Assembly: GCA_047967505.1 (NCBI GenBank)
Contig: CM106538.1
Direction: 5' to 3' (one strand)
Source of the DNA: Dipteris shenzhenensis
Taxonomy: Eukaryota
Length of the DNA: 64,000 nucleotides
In this document: positions 1-64,000 of the stretch, one piece after another
Layout: the number at the start of each line of letters is the position of its first letter
Numbering within the stretch: position 1 is the stretch's first letter
Notes under the pieces: model-generated
The model's database searches: none
The model's input: only the letters and a program-made list of their open reading frames with translations
Told to the model about the DNA's origin: nothing
Program-made: the position numbers and the translations under genes

Positions 1-665
1 AAAAACAGATAGTATGGAGAATCAAAAATTTGATTACTGTAAAACTGATACAATAGATGGCGCTGCCTCCCAGCCATGCGCTCCTGTGTGAGAAGCTTTG
101 ATGGTGTGTTGGAAACAGTAGAGGACGGAGGCTGGATGCTAAGGAATTAGGGTTGTTGTAGCTAGTGATGATTATGGGCTTCATGGGCTTGCTCTTATAT
201 AGCCACCAGTCATAGTCGGTTAGACCCAATTGGGTGATCGACCCAATCTGCCCAAAACGGCCGACTGGAGGTCAGCTCGAAATAGGCCATTAACAACATG
301 ATAGAACCGTGGTGCAAAATAGAGCAACTATCCTATGGTCTCCGTTCAGCCTAGAACCATCCAGGATCATCTGGTGCTCCAAACAGGCCCTGCAACCTGA
401 GAGTGGGCTGCCCCAAGAAATGCTCCGTCTACCCTCAATGCAGTCAGTCATGGGATGTCTTCCCATGGGGGCCATGTGTGGCCTGATGGCTAGACGACTT
501 CAGATAGAGTTAGCACACTACCAACTAGGCTACATGCTGGTTTCCAAACCAGGACCTACCGGATAACCGAGCTACTCAAATGCCTTCTCCTCATATGGGG
601 GGCGTACAAGTAGAGTTAGTTGATTCCCGCATAGTTATACAAGAGTGGAGCATTGATATCTAACA
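1..665 (-). mobile_element. Copia-family LTR (5' LTR or solo LTR, cut by window start)
   Basis: Colinear with LTR 24793-25554 and ends in the same ...GATATCTAACA. No polypurine tract next to it here. Confidence 0.85.
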
Positions 666-1378
666 GCAACACTGACAATAAGTACACCTTGGTGGTAGAT
701 CCACAAGAACTACTCCTAAAAATGGAGTAACTCCACAAGAACCTGTTGCAATGAAAGAATTCAAGGGACTTCAAGCAATGTTGCTACCAATGGGAAAACT
801 TCTTGCCAACAACAAGATCTCAGTGACACTTCTTCCCTGTGATTATCAAAAAAATATGAGGACCAAAATAGTGATATAATTCATATTCCTCATGGTGGTC
901 TACAAGGTGATGTCCTTCCTAGGTTCAAGTCACAATTGGTCAATACATCACACACTGTCATACTAATACACTCATAGTTACTAAGGCTATTTCAGTGACT
1001 AGGAACTCACTTCCAAGTGCTTGGTCTCAGTGTGTCCATTGGTCCTTGCTAGTGAGAACCAACTTTTGAGCTTACTGACTCTAAGGATGCCAAGCTAGGT
1101 ACGAAAGTCAACAAGATGGTATTTGAGGTAGTGTCTTCAGGCTCAGGGTGAGCTTGTAGGACTCTTCTTGGTCTCAAGATCATGTGTTCATTGGCGCAAT
1201 TGAGGCCCTAATTCTAGGTTGAGTGCACCTTGACATAGGTCAAGGGGCAACAGGCCCTTGTGCATGCAAATTTTATCATTTCCCGATGCTCGGGGTCCCA
1301 AATTTTAGGTGCTAGATTACACTTATATCCCTTCTTTTTCTTGATTTTGGTGTTTCTAGAGCTTTTTGTCTAGATGGG

Positions 1379-1714
1379 GGGATAGAGCTAAGGCATTGAC
1401 CCGATGGGATAGAGCTAAGGCACTGACTTGGCAGGATAGAGCTAAGGCACTGACTCGGCAAGATAGAGGTAAAGCACCAACCCGGCGGATATAGTTAAAC
1501 CACTAACCCGGCAAGATAGAGTTAACACACTGACCCAGTGGGATAGAGTTAACACACCGACTTGGAGGGATAGAGCTAAGGCACCAACTCGATAGGATAG
1601 AGCTATGGCATTGATCAACAAGATAGCAGGTCGGTGAGATGATCAATATGGCACCGGTTAGAGGGATAGAGCTATAGCACCGAGTAGAGGGATAGTAGGC
1701 TATAGCACCGAGTC
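1379..1714. repeat. Degenerate tandem array of ~27-28 bp units (about GGATAGAGCTAAGGCACTGACTCGGCA)
   Basis: About 12 recurrences of GATAG(A)G(C/T)TA at near-regular spacing. Confidence 0.85.
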
Positions 1715-2714
1715 AACCCTCCTATCAAACCATATATTTTATGGGTGGGTTAGGTGGTTAACGTGTAAATAAGCAAGATAGGGATTAAGGCGATGAGTTG
1801 ACAAGATAGGAACTCACAGTTTTACTGACTGGATTTTGATGATTTTTTATGATTGTGAAGTTTTATTCAGGTATTTGTGTGATAGGGGGATGCTAAACTA
1901 CCTAGTCTACCTTCTCAATGTAAAAAACAACAACATTTGAATGGCAAATGGGGTGTTTTGCAAAAAGTGACAGTTTTGCCTTCCAAAACCACTTCAAGCA
2001 TCACTTTTGGGTGTTTTTGTTGGGGTTTTCTATCACACACACCTTAGAAATCCTCTAAACTATCTTCCTATCAATTCAAAACACTAAAAAACATCAACAA
2101 CAAGCTCTAAATGATGCAAAATGATTTCCAACAGAAAATGATACCTTCTTCTTTTCCCTTCCAAAAACTCACACTTCTCCACTCATTCCTCTCTTACAAC
2201 TCCACTATTAATGCTCCTAGTTAAGCTTGTTGTAGGGATCTTGAAGGAATGTCGATGGAGCCTCCACTCCAAGCTAAAACTTGTGAGAGCAATGCAAAGC
2301 ACGAGCCATTCGCAAGTGTCACTCAAGCATCTCCCAGATTGTTGCAATGTGTTTCTATGAGACAAAGAGAGAAAGGGGAGATGGGAGAAGAGAGGGAGAA
2401 GGGGAGGAGAAGAGGTGAATGAATGGGGATGGAGTGGCAAACACAAAGGCAATACAAAGGAAACAAGAGAACACCCAAAAACACTCTTAGAAGAGAAGAG
2501 GGAGCTTGTATTCCAAACTTGTGGATCCAACAATGAAGACCAAAGTCAGCCACTTGGCCTTTTATACATGTCACGTTTTGAAGGGAGGGCCAACCCTATT
2601 CCCTTTATACCACTCTCTTTCCTCATTCTTTTACAACCATCTTGGGCCTATTTAGATCCAAGGCACAATCCTAGCTCTATGGACTTGCCACTATCGACTA
2701 TCAAATGATATCAC

Positions 2715-3440
2715 TAACCAATGGTGGCATATTGTTAACCAATTGGTTAACAAAATATCTTCCCTTTACATAGACAATATAATTACAACATATCCATCCC
2801 ATGCAGCTTATCATCCATGCATGATTGTGGCATCTCACTGATAACGTAATGTGGCATTAGCAATGTGATGTAACATGATGTGGCATCCATACCCATCAAT
2901 AAAGTGATATGGCATGCACATTAGCTCATTGACCATTGGTAATCTGATGTGGCTTGTTTTTTTTAGGGAGGGCTACCAACCATTGGCAAGATGTCATGGG
3001 ATGCCATATCACATTATCAAAGGGGGGCATGGATTTTAACCATTGGCAAGATAATGTGATAGAGTCTTTTTTTTATAAAATTGGCCACACAAAACTCCAA
3101 AAAGTAAATTGCCACATTAGCTTGTCGATGGTCAACAAACTATCCTCCCTCCTCACCCCCCACCCTAAAAAAAAAAAAAACAAGCCATGTTAGTTTACTA
3201 ATGGTCAGCAAAGCTCCCCATCAATAACATGATGTGGCATGCCACATCATCTTAAACTTTTTGGGAGGGTTGAAAAACTATCGACAAGCTGCCATGCCTG
3301 TATTTTTTTTGGGCCACCAAAAAAAACTACCACATCTACCAAACCCCCCCTTCCCCATCAGTAACATGGATGTGGAATGCCATGTTAGCTTTTTATGGTC
3401 AACAAGCACCCCATCTACAAGATGATGTGGTTGGCAAGCT
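2715..3440. repeat. Region with dispersed TGATGTGGCA / GCCACAT and AACCATTGG motifs in both orientations
   Basis: Many copies visible, e.g. near 2877, 2946, 3230, 3241, 3424. Resembles transposon subterminal motif clusters (inference). Confidence 0.45.
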
Positions 3441-3469
3441 AACAGTAGTGTGTTTTTTCTTTTGGGTGT

Positions 3470-3873
3470 TGTGACATGAAGTTGGGGGTAATGAAACTTC
3501 ATGCACCTCTTAGCTTCCTGCTCTTTCCAATCTTAATAATAGAGACCCTTATCGCTTGCAAAGAAAGATGAAGAAAATATTTTCATGTAAAGAAAACCAC
3601 AACATATCTTTCTCCTTGCTTCCCTTAGAGGAGAATGAATATGGTAACATCCCAAGTGACGTTGTAGTCCAACATCGGAAGAAGAAAATGATCCGCAGAG
3701 GCCATTATCTCACCAAGCTGGACAGTGTTAAAGAGAAGAGCGATGTGTTGTTGGAAGAAGATATTTCGGCTCCACATGATGTGAACTAATACATATCTAG
3801 GGGGTTGAAGGGGCTGATTTGGCTGGATGGGTAAATTCCGGGAAAACATGGCACCTCCTTCACAGAAGCCTCT
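3470..3873 (+). repeat. Diverged ~400 bp duplicate of 9142-9543 (transposase-like fragment)
   Basis: Both begin TGTGACATGAAGTTGGGGGTAATG. ORFs 3556-3789 and 9228-9461 are near-identical in translation. Confidence 0.92.
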
Positions 3874-4354
3874 AAAAATGGCTCAAAATCATTCTACAAA
3901 TTGCTAGAAAACACAGAGGTCTATAACTTCCACTAGAGAGCTAATATCAAAAATTAAAGTATGTATAGGTATGTGCCTTGAAGTGAGCTTCGTACTGATA
4001 TAAGTTTCATTGAAAATAGATAACCGGTTGAAGAGATATGGACAGTTTATTGAAAGGGGATTAAAACTATCATGAAAATAGACTATCAAACACAGAGACT
4101 CATAACTTTTTACAGTAGTATTTGATTTAAAATCTAATCAAATAGGAACATGCGTCTTAAAGAGAGCTTCACGCTGATATAAGTTTCATCAAAAGGGGGT
4201 CAAACTATCATAAAAACTGCCCTCCACCCATGCTAATTTCGCCTGAGCAAACTACTCCCTCAGGGCTCCATAATTATCAACGATCCAATACCCCTAGAAT
4301 TTGCCTAAAAGAGAGGAAGAATCTTGGATGGTGGCTCGGGAAACGGATGGACCA

Positions 4355-4860
4355 TGTGTGCACAGTGAGCGGCCAAACAAGAACTACTTTAGAGACTTGA
4401 ATAGAGAGAAAAGAACATAGGAATGGAGACTCAAGGAAAATGATAAGAAGAGACTTTCATTGCCATGAGAGTAAGACTCCACTCAAATACACTCAAAATA
4501 CAACAAACACAAGGGAGAAGAAGAGGTTTCATACATACAAGAGGGAGCGGAATCTCCAAGACTACTCATAGAGAGAGAATAAACTAGAGAGAGATGGACT
4601 CAAGAGTCTACATAAGAGAACATCTACATGAGGGAGAGAAGGCTCATGAAAGAGGCTTGAGGAGACTGGACCTATAGTAACATGAGGCCGAATGGTGGAA
4701 GCGATGATGAACAAGGGAGAGGAGGCCTCCTTTTATAGAGATTTTGTCACCCTCCTTCACCCATTTACAATTGCTGCCTGTAGATTCTTTTCCCCATCAA
4801 TCACATAAGGCCGTATGTCACAATCCATGTCCTTTTTGGCTACTCTTGCCATGTGTCCCA
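4355..4860 (-). mobile_element. LTR-like fragment abutting the truncated Gypsy pol
   Basis: Non-coding, with TATAAAAGG on the minus strand near 4730-4737. pol homology stops at about 4860. Confidence 0.4.
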
Positions 4861-6781
4861 TCAAAACTACATAGTGCCATAGCCTTTTGATTAAGCTCCT
4901 TCAAATGAGGACTTCTTGTCTTGTAATGCCCTTGCATTTGCTTTATAATAGGTAGAGAATCTCCTCTTACTTCCAATTCTTTAACTTGACTTTGAAGACA
5001 ACCCTCCAAACCAAGAATCAAAGCATTATACTCAGCTGCATTGTTAGTTGTAATACCTGGAAGCTCTTGTTCTCTTGCCCACATGTCTTGACCTTTAGAA
5101 TTAATCAAGACTATCCCCTTGGCTCCTTGTTGGCATGAAGGACTAAAATCCCCATCAAAATACAAAACAAAAGCTGTTGGTGGTGTATCCCTTTCATCTT
5201 TAATGTTCTCCTTACATTTCTTTTCTTCTCCTAGATCCTCCCGTCTTATGAGCAAATTTGCCATAGTGGACCTAGTGGTATTTTCAATGACAAAAGAGAA
5301 AGAGAACTCTTGAAGCTCTGACAACCATTTTGCAAATCTCCCCCCAGGATTAGGCTTGCGAACTAGATATGCTAATACAAACTGAGAGGTAAGAAAGAAA
5401 AATGGTCGAGGTAATAAATAGGAGCGAAACTTTCTGACTAAAAACACCAAAGAGAGAGCTTGCTGCTCCATTTCTTCATACCTTGTTTCCACCTCTATAA
5501 GCTGTCGGCTAGCATAATAGATGGGTTGCATTCTACCTGCCTGTCCTTTTTGTAGCAATACAGCACCAACTGAATGCAAAGATACACTTGGATTTACATA
5601 AAAGTCTTGAGACCAATCAGGGGGCTTCAATATTGGGCCCTTACTCATGGCCTCCTTAAGTTGCTGAAAAGACTCTTGTTGCTCCACACCCCATTGGAAA
5701 GAAACTCCTTTTCTTGTCAATAAGTTCATGGGATGCACTATCTCTGTGAAATCATCACAAAAGCATTGATAATACTTGCTCTTTCCTAGAATTCTACGAA
5801 CACCAGTGACACTTTTAGGACTTGGCAATGCCATGATTGCTTGAACCTTGTCAGGATCCATTTGCAGGCCTTCTTCAAACACAATATGCCCCAATAAGAC
5901 TACTTTTGTTTGAGCCAAATGACACTTTCTAGGATTTAAACACCCTTTTGCTTCATCAATCCTAGCTAAGGCCATCTTTAACTTCTCCATGTGATCTATG
6001 CACCGAGAATAAATGCAAAAATCATCCAAAAACACCCTTATGAACTTTCCCAAGTAAGGCTTCAACACTTGACTCATGAACCTTTGAAATGTAGCTGGTG
6101 CTTTGGTCAACCCAAAAGGCATCACTCTGTAAGTAAAAACTCCCCAAGGTGTGACAAATGATGTTTTCTTTTGATCTTCCTCCCAAATACGAATTTGAAA
6201 GTACCCAAAATACCCATCACATACAGAATACATCTCATGCCCTACTACTTGGTGTAGTATTTCATCTTGGAATGGCAAAGGAAAATGATCCCTCTTAGTG
6301 CATGCATTCAAAGGATGAAAGTCCACATAGACCCGCCACTTATTTCCTTTCTTTTGCGTGACAACTACAGGAGATATCCATTCTAAATCATCAACAAGAA
6401 AGATGAATCCCACCTCAAGTAGTTGTGCTACCTCTTTCTTTAGTACCTCAACTTGGATCCCCCCAATCACCTTAAGCGTTGCACAACTGGCTTGCTTTGT
6501 GGCTTCAACTCAATCTTGTGCTCCACAAGAGAGACTGGTTGAACCTGTGAATAGCTTGTTGCAAAGAGACATGGAAAGTCATCTAACATATCCAAGTACT
6601 GGAGCTTCTCACTACCTAATAGAGAATCACCAAGAAGCTCTTCATTGCATTGGCATCGTTTAGTGTGCTCCACATCCTCCACATGAAGTGTCTCTATAGG
6701 ATCTTCTTGCACCACCATCTTGTTCCTTCCTGACTCGTCCCGATCAGCACCAAGACAAAGACCAAAGGCCACTCCTTCCAC
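4818..6781 (-). pseudogene. Ty3/Gypsy (Tat-like) pol: RT, RNase H and additional archaeal-type RNase H; integrase missing
   Basis: RT motifs WISPVVV, MPFGL, FLDDF; RNase H PIYYASR; second RNase H YFDG...TNNAAEYNAL...RGDS. Frameshift near 6470. Confidence 0.93.
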
Positions 6782-6987
6782 CTCACCCTCTGAGATGGAC
6801 TCCTCGAAGCTACACCCTGTCTCTTCTTCTTCTTCGGTTAAGTCAGAGCTTAACTCTCTGATGTTGAAGACTCCTCCTTGACAACTTGCTTTTTGTGGCT
6901 TCTGATGTTGTAGTGCACCTTCTTAACATTTTATTGCAAAATCAATTCTCCAGTATCCCACTTTTGAACAACCCTCACCTTGCGTAT

Positions 6988-7458
6988 CTAAGGCCTTTCC
7001 AAAATCAATGGATAGGCATGTGCATCTGGCTTGGTAGGGATCACTTGAAAAGTAGTCAGCACAGAAATTCCACATACATCCACTTCTAGATTCTTCACAA
7101 CTCCCAAGGTCTTAACCCTAGTGTTGTTAGCCAATTTGATGCGATAAGGAAAGGTAGTACTAGAGTATTTTAAATCAGCATCTATCATGGTCTTATCAGT
7201 CATGACATTAATCGATGCACCTCCATCAATGTACACATTAGAAATCACCTGACCATCAATGATCACATCAACCATAGGTACATCATCACCAACATCTATA
7301 TCTACCTTTTGAACAAAAGGAATGGCACTTTTCTTCTTTTTCTTCTTTGACACTCTTGTGCTTGCTAGCTTTCCCCATTCCTTCTGTAGTTTTGGAGACA
7401 AAGCAAGTAATTGACCAAAGGTGATATGAGCTTTCTTTTCTTTAAGGTCGGACAACAA
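6988..7458 (-). pseudogene. Gypsy aspartic protease
   Basis: YIDGGASINVM active-site-like motif and terminal YPLILERP. Confidence 0.85.
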
Positions 7459-7587
7459 GTCATAGCTTCCGATGCCTTGTCCTAAAGGAAATTCTGACTG
7501 GCTAAGTCTCCTTCTAGATGCTCTCTTTTTCTTAATATGGCATTCCTCTTCTTGATGTTCCTGATCTACTTCTTCCTTGCTTTCTTT

Positions 7588-8480
7588 TTATTCTTTTGCT
7601 TTACCACGCCCCCGTTTAGCCATCATTACCTCTCTTTCCTCATCCCCTGAAGAAGCTTTTAACAAGGATACTTGTTTTTCTTCTTTCTTTCTCAATCTAG
7701 GACACTCGAGGTGATAGTGACCTTTTTCATTACATTCATAGCAAGTGACCCCACTCTTATCTAGAGGCCTATCTTCACTCTTTGGTACTCTAGATTGTTG
7801 TGGATTAACTAAATGCAATTTCAAATCAGCAAACTCTGCCATCAATTGGGAGATATTATGATCTAACTCAAAGGACTTTGGTACCTGAGGAGTGTCCATT
7901 ACCTCCACCTTAGAAGTTGAAGCTGTTGAAGACACAAAAGAGGATTTGATCTTTAGAGAAGCTTCTTTCTTGGTCGCAATGCGAAGTGCCTCCACATATG
8001 TTGTTGGATATTTACTCATTACTTTTGAACGAAGACGAGGCTCCAAAGCCATAACAAATTTTCTCATCTTTAAGTGCTCCATCCCTAAGAGACTTTGAGG
8101 GGCCGATGATGCAGATGCCATAGCTCGCAAAGCTGCCCTTTCATACTTTGTCCATAAAGTTTCATATCGGATTGCCAACGAAGAGACCATCTCACCCTCT
8201 CCTTGATGGAACCGGTCCAACTGCAACATCAAAGCATTTGGCGATGCCACTGTCCCAAATCTCTGCTTCATTACTGCCACCACTTGATCCCAGTCTTCCT
8301 TGGTAGAGTCCAACAAGGCCTCATGCCCACTCAAGGCTACACCTTCAAGAAAATCAGGCAAAATCTCTACCCAATCCTTCGTGGACCATCCAGAAAGCTA
8401 GCATCCTTGAACAAAATCCTGAAGATAAGACTCCAGGTCTTCCCCTTGGGTCCCTTGAAACACTAGAATCTTCACCATGA
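7588..8480 (-). pseudogene. Gypsy gag with CCHC zinc knuckle
   Basis: QGEGEMV major-homology-like region and CYECNEKGHYHLEC knuckle. Confidence 0.88.
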
Positions 8481-8552
8481 TCAAACACAAAAAGGAAACA
8501 CCAAGATCCAAATAGTATCCCAAACAAGATCCAAACAAGATCCCACAGAGCC

Positions 8553-9045
8553 TTAGTATACCAAGACCAACTTATTATGCATAATCACTTGTTGAAAACC
8601 CTCCACAATGTGATCCTCAATCTTCAAAAATAAGTGACCACTAGCACCATGAAAACATCGTGTATACATGCATTCAAAAATTACCCTTCTCACAATTGGA
8701 AGTGCACATGATAGCTTCAAGATATTGTACTCTTCATCATTTGCATAGCAAAAGAAGTTGAAAGCATTGAGAATCACCACTCCACTGTTATAGTCAAAAA
8801 CTACCCAAAGACTCAACTCTTCTTCACACCAAGCTGCCAGTGCATGAAATAATCCCCGATCTATCACTGTGCCTGCTGCCAGCATTGTCGATTCACCAAC
8901 ATATTCAAGAGTGCAAACATAAATGATATGATCATGATGACCATGCAAATAGCTTGAGCATCACCTTCACAATCTTCAAGTTCTCTTAAATGGGCTGCAA
9001 TCTCTTCTAACGGAATTCTTCTAGGCATCTTCTTTATCATATGCC
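8553..9045 (-). CDS. Extra ORF of unknown function between PBS and gag (frameshifted near 8950)
   Basis: 131-aa ORF 8553-8948 in gag sense, preceded in another frame by MIKKMPRRIPLEEIAAHLRELEDCEGD. Confidence 0.4.
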
Positions 9046-9118
9046 TATACTAGGCATAACATGCAATCAAGTACACCCGAGACCGTTTAGTAAGGTGGGA
9101 TGAATCCAATACCAAATG

Positions 9119-9136
9119 TACCCGGTGTCTCCACCA
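9119..9136 (-). promoter_or_regulatory. Primer-binding site, probably tRNA-Ala
   Basis: Minus strand reads TGGTGGAGACACCGGGTA; plus strand CCCGGTGTCTCCACCA resembles the tRNA-Ala 3' end. TG follows at 9142. Confidence 0.7.
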
Positions 9137-9141
9137 AAAGA

Positions 9142-10696
9142 TGTGACATGAAGTTGGGGGTAATGAAACTTCACACACCTCTTAGCTTCTTGCTCTTCCC
9201 AATCTTAATAATAGAGACCCTTATCACTTGCAAAGAAAGATGAAGAAAATATTTTCATGCAAAGAAAGCCACAACATATCTTTCTCCTTACTTCCTTTAG
9301 AGGAGAATGAATATGGTAACATCCCAAGTGACATTGTAGTCCAGCATCGGGAGAAGAAAAGAATCCACAGAGGTCATTATCTCACCAAGCTGGTCGGCGC
9401 CAAAGAGAAGAGTGATGCGTTGTTGGAAGAAAATCTTTCGACTCCACATGACATGAAGTAATATATATCTAGGGACTTGAAGGAGCTGATTTGGCTGGAT
9501 GGGTAAATTCTGGTGAAACATGGCACCTTCTTCACGGAAGTCTCTGTGCATGCAAACAAGAGCACCTGCAAAGGGTGGCAAAAAGAATCAAAAGCAATGG
9601 GCCTTTGAACTTGCAGAGATAGATCAAACTAAGGCACCAGATAGGGATGCTCCAGGGAAAGATCCATCAAGGAGCCCAATTCTTGAAATTCCTCTTGAGC
9701 GAGTACACATTTGTGCGCTTCATGCTATTGTGAGAATAATTGAAAAGTTGGTGCATTTATACATCATTGATGCATATAACTTGAAGCCCCAACAAGAGAG
9801 TGAGAGGATGATTGCAAGAATTGAAAGGTTCTTTCAGATATGCGACTACACTCTGGGCAAGTAAAGATTACAAAAGATGAGAAAAGATCTGGAAAAATAG
9901 GCAATGTTCCTTGTAAGCCAAGCTTTGGTCGTGTCAAGGCTTTCTGCAAAGAAGAAGAATGACAAGCTCAAACGTGCTAATGAGTTTGATGTATGGAGAG
10001 AGTTACACAATGCCTATTGTGAACGAGGTGGGAAGGGACAAAAAAGACTGGAAAAGGCACGAGTGTGGTTAGCTCTTGATAGCTTAGTACCTTTACTACT
10101 ACAAAAGAAAAGATTCGAAGAAGATGATGCACAATGTTTCATCAATGCTATGAATGACTTTGGCCGGAATAACGAGATAGCTTGGGGAAAGAATCATTTC
10201 ACACAGTACATGGTAATCTCTAACTTGGACATTGAGATGTGCATATTGAATGGTCCTATATTTACTGATTTGTTTTTCTATTTGGCAGCACATATTATAT
10301 GCTCATGCACCATACATGGCATGGAATTATGGAAGCATCAGAGTGTGGTCCACTTAGGGCATGGAAAGATCGCATTGGCAAGCACATTGTGCACATAATA
10401 GAGTGACCCAACACGAGGGTGGTAGAACTAAGTTAAGCCCAATGGTTCAATTGGTTCAATGGTGGTCCAGGCATATCGAAATAAGAGTAGCTGCAACACT
10501 AGCATTCAAAGAGTCCTTAGTGTCCCATGCAGTGCAAGATGTTAATGCAGAACGTCGAAGAAGAATATACAACTCATCGAATGCAAGACAGAATCATGCA
10601 AGTTGGCATGCAACCCATCATAGACAAGGGTGCATATGGGTGGAGACAGATGAAAATGATGGTGTAGACTCTTCCAATGTGGATTTCCATGCATAA
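9142..10696 (+). pseudogene. RAG1/Transib-like DDE transposase, decayed, with intron 10213-10288
   Basis: YISRDLK (candidate second Asp, ~9474), IPLERVHICALHAIVRI, and spliced FTQYM|HILYAHAPYMAWNYGSIRVWST*GMERSH (HxxxxH plus catalytic Glu at 10364). GT..AG 76-bp intron restores the frame. Several stops and frameshifts; N-terminus missing. Confidence 0.8.
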
Positions 10697-10894
10697 GTTT
10701 CAGAATTTATTTGTAATTTTAATTATGTGATTTGTAGTAAAGCCAACGTATAATGGACGTGAGTTGCAATATAAATGAGAAATTTTGTGTTATGGGATGT
10801 TAATTATAAGTATTTAGCTCAAGGTTGCACTAATTTTACTTTTTAAAGGCTTTTTATTGAAACAAATATTTTTAAAAAATTAAGGTTTTTGTCC

Positions 10895-10903
10895 CTATAT
10901 AAG
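10895..10903 (+). promoter_or_regulatory. Candidate TATA box for the H3-like gene
   Basis: CTATATAAG about 135 bp upstream of ATG 11036, followed by a pyrimidine-rich leader. Confidence 0.4.
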
Positions 10904-11035
10904 AGAATGCACCCTCATTTTCATTTCACTGTTTAAAGAGCTCTCCACTCCCAAACCACCTCCCACTTGCCCCTGAGATTTCCACCCTATCTCTTGCACC
11001 CTTACCCTTTCTCTTGCACACTCTCTCCATCCCCC

Positions 11036-11773
11036 ATGGCCAGGCGCAAGATTAAGGCACCACGGAGACTGGCACAACCAGACCCACCTCCAGACTCAGA
11101 GACAGAGAGTGATAGCCCCCCCCTCTCCCCACGATGGATCCCCGATCAAAGGGAGAAACTGCCAATCCGGAAGCCAGACAGGGAGCAAGAGGGACAGAGG
11201 AAGGCACAAGAAGATCCTCTAATATAGACGGATGACTCAGAGAGCACAAAGGAGAAGCGTGTGGAAGAGAAACAACAAAGGACAGAGTAGAGGACCAAGA
11301 GAAGACAATCAGGGTCCACACCGATGGGGGAGAGGTGCGTGAGCTCCAAGTGCAGGTCAAAGAGGCCCTCAACATCCAAGAAGAGGCCCTCCACATCGAG
11401 GGCAAAGAGGCCCTCCTCCAACGATGCGGTACAGATTCAAGCTAGGGACAGTGGCACCACAGGAGATCAGAAAGTTTCAGAAGTCCATTGATCTGCTCAT
11501 CCCAATGGCCAGCTTCGCAAGGGTGGTATGCGAGGTCATGCAGGGCCTCAACCTTAGCCCAATGTCCCGGTTTTACTGGCGCGGAGTTGTGGAAGCTCCC
11601 TAGCAGAGATGCCTTGCTTGCATTGCAGCATGCATCTGAGGCCTACCTAGTAGACCTCACGAATGACACCTAGCTAGCTGCTATCCCTGGCTGCCATCCA
11701 TAGGAAAAGGGTCACAGTGACCACTGCAGACATGCAATTTATTGAACGTTTTAGGAATCCCAAGGGCACTTAG
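11036..11773 (+). pseudogene. Divergent histone H3-like gene (CENH3-like traits, long N-terminal tail), intronless, disrupted
   Basis: Starts MARRK. From 11427 reads RYRFKLGTVAPQEIRKFQKSIDLLIPMASFARVVCEV, then DALLALQHASEAYLVDLTNDT, then LAAIHRKRVTVTTADMQFIERFR, stop 11771-11773. Frameshifts and stops, including a 13-bp duplication near 11674-11699. Confidence 0.9.
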
Positions 11774-11788
11774 GGATTTTGTATGCTC

Positions 11789-11865
11789 CACCTTGTACTC
11801 TACCTATGAGCATCTATCTTATACTCTGCCTACGGGCATCTACCTTGTACTCTACTTACGGGCAT
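11789..11865. repeat. Three ~26-bp tandem units (CCTTGTACTCTACCTATGAGCATCTA-like)
   Basis: Direct inspection. Confidence 0.7.
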
Positions 11866-12161
11866 TAATATAATAAAATGTCTTTTTTAGAATTGTCTTT
11901 GCATGTGCAATCTTAAATTTATTTTCAATGTATTTGCACTCTATTAATTTACTTACATGCACTCTCAATGTATACAAAAGCAAAATGAAATAATAAACAT
12001 CAAATCTTAATAGAACATGCAAAAGGAAATAATACTCAATTTTACTTAACATAGAAAAGGAAACAATGTTCTGTAAACGGGAAGAGCAAATTATTTGAAA
12101 ATGCTATTCTTTATTTACATTGAGTAGTATCACAAAGATCATCAAAGCTTGAATGCCTAAA

Positions 12162-12319
12162 CTACTCTAGTCTATGCTTCTTCCTACTTGGCTCAGATCC
12201 CTTTTTTGCTTGCTGAAGCAGAGAGGGTTGCACAATTTCATTCTCTATAGCCAAGGGATCTATAATACTAGCTAGCCCTGCAATAGCTATAATACTATGA
12301 AGCAGACCAGATTGTGTGT
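12162..12319 (-). pseudogene. Candidate terminal exon of the minus-strand BAH-like gene
   Basis: TTTTTGTTCTCAG acceptor, then an open frame ending ...KKGSEPSRKKHRLE*. Link to 16090-16857 is inference. Confidence 0.3.
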
Positions 12320-12349
12320 CTGAGAACAAAAATAAAGCTACACTATGCC

Positions 12350-15300
12350 TAATTAGAACAACACGATTGGTAGTTGGATGGGTCCATCTTCACCATCCAA
12401 CTGAGGACCCTGAACTTCATGATGTTTATCTTTCCATCTGGCAATAATTGTCGAGGCAAGGTTGGCCATATTGCCAGAGACTATTTCAAGAAGCAAGCAA
12501 ATCAAAGAGGAAAGGTAAATTAGCATGGTCATTTTGCCTCTTCTAGTCATGTGCATGAGACATCCTCAGGTCAGCTATTTGCTATGATGCATGTGCAGGA
12601 TCATAAGCCTACTGATGGTGGCTTGGATGATATATGGTATATTGATTTAGGAGCATCTAATCACATGACACCACATGGAGAGTGGTTTGATGAGATGACT
12701 CCTGGTGTGCATGGTTATGTTTGCACAAGAGATGATACACAACATGACATTTCACACAAGGGTGTTGTGCCTCTGGTGATGCATGATGGTCAGCAGACCA
12801 AGAATCTGCGTGAAGTGTTGCATGTGCCTTCGATCACCAAGAACTTATTGTCTGTTGGACAAATGGCTGAGCAGAACTTGCAAGTCCAGTTTAATAAGGA
12901 TGGATGCTTCATTGAGGAGTTTGGTAATGGCTGCAAAGTTGATTGCAAAAGGGAAAATGCAAGGAAGAATGTTTACTTTAGATGCAGGCATGCCGGAACT
13001 AAAGGCTGCCATGTTTACCCATGGTATAGGTGTTGTCTCTGATTTGGAAATTTGGCACAAATGCATTGGTCATATTAATATTCAGAAGCTGAAAAATATG
13101 TAGCATAAAGGCATTGTTGTTGGCCTACCAAAGTTTAAGTGTAATGCTTTGGAGCATGTATGTCCTGCATGCCAATTTGGGAAGCAATCCAAGTTGCCAT
13201 TTACTAGGCATATGTGGGAAAGTAATAGACCCTTGCAGTTGATTCACACTGATGTCTGGGGTCCAGCTCAGACTACCTCCATATTATGTCACATTTATTG
13301 ATGATTTCAGCCAGTCTACATGGCTGTATTTTTTGAAACATAAGGATGAGTTCCTACCTACCTTCAAGCATTTCACGCAACATGTTGAAAAGGAGTTTGG
13401 GTCATATATCACATGCTTGAGATCAGATAATGAAGGTGAATATCTGTCAAATGAATTTGATGACTTCTTGGCCTATCATGGGATTAGACGGGAGCTTACA
13501 TGCCCATATAGACCACAGCAGAATGGACTGGCTGAACGTAAGAATGGGGTGATTGGTTCGTCTGGTAGAGCCATGTTGAATGAAAAGAATTTGCCTAATT
13601 ATTATTGGGCAGAAGTACTTGCAACTGCAGTGTATGTGCTGAATCGTACTCCTACTAGTGGCATTCATATGCTCACACCATATGAGAAATTGTATCGACA
13701 GAAGCTTGATGTCAGTAATTTAAAAGTGTTTGGTAGCTTGGCATATGTGCATATACCAAATGAAAAGAGATGGAAGTTGGATCCCAAAGCTGAAAGATGT
13801 GTGTTTATTGGCTATGCACAGAATCGAAAGGGTTACAAATGCTACAACCCATCGACCAAGAAGACTATGGTGAGTCGGGATGTTGTTTTTAATAGCTGGA
13901 ATCTTGGTATGGCAAGCCGAAAGTGGTTGTTCCAAATGATGCATCTGCAGGTCATGCATATGATAAAAATCAGCAAATTAGTACATCCATATTTGGGCCT
14001 ACATCTACTGGTTCTACCACAGTGAATCCTTGGTCTGGCAGGTTACGCAATTCCACTGACACTGCTATGTTAGTGAGAAGGAGAGATAAAGGGAAAGCCA
14101 AGGTTGTCCCTAGGCCATGAAATTGTGGCTATGATCCATCATGTAGTGATAGTTTAGATAGTGAGATGGGTATACCATCTGTGTCTACACTTGGAGTCAA
14201 GGGAAGCAGGTACGTACCTCCTCATGAACGAGGAGATTCAGGCACTCCAGTGAGAAGGTCACAGAGAGTCAGGTATCCTGTTGACAGGTTAACTTATAGT
14301 AGTTATGCTACTCGGCATTATTGCATATATGACAAAAGTTATGGGACATACTGAACCAACTATCTTTGGTGAGGCTATGCAACATGGTCATTGGCAGAAT
14401 GCCATGGATGAGGAGATGGATGCTCTTGCCACTAATTAGACTTGGGATTTGGTGGAGTTGCCTGAAGGCAAGAATCCTATTAGTTGCAAATGGGTCTACA
14501 AAGTAAAATCCAAGTCTGATGGATCAGTGGAAAGGTATAAAGCAAGGCTGGTTGCCAAAGGGTATGCACAGTAATATGGGCTAGATTATGAGGAAACTTT
14601 CAACCCTGTTGCCAAGATGGCAACTATGAGAACTATCATAGCATTGGCTACTGCAAATGGCTAGAAATTGCAGCAAATGGATGTCAAGAATGCTTTCCTA
14701 AATGGTCACTTGTTGGAGGAAGTCTATATGGTTCATCCCAAGGGTTATGTGCACCCTGACTATCCCAACTATGTTTGCAGGTTGAAGAAAGCTCTCTATG
14801 GGCTGAAGCAAGCACCTAGAGCATGAAATGAAAGGATCAGTAGATACCTACAGGAGCTTGGTTTTGTAGTTGGGAAGGCTGATCATTCATTGTTCACAAA
14901 GAAAACAATTGCTAGATATGTTGTGATTGTGATTTATGTTGATGATCTGATTCTGACTGGTAGTGATGATGATGGCATTGCTGAAATTGAGATCAAGCTG
15001 AAAATGGAGTTTGATATGAAGGATCTCGGGGACTTGAAGTTCTTTCTTGGCATAGAGGTGTTGAGAACCCCTAATGGCATTTGGCTTATGCAGAGGCAGT
15101 ATGCCTTGAATATGCTAGAGAGGTTTGGCATGAAGGATTGCAAACCAATGGAGATGATGGCTGATTTTGGAGCTAAGATTGATGACATTACCATGTACAG
15201 GCAGATGGTTGGAAGCTTGATTTATCTGACTATTACTAGGCCTGATTTAATATATGCTGTGGGACTCATTAGTCAGTTTATGCAGAAGCCACGGAAGCCT

Positions 15301-16090
15301 CACTTGGATGCAGTGAGAAGGATTATGCGCTATGTCAAGGTAACATATCAGTATGGACTCTTTTATGAGTATGGAAAGGATATAGAACTGGTTGGATACA
15401 CAGATGCAGATTGGGTAGGATGTGCCTATGACAGGAAATCCACCAGTGGTTATGCATTCAGCCTTGGTAGTGCAGTGGTGAGTTGGAGTAGTAAAAAGCA
15501 ACCCATAGTGGTATTGTCTAGTACAGAAGTAGAGTACAGAGGAGCAGCATTGGCTGCATGTGAGATTTCTTGGCTTCAGAAGCTTTGGCAGGATTTGGGA
15601 CTGCATGTGGAAAAACCAATCAGGCTCTATTGTCATAACATGAGTAGTGTGCAGTTGGCAAGTAATCTGGTTCATCATGCTAAAACTAAGCATATTGAGG
15701 TACACTACCATTTCATTAGAGAGATGGTGTTATCAAAGAAGATTGATCTCATACATGTGAAGACTGAAGATCAAGTTGCAGATATCTTTACCAAGTCATT
15801 GGGTAGAGATAAGTTTACATACTTTAGAGAGCTACTTGGTGTTATGCTCCCTACTTGAGCTTGACGGGGAGTGTTGGGAATCAAGCTCTCTGTTATTGTT
15901 CCTGTTATGTGAGTAGGTGAATAAGGTGAGTCACACTGACTCAACCATAGCTAGTTCTTATCTACTATGTATGGGTGTGACCTTAGTAGTGTTCAATTGT
16001 ATTGTGTGGGGTGAATATGAGCTGATTGTGGAGGAGACTGTTGCTCCTTCCTGGTTGCTTCCTATATCTCTCTTCTTGTTTTTCTTAATA
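12350..16090 (+). mobile_element. Ty1/Copia, 5'-truncated and decayed (gag knuckle remnant, PR, IN, RT, RNase H, PPT, partial 3' LTR from 15872)
   Basis: WYIDLGASNHMT; FIDDFS, LRSDNEGEY, QQNGLAER; IYVDDLI; ADIFTKSL; TTGACGGGGAG then TGTTGG at 15872. Confidence 0.95.
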
Positions 16091-16857
16091 GAAGCCAGCT
16101 CAACCTAGCATTTCTTCCACCGGTAGTTGGCTTCATAGCATTTCTCACATCACTAAACATTCTATTTCTATATGATTCACTTATCTCCATGCTTGAACGC
16201 AGCCATTCTAGACTATCAAAAGAGGGCAAGGGAAGAGATTCTAATCTACCATACTGTCCTTCTTCATTTGGCACAATGAAAATTGAGTCATAGAAGAAGA
16301 TCCCATCCTTTTTTAATTCTGATGGTGTGCGACCATACTGAAGACTCCCGATCTCAACATGGAGGACATGTAACACCCTAGTTACGCATGCTGTAGGCTC
16401 CCACTCTTTGTAAGTAGATGGATATAAGTCTGTAAAACAAATACAAGGCATAAGACAGTAGTGTCAACATCCCCAAATAAATGCAAATGCTCTAATAAGC
16501 AAATGAAGTACTAGTACACTTTCAAAAACTTACAATTGGGCCTATGATATGGAAGTCCTGCATTCGGATGCACATATATGTTTGCATGGGTAAAGACATG
16601 CTGAATATATACTTGTGTCACTGTGTTACTGCCAGGAGAAATTTCAAAATCTAAGATCCTTCCCTTCCAATGTTTGGAGATGTCCATTGCATCCTTCTGG
16701 CCCACTTTGTAGCACCCACGATTAGTGGGTTGCATTGTGATCCAAGAATATTTCCTATAGAGCTAAGAAATCCATTCCCCATGCTCATCCTTAACATTCT
16801 TCAATGCAACATACTGTAAACTACTTCTGTATCTATCATTTTCTACTTCCATAGTTT
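16090..16857 (-). pseudogene. Spliced BAH-domain-like gene fragment (intron 16430-16533)
   Basis: GT..AG intron joins ORFs 16511-16735 and 16062-16451 in frame: HWKGRILDFE...VYIQHVF...RPNYLYPSTYKEWEPTACVTRVLHV...GIFFYDSIF. Motif order resembles BAH. One upstream stop. Confidence 0.5.
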
Positions 16858-16919
16858 GTGCCCCTGTACCATATGATTAAAATTAGCTCTTTCTACTTCC
16901 AAAGACCCTCCAAATTTAT

Positions 16920-16965
16920 GTCTTCTATTCTCTCTTTCTCTATCCCTCTCTTTCTCTTTCTTTGC

Positions 16966-17014
<49 letters not shown>

Positions 17015-17460
17015 CTTTAACTAAGCCTCTCACAAAAACAAGCAAAATATTAAACATAGAATACTTCTCTCTCTCAATCTGTCTTCCAAGGTATGGAAAA
17101 GAGAGGAGAAATTGGGAAAAGAGGGAGGGAAAAGAGGAGAAAAGTAGAGAAAGAGAGGAGAAAAGAGGGGAGAAGAGAGGAAATAAGAGAGAAAGAGAGG
17201 GGGGAGAAAGAGGATGTGAAAATAAGAGAAAGGGGAAAGAGAGGAGTGAAGCAAAAGAGAGGATGGAAGAGGGAAAGAGAGGGGAGAAAGAGGGGAAAGA
17301 GAGGGGAAAAGAGGGAGGAAAAGGGAGGAGAAAAGGAGAGAAAGAGAGGAGAAAAGAGGGGAGAAGAGAGGAAATAAGAGACAAAGAGAAGGGGGAGAAA
17401 GAGGATCTAAAAGTTAGAGAAAGGGGAAAGAGAGGAGTGAAGGAAAAGAGAGAAAAAAAG
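16920..17460. repeat. (CT)n microsatellite and GA-rich low-complexity tract with internal duplication
   Basis: (TC)n at about 16969-17012; purine tract 17095-17460. Confidence 0.9.
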
Positions 17461-17499
17461 ACTCTACCAATTAAAAAAGTATACAAAGACCATATTAGT

Positions 17500-17797
17500 T
17501 GCCTACCATGCCATGACAACAGATAAAAGAAGAAGGAAGGCATGGTTTGACAAAAACCTCAAAGACAAAGACATCAAGAAAGGTGACCTAGTTTTGTTGT
17601 ACAATACCAAATTCCACAAGGGCAAGCTCAAATTTCAAGGGCAAGGACCTTATAGAGTAAAAAAAATGAACCCCATTGGAGCTATGCTGCTAGAAACACT
17701 CGATGGAGTCCAATTCACAACAACAATAAACGGATGCCCACTGAAGCGCTACTACATCAACATGCAAGCCATCCCTTACAATAATGAAGATTTGTGA
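17500..17797 (+). pseudogene. Gypsy integrase C-terminus (GPY/F module)
   Basis: KGDLVLLY...GKLK...GPYRV...INGCPLKRY. Confidence 0.85.
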
Positions 17798-18210
17798 GCC
17801 CCAATTCTTCCATAGTTAGGACTAGATTGTATCACGAGCACTCACTAGCATATGTATAACTTCGCACATACAGGTAGTTTCAACCGATTTCAACCTAGGG
17901 CTCAGAGAGGTGATGACTAAGTCCTAGCTGCCCTATGATTCCCTTAGCAAACTAAGCATATACTAGGAGGAATGCCCGCCTCACTAGTCGTTCATAGTGC
18001 ACCCACACATTTTGAGCACCACGAATAAATTGCATGAATACAAGCCCCAAGATTGTGACTTGCTTTGATCCGCACACACAGCACCCTCATCACAAAGAGA
18101 GTAAAATGCATTAGCCACTCATAAAAGAAACATGCACTCTTAGCACATGGCACTATATTGGCTCTATCAAACTAGGACCTAATTCATATGTGAAATGCCA
18201 GGCCAATAAG

Positions 18211-21200
18211 ATGGGAAAAAGGCCTACAACACCATCAACAAAGCATCACCATGCCAAACGAACCAAAACTCAACCTCAACCTCCATCCTCAAATCACCAA
18301 CCTAAAGAAGGACAAGATCCAGAATCACCAACCCAAAGGTCAGCACCAAAATGACCACGGCTAGTGGTCCTGAACAGTGATACTGATGAGCAAATAAATG
18401 CAACATGCCAAGAAGATATGCCACAAAACGTAAGGACCCTAGAGTCAAGAGAAATCAAGGTAGGGCAATTGACTATGCAGGATGCAGGTGCGGAACACCT
18501 TGATGACTAAACCAACAAAGAGCTAGCAATAGATGAAACAATATAGCTTGTATGGCCATGAGTCTCAACATTCACCATGTCACCTGATGCATACAACTTC
18601 TTGCACTCAAAGGGTCTAGGAAGTCTTTTTGAGAAGGTAAAATCCTTTTTACTAACATTTGCTCTGACAGAATACATTTGTCAATTCATAACATCATATA
18701 AAAGCAAAGAGTTGGAGAAAGATAAGTACGACACAATAACATTTAAAGAAAAGCCCTTATAGATCTACCTCAGTAGATCCACTATGCAAGAAGCTTTCTC
18801 ATTTCTAAAGGCACAAGAAGAATATCCAAAGAAATATTTGGATGGAGTTTGGATGTAAGATTCTATGAGATTCAGGATTTATTGCCACCTAACACAAAGT
18901 CACAAAGCAAGAAAATACGCAATGATATGATTCTGGATCCCATATGCAAAGAGCCAGCTAAGTTTTTGGATGACATTTTCAATCATATAGGAGTGAGAAA
19001 AAATTATATGTCAGCAAAAACTCTTACACTCCTTTGTAGAATAGAACTACAGTGACTGGCTCAACACACATCCTTGCTGCTAACCAATTATGTATCCACT
19101 ACACATAATGGCAAAAGCTACATTGCCCATCTATTGGCCATTATAATTGGGTTTGTAATAGAGCAAGAGGAAGACTCTACACCTCTCTGAACACAAGATA
19201 TAGAGGATGTTGAAACATTGATATTATCACCAGAATGGGAATTAGAGCCTCCACCTACTCTCAATGGGGATAACATGGATGGGTGGCAATCCGAACAAAT
19301 TCCAGAGAATGACAATGTGGAACTCTGCCAAAGAATCTTTAAACTTAGTTTAGTATTGCTATTGCAATAGGACTCAAACAGGGAAATATAAGAGGAGACA
19401 ATGCCACATAATGACTTTGCAAGTGAGCCAAATAGCATGCCTCCTCAAGAATCACAAGTCACCAACCTTGACGACTCCACGGCTCTAGAGTCACAACCCT
19501 CAAATGTCTCTAGTAGCACCATACAATAGACTGATGTTCAAGGAATAGATCAAAATTCCACATGAGCACATGGTAGTCAATTGTATGTCCAATACAAACA
19601 AGGATTCCAGATCATACAACATCACAGTCAACAGTTACAACAATGGTTACAATTATTTGCTATCATGGCATCACAAATGAGCAGGAAAGAGAAATGGAAA
19701 GGCAGATGCTCCCATCACTCCAAAGCAAGTTGTAAAGTGCCGAGACTAAAATTCATAAGCTGAAGGAAAGCATGGCAGAACAAATGTAGCAACATATCCT
19801 TGCACAAAAAATGCTCTAGCAGAAAGTAGAAGGATGCCCTGCAAGCCACAATTTCTCTGCAAGAAAAACACCTATAGCAATCTGATGCCTTGAACAGAAA
19901 GGAAGATCTCTCAAATGCAAGTCACTTGTGATGATCTCAACAAGTAAATGGTGCACTTAAATGAAATATTACTACTTAAAGAGGATCAACTCCATGCCAC
20001 AATAGACACAAACAATGAGTTGCAGAATAGCGTCAACGAAGGTAAACATCAAATTCAAGTACTAGACAAGGAATGCATGGCATCAAGGGAGACACTTGTG
20101 AACACCAAAGCATAATGGGACACTCAAGAGCAAGAGATACTCCAACTGCACATGCTTAATGATTAATTGCCAAGGCATCCAGAAGTGCTCAACAATTCAA
20201 TAGTCTATAGCTTGCATACACCTCAACTCTGGGTAAGTATAAAGAAAAGTGCAAAGAGTGGCAAAATCAAAAGAGGCAATAATTTCCAAATTGGAGCTTC
20301 AACTACTAGGTCAAGCTGATGATGATGCGGAGGGGTTAACACAAGATCTTTTGCTATAGGGCATCACTACATTATACCAAGAGCTTGTTGCAGTCCTTCA
20401 GTAAGAGGATCACCTTGAAGGAAGAATACACATACCATGGAAACACTTGCAAATTAAGATGTTACATGCAGTATCTCGTCTTGATTGGACCAAGCTAATA
20501 AGAACAAAGACTCTCTGAGATCTATGCCAGCAAATGAATGAAGATGAGAATAATGTGTTCTTTGTCTCAGTGCATGCAAATCTCATATGGTTAAAGGTTG
20601 ATGCAATACTACTATATGAATTCTTGATGGGAAGCCCCCCTCTTCGCGTAGTAGTCGGCGGTCTCCTACTTTTATTTGCAACAATCACCAGCAACTTCCA
20701 TGGGATATAATTCCCAGAAAATTCCTACATTAAAGCTGACAATGCTTAGGTACCAGAAGCAACAAAGATCTGCCATAGGAATATATGGTCTACCTTCAAT
20801 CTAATCTCCCCTATCTTGCCATAGTCTATTCGATCTTCTCACATCCCTCCCTTAATCCAATAATATTCTCCATACCTTTCCAAAAATCCAAGCTAACCCA
20901 TATTCCTTGCCATGCCTCTTTTCCCATGCCTCTCAACACTACTGCCTAATCCAAGAATCTAACTCCTATCATCCACTTACACCTAACTTTTTTCCAACAC
21001 TTGACAATCCATCCCTTGAGAACTATCAAGTTGCTAAATCCATTTGCCCTACTCTCCCTTCACTTTCCACCAACATCCCTACTTCTACCTTCTCAAATTC
21101 ACTACTTGATTCGACTTTCCCCTATAATCTCTTCTTGTCCCCCAAGACCACATATTCCTCAGATCTCCCTTGAGTTTTCAATGGAAGACACTATTAATGA

Positions 21201-21951
21201 TTCCATCAATGAGCTTCAAGAATTGAATAATCCAAATCGCACACCCACACGGGAGTTGCAACAGGATACAGATAGGATTCCCATGCCTGGTAATCCCATT
21301 GGTGATTTTTGGAGGCAATACCTAGACATGTAGTCAAGAGGAGGATGGCACCTCTCCAAAATTTCAATGAGTATCTGCCAAGTGCAAATCACTCCAAAGT
21401 TCAGCAACAAATTAGAGCCACAGCTTGCTTGGCATACACCAAAGATGCTCAACGAAAAATACCTCCTTGAGTACTTATGAGCTCCATCTTCCTTCCAAAC
21501 ATATCCCACATTTGATGTGGTACCCCTTCGCTACTGGTGGGATGCCAATCATCATGATCTAGATAGTGTAGATGCTCCTCGCAATTGGCCATTAATCAAT
21601 AGAAACTCTAAGATCAAATGGGCAAGCCAAGAAACACTCACCAAATCCATGGACAGACATGCATCAATTATGCAAGGTAGTTATGACAAAACACTCAAGG
21701 AAAGTGCAAAATACAATGAAGCCTTAGTAGTAATCCTAGAGGTGTCCCTCACCATTGACGACCATTTACCCAACCTTAGCTTCAATCCAAATCAACAAAT
21801 AGATGCTCAAACAACAAGTCGCCTCTTTCAAAGAGCCATATCTCTTCAAGGGTGTTATGTGTGTTTGTTTGAAGAAAGGGTTGACACTGGCTTCTTAGAA
21901 ATTGAGGAAGCAATCTACGGTGTTCTTGGATTACAAGGAAAAGATCGATAA
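18211..21951 (+). pseudogene. Long decayed extra ORF downstream of Gypsy integrase, function unknown
   Basis: Starts MGKRPTTPSTKHHHAKRTK. Chain of same-strand ORF fragments (18577, 18849, 21001, 21517) and a Q/E/K/L-rich stretch at about 19550-20280. Confidence 0.5.
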
Positions 21952-22010
21952 CAAGCTTGCTCCATCTATCACCGACGCCATCTTCACCATACTCATTGGG
22001 TACAAACAAC

Positions 22011-22670
22011 TGTAGCACAACATCTTATGCTGTAGATCCAACCATAACCTGAGGATGGGTAACCAAATTGGTCCAGGGGATTTGTTAACCTTGTGACAAC
22101 AAGGGCCAAAACTTAGACGTGCAGTCTAGGGCAACACGATGAGAGCATTGGAAGAGCATTGTGTGTGTAGAGTAGCGGCAAAGCTTCGCTTGTAATATCT
22201 TGAGCCTGAAAGATGGTATGATGAATCTTATGGCCAAAATACTCTCTAGAAAAGATCTAATCATACTTGCAAAATCAAGATCTAGAGAGAGAAATACTAA
22301 AAGCCTACACTTTTTGAGGTCCTCCCACTTTGTGTAGAGACCCAAAAGGTCCCCCCCAAAGGTGGAGGGACTCTTGTCCAAAAGGTCTCCTATAAAAGAG
22401 GTCCCACCACGGAGGTACCTATAGATTGTGTAGATACCAACATGTATAAATATCTCTCAATGGAATGAAGCTCGCACTCTTTGGCATTCAGTGTTCAAGC
22501 TCACTATTGTGTTCATGTGATTGATGTCCATTGCATCCATGCTCTCTTACACTATCATGTTCTAGCATGCCCTTACCCTTGCACTCTCTAGCCTTTTACT
22601 CCCTCCTCCTCCTCCTTCCTCCTCCTCCTTGTATTGGACCTATGCTACATTTGTGAACACCTATGCTACA
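22011..22670 (+). mobile_element. Probable LTR
   Basis: TGTAGCA...TGCTACA inverted termini and TATAAAAG at ~22391. No convincing TSD or PPT. Confidence 0.5.
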
Positions 22671-22719
22671 ACGAGCAATGACACAATTGTAGGTGACTAA
22701 CACCCTTGTAATATGCCTT

Positions 22720-23260
22720 GGGAGAAACAGTGACAACACATTGCTATTTTAAAACTATGAGGTTTAGCTAGGGGTTTGTCGAATGCAAGTGTCCCTTCCC
22801 AAGGGTGACCAATAATCCATACATGGTAAGTGATCTAGCATGCATATCTTATGGTTATATTATGTGTGTAGAGGGAGTGGGATGGAGGATATTTTGATTC
22901 AAAAGAACCATGCATTGTTACTTTGAATTGCATGCAATAGGAAGGTCAAGCAAGAAATTTGTCGAATGTAAGTGTCCCCTTTGTAGGAGTTACATTAATG
23001 GCTTCAATCATGCATGGATGATAAGTTGATTAGGAAGGATATGTTATGAGTGTATTGTGTGTGTATGGGAGTAGAGGGGAAGCTATTTCAAATCAAAAGC
23101 ACCTTGCATTGTTATACTTAATTGCATGCAATAGTGAGGTTAGATCAAGGTTTCTCCAATGCAAGTATCCCCTTTGTTGCAGGGTTTTTGTAATACAAGT
23201 ATCCCCTTTACAAGGAGTTTACAAGAGTCAGTAGAAGGAACGTGTCACAAATTGCAAGGC
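22720..23260. repeat. Three degenerate ~190 bp tandem units
   Basis: AATG(C/T)AAGT(G/A)TCCC recurs near 22781, 22965 and 23158, with similar downstream sequence. Confidence 0.55.
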
Positions 23261-24008
23261 CATATCGATAAGGATCATTTAGTATGTTTTCATGTTGCTC
23301 AAGTGCAACAAATAAGTGATGAAAACCATATACATAGAGGGGTTTGCCACAAGTTTTAAAAAAAAAGAGGGGAGCATAGTTATGGACATATAGGCCATTG
23401 TACAAACCCTTCAAGAAGATAACTATGGAAGTGTATGTTCTTCCCAAAACAAAGTTACAAATATTAGCCCATGCTACCATTTTCAAGGCTTCAATTGATG
23501 AATTTAAGTATACTTGAATTGCATATGTAGGCTTTTTATAAGCTAGAATTTAAATTTTGTATACTTATAGATGGGTCCAAATGACTTGTGCCAAATGCTT
23601 TGAGTACTTGGAGGGCTAAATTTTGAGTAAGAGATTATGTTAATTTCTTAGCAAATTTATCAAATTAAAGATGTAATTATTAGCCTAGACAACTTAGAGA
23701 AGGCTCTAGATTCACTATTGGTTAATATTTTCCTTTATTTTTTTCCTTGTCTAGCAGCTTCCAAAATTACCTATTCCTCCAATATCCATCAGATTACCTC
23801 CTAGATTCTCATGAATTCTCACTACCTTGGACAAAATCTAGGTATCCAAAAGCATCACCACCATATGGCACGTAGGTAGAAATGATATTCAAGATACCGT
23901 ATGATAAATTGTCAGTCACAATGGAGTCAAACTGTGACCCTTATCTAGTTGTAAAAAACATGATTTTAGAATTCTAAATGTATTTAAACAAGTTTTGGTT
24001 ATTAAGAC

Positions 24009-24395
24009 CATATTTTTAATTACACATTTTTAAAAATCCCATCTTGTAAGTCTTAAAAATTTTAGGAATTTTCATATGTTTTTATGAAGTTATAGGAACA
24101 AATTCCATGGTGCATGCTCCATTATTATGATCAAATTGACAAGTATTGGAAATATTCAAGAACTTGCCTCAAAAAGTGATCTTAGATTAAACAAGTTCTA
24201 GATGTTTAAACCATATTTTTAATTACACATTTTTTTATATCCCATCTTGTAAATCTTAAAAAATTTGGGAATTTTCATATGTTTTTATGAAGTTATAGGA
24301 ACAAAATCCATGATGACATGCTCCATTATTATGATCAAGTTGACAAGTATTGGAAATATTCAAGAACTTGCCACAAAAGAGTGATCTTGGGTTAA
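24009..24395. repeat. Tandem duplication of ~200 bp AT-rich unit
   Basis: CCATATTTTTAATTACACATTTTT...GTGATCTT at about 24009-24191 and 24211-24395. Confidence 0.85.
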
Positions 24396-24792
24396 ATGAA
24401 ATCTTATGGCCAAAGATGAAAAAAAGGTACCAAATTTTGCGTAGAAGAACAAAATTATAAAGGAAACACACTTTTACGTTCAGTTTAAATTAATGAAGTT
24501 TGTATAAAATTCCTTGAATTTTCTAGATAGATCACATAGTCATGCCACAAATGTTTAAAGCTTTTTTAAAAGTTGCAAAAGTCATGTTAAGTTAAGAATA
24601 TTAATTCAAGGTGAAGGTGATTAATGAGTATCTACCCAATTGCACAATAATCAAAAGAAGGGTTAAAGATGGAGTAAAGATGTTTGGTAGCTAAATAGAG
24701 AAAGCAATAGAAAATCATTTTTAGGACACTTTTAAACTCTTTTTTTTTGGGCCAAATATTTTATTTTATTTTTTTGGTGCAGAGATAGTTTT

Positions 24793-25554
24793 TGTTATAT
24801 CAGAATATCATCATCATCATAAGTATTTGTAAGAAAACAATACAACGTTTGCACTCAACAGATAACAGGATCTCGTATGCAAGAGAAAAACGGATAGTAT
24901 GGAGAATCAAAAATTTGATTATTGTAAAACTGATACAATAGATGGCGTTGCCTCCCAGCCGTGCGCTCCTATGAGAGAAGCTTTGATGGCATGCTGGAAA
25001 CAGTAGAGGACGGAGGCTGGATGCTAAGGAATCAGGGTTGTTGTAGCCAGTGATGATGATGGGCTTCACGGGCTTGCTCTTATATAGCCACCAGTCATAG
25101 TCGGTTAGACCCAATTGAGTGACCGACCTAGTCTGCCCAAAACGACCGACTGGGGATCAGTCTCAAAATAGGCCACCGACCACTCGATAGAACAGTGGTG
25201 CAAAATAGAGCAACAAACCTACGGTTACCATTCGGCGCAGAGCCATCCGGGATCATCTGGGGCTCCAATGGGCCTCACAACCCGAGAGTGGGCTACTCCA
25301 GGAAATGCTCCATCTACCCTCAGTGTGGTCAGTCATGGGATGCCTTCCCGCACTTGCATGTAGCCTAGTTGGCAGTGTACCAACTCTATCTGAAGTCTAG
25401 CCATCAGGCCACACATGGCCCCCATCTGGTGTCCAAACTAGGACCTACCAGATAACCGAGCTACTCAAATGCCTTCTCCTCATATGGGGCGCTTACAAGT
25501 AGAGTTAGCTAGTTCCTGCATAGTTACACGAGAGTGGAGCATTGATATCTAACA
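24793..25554 (-). mobile_element. 3' LTR of minus-strand Copia
   Basis: TGTTA...TAACA termini; CCCCCCC (PPT complement) at 25555-25561; homologous to 1-665. Confidence 0.88.
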
Positions 25555-27620
25555 CCCCCCCTCAATGTCCACCTGCAAGTGAACTTAATTTTTCGGCCCA
25601 ATGCCAAGTCGATGAAGATGCCTCTCCAGCAAGTCTCTTCCAAGAGCCTTCGTGAAGGTGTCCGTAGCATTCTCTATAGTCGGACAGTACACCAAGTTGA
25701 CCTCTCCATCCATGATGAGCTCGCGTACAAAGTGATATTGAATCATGTGTTTTGTGCGAGCATGGAACACCAAGTTCTTTGCAATTGCCATGCAACTCTG
25801 ATTGTCACATGATAACTACATAGGCTTGCTTTGCACTGCACCCATGTCCCCTAAAATCCTCCTCAACCATATTGCCTCATAAGAAGCAAAACATGCTGAT
25901 TTGTACTCATCCTCGATAGAAGAAAGAGCAACTGTGGGTTGCTTCTTGCTGACCCATGACACAACTCCAGATCCAAGTGAGAAACAGTAAATTGTCACTG
26001 ATCTCCTGCTATCCACGTCTCCTTCCCAATCCGAGTCACAGAATCCGGTGTTGCCCTTGGTACAGGTGATGCCATAATCAAGTGTTCCTTTGATGTATTT
26101 TAGCACCCGCATCCCTGCCCTCCAATGGTTCTCCAGGGGCTTATTGGAAAACCTGCTTAGTACACCAGTCGCAAAGCTGATGTTCGGCCGCGTGTTGCAC
26201 AAGTAAATCAAACTGCCCACAATCCTTCTGTACTTCGCTTTGTCCACCAGTGGTGATGAATCCTCAATTGAGAGCTTCACGTCAACCTCCATAGGGGTGC
26301 CAACTGTCTTGCACTCAGCCATGCCAAATGCCTTTAGTACTCCATTCAGAAAGGAGGATTTTACATCCATCTGAAACATGGGCAAACTTTCTTGTGCTGT
26401 TAAAGCCAAAACACTGCGAATTGTGGTTAGTTGAGCTGTGGGAGCAAAAGTATCATGATAATCAAAACCATGTACCTGTGCGAATCCTTTTACCATGAGC
26501 CGAGCCTTGTATTTATCCAACGTGCCGTCGGACTTGTACTTGGTCTTGTACACCCACTTGGTTCCGATTACTTTGTGTTGTGGTGGGCGATCCACAAGGT
26601 CCCAAGTGTTGTTCTTCATTATGGAGCCATACTCCAACTGCATAGCCTCCATCCACCTATCATCACCTTGTGCCTCTTCAAGACACTTGGGTTCTTCAGC
26701 ACGGATCACCTCTGTCATCAAAGCGTAGTTGACCAAGTGTTCATGCACCCTTCTTTGCTCCTCTAATCTCTTGGACCGGCGGTGTTTGGATGGTTCCTCC
26801 TCAATGGCTAGAGGTTCTCTGCCGTCCAAAAGCTGCTTTACCCACTTTGAGAATGGCCGTTGCCATTGTGGTTCTGCAAACTCTTCTTCCTCTTCTTTAT
26901 CTTGAATCCTCCCAAGCACCATTGGGGGAGTTCAGTCTGCTGTTGGTGGTTGTATTGGATGGATATCCTGGTCCTGGTTGTCTAGGAAGAAAGCATCCTC
27001 CTCTAATTGATGCGGCTATTCTGAGAAGACCACATCACAACTTACTATTGCCTTCTTGGTAATAGGGTTATAGAAATGGTAACCCTTCGCCTCTTCACTG
27101 TAGCCCAAGAAAATACATTTCCGGCTCTTCGATTCATATTTGGTCCTGTTAGCATCAGGGACATGCACAAAACAGTCACATCCAAAAACTCTGAAATGTG
27201 CAGTTGAAGGTTTCTTACTAGAAAAGGCCTGCAGTGGAGTCATCCCGTTCACAGCCTTCATGTAGCTACCTTCGTGTATCTACGATTCAGAATGTAAACT
27301 GCCATGTTACATGCTTCAACCCAGAAAGTCTTTGGCAAATCTTTCCCTTTCATCATACTCCTGCCCATTTCGCAGATGACACACATCTTGCGCTCTGCTA
27401 CTCCATTTTGCTATGATGTATGTGGCGGGGGTTTCTGCCTCTTGATCCCGTGACTTTTGCAGTAACTTTCGAATTCACTTGATTGAACTCTCCACCTCTG
27501 TCTGATCTCAACTTCTTCACTTTCCTCCCCGTTTCTTTCTCGACCATTACATGCCATTCTTTGAACTTACTAAAAGCCTCATCTTTAGTCTTCAGGACGG
27601 TATATCCATATCCCAAAGCA
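25555..27620 (-). pseudogene. Copia pol remnant (IN, internally deleted RT, RNase H)
   Basis: LRSDRGGEF; KWVYKTK...YKARL; QMDVKSSFLNG joined directly to VLKAFGM (YVDD region absent); FHARTKH...TFTKAL. Confidence 0.92.
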
Positions 27621-27699
27621 GCTTTGAGTGTGTTCTTGTAAGTCAGCATTGAAGAGGGCAACCTCTACTTGGAAAGTGTGGATCAGTTCTATGATTTTC

Positions 27700-30600
27700 T
27701 TCGACCATTACATGCCTTTTTTTGAACTTACTAAAAGCCTCATCTTTAGACTTTAGGAAGAATTATCAATCCCAAAGCAGCTTTGAGTGTGTTCTTGTAA
27801 GTCAGCATTGAAGAGGGCAACCTCTACTTGGAAAGTGTGGATCAGTTCTATGATTTTCTTCTGGTCCTGTTCAGCCAGTTAACAAACAGTAAGTCAGCTT
27901 GCAAAATAACTTGATTAAACTGAAGATTATTCTTGGTTACCCATATAAACCAAAGAGCATGTGCTCTCAGGGGTGACCAGGTGTCCTGTCTTATCCTTGA
28001 AGGAGCCTTGAAGAGTCTCCATGCAAGATGGCCTTCCAATTCACTGGCTCCCCTATGGACTATTTTCCATACCTTTCTGGCCACTGGACAAGCCACAAAG
28101 AGATGGAAGATATCTTCATTGGTAGAGGGACAATTCATACATTTACCATTACCCTTCCCAATCCTGAGTCCTCTGATATTGGTCCACACAGCTTTATGCA
28201 ATATGAGCCACATCAGGGCAGATAGTTTGTCTGGAATTGAAGGAGACCAGATGGCACAAAACCTGAATTTCCATTTCTCTTTGGAGTCATGAAGTTTCCA
28301 CCTGTCATTAAGAACCCTACAGAGATCATCCATGTCCCTGCTTGGTGTGGGTATAGGGAAGAAAGAGGAACTTTCCACCCAACTAAACTCCCTACTGTAC
28401 ATAAGGAAAGATCCCCCCTTCCACTATTGGCTGCCACTCCAAAGTTTTAATCTACTCATAACAAGTGACTGGCTTTTGTTGTTTAGACTGAATTCTCTCC
28501 TAATCTCTACCCAAGTTTTCCACCTTAGTTCATGTCTGTTCCATAGCTGCCCTAGCTTTGCAAACCCTTTTTTAATAGAAGAGCTACCTTGGCTATCTCT
28601 TCATCAGAACTCTTCATCAGAAAGCACAACTTCTTTGAAAATAATAGAAATCCAAATTGAGTCCAAGGTCATAAAGGCACCTTTACCTGAGAAGACAATT
28701 TGGCTTTTAATCCCTTCAAAAGCTATCCAAAGAGAGACCCAAAGCCGGCTGCCTTTAGGTTTGCAGGGTTCGGGGTTACATATACCTGACAACATGGGGT
28801 AGTTTTTCCACTTGAGGACTCTGAGGGGTCTTAGGGAGCTGACATTCCTAAGGAGAAGTTGATCCCAGTCTTCAATAGGGTTTAGGATGTCTTTAGAATC
28901 TAGGTTGAGGAGAGTTTCAGAGCAACCTGTTCTATGTCAATAACTCCTAATCCACCCTCCTGTTTGGGTTTGATACAGAAGTCCCACCTGCTGACCTTGG
29001 GTATCTTGCCTCCCCACAGAAAAGATCAACAAGTTTTTATGAATCTGTCATGCTTGCCTGAGGGTAGCTAAATACCTTTCAACTTGTTTTCTTGGCTTTG
29101 TTAATGGAAAAGCCATCCCAGGGAGTCTACTGCAATTGCAAAGAGTAAAGGGGCAATAGGGCACCCCTGCCTTATAGATATTTTAAGCTCAAATGGTTGG
29201 CTCATGATCCAATTAACACAAATCTTTGCAGTAGCATTTGTGAGGAGGAGTTTGATAAAAGAAATGTAAAGGGGGCCAAGACCCATATCAGCCAGAGCTT
29301 GGATGATGGACTCCCATTCAAGTCTATCATAAGCCTTGTCAAAGTCAACCTTCAAGAAGCATATGTCCTGTTTTGTTTCTCTGGCATACTCACATCCCTC
29401 CCAAATGTTGATGATAGCTTCAAGTAGATGTCTGCCCTTTATGCAGCCTTTCAACTATGGTAGGATCCACTTGGCCATTCTGTTTCTAATCTCAGAGCCA
29501 GAGCTTTAGCAAAGATTTTATAGCTACATTTGAGCATAGTAAGAGGTCTCCAGTTCCTTAGCTCAGTCTTATCTCCTTCCTTAGGAATAAGTTTTATAAC
29601 ACCACCATTGATATGTGTAGGCAGGCACCCACTTTCAACACTTTCTTGCCATAAGAGCAGGAGGTATGGGCCAATAGTGGACCAGAATCTTTTGTAGAAT
29701 TCAATTGGTAGTCCATCCTCTCCTGGTGTTTTACCATCAGCCATCACCTTGACAGCTTCAAAAAGCTCCTCTATAGTAGAGGTTTCTCCAGGTACTTGTT
29801 ATCAAAGCTGAGAACAGTGCTTTTTCTAGCTTCCTTCCAAAGTTCTCTAGCTTTAATCACTTCATTGTCTACTTGAATGGTGGAGGACAGTAAACTCTAA
29901 AAATGAAGCTGAATGAGGTCAATGTCCTCCTCATTGGACACGGCCAAAGAGTTGTCAGCTTTTCTAAGAAGGGGTACCTCTTCATTAGACCTTTTCCTTC
30001 TAATACTTTTGAAGTACTCCTTGGTAGGTTTATCAGCTTTGCCAGCCCACCAATCTCTGAAGTATACCTTAGAGTCATCTAGAAGAATCTACTCTTGAAT
30101 CCTAAACTCATTTCTTTTGAGCACCAAGTTAGCCTATGCCTGAGGGTCCCCCTGTCTAGCTAGGGTCTCTAGGGTAGTAATCATGCTCTAAATGTTGTCC
30201 ATCCTCTTTGCCCTAATTTTAGCTTTGTCCTTTCTAGATTTTTTGAGGAACCTTTGGGTCTGGTCAATTACAATATACCAGGATTCACTGGCAGAAGGAG
30301 ACTCAGTGAAAGCCTTGAGCCAAATAAGTTTAACACCTCTGAACACTCCTTAAGTCAAAAAATTTGGGATCATCCTTAAACCACGATGTGGTTTTTTGGC
30401 CCAAGCCAAACTCACACTTGAGCAGGATTGGCTTGTGGTCTGAAAGAAAAAAAGAGGAAAAAACCTGAGTCTGCTGGCAAGAGCTGGTTTGGCTAACTAG
30501 ATCTTGTGAGACATATATCCTGTCAAGTCTGGCCTCTCTTCTGTTGTCCCCCACTTGATTGTTTGACCATGTGAAGATGTCCTTTATCCCCATGTCCACT

Positions 30601-32900
30601 AGACTTAGCTCTTCTTTCAAGTCCTCCTAGAAAGTCAGTTCTCTGCCTCTGATGACTATTCCTTTACCCATCCATCTGTCCTTGGAGCTTTCCACCATGT
30701 TAAAGTCAGTAGCCACAAAACATTTATTTCCTGCCAGCAGGAGTGATTCCCAGCTAACCATTCTTTCCTGTCAACTGTTAGAAGCATAGAGTGACACCAC
30801 TGTGAATGCCTTCCCATGTATCATGCATTTAACCATAATCCATATGTTCTGTGTATCCACTTCCACATCCAAAATACCCTGAGCATAGTTAGATAGTATA
30901 CCAATTGCTGCCCCACCCTTGCCCTCCTCATGGTCAGTGAAGTACCATTTCCTTCTCTTGTTCAATAACAGTCAGTTTCTTCTCCAAAAAAGGACTAGAG
31001 ACTTTAACTTCTTGCAGAGTAAGGAAAGTAGGAGAAAGAGCATTAGCTCTCAGCCAGAAAGCTAACTATCCTCCTCTGCCAGGGTCAGTAAGCCCTCTGA
31101 CATTGAGTGAGAGGATGGCTATTGGTTTACTTGGCATTCTTCTTAGTTCCCTTTCTAGCCCTAGGATTGGGTCTGTTTATCTAAGGGGAGGCATTTTTTC
31201 CTTCAGAGAGTTTTCTCTTACTTTGTACTTGAGTAAAAGCCTTACCTTGGTCAGCAGTATCCTTTTCAGTCCCCATATGATCACCTCCTAGGTCTTCCTC
31301 TCACTGATTTTTGAAGAGGCCATCTCATCCTCTCTGTTTATATCCTCCTCAAAATCTTTTGACCAACCTGTTTCAATCTGAGAGTCAATGTCTAGGTTTT
31401 GAATTTTTTTTTAATACTCCTCAGTTTCACTGTCTGCCAGGGTGTCAAAAACATTGTTCAGACCTACGGTGTCATCAATCATCCCTTTGCCTTTATCCTG
31501 GGGGAGCAAGGGTTTTATAGGGTTTATCTTTTGGAGAAGGGTTTTTTCAGTAAAAACTGGCTTGGGGATCCCTTTTTCAGCTTGTTTACTACTGGTGGGT
31601 GAAGGATCCTTGGGCTTAGTTTTGGTCCTCCTCTATGGGCAGTTCTTAACTGCATGACTAGAGAGTCCACATAGAAAGCAAGAATTTGGAAGATTTTTAT
31701 AGAGAAGGGGTTGTTCCTTGTACACACTTCCATTCCTATTGACCATTACCAAGGTGTTGGGAAGGTCCTCACCAATATCCATCTTAATACACACTTGTGG
31801 GTTAGCTCTAGGACTGATGAAGTTTTCCTTCTCAACTCCAACTACCTCACCCAAATAGCTGCACAAGGAAGCTAGTTGGTTACAGAGAGAGAGAGGGGCA
31901 GATCTAGGAGCTCTACCCACACAGGAGTAATAGTGGAGAGGTTGGTGTCTGACAGTCCACAGAGGGTGCAGTTGAGAGCCTTGGAGGCCATGCTTGGAGA
32001 TTCAAATAAGGAAGACAAAGAACCCTTTTCTTAAAAATCTAACATTGGTAACACTAATGCCTTGTCTTACCCAATTTGCTCTATGGAATCAGAAAGCAAG
32101 TCTTCATTGATGAAGGCAGCAATCTGCATACCTCTTGGAGATTCTTGGCCCTTACTACAAGTAGCCTCTTCTTGTTCAACTGCTTTGGTGCTGTCTTTTG
32201 GGGTCTGTGCTCATTCTTTCCTTCTCGTAGTGAAGGGCCTCCTTGTTTCCTTCTTTGCTCCCGCTTTGGTGGATTTTGGCTCTTGGAGAAGTTCCAAAGG
32301 TTCCTCTTTGACCTCCTTTGCTACAATCGAAGAGCTTTGAACTGCTCTAGGGGGCTCTAGTTTCTTGCAGGTTGGGGGTTGAAGTAGAGGTAGCAAGTCC
32401 TTCCTTGGCCTCCTCTATCCTTCCTGAGCTAGCAAAGCGAGTAGTAAGCTCCTTTCTCGCTAGAAGGGAGAAGAACCCTCTAGCTTTCTGAGCAGCCACC
32501 GAGTAAGATATCGTGGCGCCTCCCCTCCCAGCTTTGAGATCTGGCAATGTGCGTCCATTCTTTTCCTAAGGTATTGCCTTTTCACTCAAGGTGGAAGAAA
32601 GTCTGTCTTGTTTGAGGGTCCCTAAGCCCCTTTTCAAGCTCAACTGGAGGAGGTTGGCTGCAAGTGTTTTTTCTCTGGGGAGTTCTGGAAATGTGTCTTC
32701 AAAGGTCACATCAGAATATCAATTTGACTGGGATCGATGCTCCTGTCGATTCAAGCCGTTAGTTCTGTCTGCTGATACCAACTCTTCATCATAGTCATTT
32801 CCCAAACCTTGTCCTTTGTGAGCACTTAGTGGTGGGTGGGGGAATCTAGTGTGTAATCTTCTATCTTCCTCTCCATCTCCTTCCTCAATTTCCATCATTT
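27700..32900 (-). mobile_element. L1-clade LINE, near full length but decayed (ORF1 knuckle, APE endonuclease, RT, zf-RVT)
   Basis: CFLCGLSSHAVKNC; FTW...RLDRIY...SDH; PGEDG, NWRPL, DFDKAYD, RQGCPIAP; CMNC...HLFVAC. RT jumps from about LKGI to FLWGG, so the YADD region is absent. Confidence 0.92.
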
Positions 32901-34800
32901 TTTAGAGTTCAAAGGGGCCAAATAATTTAGTTATGATCACTAGAACATGTCAACCAAGACTTATGAAGAATTGTTGACTAGAGTAGTCATACTCAACACT
33001 TTAAAACTTTCAATCCACACAACTATGTGATATTATTTAATAAGGCTTGATCCTATGGCACTTACTCAAAGCTTGTGCTTGCCATTATCAAGTCTTGATC
33101 CAATAAAATGTGCTACTTGTTGTTTTGGGATCTAGTCAAAAGTGCTACTTGATGTTTTGGGGTACATTAAAATTGTAGATTTATAAGGCTATGCTCCCCT
33201 TTCACTAGTAGATTAATGATATGTGAATGCAATGTGTGTGCACTTTTGTGAGAATGAGCACATTAAAGGTGATCAAAGGATTTGACTTAAGGAAAGCATG
33301 ATGAGATACTACACCATGCCCATGTGAGCATGTTGTGTGCAATGTGCATCCTCAAATTAGTAAGGGCATGTGTAGACACATGTGCATACTATGTACATTA
33401 TGTCCAAAAGTCTACATCATTCAATGATGCTACTATGTTATGAAAGGTCATCTTCAATCTATAACGATTCGAGAGCACATTGCAAATAAATGACAAAATC
33501 ATGGTTGTTTCATTTGTCTTATGCTACCTGCTTGCTTGGAGTGAGTTGTAGTGAAACAAACCCATACGGTAGGTTGAAATTGCTTATGTTTCAAGCTACA
33601 TAATATGGATGCATAATATATAAGAAAGTAGATCTCGAAAAAATAATATTATCCCTAGACATAGTAGGAGTCTACTAGACAAGGGACAAGACCATGAGGG
33701 GAATATATTTGTGTCCATATAATAACTTATTTCTCTCTGAAAAGAGATTCACCCTACATACACTCAGTCTTATAATTACGCATGGAGAATTTGGTGAATA
33801 CTTTACTCGGTGTCCCTTTGCTATGCATGGTTTAGGTTTTGGTTTGATATTTTTAGAGTTGCTAGGAATTTTTATATGTGAAGGAATTTGATTCGATAGG
33901 CTTACTTTTCTAGGTTTTATCTTTTATTTTAAAAGGAAAATTAGAGGTGGGTGGTTTACAGCAATGGGTGACTAATTCTAGCTAATTCTCAAGGTAATTA
34001 AGGTGCTTATTATTACGTGAAATATATTATCATGCCTACCGACACCCACACACTTTATCACACAGTTGTCTAATGTGGGCCCTCCTCATTAATGTTGTGT
34101 TATTCTATCTTTGTATCCTAGATGGGAACTTAGTGTCCCATCCATTAAATATCATATACGCGTTCTTTTAGAAAAAACTACCTTTCCCATATTCTTACCC
34201 CTAATGATATTAAAAAGGTCTTTGATTAGAGTCGGTGGTGGTATGTACATCATAATTAAGGTGAGAAGCATGAGCGGTGATTAAGAGATAGACGCATGCA
34301 TACACGTATGCTTGTCGGAGGGCAAGCACCAAAGCACACCACTTTTTGAGACAAGGACAAGATACAATTCGTTCAACGCCATGGGGCCCAAAGGATTATG
34401 CTAAGCATGAGGCACACATAACGAGAGCCTCAACTATGTGAAGGAGTGGGTGATGCCACAAAGCTGCAAGGTACTTGTTCAAAAGATGAATCTAGTGCGT
34501 TGGGGCATCTACAAAAGTGATGCGGATCACGTAAGGAAAGCTTGGGCAATCCGCCCACCATCATCATCTTCACCATCCTTCTAATAACAACACGTTATTA
34601 GCTTGCTTCCTTTGGAAATATTACTTCAAGTTTGGTTCTCCATCATCCTCTCCTTTGTAATAATCTATTTACTTCCTCTCACCTTAAGCTTCCATGGCTT
34701 TCCTGCATTCTAATTCCCCTTCATCTTGCCATGTTCCTGCTCAAACCTCCCTCCTTTTTCTGCATATTTCCCCATCATCTTCTCGACCCACTCACACTCA

Positions 34801-34906
34801 ACATCTGAGCTTGCTCCCTTGAAAAATCTCCTGCCAACCTTGCTCCCTAACATATTTGAGCTTGCTCCGTTTTACATTTGAGCTTGATCCCTTGAAAAAT
34901 CTCCTG
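34801..34906. repeat. Short direct repeats upstream of the DC1 gene
   Basis: TGAGCTTG(C/A)TCCCTTGAAAAATCTCCTG at ~34806 and ~34879, partial copy at ~34857. Confidence 0.7.
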
Positions 34907-35043
34907 TCCAGTGTCAAGCTTCCATAGCTTTTCTGAAACCTTCTCCGTAACCTTTCCACCACCTCCATCACCTTCTCGGCCACCTCCTCGAGGATCGTAG
35001 CAATTTTGTATATTTCCTTGCTCGGAGCTCAGCTCAAACTGCC

Positions 35044-36207
35044 ATGTCTTTGCTCAGAAGAAGAGGTGCAGGATCTGCCGTGCACACCCTCTCCCTCCTG
35101 CACGCGCCCCCTTATCAGACTGGCTTCTTCGTTTGTCACCTCTGCTGGGAGAGAGGTAGCGGTCCTCTCTATCATTGTCCCGATTGCCAGTTCGACCTTC
35201 ATACCACCTGTGCCGGCTCTGGAAATCAGCAAACTCACTTTTCTCACTACCAGCACCCCCTGCATCTCAAATCTGTGAATCCTGGCCATACCTGTGATGG
35301 CTGTAAAGAGCCCATCTTCTCGTCTGTCTATCGTTGTAGCCTCTGTGACTTCGACCTATGCACCCTCTGTGTCCGAGCTCCCAGGTTTGTACGCCATCCC
35401 AGCCATCCCCATGTGCTCGTTCTCTCTCTGGCGAGTGAACTCTCGGGTTCCTGTCAATGCGATGGCTGTGGAAGACACGTCTCTGGGATGGTGTATCGGT
35501 GTACCGGTTGCAATTTTGATCTCCACCAGTCTTGTGTGACGCTCCCGCTCAAACCGCTGCATCACAAACACCCAGAGCATCCGCTTACTCTTCATTTCCA
35601 ACGTGAAAGCGGATGGAGCTCCTACAATTGCAACGAGTGTGGACGCGGAGGGACGGGGTGGGTTTACAACTGCTCGATCTGTACGTACAACTTGCATCCC
35701 GGCTGTGCAAAGATTCCACACGAGGTGCCCCGTTCGGCGAGTTTGCAGAAATGGCATGAGCCTCTGGTCTCACCGCGGTGGGATGTCCCGCAAATGTGGT
35801 CTGACCGACCAGAATCGATATATCAAGGAAATGAGCTTGTTCGAACGTCGCCTTATTCGAGGGTTCGGGGTACTAATTCTTACGAGTCACCATACGATTC
35901 GAGCATGCGCGGGCTCGGTCAGGGCACGCAGGTGATCTCGCCGTCCCCTTACGTCTCCTCGTTGCGTGAGACTTCTTCCCTGGGCAGATCACCTTACTCC
36001 TCTTACTTATCCACGCCAGCTTTAACTTACAACAGACCTGCACACTCTCCTTATACGTCGTCACATGATTTCCTGAATGCTAACGATGGTTCTCCTTCAG
36101 CCAAGTTGCAGCAACTGACCCAAATAGCTCCGTCTCTGAATCCCAGGGATGCGGAGAGGATTCTGGACTATCTAGGGGGGTCACATGCATCTAGTGCGTT
36201 GTACTGA
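35044..36207 (+). CDS. Cys/His-rich DC1 (C1-like) domain protein with four domains and an S/P/Y-rich C-terminus, intronless
   Basis: Intact 387-aa ORF with four H-x-L...CxxC...YxCxxCx(F/Y)xL(H/C)xxC units; CpG-rich, consistent with a live gene. Confidence 0.92.
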   Translation: MSLLRRRGAGSAVHTLSLLHAPPYQTGFFVCHLCWERGSGPLYHCPDCQFDLHTTCAGSGNQQTHFSHYQHPLHLKSVNPGHTCDGCKEPIFSSVYRCSLCDFDLCTLCVRAPRFVRHPSHPHVLVLSLASELSGSCQCDGCGRHVSGMVYRCTGCNFDLHQSCVTLPLKPLHHKHPEHPLTLHFQRESGWSSYNCNECGRGGTGWVYNCSICTYNLHPGCAKIPHEVPRSASLQKWHEPLVSPRWDVPQMWSDRPESIYQGNELVRTSPYSRVRGTNSYESPYDSSMRGLGQGTQVISPSPYVSSLRETSSLGRSPYSSYLSTPALTYNRPAHSPYTSSHDFLNANDGSPSAKLQQLTQIAPSLNPRDAERILDYLGGSHASSALY

Positions 36208-39200
36208 TATACGTTGGCATGTCCTCGTCGTGCACAGAACTCTGTAAAGTACGTGTACCAGATTCTGTCTACAAGTCTCGAGGGTTCTGGGTTTATTAAC
36301 GTACCGTGCGTTATGCTTATCATTTCTACTTCTCGCCTTGTACATTTTGTCGAAGCACTGATGTCCAGCAAAGCTCAACTGTTAATTGACATAGTTTCAT
36401 TGATGTAATTAAGCAACAAGCATCACGTTTCTTTGTGTATATAGACTTATATTGTCATTCCCGAGCACTGTTCATTGATGTAATTAATCAAAAGCATTAC
36501 GTTTCTTAGTGTAGTCATGGTCGTTTCTTTTCAAATCTGGGGAGATTTAATACAATCCAAACTTTAGATTTTCTTAAATAGAATCTAAAACTTCCCAACC
36601 CCTTTTGAAAATTCATTCTAGGGTTGTCTTTCCTAAGAGCTTATGGTTTTATGCTTTTACTACTTGGGGGCTAGGGGTAGTTACTTCCTTAGGCACGTTT
36701 ACAGTTGCCCTCATAATAGTCCCACTCGTCCCACCCCCTCCTCCTTCCTTTCTTCTCGCGGAATGGATAACCATTTCGGAGAAAATCTCTCCCGCTCTGC
36801 CTAACCTCTTGCCATGCTAATGGGTGCATTGTCCTATTTACATTAGGATCTAACCAAAACACGTAGGAGCACAAAAAAATAAAAGAACAAAAAGAGAAAA
36901 AGCACAGTGGGATTGCAGAATCCAAAGGAGGCCCACAAGCAAGAACATAACAGACTAAAAATGGGACATTCTTTTGATAAGTTGAGTTCCAGAGTATTTT
37001 TTCCTTCAACAAGTTCCATCAGCACATAACATGCTCATATGAATGTAGCTCTGTATAATATAACTTTGTTCATAATTAAAATATAATGAACATACAATGT
37101 ACCCCTAAATATTTTATTAAATTCTCATTCAATTAGAGAAGATTAAAAAGGCCTCATCTAATGAGGATGGGTTTCCTTTAATGAGAAGCCATCTACATGG
37201 AATTTTCTTGCCGAATTTTTGATTTCAACTATGAAAGGAAATTTTACAATTATACTTTGTAATGGCAAATCAAAGCTTGGTGCCACAAGGTGGTAAGTGA
37301 TGCAAGCAACATTATAACTTGTGATTCATTGAAGACCAATCCAATAGTAGCACCTCCATTGAGGATTCCTTGCCATAATCAATGAGCAAATGATTTTCTT
37401 GTGAATGATGTGAACTAATGTAATTAAAATTGATAAACTATCAAAAGACACAAATGAAAAGATGGGCCACCAATCTTGGGTGACAGGCTATAAAAGTAGG
37501 TCCAACAAGGTAGCAAGCAGTAAGGTAGAGATGGTTGGGAGAGTAGTAGCCAGATTGCCCCTAATAGCCAAGGCATCACCAAAGATGCCAATGTGTAACT
37601 ATGGAAAGGAAAATTCATGTGGCGTCCCATCAACTTTCCCCAAAAGATATGTTAAATGAAAGTCAGTGGTACTCCCAAAGTATTGCCATCAACATATCAA
37701 AGAACAATGTATTCCATCTAAGAATGTGCTAGAATATATGAGATTCATGAGACTCAAGAAAAACTCACAAACTCGCTAGAAACTCGCTAGAAAAACCCTT
37801 ACTATAAAGTAAACCCATTGAGAACTAACCTCAAACTAACATAAGATGTAAAAATGGGTGAGTTATAGTGCTAGAGTAGATTCGATAGCAAGTCATGTCA
37901 GCACCCCATCATCCTTGAAACTTGGAGTACGTGAAGGCCAAAGAATAGCTTGTTTAAAGGTTGTTGTTTTAGTCCAATCATCCAATCTCCCTACAACAAG
38001 ATTGTATCATATGGATTGAAACATAATATGCCCTTCCTAGACACTATATCAATTAGTAACTTCCCAAAATGCATTTTGGGTCAACAATGCATGTGGTTTC
38101 ATCGTGTCTAATTGTTTATTGTTGGATACCTTGGGTAATGGTAGATTTTCTCTTCCTTAGAGATCATGAATTCATGGATGATATTCCAACAATCAAATAC
38201 AAAGAGAATTCTTTAGGTAGGCTGCATACAAAGGACTGCATGGAACTCAAACTTATACACATTAGACACTGTGAATACCTCCAAGCTAGAAGGGTTAGAG
38301 TTTTGATGAGGACTTTATAAAATATTCCTCTAAACCAAACAAAGCTAACAAATTAAGGGGCTTATTTAGTATGCTATGGGCCTTTGCACTATTTACATTG
38401 CAAGCATCTCATTTACATAGCAATATTTTATATTATAATATTTACATTGCGACAAAATTCTCACATACTTACATTGCAAACATTGTTATTTTAGGATTTT
38501 GTAAAGTTAAATGTACTCCTCATTACTTTACTTGCATGTCCAAATCAACAATTATAATTGAAATATTTACATTGCAAATAAATGCTCACAATATTTATAT
38601 TATAAGGTCATTTAGGATTTTGCAAAGGTCAATGTAATCCTCATTTCTTTATTTGCATGTGCAAATCAACAATTATTATTTTATGCACTTTAAACTTGCA
38701 CAAAGTTTCTTGGTCTACTAGTGATAATCATCTATCTTATCTTAATACATATTAAGGAGGGTGGGAGGCCAAGAGGTTACCACATGTCATGTGGAGGGGG
38801 AGGCAAGAGGTTGTCATGTGTCGTGTGGAAGGGGAGGCAAGAGTTACCATATGGCAAGTTGAGAGATGTGCCACATGGCGAAGGTGTGGCCTTCCAGCCA
38901 CCAAAGGAGTCTACTCTATATTGCAAAGAACCTCTTAGCATTTCATTCATAGATTATGGTTTAACTGCAAACAAATCAAGATGATCACTTATTGAATCTG
39001 GCTGTCAAAAGAGTTTGAAAAATATGTTAATAAAGAGGATGCCATGGAAGGGTAAGATATCAGTGAGAAGAGGATTCAAAACAAGAATAAACCAAGGGCA
39101 CGCCAAGGGGACACTAGTCAAGATAAGCCTTCACTGTGGTTCAACATAAAAGAAGGCAATCTAAAGCCACTACTACTCAGGTAAATAGCCCCAACCCTAG

Positions 39201-39700
39201 GGCTAAGAAGGGTATGGTGAAATTGAGGCTCGATGATGACATGGATTTCTTGGACTACGTGGGGATGCTCTTAAGCAAAGAGAAATGCAATAATCTTACG
39301 TGGTTTCATAATAGGGTGTATGCAGTTAGTGATCAAAAGAAGAGATCAACATGAGACACACAGAAGTGTAATATCGTGGCAAGGAAGGGCATATAGAAAA
39401 CTATTGCTATACAAAGCAACGTGATGACATGCTAAAACTGTAAAGCAATGGCAATGGAAGATCAAAGGAGGAGTGATGTCAGAATGTTAGTTGAGGTTAA
39501 TCATTTCAGTGGATCAAGACTATGCTTTTTGATCCTACTTAAATTTTGAGCAGTCTTGTTTGGCTCTTTGTGGGAAGTTGGTGTTTGAGCTCTTGGTGAG
39601 CATTCTGTGTTAGATCTTTGTGAGCATAGTTCCTCTTTGTGAGCATTTGTAGGAGAATGTTTATTTTGTCTTGTATGGTATTATCTTCTTCCTCATTTTG

Positions 39701-40255
39701 GCAAAGGGGGGGATTGTTGGGTTAAAGAAGACTCATCCTCATGAGGATAGTATAGTGGTGTGATTAGCCTTGTCTATCGATGTGTCATTCATGCATGTGA
39801 TGATCTATGTAGAAGGAGGAGGAGGTGTGTCGCCTCCATTCTAGAACTCTCCAAGGCAGCAATGAGAGTCGACCTCCATGAATCTAGCGAGGCCATATGA
39901 CTCTTGGATTCTCTACACAGCTAGGGATAGGAGGATTGTGTGCTGGTGATCATGAGGAGAGGCAGCCTTCATCAATTGGTGTGTTAATGCTTTATAAATT
40001 TGAGTGTTGATTTTATGAAAGTTGTAGTAGTGTGTTGTGGGAGCCTTTGTGGCAATCTTGGATGTGTAGTAATGAGCAACAAGCCCAGTAGGGATGCACT
40101 CTAGTAGTAGATGAACTTGAGTGTTTTTGTGTGGAGTTTTGAGTTGATTCTCATATCAGTTCTTTGTCGATTCAATAGATTTTGCACTCATTTCAATTCT
40201 AATCAGATAGCTATTTAAATTGCATGAAACACTAAACTTAGACATAAAGCCAACA
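39701..40255 (+). mobile_element. PPT plus 3' LTR (39715-40255), Sirevirus-like junction
   Basis: GCAAAGGGGGGGAT then TGTTGG...CCAACA inverted termini; TATAAA at ~39993. Confidence 0.7.
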
Positions 40256-42195
40256 GATAAGTCATAGCCAGCATCACTTTTTATTGAAGAGCAGAGTTTG
40301 TGTACCTACCACCATCCAATAAGAAAAACATGATGAGAACCAGCTTAACCTTAGTTGGGAAGACAGTGCGAAGTTGTCCCGATTAAGTATGTGTTTAAAG
40401 GAGAGGTGTTGTAAAAAGGCAAGAAAAATTTGGGGTAAGATAGAGGGAAATTCATAAGGAAATTTTATTTTAAAGTATAAGAAAAGGGGGAGTTGATGGT
40501 GGAAAATTATGCAAAGAAGTTTTAGTAATAAAGAAGGAAGGGAAAAAACGTAATGCTAAATAAGAAATTAACTTTTAGGTTAGTGTAAGCACTAAAGTTT
40601 AGGAAATTAATGTTTGGTTAGTATATGCACTATCTGAAGATTTTGTTTATAGCATAAAGACAATGAAGTGTACTATAATATAGAAGGCTTAAAAAGTAGA
40701 ACGATCAAAGGAAAAATAAAGTTAAAAAAATCATAGTATAAAGACATAGACGGTTGGGCGGGTAAGCCTTAGAGTCATTAATTAGATAGTTTTAGAGGGG
40801 TAAAAAAAAGAGGGGGGGGCAGGTTGGAAAGAATACAGTATTAAGGAATCAATAATAAGGGGAAAGAAATAAATCAAAGTATGAGAGAGATAAGGAGGGA
40901 CTAGAAGTGGTGGTAGAACTAACGATGAAGGGGAGAGAAATAAAGAAAAGTAATAAAGAGGGGGGAGAATTAATCATAAGCAGTATTTGAGAATTAATTG
41001 TAAAAGGTACTTTTGAATCAATGACCAAGAATAGCGAGGCATCGTGATGAATTCGAGGTGATGAAGGTGACGAAAGGGATACAGAGGCTGGGCAATAGAT
41101 GGAGTGGCAAAGAGCAGAAGAGGGCACGTGGTTGTGTGGCAAAGAGTAGAATAGGGCACATGACAGAGTAGGCAGAAGAGAGGGTAGTAGGCGAGGCTAC
41201 GAGTGGACAGCGTAGGGTGAGGGGGATTAAATAGTTGTAGCAAAGGTAGTTGGGGAGGCAAAAGGTCGAGAACACAAGGAGTCAGAGAGGTTCTCGGAGA
41301 CAAAAAGGAGACAGATAGGCGCTGCGAGGGTAGTGGCTCGAGAGGTGCCTTTTATGCTATGTTTTAATGTCTTAAGAAAGACTTCCTGTTATTCATTGAT
41401 GCTCTTTTAAGAGAAACTTTCGGGATTGTAGTTAGGACAAAGGAGAGTAGTTATGGTTTTTAGGGAGCGTAGTTAGGGTAGTAGAGTTTGAACATAGTTA
41501 GGGAGTAAAAAGCGGGTAATTGGGGAAGAAATTGAGGAAAATCGAGGGGAAAATAGAAAAAACAAATAAAAGTAGGAAAATAGGGAAAAATACATTAAAA
41601 AGGGAAAATAAAAAAATAAGGGACAATTAGGAAAATTTTAGGAAATTTTAGGAAAAATAGGGAGAAAAAGGAAATTTTAGGATATTAGGAAAAAATAAAG
41701 AAAAATAGGACAAAATAGGGGAAATGGAAAAAAATAAAAATTAGGAGAGAATTAGGAAAAACTTAAGGGAAGATAGAGAGTTAGGACGAATATGGGGAAG
41801 AGTAGAGACTTAAAGAGTTAGGAAATTTTAGGGAACAGATTAGGGAAAATGCAAGGAACATTAGGGAAAATTAGCGAATTAGGAAAATTAAGGGAGAAAT
41901 TAGAGAAATTAGGGAGAGAGGAAAAAAGGGGGGGTTGAAGTAGAGAGAGGGGATACCTAGAGAGGGGGAGGGGGGCGGAGGGAGGAAATTGAGGGGCTAA
42001 GATAGAGAGAGAGGATAAAAAAAGAGACAGGGGGGAGGAGAGAGGATAACTAGAGAGAGGGAAGATTTGAAGAGAGGGGAAGAATATTAAGGGGTGAAAA
42101 TTTGAAGAGAGGGGAAGAATAGTAAGGGGTGAAATTGGTGAAAGTAGAAGTAGGATGTGGAGGGTCTGAGATAAAGCGTTAAAGGGAAGAAGGTA
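40256..42195. repeat. Purine-skewed low-complexity region starting with a diverged partial copy of the 1.9-kb repeat
   Basis: 40256-40370 (CTACCACCATCCAA...GTTGGGAAGACA) matches ~46020-46125. Confidence 0.6.
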
Positions 42196-42232
42196 TGTGT
42201 GTGTCTGTGTGTCTGTGTGTCTGTGTGTCTAT

Positions 42233-42281
<49 letters not shown>

Positions 42282-42327
42282 ATACATCTAATAATGTCTC
42301 ATGGCTAAGTGCATTGTTTGTGTCCCT

Positions 42328-42375
<48 letters not shown>

Positions 42376-42719
42376 ATTGCTATCTATGTGTGCATGTGTG
42401 TGTGAGTGTGCATTTGTGCATGCGTGTGCATGTGCATGTGCATGTGCATGTGCATGTGCGTGTGCGTGTGAGTGTGCATTTGCGCATGCATGTACATGTG
42501 TGTGTTCATGCATGTGCGTGTGGGCATGGGCATGTGCATGTACATGTGCATGCACGCACGCGCGTGTGTGTGTGTGTGCATGCATGCATCCATGTGTGTA
42601 GGTGTGCATGTGCGTGTGCATGTGCATGTGTGTGTGCGTGCATGGGTGCTTGCACAGGTGCATGTGTGCGGGTGCATGCATGTGTGCATGTGCATGTGCA
42701 TACATGCATGCATGCATGA

Positions 42720-42760
<41 letters not shown>
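42196..42760. repeat. Compound microsatellite: (TGTGTC)n, two (CT)n, long degenerate (TGTGCA)/(TG)n tract
   Basis: Direct inspection. Overlapping ORFs are repeat artefacts. Confidence 0.95.
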
Positions 42761-42761
<1 letters not shown>

Positions 42762-42764
42762 CAC

Positions 42765-44740
42765 CCCTTTGCATAGTGAAAAGACAAAAGAGCAAAGCTA
42801 CACAATGAAATAGGACTAACTGCATTAACAGAGAAGTTTGTACAAGTCGGTGAATCCCTGCTTATAACGGAAACGCGACAGTGGGCATTTTTGTAGAAAT
42901 GACTTTGTGGAAACTATATGGAGTTTGAGCTTGGATAAGTCCTGGCAAGCGTCACTTAAATTATTGAAGAGGGGAGTCTGCCTACCTGCCACCATCCAAC
43001 AAGCAAAAAAGTGGTTGGGAAGACAGGTGTCATCAACACCCCTCCCTTGTTATCGGAGTCACAATAAAAATCGATGCTTTGGCCACACACTTATCAAGCT
43101 TAAGCAGTGAAGGTAATGAACCTTTGTAGAAACAAAGGGGTTTTTTTAAATATAGATTAATAGAAGTAATGGGGTGGAAGAAGGTTAGCACGATCAATCT
43201 AAAGGTTAAGGAGTAAAAATAATGAACCTTTGTAGTGAAAAAAAAAGGGGGGGGGATTAATACAAATTGATAGAAGTAATGGGGGGAGAAAGGGTTTAGT
43301 TGAAAGGAATTTAATGAATAGGGGTGGTTTGAAGAGGTTAAGAAAGGATGGATTAAAGGAAAAGGAAGGTGGGAAGGGTGGAAGTATACTTTAGAAAACA
43401 TTACAAATTAAAATTTAGAGAGGATAACTAGGGAAAGGGTAGGATAAGTAAGGAAACAAAAAAGAGAAAAGAGAAGTGAGGAGAAAGCAGAAAAACTTGG
43501 GTGAAAATGTATAGATTAGGGATGGGATGAAAAGGGATACGTAGCTATTAGGGAACGATTACCTAAAAAATTAAAACAAATAAAGCTAGGAGTATATAAG
43601 TTTACTTATATAAGGAGAATGCACCAAATAGAGGGGGACATTAGAGCCTAAAAGGGGGATATTAGAAGGAGAATGAACTAGTTTAGAGGGGGAAATCAGA
43701 TCCTATAGAGAGGGTGAAATTAGACCCTATAAGGAGAATGAACTAGTTTAGAGGGGGAAATTAGAGCCTATAGAGCAAACGGGTTTAAAGAAGTAGAAGG
43801 ATTAAAGTAGAAGGGAAAATTTTGGAAGGGAGAGGGGGTTAAAGACAAATTAATACGGGGGGGGGGGATAACGAGAGGACTTAAGAGGGGGGTGGGGTAA
43901 ATGATAATTTGAGATAAATAAAAGATAAAGGAGAAGAGGGGGGGGGCATCAAACAAGACCAGTAAGTCCAATTCCACGACTGGTTGTCAAGCCGCAGGCA
44001 TTTACCTCTATCCAAAGCCATACAAAGGAAAGCATGAAGGGCGCAGTTACCTGCGACCATGCAGTCGAGTGAATGGAGGTTGAAGCATGGTAGCGAGGCC
44101 AATAGCACAACAGTCGAGGTCAGAGGTCCCAACGGGGGAGCAACAGTGCAATTAATTAGTAGTCTTTTGGGCAAGCAGCAGCGTGAACAGCGTGGAAGGG
44201 TATGTAGGTCCTGGTGCATGGAGTTGTAGGTTCTAGAGCATGGAATAGAGCCAAAAGGATAGGGGTTTAAGGGACTGTAGGTCTAGAAAGCTTGCACAGG
44301 CAGGCGGAAGACCACTATGCATGGTGTAGCAAGGGGCAGTGAGCAGTGAAGGGTAGTAGTGGACGAGTAAACTAGGAAGCGGGGGGGTTGGGAGTGAGTG
44401 GGAGGGAATGGTTAGAGGTGAAGTACTTAATAGGCAAAGAAGTCATGCAATCGGGGAAGGGAGAGGTCGCAGATGTAAGGAGTAGGGAGAATTAGAGAGA
44501 CTAGGAAGCGAGGTAGTCCAGGGGGGGGGGGCGGGGGGGTTTAGGAGTAGTTTGGGGAGGTTAACGTAGTTGTGTTAGGGAGACAAGTTAGGTTAGGAGG
44601 TTTAATTAAAAAGGAGGAAAAAATCAAAGGGAAAGATTAGGCATAAATTATGAATAAATTGAAAATTTGTGAAAGAAGAGGAAAAGGTAGGGGCAAGAGT
44701 TTAATGAGGGAGAAGCTAACAAGACATTAAGAATAAAAAC
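42765..44740. repeat. ~1.9-kb repeat, copy A
   Basis: Colinear with 45850-47700 from CCTTTGCATAGTGAAAAGAC to AAGACATTAAG. Confidence 0.92.
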
Positions 44741-45849
44741 GAAGAAATAAGGAAAAATTAAAGAGAATAACAAAAAGGACGAAAAAATAGAGATTAAGGA
44801 AAAATTAAGGAAAACAAGGCGAAATAAGGAAAAATTTAAGGAAAGTTAAGCAAAACGATAAAAAATAAGGAAGGAATAAGGAGATTAAGGAAAAGTAAGA
44901 GATAATTAAGGAAAACAATAAATAATTAGGGAAAATAAGGAAAAATAAAGGGGGATTAAGGAAAAAGGTAATAGGAGAAATGATTAAAAATAAGAAAGGA
45001 AAAAAAAAAGGAAAATATATTAGGAAATTTTTTAATTTAAGAAAAAAGGGAGGAATTAGGGAGAGATTAAAGGGAGAATAAGGGAGTTTGAGGGAAAAGA
45101 AATTAGGGAAATTAAGGGGGGTTGTCGAGGGGAGCTCTAATGAGCAAGTGGCAAAACCAATGGAGGAAGGGATAGTAAGTGTGTGTGTGTGTGTGTGTGC
45201 GCGTGTGTGTGTGTGTTTACCCACCTTTGCCCCAGTAGGATACAACACACTAGGTGAGACAGTAGGTCATCACTTAGTATGATGACCTATTGTCTACCCA
45301 AAGAGAATAAGAAGTATTGAGAAGTGCAATTTAAAGTAATGGAATTGGAAGAGAAGTACTTGAGTGAGGTAGGTGAATAGTATGGAAGTAAAATGGTTTA
45401 ACAGATATATGGGTAAGTTGTGGTTATAGTAATATTAGGCAAGAAGAGGAAGTGGATAGTTTTGACAACAATCTAGATTAGAAGAGTATTATATAAAAAG
45501 GGAAAAATATAACAACAAGGTAAGTATAATAAAACAGTGTTGCTCAAAGAGACATGAAAGGAGTTAGTAGGCCAAAAGGCCATAATGCCTTAAATGTATT
45601 CTTTGGGAGGTGGGAGCCGAGGATGGGCTATAGAGAGTTTTGAATTTGGAGCGTGATATCTGATAAATAATTCTGCAAGGATAAGAGAGGGATTAGAAAG
45701 ATGTTTATTAGAAAAAAATATAACAAAATAAAGAACAAGTTAAAAAAGGGAGTCAAGAAGCCAAAACGGCCTTAATGACTTAAGTGTACTATGTGCAACC
45801 ATCCAAAGTTGCAGGGAAAACAACCTGTGTGTAGAAGACTTTACAACAA

Positions 45850-47700
45850 CCCTTTGCATAGTGAAAAGACAAAAGAGTGAAGCTAGACAATGAAATAGGA
45901 CTAATTGCATTAGCGCAGAAGTTTGTACAAGTCGGTGAATCCCTATTTATAAAGGAAACTAGCAGTGGACATTTTTGTAGAAATGACTTTGTGGAAACTG
46001 TATGGAGTTTGAGCTTGGATACGTCCTGGCAAGCGTCACTTTTATTGAAGAGGGGAGTCTGCCTACCTACCACCATCCAACAAGCAAAATAGTGAGAACG
46101 AGTTTTAACTTTGGTTGGGAAGACAAGTGTCATCAACACACCTCCCTTGTTATCAGAGTTACAATAAAAATCGAGCTTTGGCCATACACTTATCAAGCTT
46201 AAGCAGCAAAGGTAATGAACCTTTGTAGAAAAAAAGGGGGCCTTTTAATATAGATTAATAGAAGTAATGAGGGGGAAGAAGGTTAGCACGATCAATCTAA
46301 AGGTTGAGTTAAAAAAATCAATAGTGAAAAAAATGGGGGGGGGGGCAGGGGGGAAACTAATACAAATTGATAGAAGTAATGGGGGGAGAAAGGGTTTAGT
46401 TGAAAGGAATTTAATGAATAGGGGTGGTTTGAAGAGGTTAAGAAAGGATGGATTAAAGGAAAAGGAAGGTGGGAAGGGTGGAAGAATACTTTATAAAAAA
46501 TTACAAATTAAAATTTAGAGAGGATAACTAGGGAAAGCGTAGGATAAGGATACAAAAAAGAGAAAAGATAAGTGAGGAGAAAGCAAAAAAACTTGGGTGA
46601 AAATGTATAAATTAGGGATGGGATGAAAAGGGATACATAGCTATTAGGGAAAGATTACCTAAAAAATTAAAACAAATGAACTAGTTTAGAGGGGGAAATT
46701 TGTTCCTATAGAGGGGGAAATTAGAGCCTATAGAGCAAAGGGGGTTTAAAGAAGTAGAAGGAATGAAGTAGAAGGGAAAAAATTGGAAGGCAGAGGGGGT
46801 TAAAGACAAATAAAAAGGGGGGGGAGATAACAAGAGGACTTAAGAGGGGGTGGGGTAAATGACAATTTGAGATAAATAAAAGATAAAGAGGGGGGGGGGG
46901 GGGGGGGGAGCATCAAATAGGACCAGTAAGTCCAATTTCACGAGCTGGCTATCGGGCCACAGGCGTTTATCTCTATCCAAAAGCCATGCAAAGGACAACA
47001 TGAAGGGCGCAGTTACTTGCGACCATGCAGTGGAGTGAATGGAGGTTGGAGTGTGGCAGCGAGGCCAGTAGGGCAACAGTCGAGGCCACAGAGGTCCAAG
47101 CGGGGGAGCAACGGCGCAGTTGATCAAAGTCTTTTGGGGAAGCAGCAATGCGGACAGTGTGGAAGGGTCTGTAGGTCCTGGTGCATGGAGTTGTAGGTTT
47201 TAGAGCATTGAAGAGAGCCAAAAGGATAGGGGTTTAAGGGATTGTAGGTCCAGAAAGCTTGCATGGGCGGGCAGAAGACCACTATGCAAGGTGCAGCAAG
47301 GGGCAGTGAGCAGTGGAGGGTAGTAGTGGACAAGCAAGCTAGGATGCGGGGGGGTTGGGAGTGACTAGGAGGGAATGGTTAGAGGTGAGGTACTTAATAG
47401 GTAAGGAAGTCATGCAGTCAGGGAAGGGAGAGGTCGGGTATGTAAGGAGTAGGGAGAATTAGAGAGACTAAGAGGCGAGGTAGTCAAGGGGGGGGGTTGG
47501 TTTGGGAGAAGTTAGGGGAGGTTAACATAGTTATGTTAGGGAGATAAGTTAGGTTAGGAGGTTTAATTAAAAAGGAGGAAAAAATCAAAGGGAAAGATTA
47601 GGCATAAATTATTAATAAATTGAAAAATTGCAAAAGAAGAGGAAAAGGTAGGGGCAAGAGTTTAATGAGAGAGAAGCTAAGAAGACATTAAGGATAAAAC
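45850..47700. repeat. ~1.9-kb repeat, copy B
   Basis: Direct repeat of 42765-44740. Confidence 0.92.
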
Positions 47701-50700
47701 AAATCCCAATGGCTATACCAATATATCCATCAGTATAGCCATCAAGAATCTACCAAAAATATGTATAAAATTGGCATCAATATATCCGATAAGAAATAGT
47801 GCAAAATACAGTGATATATCCATTAGGCACCAGTACAAATCCATTAAAATTTAGCATTGGCATACCTGTCAAGTACCCATTGAACATCAATGCTGAGAAA
47901 TTTTAGTAAAATTTGGTGCATGGTAGAATGAATCTATATATTCATATCTTAGATGGTCCTAAGCAACTCATTGAGAAGTACTCTCAATCGATAGGTAGTG
48001 GGGGTCCCTTGGGCATTTAATCTCATTAGATTTTGGGGCCTCTAGTCACCATTGTTGGTTGAGACAATTAATTTCTATTGATGTCATCAGTTGGGGCTCC
48101 ATGATGTTGGTTGAGAAAAATAATTTCTATTGAGATGTCATCGATTGGCACTCCATGATGTCACCATATAGAGGACAAGGGGACAACAAGGACCCATGCA
48201 AAGGACACATGTTGCCATAGAGGGACTAGATGTTAATGATAGTGTCAATTGCACTATTTTGGAGAGGACTATAAGGGCATAGCCCTAGCCCTAAAGGATA
48301 AAGATGTATATATTCATCATCATGTTCATCATACAAATAGTGTACAGTTACTTATATTGCATGCAATCCTACTTTCTCAATGTAGAATTAGAGCCCATGG
48401 CCTCTTGTGTTTACACCTACCATAGTTGTCATGCTACCCATCTTGTAGCCTAGGGAGAGAGCCATACCTTTTTCTTTATAGTACCTTGATCTAAGATTCC
48501 TAATCAAGGTATCAAACTTCAAATCCTTCACCCTCTTGTGCTTTCATGGAGTAGTTTATGGCGAGAATTCCTTGTTCACTTTAGTTGTAGGAAACCTCAC
48601 ATGGGGTTTCCCTTAGTGCCTAATGGCCATCTTCTTGGAGCTCAAAGTCCCCCATGTGTGCCATGCCAATAGGTTCTTTTATGCACTATCATTGGCCTCA
48701 ATTAGCCCATCTAGTAGCCTCCTTTGATGGTACACCTCGATGAGTTTTTTAAATCTTCCAATCTCCCTATCGTGGCTCCTTCTAGTGCCCTTTTTTGTCC
48801 TTAAGATCATGCTCAAGATCCTCTGCATCTCCCTCCTAAAGCAACGTCTATCAAAAAATTTGCACTCCATCATCGGAGGCACCAAAGCATAGGAGCAGTG
48901 CCATGACTTGCATCTCTCAGTAGTCACCTCCCTTGAGTGCTCCAAATTTGCCTCTTTTGGACTATATTTCTTCTATAATTGTTGCTCTCCCCAACACACT
49001 CATAGCTAGCTCCTACTGAATGCTCAACTAGCTCAATAGAGCTAGCTTTTATATCTCTACTACATGCAACTTTGTAGCATATTTTTGTTACATAATGCAC
49101 TGTTAGCCCCCATCTACAGCTCTTATAGCTCCCTAAGGCAATGTCTAGCTGGGGTCTAGCTTTGGTTCTCTATTGTATGTTTCCAATAGTCTGCCCTTTA
49201 GTCTTTCTAGGTACAACCACCCCTCAAGCAGAGTCCAAACCCTTTAAAGCTCTTAATTTGATTAACATAGCCTTCTTGTATAGACTTGTAGATAGCTATT
49301 GCCCATAGACCCTACTATTCTACCACATTGAATGATGTCTAATCCATCAGTCTCAAAAAATTTGCTACTAACTCGCATCCATATAAGTCTTTGCACAACC
49401 TTATAGACTATTCTCATCTACATACTGGAGTTGCTAACTCCAATAGCCACTCATCCATTCTATGAGTTCCTATACCTGTGGCTCTTGTATTCAGTAAACC
49501 AAATCTATATCAACTCCTACTTCCCACCAAAACTTCACAATCCATAGTGACTTATCGCATGTTTAGCTATAGCTCAGCCATCTAGAGGCTATAACATGCA
49601 ATCGTTGATTAATTGACCAAGAGGACTCCTTTCTTTTTGGCATAGTTCTATCTTTCCTTTAGCTTGTTTTTTGGAATTTGTTGCCAAAGGCAAAGAATGA
49701 CGTACAATTTAAGGAAAATTTGAAAATCAAGTTATACAAGATGTATTCAATCAAACGATTTTTGCTATATAGTCATTGTGCTCAACACATGCTATCTCAT
49801 ATTTTTAGCTTTTTCTTTTTAAGAGGCTTGATTGCCATTATCTGCACCAAAAAAATCTTGTACATGCATTCTCTACTTGTGAATTGTATTTTAAGACGAG
49901 TGTTAAGAATAGTATAAATTGCACTATTCTTAGAGAGGACTATATAAGGGCATACTAACAAACCCTAATTCTAAGGGCTATAAATATTTATATCATGTTC
50001 ATAATACAATTATTGTGTAGTTACCTATCATGTGCATTCCTCTCTCCCCTAATTTCTCGATACTATTGATGTTGTTGAGTCCATGTGTGTGAGTGGACTT
50101 GATATGCAATTTGTTGGTGGGATGGCCACACCACCATCAAGATTGTCATGCACGTTGACACCATTGCACAACTTGATCTCAACATCGTGCATCCTAGAAC
50201 CAAAAGCTACACCATAAATGCTCACAAGGCACCTGATGAGCTGATTAGACATCTTTTCATGAGGGTCTTGCATATTTTGGGCTCATTCTAGGGATGATAT
50301 GAGACAAATTATACAAGATAATAGAGGATCTTATGTCAGTTTTTACAGATACACCCTATCATGCAGGTTCTTTGACAAAAATATCTTGAAATATTGGTGT
50401 AACCAAATATGTCATAGTCATGCTATGTAGAGTGTTATCTGTGCTTGACCACATTTAAGGAGTAATGACCCACCATAAATTAGAGATCCAAGTTGCAGTG
50501 AGAGTAGGACTAGCATAGTTACAACATATTTTTCACAAGGATTAGAATCAAGCCAAGCATGATTACAAGAGAGAACCTTAAAATTAGAAGAAATGGAAAA
50601 ACGCAACTTGGGTCTAACAATAAAAGATGGGACCTTCTCACATTGGGAGTGGCAATAAGGTTTGCTTCAAAAGTATTTTAAGTGTCTTTACTACACCAAC

Positions 50701-50934
50701 TATTTTATTTATTATTAACGTGTTTGGTCTAATGTTCTTTTTCATTAACATGCTAGTCTCTTTCCTCACAGATAACTCTTGTTGATGCAGACTTGTCTCA
50801 TCATTTTTATAGCACACAAGGATGAGTATAAGTATTCTTATAGGCATATTACTCAACATCTCACTACAACCATTTGTGTCACTTTGCGATGGTTATTTGA
50901 CGAGCACAACATAGAAATTATTTTTGTAAAAGGG

Positions 50935-51090
50935 TGCTTGCATCGTGTGCATCGTGAGTGTATGTGCATGTGTGTGTGCACACGCGTGCATGCATGTGTG
51001 TGTGTGAGCACACATGTGCATTCTCATGTGTGTGTGTGGGGGGGGGCGTGTGCATGTGCATGTGCACATGCATGCACATGCCATTGCACA
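50935..51090. repeat. Degenerate (TG/CA) alternating microsatellite
   Basis: Direct inspection. Confidence 0.85.
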
Positions 51091-51741
51091 TACATTAAAA
51101 CATTGTCTTTGCAACATTATGTGCTTCCAATAGCACTTTGGGGTTGCTTAATGGAGGACATCAGGAGTGCCATCAACAAGACGTGCAATTTTGTGAGATG
51201 TTCATCTCAAAATCATGATCCACCATTGAGGCAAATTCATTTTCTTCCATATACATAATTGCCTTTTTGAATATCTTGATGATAGTTTTAATGGATATCA
51301 TCATAGCAGATTGCAAAGCCATCAATCAAGCCAATAAGAATTCATGCCATCGAACCAATATGTTTTATTGAGAAAGAATTTCCAATGAGCATTCTGGATA
51401 TTCAACTACATCTAGTTGTCTAGCATTGACAAATACAAAAATTGTGTAGAGTCAATGGATTCTCTTCTTGGAGTGTTTCACAAAAAATTTGAAAGGCTTT
51501 GTCTCTCATCTTTGTGAGGCAAAAGACATAGCCAAAAGGCAGCAAGACAGAAGGTTTGTTGGTCCAAGTATCTATGTCATTGAGTTTCTCATGCAATAGA
51601 ATCCCTTAGCTCCTCGACTTTGGGATGATAGGGATGCTCCCATAGTTGAAGAAAGTATAGAACAAGAGAAAAGCATGCAAGCAAATATAAATTTTCCATT
51701 AGAATAAGACTCACACATTTTGTCTCTATAATTGCAAGGGA

Positions 51742-51869
51742 ATGGAGAAATGGATTGAAAGATATGAAGAGGGAAAAAGAAAATGAGAGGAAAATTGGAG
51801 AAATGGAGAAAAAGGAAATGGAGAAATGGATTGAAAGATATGAAGAGGGAAAAAGAAAATGAGAGGAAG
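51742..51869. repeat. Two ~50-bp direct repeats (ATGGAGAAATGGATTGAAAGATATGAAGAGGG...)
   Basis: Direct inspection. Confidence 0.85.
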
Positions 51870-53474
51870 ACAGAAGAGCTTTTAGATTAAAAAATAGAGG
51901 GGTTAGGTATCTAGAAGATCTATACATCTATTGCCAAGAAAATGCAATATTGAATGGCTCCAAGATGCAATTATAGGGACTAGTCAAAGGGGAGAGGTTG
52001 TGAATAGTAGGGAATGAGCAATTGCCAAGGGTTGTGATCATGATGAGAAGTTGGAAATAGCATTTATTTCTTTGAGATACTAATTTTTCTTTTGATTTTA
52101 TGTTTAATGTATTCTATTCAATGCAATATGGTCACACAGTCATCATTTTTTCATAGAGAATGTTGATGTAAAGTGTAGCACATTTAATCATGAAGTCATG
52201 GAAAATTTTCCCGAAGAGAGTTAAGCTATCCAAGGGATACACAAATAGTGGAAAGTGAGCTAGATTATGTTGAAACCATTGGTATCCTCATGCCTCTTCC
52301 ATGAGCCCTCTCTCTCCCTCTTGTAGATATCCTCTTATGTAGACTCTTGTGATGCACGTTGCACCAAGATAGCAATGTGTCTTTGAAGATAAGGACATTG
52401 AGGAAGAGATGGAAAGTATCATAGTAGATGACATGGAAGCAAGCACTTCCAATACTTCTCCACTACCTCATGAGTTGATTGCTATACAACCTCCAAAGAT
52501 ACTAATAGTTTAAGCTCTTTGAATCATTACTCAGACATAGATGTGGGGGATCTAGTCTTTGATGCAGAAGAAATCAAAGACTTAGCACTTGAAGAACATG
52601 ATAGTGTTGATGTGTTATTAGAGGATCATGCAAAAGATTCATCTGATGGTTCACATAACTAGCTATGCAACACAAATTCTTTATGCTAAACTCCTCCTAC
52701 GAGGGATGTTAAAAAACTTATGTATCACCTGCACTCAAGGGGTATTCAAACATACCCTTAACTAAAATTTTCCCCCAAATAAAACCACCCCTCTTTACCT
52801 CTAAAGTTGAATTTTAAAACTCCTCCTATTATAATTGTAATCCTATTAAATTTTTTCAAAAGTTGAGTTAAAATACTCCTCCTTTTGAATACACATGGTA
52901 CACTAAAACTATGTGAGGTGAACCCCTCGAGTACTCATCTTTCAAGAGTTTCATGCATTCATGGCCGATTATATCATATGGTTTACATCTAGCTTCTTAT
53001 ATACCAAAGGTTTTACATACAATCTCCATGCAGTAGATTATTAAAAATGAGAAGGTGAGGCATGGAAATTTCGCAAGTTTGGAACAAAGTTTATGTTAGA
53101 ATAAGCATTATCGATGCTTATTTCAACGATTATTTCAATGCAACAGCTTATATGGATGCTTATTCCAATGTCTGATCAACACTTAATGATCGACATGCCC
53201 ATCAATTTTGTTCAATAGTCAATACAAAGCATTATAAAAGGACTTATATGTATTGGTGTCTCTTTGGGGGGGGGTATATATGCACTAGGTCTGCAATAGT
53301 AGAGGTAACTCTCCACCCACTCTTACTTTTTAAACTATCTTCTTTCAACTTATGAGTTGTTAATGTATTCAATAAATATTTCCATTCATGGTGCCCCCAT
53401 TTCATAGGTAGCTTGGGAGAGAGTGAGGGACTTGGAGGCCTTGATGACTCCTCAAGAAGAGCTCCTCTGAGGGT

Positions 53475-54150
53475 GAGGATTGAGGTGATGAGACCTCTAT
53501 ATATTTTAGTGTTTAGTTCTTTAGGCTTTGTTGTAATTTTCATATCATAGTCTCCCCTTTTGGTCCACAATATGATTTTGTATACCCTTTATGGGGTTTC
53601 TTGTAATACATCTTGTTTTGTTCCCTTCAAGATTCTTTTTGTGATACTTCTTGCATTATATACTCATGCCCCTTTGAGGTCCTTTGGTAATGCATCTCAC
53701 ATTGTATTATGTAGACTTATATCTAATTGTCTTATGTTGACTTATACTAGGTGTCATATGTCTATACCATCACTATTAAATGTCAGAATACGAATTATTG
53801 TGATTTATACCGAGGATTGCGGTGATGAGACCTCTATATATTTCAATGTTTAGTTCTTTAGGCTTTGTTGTAATTTTCATATCATAGTCTCGCCTTTTGG
53901 TCCACAATATGATTTTGTATACCCTTTATGGGGTTTCTTGTAGTACATCTTGTTTTGTTCCCTTCAAGATTTTTTTTGTGATACTTCTTGCATTATATAT
54001 GCATGCCCCTTCGAGGTCCTTTGGTAATGCATCTCACATTGTATTATGTAGACTTATATTTAGTTGTATTATGTTGACTTATACTAGGTGTCATATCTAT
54101 ACCATCACTATTAAATGTCAGAATACAAATTATTGTGATTTATACTGAGG
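53475..54150. repeat. Tandem duplication, 337-bp unit
   Basis: ORFs 53560 and 53897 begin with near-identical translations, offset 337 bp. Confidence 0.92.
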
Positions 54151-54202
54151 TTTGTACTAGCATATTTTTGTATATTATTACCACATCAAACACCAATGAT
54201 TA

Positions 54203-54866
54203 TGTTGGAGGTGCAAATCTCTCATGGACAAAGGGGATAAGAAGAAGGAGAAAGGGTTGAATTATCCCACATACAAAGGTGTGTGGAAGATGAAGGGACA
54301 TAAATAGTCCAAGTTGCCCCTCCTATCTTCAATTCCCCCAAGCTTGCCTTTTGTGGAGGTTGGAGGGCTGGCTAGGCAAGGGTGCCTTATGGCAGGGGTG
54401 GGGACCTGCCATACACACATGCCAGAGCCTCCGTAGTGGCCATGAAGGTTGTGCACTTCCGTGAGGTGCTAGCGGTCTTGGCGGGGGGCACGCTAGGCAC
54501 ATGCTCTTGGATCCCCGGCCACCTCTCTCCATGATCGATTGGAGGGGGGTGTTGGAGGTGCAAATCTCTCATGGACAAAGGGGATAAGAAGAAGGAGAAA
54601 GGGTTGAATTATCCCACATACAAAGGTGTGTGGAAGATGAAGGGACATAAATAGTCCAAGTTGCCCCTCCTATCTTCAATTCCCCCAAGCTTGCCTTTTG
54701 TGGAGGTTGGAGGGCTGGCTAGGCAAGGGTGCCTTATGGCAGGGGTGGGGACCTGCCATACACACATGCCAGAGCCTCCGTAGTGGCCATGAAGGTTGTG
54801 CACTTCCGTGAGGTGCTAGCGGTCTTGGCGGGGGGCACGCTAGGCACATGCTCTTGGATTCTAACA
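54203..54866 (+). mobile_element. Miniature non-coding two-LTR element (TRIM-like) with GATTA TSD
   Basis: LTRs 54203-54512 and 54550-54866 look identical over the shared length; PPT GGAGGGGGG at 54541-54549; TGTT...AACA termini; GATTA at 54198-54202 and 54867-54871. Confidence 0.92.
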
Positions 54867-55198
54867 GATTATACCTAGGTTCCCTTTTTAATATATTTTT
54901 TGAGTAGTATACCGAGGCTCATATACTTAGTAAAAATTTCATTCCTTCACAATTCTATTGGAATTTATGTATGAAGGTGGTTAATATTTCTAATTTTAAT
55001 TTTCTCACAAATTCCATTAAAACTTACGTGAGACATTGGCCATATCTTATAATGGTTTCTCTCATCTCAATGAATTATCATCCTCATACTAAAAGCCATT
55101 AGAGATCTCTAAATAGCTATGCTTAATGAGATGCCAAAGATGTGAGAGGTGTTAGGGTAAACTAAACCTATTTCAGTGCTAATATAATGGCAACCTTT

Positions 55199-58100
55199 TG
55201 AGAGTGCTCTCAATGGAAGCAGAATGGAAGAGGGAGAGAGAGAAATAGAGAGCCACACAAGTTTTTGGTGGGTGCAGAACACCCTAATCTTCTTTTTCAT
55301 TCATTTATATATGTGTTTGAGTATTGTACATAACTGGGGTAAAGGCACAGTGACCTTTAACCCCCACAACCTCCCACTTAAAGGACAATGTGCCTTTAAG
55401 GGAGAACAACCAGTAAGCATACTATCCAATGCCCATCAATACATGACAATACTCAAACCGCTGACAAGGTAGACTCTTCATCAACATATCTGTAGGATTA
55501 TCATCTATATGAACCTTGACAAGCTATATGCACTTGTCCTCAAGTACCTCCCTGATGAAGTACCTGACCTCGATGTGTTTGGTCTTTGCATGAAAGACCG
55601 GATTCCGTGCTAGCTGAATAGCACTCATGGAATCACTATGTAATGTCGGTACACTTGTATGAATCCCCAAATCTCCTACTAGCCGATCAAGCCATATAGC
55701 CTCCTTGCAACCCTCTGTGGCTACAACATACTTAGCCTCTGTGGTAGACAAAGCAATGCACTTGTATGCATGAGACATCCATGACACTGCACCACCTGCA
55801 AAGGTGAACACATAACCAGAAGTGGATCTCCTACTATCCACATGCCCTGCATAGTCTGAATCTGTGTACCCAAGTACACGCATGTCTCCTCTACCAAAGC
55901 AGATGCACATCTCCTTGGTACCCTTCATGTACCTCATGATGCACTTAACTGCCGCCCAATGCCTCTTTCCTGGATTAGCCATATACCGGCTAACAACTCC
56001 CATTGCAAATGCAATGTCTGGTCTAGTAGCTATCATAGCATACATAAGACTCCCAACTGCTGATGCATAAGGAACCTTGGCCATCATGGCCCTCTCCTCA
56101 TCTATCTATATGACTCAGTTTCACATATGGAGGCAATGGAGTACTCATTGCCTTTGCCCCCTCCATATTGAAACGTTGCAATACTTTTATAACACTCCTT
56201 TTGTGAAAGCCAAAGGAGTTTCCTACTCCGATCACGCGTGATGCACATACCAAGAATATGACCTGCAAGTCCCAAATCCTTCATATCAAAGGCCTCATGC
56301 AACTTGGCCTTTAATGCATCTAGCTCATAAGTATTCTTGCTAGCCAATAGCATATCATCCACATATAGTGCTAGGAGTATCAGGCTATTATCCTTAGCCC
56401 TTTTAGTGTAGAGGCAATTATCAATTTCACGAGAATTTCACTCCTTCTAAAACCTTGGGACCGAATGAAAGCATCAAACTTCTGATACCATTCTCTAGGC
56501 GCTTGCTTAAGACCATAGAGACTCTTCTTCAGCTTGCAAACTAAATGCTCTTTGCCCTTTTCTTCAAAGCCTTCCGACTGCACCATGTAAATTTCCTCAT
56601 GCAGATCCCCATGCAAGAAAGTTGTCTTGACATCCATCTACATAAGCACCATATCCTCTACTGCCACTAGGCCAAGCATGCATCTAAGTGTGGTCATCTT
56701 CACAACTGGAGAGAATATCTCATCAAAGTCCACACCCTTCTCTTGCTTGAACCATTTAGTGACCAAACGGGCCTTGTACCTAGGCACATCATCACCTGTG
56801 ACCTTCATCTTGTAGACCCATTTACATGGCAATGCTTTCTTTCCATGTGGCAAAGAAACCAAGTCCCAAGTCTTATTCTTCATAAGTGAACTCATCTCTG
56901 ATTGCATAGCATACTCCCACTTGCATTGATCCTCGTGCATCATAGCCTCTCTGTAGCAAGAAGGCTCCCCCAATCAGTAAGCATCACATAGTCTACCCCT
57001 GGAACAAACCTATCAGGCGGTCTAGACACTCTAGATGATCTTCTCAAGGGCATTTCAGCTTGCTGTCCCACTTGCATATCAATCACATTTGGCTCATCAT
57101 TTCCACCAATAGATGATCCATCATCTATCCTTGATTGTATACCTATGGGAGTACTTGGTGGTACCATTTCTTGCACATTTGGTGCATGGACAGCTTGCTG
57201 TCTATCAACATATGCAGGTGGATTCATGTCTTGGAAAGTGATTCTCCTCATTTCCACATCTCTCATGGGTGCCTTATGCATCTGCTTCTCATTGAAGGCT
57301 ACATTATGGTTGCGTATGATCTTTGCTTCTGGATCCAAGAGACGATAGCCCATCTCTCCATTTTCACCATAACCCAAAAAGATGCATTTCCTAGACTTAG
57401 GATCTAGCTTCTTTCGAAGCTCTTTTGGCACATGTGCATATGCCTCACACCCAAATATATGCAAATGAGAGTAAGAGGGCTTCTTGCCATTGCATGGCTC
57501 TTCAGGAATACCACCATCCAAACTCTTACTAGGTGATCTATTGATCACATGCACTACAGTCTTCATTGCCTCAACCCAAAAACCACCAAAAAGACTTGCA
57601 TTGGAAAGCATGCATTGCAACCTTTCTTGAATGGTACGGTTCATCTTTCCTGCAACTAGATTTTACTCTAGAGTACGAGGGGATGTGAGCTCCCTCTTAA
57701 TCCCACGTGTATCACAGAAATGTTGAAAGTCATGAGAGAGATACTCTCCACCATTGTTAGTCCGTAGGCATTTAAGCGTTCTACTTGACTGATTCTCAAC
57801 CAAGGTCAGCCATTTCTGAAATACCTAGAACACATCACTCTTCTGAGCCATAGCATAAGCCCACACTTTCCTAGTTGCATCATCAATGAATGTCACATAG
57901 TATTTAGCCCTGCCTAATGACCGTGTAGGCATGGGACCATATACATCTGAATGCACCAAATCAAGCTTTTCAAACTCTTTCTTTCCCCTTCTTTTATGGA
58001 TTGATTTAGTCTGCTTCCCATAGAGACAGTGCTCACAAAATTCAAAATCAGAGAAACTTAAATGCAGTACATAACCCAAATGGCATAAGAGTTTCATCCC

Positions 58101-61091
58101 ATTTTGGTTCATATGGCCTAACCGGCAATGCCATAAAGAAGTGCTTGGCTACTCAGTTATTGCAAGAACATGATCAAACACCCCTGATACATATAAGGGA
58201 TTCAAAGTCCCACACTTGGCACCCCTGGCCAAAAGCATAGAGCCCTTCTAAATTTTCCAACTCCCAGAACCAAAGATGGTCTGAAAACTAGCATCATCCA
58301 GCTAAATCGTTGAAATGAAACTCTTGGTCAGCTTAGGCACATGTCTCACATTTTTCAAAATAAATGCAGACTCATTTGCAAAAGAAAACTTTATGTCACC
58401 TAGTCCCACTATGTCACATGCATAGTCATTTCCAAGATGCACATAACTTGTCTTTCCACTATCATAAGTGGAGAACCATTCCCTATGGGGAGTAACATGG
58501 AATGAAGCATCAGAATCCAAAATCCAATCCTGGGAATATGCATCATCTGAAGTGGTAAGCAACTCTGCAGATAAACTAGACATTAAGAGAATGTCATTGT
58601 CACTATCATGTGTGACTGCATTGATCTCCTCGATCTTCACTTTTCCTTTGTCCTCCCTTAGACTCTCCTCCTTCTGATTTGCACCCCAATTTGCATTCTT
58701 TTTCTTATCCTTTTGCTCTCTTTTAAGCTTGTAGCAATCCTTTTTCATATGGCCCTTCTTGCCACAATAGTGACACTCAATGTTCTGTGCCCTGGACTTG
58801 CTACGGGACTTCCCTCTTTCTTGAAACTTCCCCCTGGACTGTGATCTACCCCTTTGCACATTGACTTCTTTCTAATTTCCTCAACCAACAAGCTACCAAC
58901 CACATCATCAAAGTTCAATACTCCAGCAAGTGTAGAGTTACTGATAGCAGTACGAAAAGTATCCCATGAGGATGGTAATGAGCATAAGAGAAATAATGCC
59001 CTCATTTTTGCATCGAAATTTAGCTTTTGAGCTTGAAGCTAACTGAAAATGATATTAAATTCATTCAAGTGCAAAGCTATGGATACTCCCTCCTTCATGT
59101 GCAACTCAAACAATCTCTTCATGAGATAGACTTTGTTTGAGGCAGTCTCTTTCTCATATGTAGCACACAGCTTTTTCCATAAAACTTCCGTAGTCTTTTC
59201 AGTGACTACTGTGAAATAAACTGTCTCCCCAAGATGAAGTCTAATACTTTGCCAATGCATCTAACTCATTCCATTCATTTGTGGACATAGCTGCAGGCTT
59301 AGCTGCAATCCCTTGCAAGGGTTTTATCTGCTTCTTTTGAATAAGCACATCCCTTATCTGTTCTTTCCACAAAGAAAAGTTTGTCCCATCAAACTTTTTA
59401 ATGCTGAAAAACTCCTTTTCAGACATGGAAGAGGATGCCATGATGCAAATAAAGGAAAATCCCAAATGCTAGTGCCTGCAAGAGAGAATCACACCAAATA
59501 CTAGGTGCACCCAAATGTGTATGCCACAATAGAGTGAAATATCACCAAAACTCAAAGCTCAAAGCATCAAAAGATACAGCTAACTCATGTGCATGTACTA
59601 TGCATCCATATGAGCAAATCTGGCCCAAAAGAAAATGCCAACTGCAATGGCAATCCAAAATGCCAATAAGTGCCAAATGGCTCAAGCATAAACACTGTCC
59701 ATGGGCATATGCATCAACAATATCTCATCCAAGAGAGCATAACACTATCAGTGCATCACTTGCAATGTGTCAAATGGCTGTCCCTCAGCATAAAATAGCA
59801 TCCATGTGCAAAGCGCCCATAAAAAATAGCATCCCACAAGGCAATCTGGGCCTATCAGCGCATCCAATAAGGATCACAATGCATCCAAATGGCCTATAAA
59901 TCATCCACTGCAACCCAATGCACACCACGAATGAGCGCACATGGCTGAAACTGCAACCAAAGTGATCTGCATAAGGTATGCTCAAGAAATCATGGTCCCA
60001 CAGCAATGACCGCTGCTGAAAATAGAACCAAAGATGCCTCAAAACATGGACGCCATTGCATAATCGGACTTTAGCAAGACAATCTGCAAATATCTCTCTT
60101 TTGCTAGAACTCCAAAATCCCAACCGATGAGTGAGAAATGGGAGTTAACACTTATCCACTGCCATGTGGCATAAATCTAAGGTTTCAAAACCTTAGAATG
60201 AAAATTGCATAACAGAGAGACGAAATGAAATATACAGAGATCTATAACTCTGAAAATACTCCACCAAATCACGCAAGAACTGACGGGTAGGGGTTTTTAG
60301 GCATTCGAAACGCAATGGGACAAACGGTTTTAGAAACCGTGTTCCCAATCACTGGGTCCAACACACAGACTAAAAAACGTTTTTGGAAACTGAACTGTTT
60401 GTCAAATCCACTGGAGTGCGAATGATGAGCAACATAGAAGTTTTACTACCTCTTGAGTCCACCGGAACTGACAGATTTGCAAATAGTTGCTCCAAACTTG
60501 AGTTTCAACACCCGGAAAGAAAAACGTTGAAACTGACACAATGAGTCAAAAATCCAACGAAATGATCGCAAATTCAAGAATGAAGGTGTTTCCAACCTTG
60601 TGAAGTGAAATGGACACCAAAAGTAGGCAATGGTTGCCTCTACAAGTCAATACGGAGTCTCTGTCGTCGAACGGAACATCGAACGGAACAGGGAAAAGCT
60701 TTAAAAAATGACTTTTTCTTTGAAAACACTTAACAAGCTCTCAAAACCACTTCTCAAAACCAAAGTGACTTTTCCAAAGGTTCCTTCAAGGTCTCTGTGC
60801 ACTCGGATGCAAGTAAAATCACCCACAAAGCTTCCCACATAGCTTCTCCTTCCTCCCACAGAGTTGCTGAGCTTCCAGGCATTCACGCACGCTTAGCTAG
60901 ATCACCCGAGCTCTGATACCAGTTGAGAGCTCTCGACGGAAGCGGAACGGAAGAGGGAGAAAGAGAAACAGAGAGCCACACAAGTTTTTGGTGGGTGCAG
61001 AACACCCTAATCTTCTTTTTCATTCATTTATATATGTGTTTGAGTATTGTACATAATCGGGGGAAAGGTACAGTGACCTTTAACCCCCACA
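55199..61091 (-). mobile_element. Full-length decayed Ty1/Copia with ~170-bp LTRs (55199-55368, 60924-61091) and CCTTT TSD
   Basis: TG...CA LTR pair; tRNA-Met PBS TGGTATCAGAGC (60910-60921, minus); PPT complement 55369-55380; CCTTT at 55194-55198 and 61092-61096. Confidence 0.96.
55470..59465 (-). pseudogene. Copia gag-pol, multiply frameshifted
   Basis: KFDGTNFSLWK; CHYCGKKGHMKKDC; WILDSDASFH; FIDDATRK; KWVYK...YKARLV; YVDDML; FHAKTKHIEV. Confidence 0.95.
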
Positions 61092-62645
61092 CCTTTTAGT
61101 AAAGTCATGAAGCTCCACATCATCAAACATCTCTTTTTTAATACTAGACCATGAGCATGGATTCTAATAGCCTTAGAGTTACCAATAGCCTTAGAGTTAC
61201 CAATAGGCTTACCATAAGCATGGATTCTAAAATAGCCTTAGAGTTACCAATAGGCTTATGTGAAATAGTTGGGAGACACACAATATATGGGGGGATATTG
61301 GGGTAGAGGATCAAGAGTAGAAAATTGGACAAATTTCAAATGCTTTTTATCAGGTCAAGGGAGACCCTTCAAAATTTCCTAAATTGAAGTAATTGTGCTC
61401 TTGTCACAAGATCTGAGGTCAGTCAAAAGGAAATCTCCACTATTGAATCAAAGACAATCAATAGATAGACAAAGATACCTAACTACCACGGCACTAGAAA
61501 AACAATAGCCAATAGAACGACATGTAAGCCATTCATAGTAAACAAAAAAAGTCCACAAAATAATCTTCTAAATGACACATAAGCATTCATTTACCTAACA
61601 AATGTTAAGCAATCAACCACAATTCAACATCAACAGGTCGACGGAAAAGAAAATTGGCTTGCGGGGTAGCTGTTCGCCATTTTCTTTTCCAGAATTTCCT
61701 TCCATGGTCATTTCCCTCCTCGCTTACTAGCCCCTCTAGTATGGACGTCACCCCAAATCCAAGATTCTTTTTACTTGAGTTCTTGATAAACTGACGTTAG
61801 TTGAAAAAGGCGGTCTCTTTTGTGTGCATGGCAACCTTTTAGTAAAGTCATGAAGCTCCACATCATCAAACATCTCCTTTTTAATACTTTACCATGAGCA
61901 TGAGATTTTAAGAACCTTAGAGTTACTAATAGGCTTATGTGAAACAGTTGAAAATTTTTTGGATGTTTTCTGGGAGACACGTAATATATGGGGGGATATT
62001 GGGGTAGAGGCTCAAGAGTAGAAAATTGGACAATTTTCAAATGCTTTCTATCAAGTCAAGGGAGACCCTTCGAAATTTCCTAAATTGGGGTAATCATGCA
62101 TTTGTCACAAGATTTGCGGTCAATTGGAAGGAAATCTCCACCATTGAATCAAAGACAATTAATAGACAAAAAAAGATACCTAACTCCCATGCCACCAGAA
62201 AAACAATAGCCAATAGAACGACATGTGACTTGTAAGCCATTCACAGCCAAAAAAAAAAAGTCCACAAAACAATCTTCTGAATGACACATAAGCGTTCATT
62301 GACCTGGCAAATGTTAAGCAATCAATAACAATTCAACATCAGCAGGTCGTTGTGACTGCCATATGTCGGTGCGTCACCTCCATTGTTGGAACCTTGACGC
62401 TCGAGAAATGCCGAGGGTACACATTTTCCCAATCAAGAAGTAGTCCAAGACTAGCTTCTTGTGGGACTCTTGGTTGCTGTGTTCGCAGGTGATGCAAGCC
62501 ACGTCCCAAGAGGGAAAGGCCTCCCCCCTTAGTACTACTTACTAGCCCCTCTAGTAACTAGGTCACCCCAAATCCAAGATTCCTTTTACCCGAGTTCTTG
62601 ATAATCTGGGGTTGGTTGAAAAAGGCGGTCTCTTTTGCGTGCATG
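61092..62645. repeat. Imperfect tandem duplication upstream of the coiled-coil gene (units ~61092-61830 and ~61831-62645)
   Basis: 61092-61640 matches 61835-62350; 61723-61830 matches 62538-62645. Confidence 0.85.
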
Positions 62646-62711
62646 CCTATAGCGTTGGCGACGGCGATGGCGATGTAGATGGCTATGGCGATCGAGCCTT
62701 GCTGATCTTGC

Positions 62712-63590
62712 ATGGCGATCGTTTCTCCCTCCCTTCAGCTTTCTTGCTGCAAACACTCGCGTGCTGATCCCTTCTTTGCATCCACCTCCTCTTCTTCTTC
62801 TTCTTCTTCTTCTTCTTGGATCGTCAGCTTTGGCTGCTGCTGCTGTCGCTGTCTCTGGGAAATGCAAAATCCCAAACGCTTTGACGATAAAGACGCCCTC
62901 CCAGCCCCCTCCATGGGCCATCAAAATGGAGCTCTCGTAGCCACCACCGCTTCGCCAGCCTTGTCCAAACCTGGGCGAATTTCGCCCAACGGAACCTCGT
63001 CCATGGATAGCAAGCCCTTGAATGAGAAGGCGGAGGCCTTTGCCCAGGCGCACCGAGGAAGGGTAGAGGCGGAGGCGCATGCCTATAAAGAGGCCGAATC
63101 AAGAAAGGTGGAAGCTCGCGCGCAGAAAAATCTGGTAAGCCTATGGTTTGTAACTAGCGTAGAGATGAAGTCGCGAGCTCTTCCTTATGCTGGGACGTTG
63201 ATCTTGATCTTGGATCAAGAGCGTCTTTCTTGCAAAGAACCATAGTTTGAGAGCAATCCCTTCACACTTAAATGCTGTCTTAGCAGGCAAAAGCAGAAAG
63301 GGAGAGGATCCATGACGAGTCCAAGGCTTTGGAGTCCAAGAAGCGCGAGGAGGAGAGGGCAGAGCGTGTTATCCGGAACGCTGCAGTGAGTAACCAGCTG
63401 CATTGCGCTATTGAGTCCTGACCTTTGAATCTTGGAGCGGCAAAGTTGGGCAAAGTCTGACAGTGTGTAAGTGCAGGTGAGAGCAGAAAAGATACTGGCA
63501 CGGGCTCGAGAGGAAGCAAATAGGATCAACTCACGGGCTCAAGAAGAGACCGAGGCCGCCATAGCAGACACGTATACAAGAGCTGAAAGG
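62712..63590 (+). CDS. Spliced coiled-coil protein, remorin-like; exons 62712 (or 62862)-63134, 63287-63385, 63477-63590; continues past the window
   Basis: Phase-0 GT/AG junctions give ...EAESRKVEARAQKNL|AKAERERIHDESKALESKKREEERAERVIRNAA|VRAEKILARAREEANRINSRAQEE... after a disordered P/S-rich N-terminus. Lacks the usual remorin Trp residues, so the family call is weak. Confidence 0.7.
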
Positions 63591-63659
63591 GTAAGCTTCT
63601 TCCCGGTTGAACAATTGAGACTGGTTAGCCTCGAACTTCGTCTTGATGGTCTTGTTTGA

Positions 63660-64000
63660 GTGTTGTGATCTCTGTAATTAGCTGTCGACTGCTGATGGCT
63701 GGCCATTAATTTTGAGGGAACTGGAACAAGAATGGCTCTTTCAAATTTTATCCCTGGATGTTCCTCAATTTTGATGAATGCCTTAGCTGTATGCATCTGC
63801 AGGAGAATTGAGATCGATTCTTGGCTTTTATGTTTCAGTGTTGTAATCTCCCTAATGTAGCTCTTTCCTGCTGATTGCCAGCCATAATACTATAGAAGAT
63901 TTTGAGGGAAATTGAACAAGAATGTCGAAATGGCTCTCTTGCCTTGTTTTCAACTTTTACCTCTGGATGTTCTTCAATTTTGATGAATGGCTTGGCCATC
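63660..64000. repeat. Imperfect intronic duplication
   Basis: TTTGAGGGAA...GAACAAGAATG...CTGGATGTT..TCAATTTTGATGAATG at ~63711-63780 and ~63901-63989. Confidence 0.7.

Follow-up and report, generated by a model that had tools for sequence, protein, structure and literature searches.

The gene described here probably comes from a transposon of the CMCT (CACTA-Mirage-Chapaev-Transib) clade, which the excerpt of Kojima (2025, PMC12730594) composes of EnSpm/CACTA, Mirage, Chapaev and Transib, together with Plavaka, ESTA and Lanisha. According to that excerpt, a C(2)C / H(3-4)H / DDE residue pattern is common to the whole clade, plant CACTA included, the elements have 5'-CA..TG-3' ends and 2-5 bp target duplications, and ESTA transposases reach RAG1 by HHpred only. 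The Transib superfamily is characterized by a 5-bp target-site duplication and by terminal inverted repeats beginning with a CACAATG-like heptamer (Kapitonov & Jurka 2005, PMC1131882). For Novosib, no Pfam model exists (Muszewska 2017, PMC5751038). Thirty-nine plant Transib-like proteins are already in print (Tao 2022, PMC9435367); the first-pass annotation of this DNA had called a spliced plant Transib/RAG lineage notable. Our literature search (Transib in plants, in land plants, in Chlamydomonas, and with histone H3) returned no plant RAG1-fold or H3-carrying Transib.

Outside animals, RAG1 has few relatives, and little has been described of them. To our knowledge, RAG1, RAGL and Transib provide the only solved structures in the CMCT clade.

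The window analysed here is a stretch of 64,000 nucleotides from Dipteris shenzhenensis. Its positions 9547-11774 are probably the dead remnant of a two-gene unit, comprising a RAG1-fold enzyme and a histone H3 variant and derived from a CMCT-clade transposon.

A truncated enzyme gene next to a Ty3-type retroelement

The following features are referred to below.

3470..3873, minus strand: copy A of the LTR of a Ty3-type retroelement, partner of 9142-9545
4818..8397, minus strand: gag, protease, RT and RNase H ORFs of Ty3 type, between the two LTR copies
9142..9545, minus strand: copy B of the LTR of the Ty3-type retroelement, holding 'SRDLK' at about 9470
9547..9823, plus strand: piece a of the enzyme gene, frame 1, starting at the C-x-x-C motif's second Cys (CM...) and extending through IPLERVHICALH
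9825..9941, plus strand: piece b, in another frame, KVLSDMRLHSGQVKITKDEKRSGKIGNVPCKPSFGRVKA, with a frameshift at either side
9943..10212, plus strand: piece c, frame 1 again, ending ...AWGKNHFTQYM at the splice donor
10213..10288, plus strand: intron of 76 nt, GT..AG, at the conserved intron site of the family
10289..10696, plus strand: last exon, C-terminal tail to the stop at 10694-10696
10896..10903, plus strand: TATATAAG, 133 nt upstream of the histone-like ATG, read by eye only
11036..11774, plus strand: decayed intronless histone H3-variant gene, N-tail MARRKIKAPRR..., stop at 11225

The fragment at 9547-10696 belongs to a family of ~900-aa proteins named by no Pfam model, and corresponds to their C-terminal ~40%. 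By tblastn it begins, at 9547, with the second of the two Cys in the C-x-x-C motif of the family, and piece a aligns from residue 524 of the relative P0099 and residue 499 of the relative P0092 onward. Piece a also contains the C(2)H motif, HICALH, at 9706-9723. Piece b is 64% identical to P0092 residues 594-632 and covers profile positions 589-627 (E 2.8e-15). The last exon is 42-43% identical to the P0099 C-terminus, with an alignment running through the last residue of P0099, and holds the H(4)H motif (His 10289-10291 and His 10304-10306) and a candidate catalytic Glu at 10364-10366 (GMERSH). The reading frame is interrupted by frame changes at ~9823 and ~9942, found both by tblastn and with the profile; the lesions of the fragment are these two frameshifts and one in-frame stop.

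A profile of 12 relatives matched the window ORFs at 9517-9861 (E 3.6e-33), 9825-9959 (2.8e-15) and 9901-10395 (5.1e-21) and gave no further match anywhere in the 64-kb window. Judged by sequence, the fragment matches the family far better than chance would allow. A word-index search with 9517-9864 gave no match. In a phmmer search of 1.84 billion representatives, 58 proteins matched at E <= 1e-3, of which 11 reached E <= 1e-10; the query, P0001, was 9547-10212 in one frame, with residues ~93-132 out of frame, and the matches fell on the flanking parts. Stops at 9862 and 9898 are seen only in this out-of-frame stretch and were rejected as real lesions.

Removal of the proposed intron joins ...NHFTQYM to HILYAHAPYMAWNYGSIRVWST*GMERSH, with a TAG at 10355-10357. 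The relatives bear out both the intron and the suggestion that the TAG was once CAG. Intact relatives have the identical junction and a Gln at the position of the TAG. The motif xHY[MIL] was present in 49 of 109 family proteins; in 38 of them a V comes next, as expected if the protein was read into the GT intron, with the end of the protein 1-112 residues further on, whereas the other 11 continue with HI and so have the joined form. At three related loci (L010, L012 and L022) introns occur at the same spot. Among 14 relatives that were read, all but the degenerate P0008 (13 of 14) have a Gln where the window has its TAG.

The fragment is cut off at 9546 by a Ty3 LTR. The 404-bp repeat at 9142-9545 is 90.3% identical to 3470-3873, and Pfam identified RVT_1, RT_RNaseH_2, RT_RNaseH and RVT_3 on 4821-6509. 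Since the two repeat copies flank a minus-strand Ty3 gag-pol, 9142-9545 is an LTR and lies outside the gene. The first-pass annotation had placed a RAG1/Transib-like catalytic core at 9440..10460, an extent that is right for the gene sequence from 9547 and wrong for 9440-9545, where its candidate second Asp, 'SRDLK', turns out to be part of the LTR. Missing from the window are the N-terminal ~520 residues, including both catalytic Asp; the first zinc Cys is also gone, and what remains of the pattern is the second Cys, the two His and the Glu. The missing part was not found to the left of the retroelement, either by tblastn with seven relatives or with the profile. Insertion of the Ty3-type element, or a later rearrangement at its LTR, would have taken away everything 5' of the second zinc Cys. 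With both Asp gone, two frameshifts, one stop and a histone gene that is frameshifted too, the window copy is unable to act. It is a decayed fragment amid nested retroelements; being inert, its value is as a pointer to the family only.

Residue pattern and predicted fold of the family

The order of motifs in the family is D...D-x20-C-x2-C...[C]-x2-H...H-x4-H-x19/20-E. In intact relatives it is made up of the Asp of KLDE, the Asp of WHLAGDLK, a C-x-x-C ~20 residues on, then the C(2)H motif and H-x4-H, and, 19-20 residues after the last of these, a Glu. D411, D508, C528, H586, C588 and H591 are invariant and C531 is nearly invariant among 12 long relatives, and H761 and H766 are invariant in the nine sequences reaching the C-terminus. 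The residue pattern of the CMCT clade is therefore present in the relatives, in columns that are invariant or nearly so. In P0092 the order is D379, D476, C496, C499, H729, H734 and E753, colinear with the RAG1 range aligned by VIA (see below). The two zinc-binding His of RAG1, which we take to be H937 and H942, have a four-residue spacing like that of the family's H-x4-H. The CALH motif had been read as a parallel of RAG1 DALH. Its Cys is no decayed Asp: 82 of the 85 family proteins having the motif carry this Cys, which is the family norm in place of what is presumably an Asp in RAG1.

At the level of sequence, the similarity to RAG1 was faint. The Pfam RAG1 model (PF12940) scored 15.8-16.1 bits (E 0.003-0.004), below its cut-off of 25, in two of the eight relatives with a C-terminus; these matches fell on the HxxxxH...E segment of two intact relatives. 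The window's own pieces had no Pfam RAG1 match. Searches of all PDB sequences by phmmer and with two family profiles gave no significant match to RAG1, HzTransib or any other Transib. The 27 family proteins searched with Pfam (E <= 0.1 for 15 of them, E <= 1 for the others) did not match Transposase_21, DUF4218 or Plavaka. On these sequence comparisons the family is not ordinary CACTA by Pfam, and the window itself was found to contain no CACTA gene. The nearest named Atlas clusters, compared by protein-language-model features, were RAG1 (score 0.95, 199/256 features).

In order to compare the family at the level of structure, an AF2 model was made of the full-length relative P0092, which stands in for the window fragment. 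The pLDDT of the model was 65 overall, 80-95 in the core blocks, and below 50 in the Glu region (739-790). Its N-terminus is a coiled-coil-rich region of ~300 aa. Foldseek found 47 matches in the PDB at E <= 1e-3 (best, 1.2e-7), and the best 35 of the 47 were all RAG1, BbRAGL or HzTransib; Hermes followed at 5.5e-3. VIA aligned 385 residues of the model (301-782) to RAG1 chain 4wwx_E (471-979) with a Z of 15.8 and an rmsd of 4.3. The Z values for other structures were 14.6 for BbRAGL, 14.5 for HzTransib, 8.4 for P element, 5.9 for ISCth4 and 5.2 for Hermes. A scan of 48,161 chains that was independent of Foldseek placed RAG1, RAGL and Transib chains in the top six positions (Z 12.9-15.8), followed by P element at 8.1 and then by coiled coils at 6.6 or less. 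These comparisons support the conclusion that the predicted structure of the family fits the RAG1/RAGL/Transib core much more closely than it fits other folds of known structure.

The claim of a RAG1/Transib-like core was thus upheld in part. The structure prediction and Foldseek comparison that the first-pass annotation had proposed put RAG1, BbRAGL and HzTransib on top for the P0092 model. The absence of RAG1/Transib hits in profile searches, which the same annotation had said would speak against it, was what we found in sequence, where all matches were sub-threshold. Gene 1 of the unit would accordingly be read, for the intact relatives and on the basis of the model, as a DDE enzyme with the RAG1/Transib catalytic architecture and an RNase H-like core.

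Placement within the CMCT clade

Because all of the CMCT clade has the residue pattern in common, neither the motifs nor the RAG1 fold match can tell Transib apart from its sister lineages. An enzyme of the CACTA, Chapaev, Mirage, Lanisha or ESTA type might fit the RAG1/Transib structures equally well. The assignment 'RAG1-fold, CMCT clade' is supported; 'Transib proper' goes beyond what the data support. The family is predicted to have the three-dimensional architecture of RAG1/Transib, on the P0092 model, without significant sequence similarity to the Transib/RAG1 core. Compared with RAG1, BbRAGL and HzTransib (PDB 4wwx, 6b40, 6pqn/6pqx), its predicted fold spans RAG1 471-979 with Z 12.9-15.8, but significant sequence or profile similarity is lacking and the N-terminus is the ~300-aa coiled-coil-rich region. 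CACAATG-type ends were not found in the 5' flanks of 16 loci, whose contigs may stop short of the true ends.

The family may belong to a CMCT lineage that already has a name, in which case the enzyme would hold nothing new. We regard this as a substantial possibility, though we lean against it. The leading candidate is Lanisha of Ceratodon purpureus (GenBank MT647524), likewise a plant cut-and-paste lineage (Carey 2021, PMC8245031), and no result obtained here speaks against it. Alternatively, the family could be a divergent EnSpm, Chapaev or Mirage branch, or be among the 39 plant Transib-like proteins. The family has the residue pattern given for the clade in the excerpt of Kojima (2025, PMC12730594), where Lanisha is also grouped with the clade; Lanisha, as the excerpt of Carey (2021, PMC8245031) has it, comes from a land plant, a moss; plant Transib-like proteins number 39 in the count of Tao (2022, PMC9435367); and an unnamed Atlas cluster of 67 members near the relative P0097 is labelled mostly Streptophyta. 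However, a CACTA element of the Pfam type is at odds with the missing Transposase_21, DUF4218 and Plavaka matches in 27 proteins, and the 39 plant proteins were found by Transib/RAG1 sequence search, whereas the family profiles reach neither HzTransib nor RAG1 in the PDB.

Our preferred reading remains that of a remnant derived from a CMCT-clade transposon. Most likely, the intact units either are cut-and-paste DNA transposons of this clade or have descended from such elements, and as a lineage the family would stand closer to RAG1/Transib than to CACTA as Pfam defines it. If its action is analogous to that of RAG1 and Transib, the enzyme would work by nicking the ends of the element and releasing these ends through a hairpin. 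A more far-reaching proposal is that what survives in the window is the relic of a RAG1-fold transposon lineage, eukaryote-wide and so far undescribed, with conserved H3-variant cargo, a deep sister of Transib/RAG1, found in plants or algae (the window and five related loci) and carrying a chromatin protein where RAG transposons carry RAG2; this we put forward tentatively, as rather doubtful. A plant or algal family with the full predicted RAG1 domain order, beyond the reach of sequence profiles, would widen the known range of the fold and offer an outgroup for the origin of the RAG/Transib architecture.

The histone H3-variant neighbour and the question of mobility

The second gene of the window lies 340 nt downstream of the enzyme gene on the same strand. 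Its histone-fold pieces (~11412-11600, 11611-11670 and 11693-11774) are in three different frames, and tblastn with the intact H3 variant of locus L002 (168 aa) recovered three pieces in the window at E 1.5e-19. Pfam Histone (PF00125, cut-off 26.4) scored 31.4 bits on window 11424-11600, and 117.5, 66.7 and 56.3 bits at loci L002, L011 and L001, respectively. An H3-like gene directly downstream of the enzyme gene and on the same strand was found in the window and at L001, L002, L011 and L018; at L030 it is present in an apparent deletion form. This linkage of the enzyme gene with an H3 variant is new here. The N-tail of the window histone resembles by eye (M[AV]RRKI..PRRL) a second ORF that follows the H3 gene in L001 and L002; the candidate match was rejected at E 0.44 and 30.

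Eight other related loci have a convergent unknown ORF (ORF2) in place of the H3 gene, and the two kinds of neighbour fall in different clades of the family. The window sits beside the H3-linked clade with a weak tree support of 0.61, and ORF2 was not found in it. The neighbour in RAG transposons is RAG2, whereas here it is an H3 variant or a helical ORF; a RAG2-like beta-propeller gene, as expected next to a RAGL gene, was not seen at either kind of locus. We rejected ORF2 as a RAG2 analogue. It had no Pfam or Atlas match, and its matches in the protein collection were confined to its own cluster. Its model (pLDDT 52) is mostly helical, with no PDB match at E <= 1e-3 and MarR-like best rows at E >= 0.3.

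End-to-end inverted repeats were absent from six loci, and target duplications were likewise not seen, on contigs so short that the true ends may lie outside, and the CACNNTG heptamer occurred 0 times in 6,085 bases of 5' flank from 16 loci, where the true ends may again lie outside the contigs. A 22-mer repeat of L010 was tried as a subterminal transposase site and rejected; all four copies lie at 5051-5343 and none at the other end. As an alternative, domestication could have made host genes of the intact relatives, namely a RAG1-fold nuclease and an H3 variant dedicated to it, with the window copy a pseudogenised duplicate. Domestication would agree with intact ORFs, an intron site kept across members of 27-60% identity, a conserved gene order, inverted terminal repeats not found on the short contigs of six loci, and the absence of near-identical copies among the 32 related loci. 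We consider it improbable nonetheless, since 22 of these 32 loci share one record prefix and represent many divergent paralogues in one assembly, L030 resembles a deletion form, the window copy is decayed within a retroelement nest, and the alternation of neighbours (H3 or ORF2) by clade resembles transposon cargo more than it does a host locus that is fixed.

It is very improbable that the likeness to RAG1 arose by chance or is of a generic RNase H-like kind, with the fragment an unrelated pseudogene: such a reading would fit the negative sequence searches against RAG1/Transib and the moderate overall confidence of the model (pLDDT 65), but not ~385 residues aligned across five RAG1 domains at Z 15.8, the far lower values of other RNase H-like transposases (P element 8.1-8.4, Hermes 5.2), the independent language-model search that likewise gives RAG1, or four zinc ligands and the DDE residues kept in the right order.

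For a CMCT-clade transposon, the H3 variant might, as a guess, alter chromatin on or around the element. If truly transposon cargo, a nuclease gene with a private H3 variant would be an unusual way of meddling with the element's own chromatin. In the excerpt of Dhillon (2019, PMC6710886), hAT transposons of Dothideomycetes are described as having captured histone H3, by a recent transduplication of host H3. Like the family, these are DNA transposons with an H3 coding sequence; unlike it, they belong to another superfamily, and the H3 of the family is, relative to that described in the excerpt, a divergent variant that has been kept beside the enzyme gene across lineages of 32-60% identity.

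The gene fragment and the retroelements around it

Homology to the enzyme family starts with the 'CM' of its C-x-x-CM motif at 9547, and the window sequence reads from there as follows:

to 10212, + strand, frame-1 coding sequence, ending ...AWGKNHFTQYM
10213-10288, + strand, GT..AG intron of 76 nt
10289 to the stop at 10694-10696, + strand, last exon, reading HILYAHAPYMAWNYGSIRVWST(TAG)GMERSH...

The first-pass annotation had given the letters of frame 1, the intron and the TAG-bearing frame after it correctly. Two frame shifts lie within the fragment, at about 9823 and 9942, and the middle piece (9825-9941) continues in another frame with 64% identity to relatives. A 12-relative profile matched the three pieces with E values of 3.6e-33, 2.8e-15 and 5.1e-21 and had zero matches elsewhere in the 64 kb, in agreement with tblastn using seven relatives. 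The N-terminal 520 or so residues were absent from the whole window in both searches, contrary to the near-complete core that had been implied, and the interrupted gene does not resume to the left of 3470. What remains in the window is an inert relic.

The surrounding DNA is retroelement-rich, plant-like and 41% G+C, and contains:

3470-9545, - strand, Ty3-type LTR retroelement with 404-nt LTRs, 90.3% identical
12524-15855, + strand, Ty1/copia-type pol piece (Pfam Pol_BBD, rve, SH3_retrovirus and RVT_2, across three pieces)
25819-26931, - strand, Ty1/copia-type pol piece
56943-58871, - strand, Ty1/copia-type pol piece
27851-28423, - strand, zf-RVT ORF (Pfam)

The stretch 9142-9545 is the copy of 3470-3873. 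Between the pair, on the minus strand, lie the gag, protease, RT and RNase H ORFs of the Ty3-type element, at whose edges no clean 5-bp target duplication was resolved. 'SRDLK' (about 9470), proposed earlier as the second catalytic Asp, is therefore LTR sequence. The observation at 9440-10460 is real, but the left third of that interval lies outside the gene. The 418-aa open frame at 34951-36204 (+ strand) resembles an ordinary host gene; it carries a ZZ zinc finger as well as four C1_2 (DC1) repeats. At 2650-3200, both strands carry ORFs with recurrent 'HITL...' peptide units, which suggests a short tandem or dispersed repeat.

The enzyme family and its relation to RAG1 and Transib

Pfam assigned the window pieces to no named family. 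With the read-through of 9547-10212 as query, a full HMMER search of 1.84 billion representatives identified 58 proteins at E <= 1e-3 (11 at E <= 1e-10), none of them named and most of them fragments that end in '...THYMV' plus a few residues. The motif xHY[MIL] was present in 49 of 109 collected family proteins, followed by V (the intron GT read through) in 38 and by HI in 11. The intron is therefore real and is the conserved intron of the family, as also indicated by its presence at the equivalent site in the related genomic loci L010, L012 and L022. The enzyme genes of loci L001 and L002, in contrast, are single uninterrupted ORFs without an intron at THYM|HIL; it was lost, or never gained, in their lineage. 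Full-length members (P0092, P0097 and P0099, 813-900 residues) align to the window through the last residues. The family alignment has these conserved columns:

KLDE
VEWHLAGDLKTLKC
C-x-x-C, 20 residues past the VEWHLAGDLKTLKC Asp
IPLxRVH-x-C-x-x-H
THYMHIL-x-AH
GS..W.TQGME, Glu 19-20 residues beyond the second His

The Cys of the window's 'CALH', earlier set beside RAG1 'DALH', is not a decayed Asp, since Cys occupies this position in 82 of the 85 proteins with the IPLxRVH motif. The suggested decay of CAG to TAG is supported by a Gln at this site in 13 of 14 relatives read.

In predicted structure, the family clearly resembles RAG1/Transib. Structure tests used an AlphaFold2 model of P0092, built with 25 family sequences, whose mean pLDDT was 65 (80-95 in the core blocks, below 50 in the Glu region). 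Foldseek returned 47 matches at E <= 1e-3, and all 35 listed at that level were RAG1, amphioxus RAGL or HzTransib. VIA-align placed model residues 301-782 on RAG1 471-979 (Z 15.8, 385 residues, rmsd 4.3), followed by RAGL (14.6), HzTransib (14.5), P element (8.4) and Hermes (5.2). A Foldseek-independent scan of 48,161 chains ranked the same six RAG1/RAGL/HzTransib chains on top, ahead of P element (8.1) and coiled coils. When P0097 residues 380-898 were searched by features in the ESM Atlas, RAG1 clusters came first (0.95, 199 of 256 features), and an unnamed 67-member cluster labeled mostly Streptophyta was also listed.

At the sequence level, the apparent likeness is barely perceptible. Neither phmmer nor two family profiles found RAG1 or Transib among all PDB sequences. 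Pfam RAG1 matched two of eight relatives with the segment, below threshold (15.8 and 16.1 bits versus a cut-off of 25, E 0.003-0.004), over profile positions 553-593, the HxxxxH...E segment flagged at the outset.

To our knowledge, no structures in the CMCT clade (CACTA-Mirage-Chapaev-Transib and kin) have been solved beyond those of RAG1, RAGL and Transib. The PDB match and the zinc/DDE pattern therefore place the family in this clade but are not specific to Transib proper. Of the earlier interpretation, the RAG1-fold catalytic region, the true intron and the plant-type genome stand; Transib was too specific. We favor a position nearer to RAG1/Transib than to Pfam-type CACTA, because RAG1 was the sole transposase family matched by Pfam among 27 family proteins (none matched Transposase_21 or DUF4218), because RAG1 and not CACTA leads the Atlas search, and because the His spacing is H-x4-H.

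Kojima 2025 (PMC12730594) groups sister transposase lineages under 'CMCT clade', with a C(2)C, H(3-4)H and DDE pattern throughout, plant CACTA included, and ESTA transposases reach RAG1 by HHpred only. Tao 2022 (PMC9435367) counts 39 plant 'Transib-like proteins'. The family may coincide with one of these, or with Lanisha, a cut-and-paste superfamily of the moss Ceratodon purpureus (Carey 2021, PMC8245031) that Kojima 2025 places with the CMCT clade. Transib is defined by 5-bp duplications and CACAATG-type ends (Kapitonov & Jurka 2005, PMC1131882). Six 5-6 kb loci had no end-to-end inverted repeats, CACNNTG was absent from 6,085 bases of 5' flank in 16 loci, and the related loci included no near-identical copies for reading element ends, which may fall beyond these contigs.

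Histone H3-variant and ORF2 neighbors

What makes the window copy of interest is the unnamed family it points to, together with the repeated association of that family with a histone H3 variant. Scanning metagenome contigs with a 12-sequence alignment yielded 32 related loci. H3-like genes were found as follows:

window, 11036-11774, + strand, decayed intronless histone H3-like gene (start MARRK..., histone-fold pieces in three frames)
L002, intact H3 variant of 168 aa, 137 nt past the enzyme stop (Pfam Histone 117.5 bits)
L001, L011 and L018, H3-like gene arranged as in the window
L030, H3-like gene fused to a shortened enzyme gene

The window gene lies on the same strand, 340 nt downstream of the enzyme gene, and scores 31.4 bits for Pfam Histone (cut-off 26.4). 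H3 capture by hAT elements has been published for fungi (Dhillon 2019, PMC6710886). None of the papers listed by our literature searches dealt with a Transib-type element carrying an H3 gene.

In L030 (1-1496), the enzyme match ends at about query residue 632 and the H3-like stretch (1371-1496) follows immediately; this locus may be an internally deleted copy. A further same-strand ORF begins about 400 nt past the H3 variant in L001 (3077-3238) and L002 (2713-2856) and is truncated by the contig edge. Its H3-like start (MVRRKITPRR and MVRVKKTPTR, respectively) resembles the window's MARRKIKAPRR by eye only.

In eight loci (L005, L006, L009, L010, L012, L016, L022 and L025), a convergent ORF2 of about 620 aa replaces H3. 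A 3' flank of 300 nt or more was available for 14 loci: four had H3, eight ORF2, and two with short flanks (L015 and L024) neither. A FastTree phylogeny (LG+gamma, 49 rows, 215 columns) was calculated, leaving out ten near-identical cluster members (P0075, P0076, P0077, P0080, P0081, P0083, P0087, P0088, P0090 and P0094). It recovered the ORF2 clade with support of 1.0 and an H3-linked clade (P0097/L001, P0099/L002, P0092, P0098 and P0100) with 0.99; the window is sister to the latter, with an attachment support of only 0.61.

ORF2 had no relatives in Pfam, the Atlas or databases. Its low-confidence predicted model is helical and without a beta-propeller, so ORF2 is not RAG2-like. Upstream of the ORF2 start, L010 (5051-5343) carries a 22-mer four times, about 90 nt apart and with palindromic partners, and L005 (5009-5257) two 80-nt palindrome-bearing repeats.

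Follow-up and report, generated by a model that had tools for sequence, protein, structure and literature searches.

A probable pseudogene of an unnamed CENH3-like histone H3 family in transposon-rich plant DNA

The H3-like locus at 11036-11773 (+) lies in a window of 64,000 nucleotides (64 kb), the whole stretch of Dipteris shenzhenensis DNA that was analysed. It is very probably a pseudogene, dead and silenced, of a gene from a CENH3-like H3 variant family that is lineage-specific and carries no public name. The window copy yields no working protein, its frame being broken at least six times. It appears to have been functional once, with the lesions arising after function was lost.

Histone fold, tail and flanks of the locus

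Downstream of a putative start codon (ATG at 11036), the locus contains an H3-type histone fold at 11412-11770 (+), divided into three colinear pieces, one in each frame of the plus strand (stop-to-stop ORFs). The first piece, at 11412-11600 (+) in frame 0 (PPPTMRYRFKLGTVAPQEIRKFQKSIDLLIPMASFARVVCEVMQGLNLSPMSRFYWRGVVEAP), begins with PPP and proceeds through αN and α1 (LLIPMASFARVVCEVM) into the first part of loop 1 (GLNLSPMSRFYWRGVVEAP); it is 47-58% identical to members of the unnamed family by tblastn. The second, at 11602-11670 (+) in frame 1 (SRDALLALQHASEAYLVDLTNDT), comprises the end of loop 1 and α2 and is located by Pfam, tblastn and the tree alignment. The third, at 11687-11773 (+) in frame 2 (LAAIHRKRVTVTTADMQFIERFRNPKGT), carries the end of α2, loop 2, α3 and the C-terminus, closing with the stop TAG at 11771-11773. 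Piece 1 matches the Pfam Histone profile (PF00125) with an E-value of 1.1e-8 (35.7 bits, against a cut-off of 26.4 bits). Pieces 2 and 3 match it weakly, below the cut-off (E 0.069 and 0.0036, profile positions 76-97 and 100-120), and the matched pieces keep the order of the profile, which is that of αN, α1, α2 and α3. A tblastn search of the whole 64-kb window with P0159, a member of the unnamed family, likewise recovers three colinear pieces (E 2e-21). Matches among solved structures are also of the H3 class. No second H3-like locus is detected in the 64-kb window, either by tblastn with family proteins or by repeat search.

CENH3 proteins are distinguished from H3 by replacement of the Gln in α1, a change from Phe to Trp at the start of α2, and replacement of the Thr in EDT. 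In the window copy, as in the unnamed family, the α1 Gln of H3 has become Ala. The Thr is kept in NDT, whereas the family has Gly there. The Trp at the start of α2 is present in the family; its position is gone from the window copy through a deletion at 11601. Loop 1 exceeds the H3 length even after this deletion, and homology to the nearest family defines it as the frame 0 segment GLNLSPMSRFYWRGVVEAP, which reaches 11600.

An earlier, sequence-only reading had placed the fold in three frames, and ORF reading, Pfam Histone and tblastn all bear this out. The α1 motif it reported, LLIPMASFAR, is found in the sequence, the canonical-type Thr in NDT is seen in the window copy, and the claimed lack of introns agrees with a fold (11412-11770) that shows no intron-sized gap. 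Its extended loop 1 is right in being longer than that of H3, but the string given for it, TLAQCPGFTGAELWKL, is frame 1 taken too far upstream.

The N-terminal motif at 11036-11137 (+), an ATG plus 34 codons in frame 2 (MARRKIKAPRRLAQPDPPPDSETESDSPPLSPRW), is common to the unnamed family and aligns to M.R.K..AKRLP...P..DSERTESD..PP..RRW of P0009, P0014 and P0156. This family-like N-terminus covers the first 34 codons only, up to ..PRW, from where the family goes directly into αN. The window copy differs in continuing into an extra tail at 11138-11411 (+), about 274 nt long and purine-rich, which is missing from the ~50-aa tails of the family and has stops in every frame, those of the ATG frame being TAG at 11225-11227 and 11288-11290. 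A tandem repeat of 21-24 nt (2.8 copies, 11353-11416) starts within the extra tail and overruns its end by 5 nt. Internal duplication of the extra tail is not significant, the best local alignment being a 10-nt identity whose score was reached in 103 of 500 shuffles, and antisense ORFs over the tail give no meaningful Pfam match at E up to 10.

RYRF (11421) lies 128 codons beyond the ATG (11036), a stretch that spans more than one reading frame; the RGP-rich string of the tail belongs to frame 0 and not to that of the ATG. The ~130-codon tail described previously therefore holds as a distance but not as a single frame, interrupted as it is by TAG at 11225 and 11288 and exceeding the family tail by about 274 nt. 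As a long repetitive feature, the tail is not intact. The family member P0028 has a tail with short tandem repeats, so the extra tail of the window copy may be either a lineage-specific tail expansion or post-mortem junk.

Upstream of the ATG by about 140 nt, a TATA-like box (CTATATAAG, 10895-10903, +) is recognised by consensus resemblance only, and a C/T-rich leader (10930-11035, +) extends between the box and the ATG. The 3' flank (11790-11877, +) contains a 26-nt tandem repeat (2.9 copies, 11790-11865) and then AATAAA at 11872-11877, about 100 nt past the stop of the locus.

Transposons are abundant in the plant DNA of the surrounding window. What looks like a complete Gypsy-type LTR retrotransposon occupies 3470-9545 (-), with 404-bp LTRs that are 90% identical and with RT, two RNase H-like, protease and gag regions. 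A decayed gene fragment at 9546-10700 (+) lies directly 5' of the H3-like locus on the same strand; its ORFs are split by a GT...AG intron-like stretch (~10213-10287) and an in-frame TAG. The fragment has no Pfam match at E up to 10, and its ORF at 9901-10398 has no usable protein-atlas match. On the 3' side, a Copia-type element at 12440-15858 (+) is 5'-truncated within the gag zinc knuckle (CpG observed/expected 0.15 over 12440-16000); no LTR pair was found for it. LTR-like repeats in minus orientation stand at 1-665 and 24886-25554 (84% identical, the left copy cut by the window edge), the right copy being followed by a polypurine-like run and then Copia RT at 25816-26931 (-). Further Copia and LINE-like fragments are present. 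The sole undecayed gene-like feature noticed in the window is a 418-aa ORF at 34951-36207 (+) that combines a ZZ zinc finger with four C1_2 (DC1) domains (GC 54%, CpG observed/expected 0.79) and whose nearest atlas clusters are mostly from Streptophyta. GC skew is very strong over 40000-48000 (0.40-0.55). In this region a block of about 2 kb occurs twice (42760-44738 and 45845-47699, 88% identical, the copies lying some 3 kb from each other), and a 12/18-nt periodic array occupies 42365-42774.

The unnamed family among H3-type proteins

Relatives of the window copy were found by exhaustive phmmer, which returned 410 proteins at E <= 0.001, only 2 of them below 1e-10. A word-indexed protein search with the 86-aa piece gave no homolog at near or longer lengths; this index requires shared 5-mers. 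P0009 and P0014 were singled out because the N-terminus after the ATG at 11036 also matches them. With P0014 as query, a tight family emerges, P0153-P0164. Six relatives, counted with P0014 and P0028, are full-length (155-210 aa), and cluster look-ups expand the P0157-type group to 38 full-length sequences of 166-170 aa. At least 44 intact full-length relatives exist. Forms that are partial or extended number about 11, and P0028 has a longer tail. The P0157-type group carries 48 singleton changes, which affect tail (18 in 52 positions) and fold (30 in 104 positions) alike.

Mean column identity within the family is 77% (13 rows). Its consensus reads M[GV]R.K.CAKRLP.KTRP.PP...DS.RT.SD...P..PPPP..KRRWRPGTVALREIR.YQK..DLLIP.APFAR.VRE.M in the N-terminal part, ...GRFY........TRW in loop 1, which exceeds that of H3 by about 12 residues, and SAQALLAIQ.AAE.YLV..M.DG.CAAIHAKRVTLT.KD.RLVRR[IF]RNNSDAF..DPNMP in the C-terminal part. 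Five members, P0276, P0289, P0293, P0297 and P0301 (four 90% clusters), are ORFs of 85-86 aa with the same Met start right after α1. None of the family members looked up has an informative name, P0301 being labelled merely 'histone H3/H4', and three family motifs have no occurrence in searchable papers. A metagenome scan with the family alignment revealed no close member: out of 573 confirmed loci, the 80 best are generic H3 genes at 38-54% identity. An AlphaFold2 model of P0159 (13 sequences; mean pLDDT 45, pTM 0.24) is too poor for use. On at least one family contig (proteins P0295, P0296, P0299 and P0300), the H3-like gene is closely preceded by an ORF that continues into it, as seen in P0296. 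The upstream ORF (P0295/P0296) may be akin to an ABC-transporter membrane segment, and it has no counterpart in the window.

The window copy shares with the family the N-terminus (M.R.K..A.RL...P..DSE.TESD), the proline run before αN, LLIP.A.FARVV.EVM in α1 (or, more loosely, LLIP.A.FAR.V.EVM), a long loop 1 with RFY, ALLA[IL]Q..[AS]E.YLV in α2, AAIH.KRVT.T, and R[FI]RN at the C-terminus. It differs in its identity of 55-57%, its broken frame, the extra tail and the loss of TRW from loop 1. It ends in RFRNPKGT and a stop, without the family's NNSDAF..DPNMP extension, and its αN reads RYRFKLGTVAP where the family has RRWRPGTVAL. As judged from these sequences, the missing extension and the αN difference fit a diverged or decayed relative, not a crown member. 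At 55-57% identity to its nearest relatives, the window copy could descend from a separate paralog and not from the family proper.

Trees place the window copy with the family. A quick 80-row tree groups the window row with the family, P0015/P0115 and P0036 (SH-aLRT 92). In a careful tree of 48 rows, from which the partial P0009 was left out, the window copy and 11 family rows form a clade (99/83), with the window copy sister to the family crown (88/91). A second careful tree of 39 rows, with P0028 and P0011 added, gives a 13-row clade at 96/79, just below the star threshold, in which four deep lineages form a polytomy: the window copy, P0028 and two subgroups. The end branch of the window copy is 1.33 in the 48-row tree, against 0.02-0.15 for family rows, and 1.33-1.35 against 0.02-0.43 over both careful trees. 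Canonical H3 (2 rows) and angiosperm CENH3-like proteins (4 rows) fall outside the window-family clade in both, on a weak backbone. Family membership of the window copy is indicated by this clade support together with the N-terminus, the RFY loop and R[FI]RN. The divergent H3 with CENH3-type marks proposed earlier is accordingly upheld, both careful trees speaking against a decayed canonical H3: the histone-fold phylogeny, run on public rows, yields neither a canonical H3 nor a CENH3-like grouping, and related public sequences exist. The further suggestion of a copy of CENH3 is not supported for the conventional plant type, as the window copy stands apart from the four angiosperm CENH3-like rows in the trees and is unlike published CENH3 by eye.

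A second unnamed H3-like group consists of P0011, P0015, P0044 and P0115 (208-337 aa), which have long N-terminal extensions rich in Glu, Arg and Gln and a proline run. LLIPKA.FARVV occurs in P0011, with variants in P0015, P0044 and P0115. This group is sister to the window-plus-family clade in the 48-row tree (89/84), not in the 39-row tree.

Published conifer, fern and lycophyte CENH3 were compared by eye, through short translated stretches of the codon alignments in Table S3 of PMC11687628. In CENH3 of Pinaceae, Cupressaceae and Podocarpaceae, LLIP[AS]LPFAR is followed by a short loop 1 and then [NS]RWTAEAL, and in Cupressaceae and Podocarpaceae the sequence goes on with VALQEAAE (PMC11687628). 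Pteridaceae CENH3 has FLIHPLPF[AT]RLV...SRWTAEAL, and Lycopodiophyta CENH3 has ...LLIRPLPFVRLV...TRWTAEALIAIQEA (PMC11687628). The row P0049 from the streptophyte alga Chlorokybus is of the same type as conventional CENH3. Since conventional CENH3 spans algae to seed plants, a family-bearing plant probably has a conventional CENH3 too.

Plant CENH3 (the angiosperm rows P0127, P0039, P0054 and P0145 and the sequences of PMC11687628) shares with the window copy the Pro of LLIP, the α1 change from Gln to Ala and a loop 1 longer than that of H3; also shared are a tail that is not alignable with H3 and, as a feature of the unnamed family, RW at the start of α2. In conventional CENH3, loop 1 exceeds the H3 length by only a few residues and leads into RWTAEAL[VI]A[LI]QEA, whereas in the unnamed family it is longer by about 12 residues. 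Unlike conventional CENH3, the family has an N-tail and a C-terminal extension conserved across its subgroups; it lies outside the CENH3 rows in the trees, where the backbone is weak, and the window copy keeps Thr in NDT. The shared α1 Pro and Ala and the RW are CENH3 marks, and the unnamed family that bears them may have its origin in CENH3. On these sequence comparisons, it is apparently not ordinary plant CENH3.

Canonical H3.1/H3.3 has in common with the window copy the fold, the helix order and the motifs GTVA, EIR..QKS and AIH.KRVT. The window copy is set apart from it by a non-H3-like tail, the change from LLIRKLPFQR to LLIPMASFAR, the extended loop 1, another C-terminus and a separate position in the trees. 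Heterogeneous plant 'H3-like' genes and H3 pseudogenes, with introns present or absent, are placed near H3.1/H3.3 in the available part of Cui et al. 2015 (PMC4357034), which also reports that no CenH3 was found in Picea abies. Like the window copy, members of this class are diverged from H3 and changed at its signature positions; that part of the paper describes nothing resembling the unnamed family.

Lesions and loss of function

The path fixed by homology contains four internal stops, all TAG (11225, 11288, 11601 and 11671), and with the terminal stop included 5 of 5 are TAG. One frame change falls within 11138-11411, before the fold. In loop 1, a frameshifting deletion at 11601 takes the path from frame 0 to frame 1 and creates the TAG at 11601-11603 (+); about 3-4 loop residues are lost, including the family-invariant Trp, and the family's TRW is gone. 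The in-frame TAG at 11671-11673 (+) occupies a column that is Q in P0159 and L in P0014. It is followed by a 13-nt tandem duplication at 11674-11699 (+; CTAGCTGCTATCC / CTGGCTGCCATCC, 11/13 identical), which moves the path from frame 1 to frame 2. The use of TAG as a sense codon was rejected, because the frameshifts would remain.

The all-TAG pattern would fit C-to-T transitions at CAG or TGG sites that had been methylated. CpG observed/expected is 0.36 at the locus and 0.15-0.34 in the neighbouring transposons and pseudogene, against 0.79 in the intact DC1 ORF; the GC content of the locus is 54%, against 41% for the window. The window copy keeps the residue in 43 of 68 family-invariant columns (25 changed), and in 39 of 62 variable columns its residue also occurs in a family member. 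In a neutral simulation, a residue retention of 63-65% corresponds to about 0.2 substitutions per site, with 1.5 new fold stops expected and 1 seen. By retention and stop counts, the data fit a long neutral decay and, equally, a long phase as a functional divergent paralog followed by recent death, between which the lesion counts do not discriminate.

The ancestor of the window copy would have had an H3-type fold altered in the manner of CENH3, with Pro and Ala in α1 and a greatly lengthened loop 1, together with a tail unlike that of H3 and a C-terminus of the RFRN type. Once function was lost, the copy would have acquired TAG stops of the C-to-T type, one deletion, one 13-nt duplication and the extra tail. 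The CpGs of the dead copy would have been lost as in the surrounding transposons. An assembly error is a conceivable objection to the pseudogene reading, but stops by substitution and a 13-nt duplication are atypical of read errors.

Origin of the window copy and significance of the family

The window copy would have arisen either as a retrocopy or, carrying a promoter of its own, as a relic or DNA-level duplicate, and the two are not separable here. A processed pseudogene, made by LINE activity from a parent with introns (the host's CENH3 or its member of the unnamed family) and either dead from the outset or decayed later, is rather unlikely. The entire coding region is colinear and free of intron-sized gaps, and this intronless state can be set against the histone domain of Arabidopsis CENH3 and homologs, which corresponds to five conserved exons in the available part of PMC12780178. 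The AATAAA about 100 nt 3' of the stop also agrees with such an origin, as might, more weakly, the 85-86 aa ORFs of the five members noted above, which may point to an intron, or to an unspliced form, after α1. Against it, no poly(A) run follows the AATAAA at 11872-11877 and no target-site duplication is seen, the best flanking direct repeat matching at 12 of 14 nt in AT-rich DNA, away from plausible ends. The TATA-like box and the C/T-rich leader 5' of the ATG are not expected on an mRNA copy. Many full-length family ORFs are unbroken on contigs of 4-7 kb, which fits an intronless gene if these contigs are genomic. As for CENH3 as the parent, the window sequence is not of the conventional CENH3 type.

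Amplification with a mobile element, by which the window copy would be a decayed member of a multicopy family of TE-borne or TE-captured H3 variants, is improbable. The locus does sit between the Gypsy LTR (end 9545) and the 5'-truncated Copia (from ~12440), beside the decayed fragment 9546-10700, and the many slightly different family variants, several on multi-kb contigs, look as a repeated element could. These variants are equally explicable as orthologs from many species, however, and the locus is a single copy in 64 kb, flanked by no TIRs, LTRs or long repeats but by chance matches of 9-11 nt only. The repeat pair 1-665 / 24886-25554 apparently does not bracket the locus as a single element, since its right copy is followed by the polypurine-like run and Copia RT.

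A live gene, whose breaks are assembly errors or are spliced out, is barely credible. The promoter-like box, a start codon in good context, the polyadenylation signal and the GC-rich body are what such a gene would show, but four internal TAG arising by substitution, the 13-nt duplication and a multi-residue deletion taking the family-invariant Trp are not, and CpG is depleted to the level of transposable elements. The sole readable GT...AG pair at the loop-1 break would excise some 33 nt, less than is expected of plant introns.

Equally remote is neutral decay of a canonical H3.1/H3.3 or of the conventional host CENH3: the search of solved structures puts canonical H3 (E ~1e-6) near the best match, an 'H3 variant' (1.2e-7), with fission-yeast Cnp1 at 5e-6, but both careful trees set the window copy with the unnamed family and apart from the two canonical H3 and four angiosperm CENH3-like rows, it has the family-specific N-terminus, RFY loop and RFRN end, and published conifer, fern and lycophyte CENH3, as translated by eye, have a short loop 1 before RWTAEAL.

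The pseudogene of the unnamed family, as the window copy is best read, is itself an ordinary dead gene that changes nothing, and its value is that of a pointer to the family, which may be new and is seemingly undescribed. We tentatively suggest that the intact relatives and the dead window gene might represent an undescribed, conserved H3 variant lineage derived from CENH3 and maintained beside conventional CENH3 in plants with large, poorly annotated genomes, a lineage that may be multicopy or mobile-element-borne. The long loop 1, the conserved tail and the C-terminal extension are the possible marks of this proposed lineage. In conclusion, if the family coexists with ordinary CENH3 in giant-genome plants, it would constitute a second centromere-type or otherwise specialised nucleosome component, and dead family copies such as this one could, if this is true, date the duplication.
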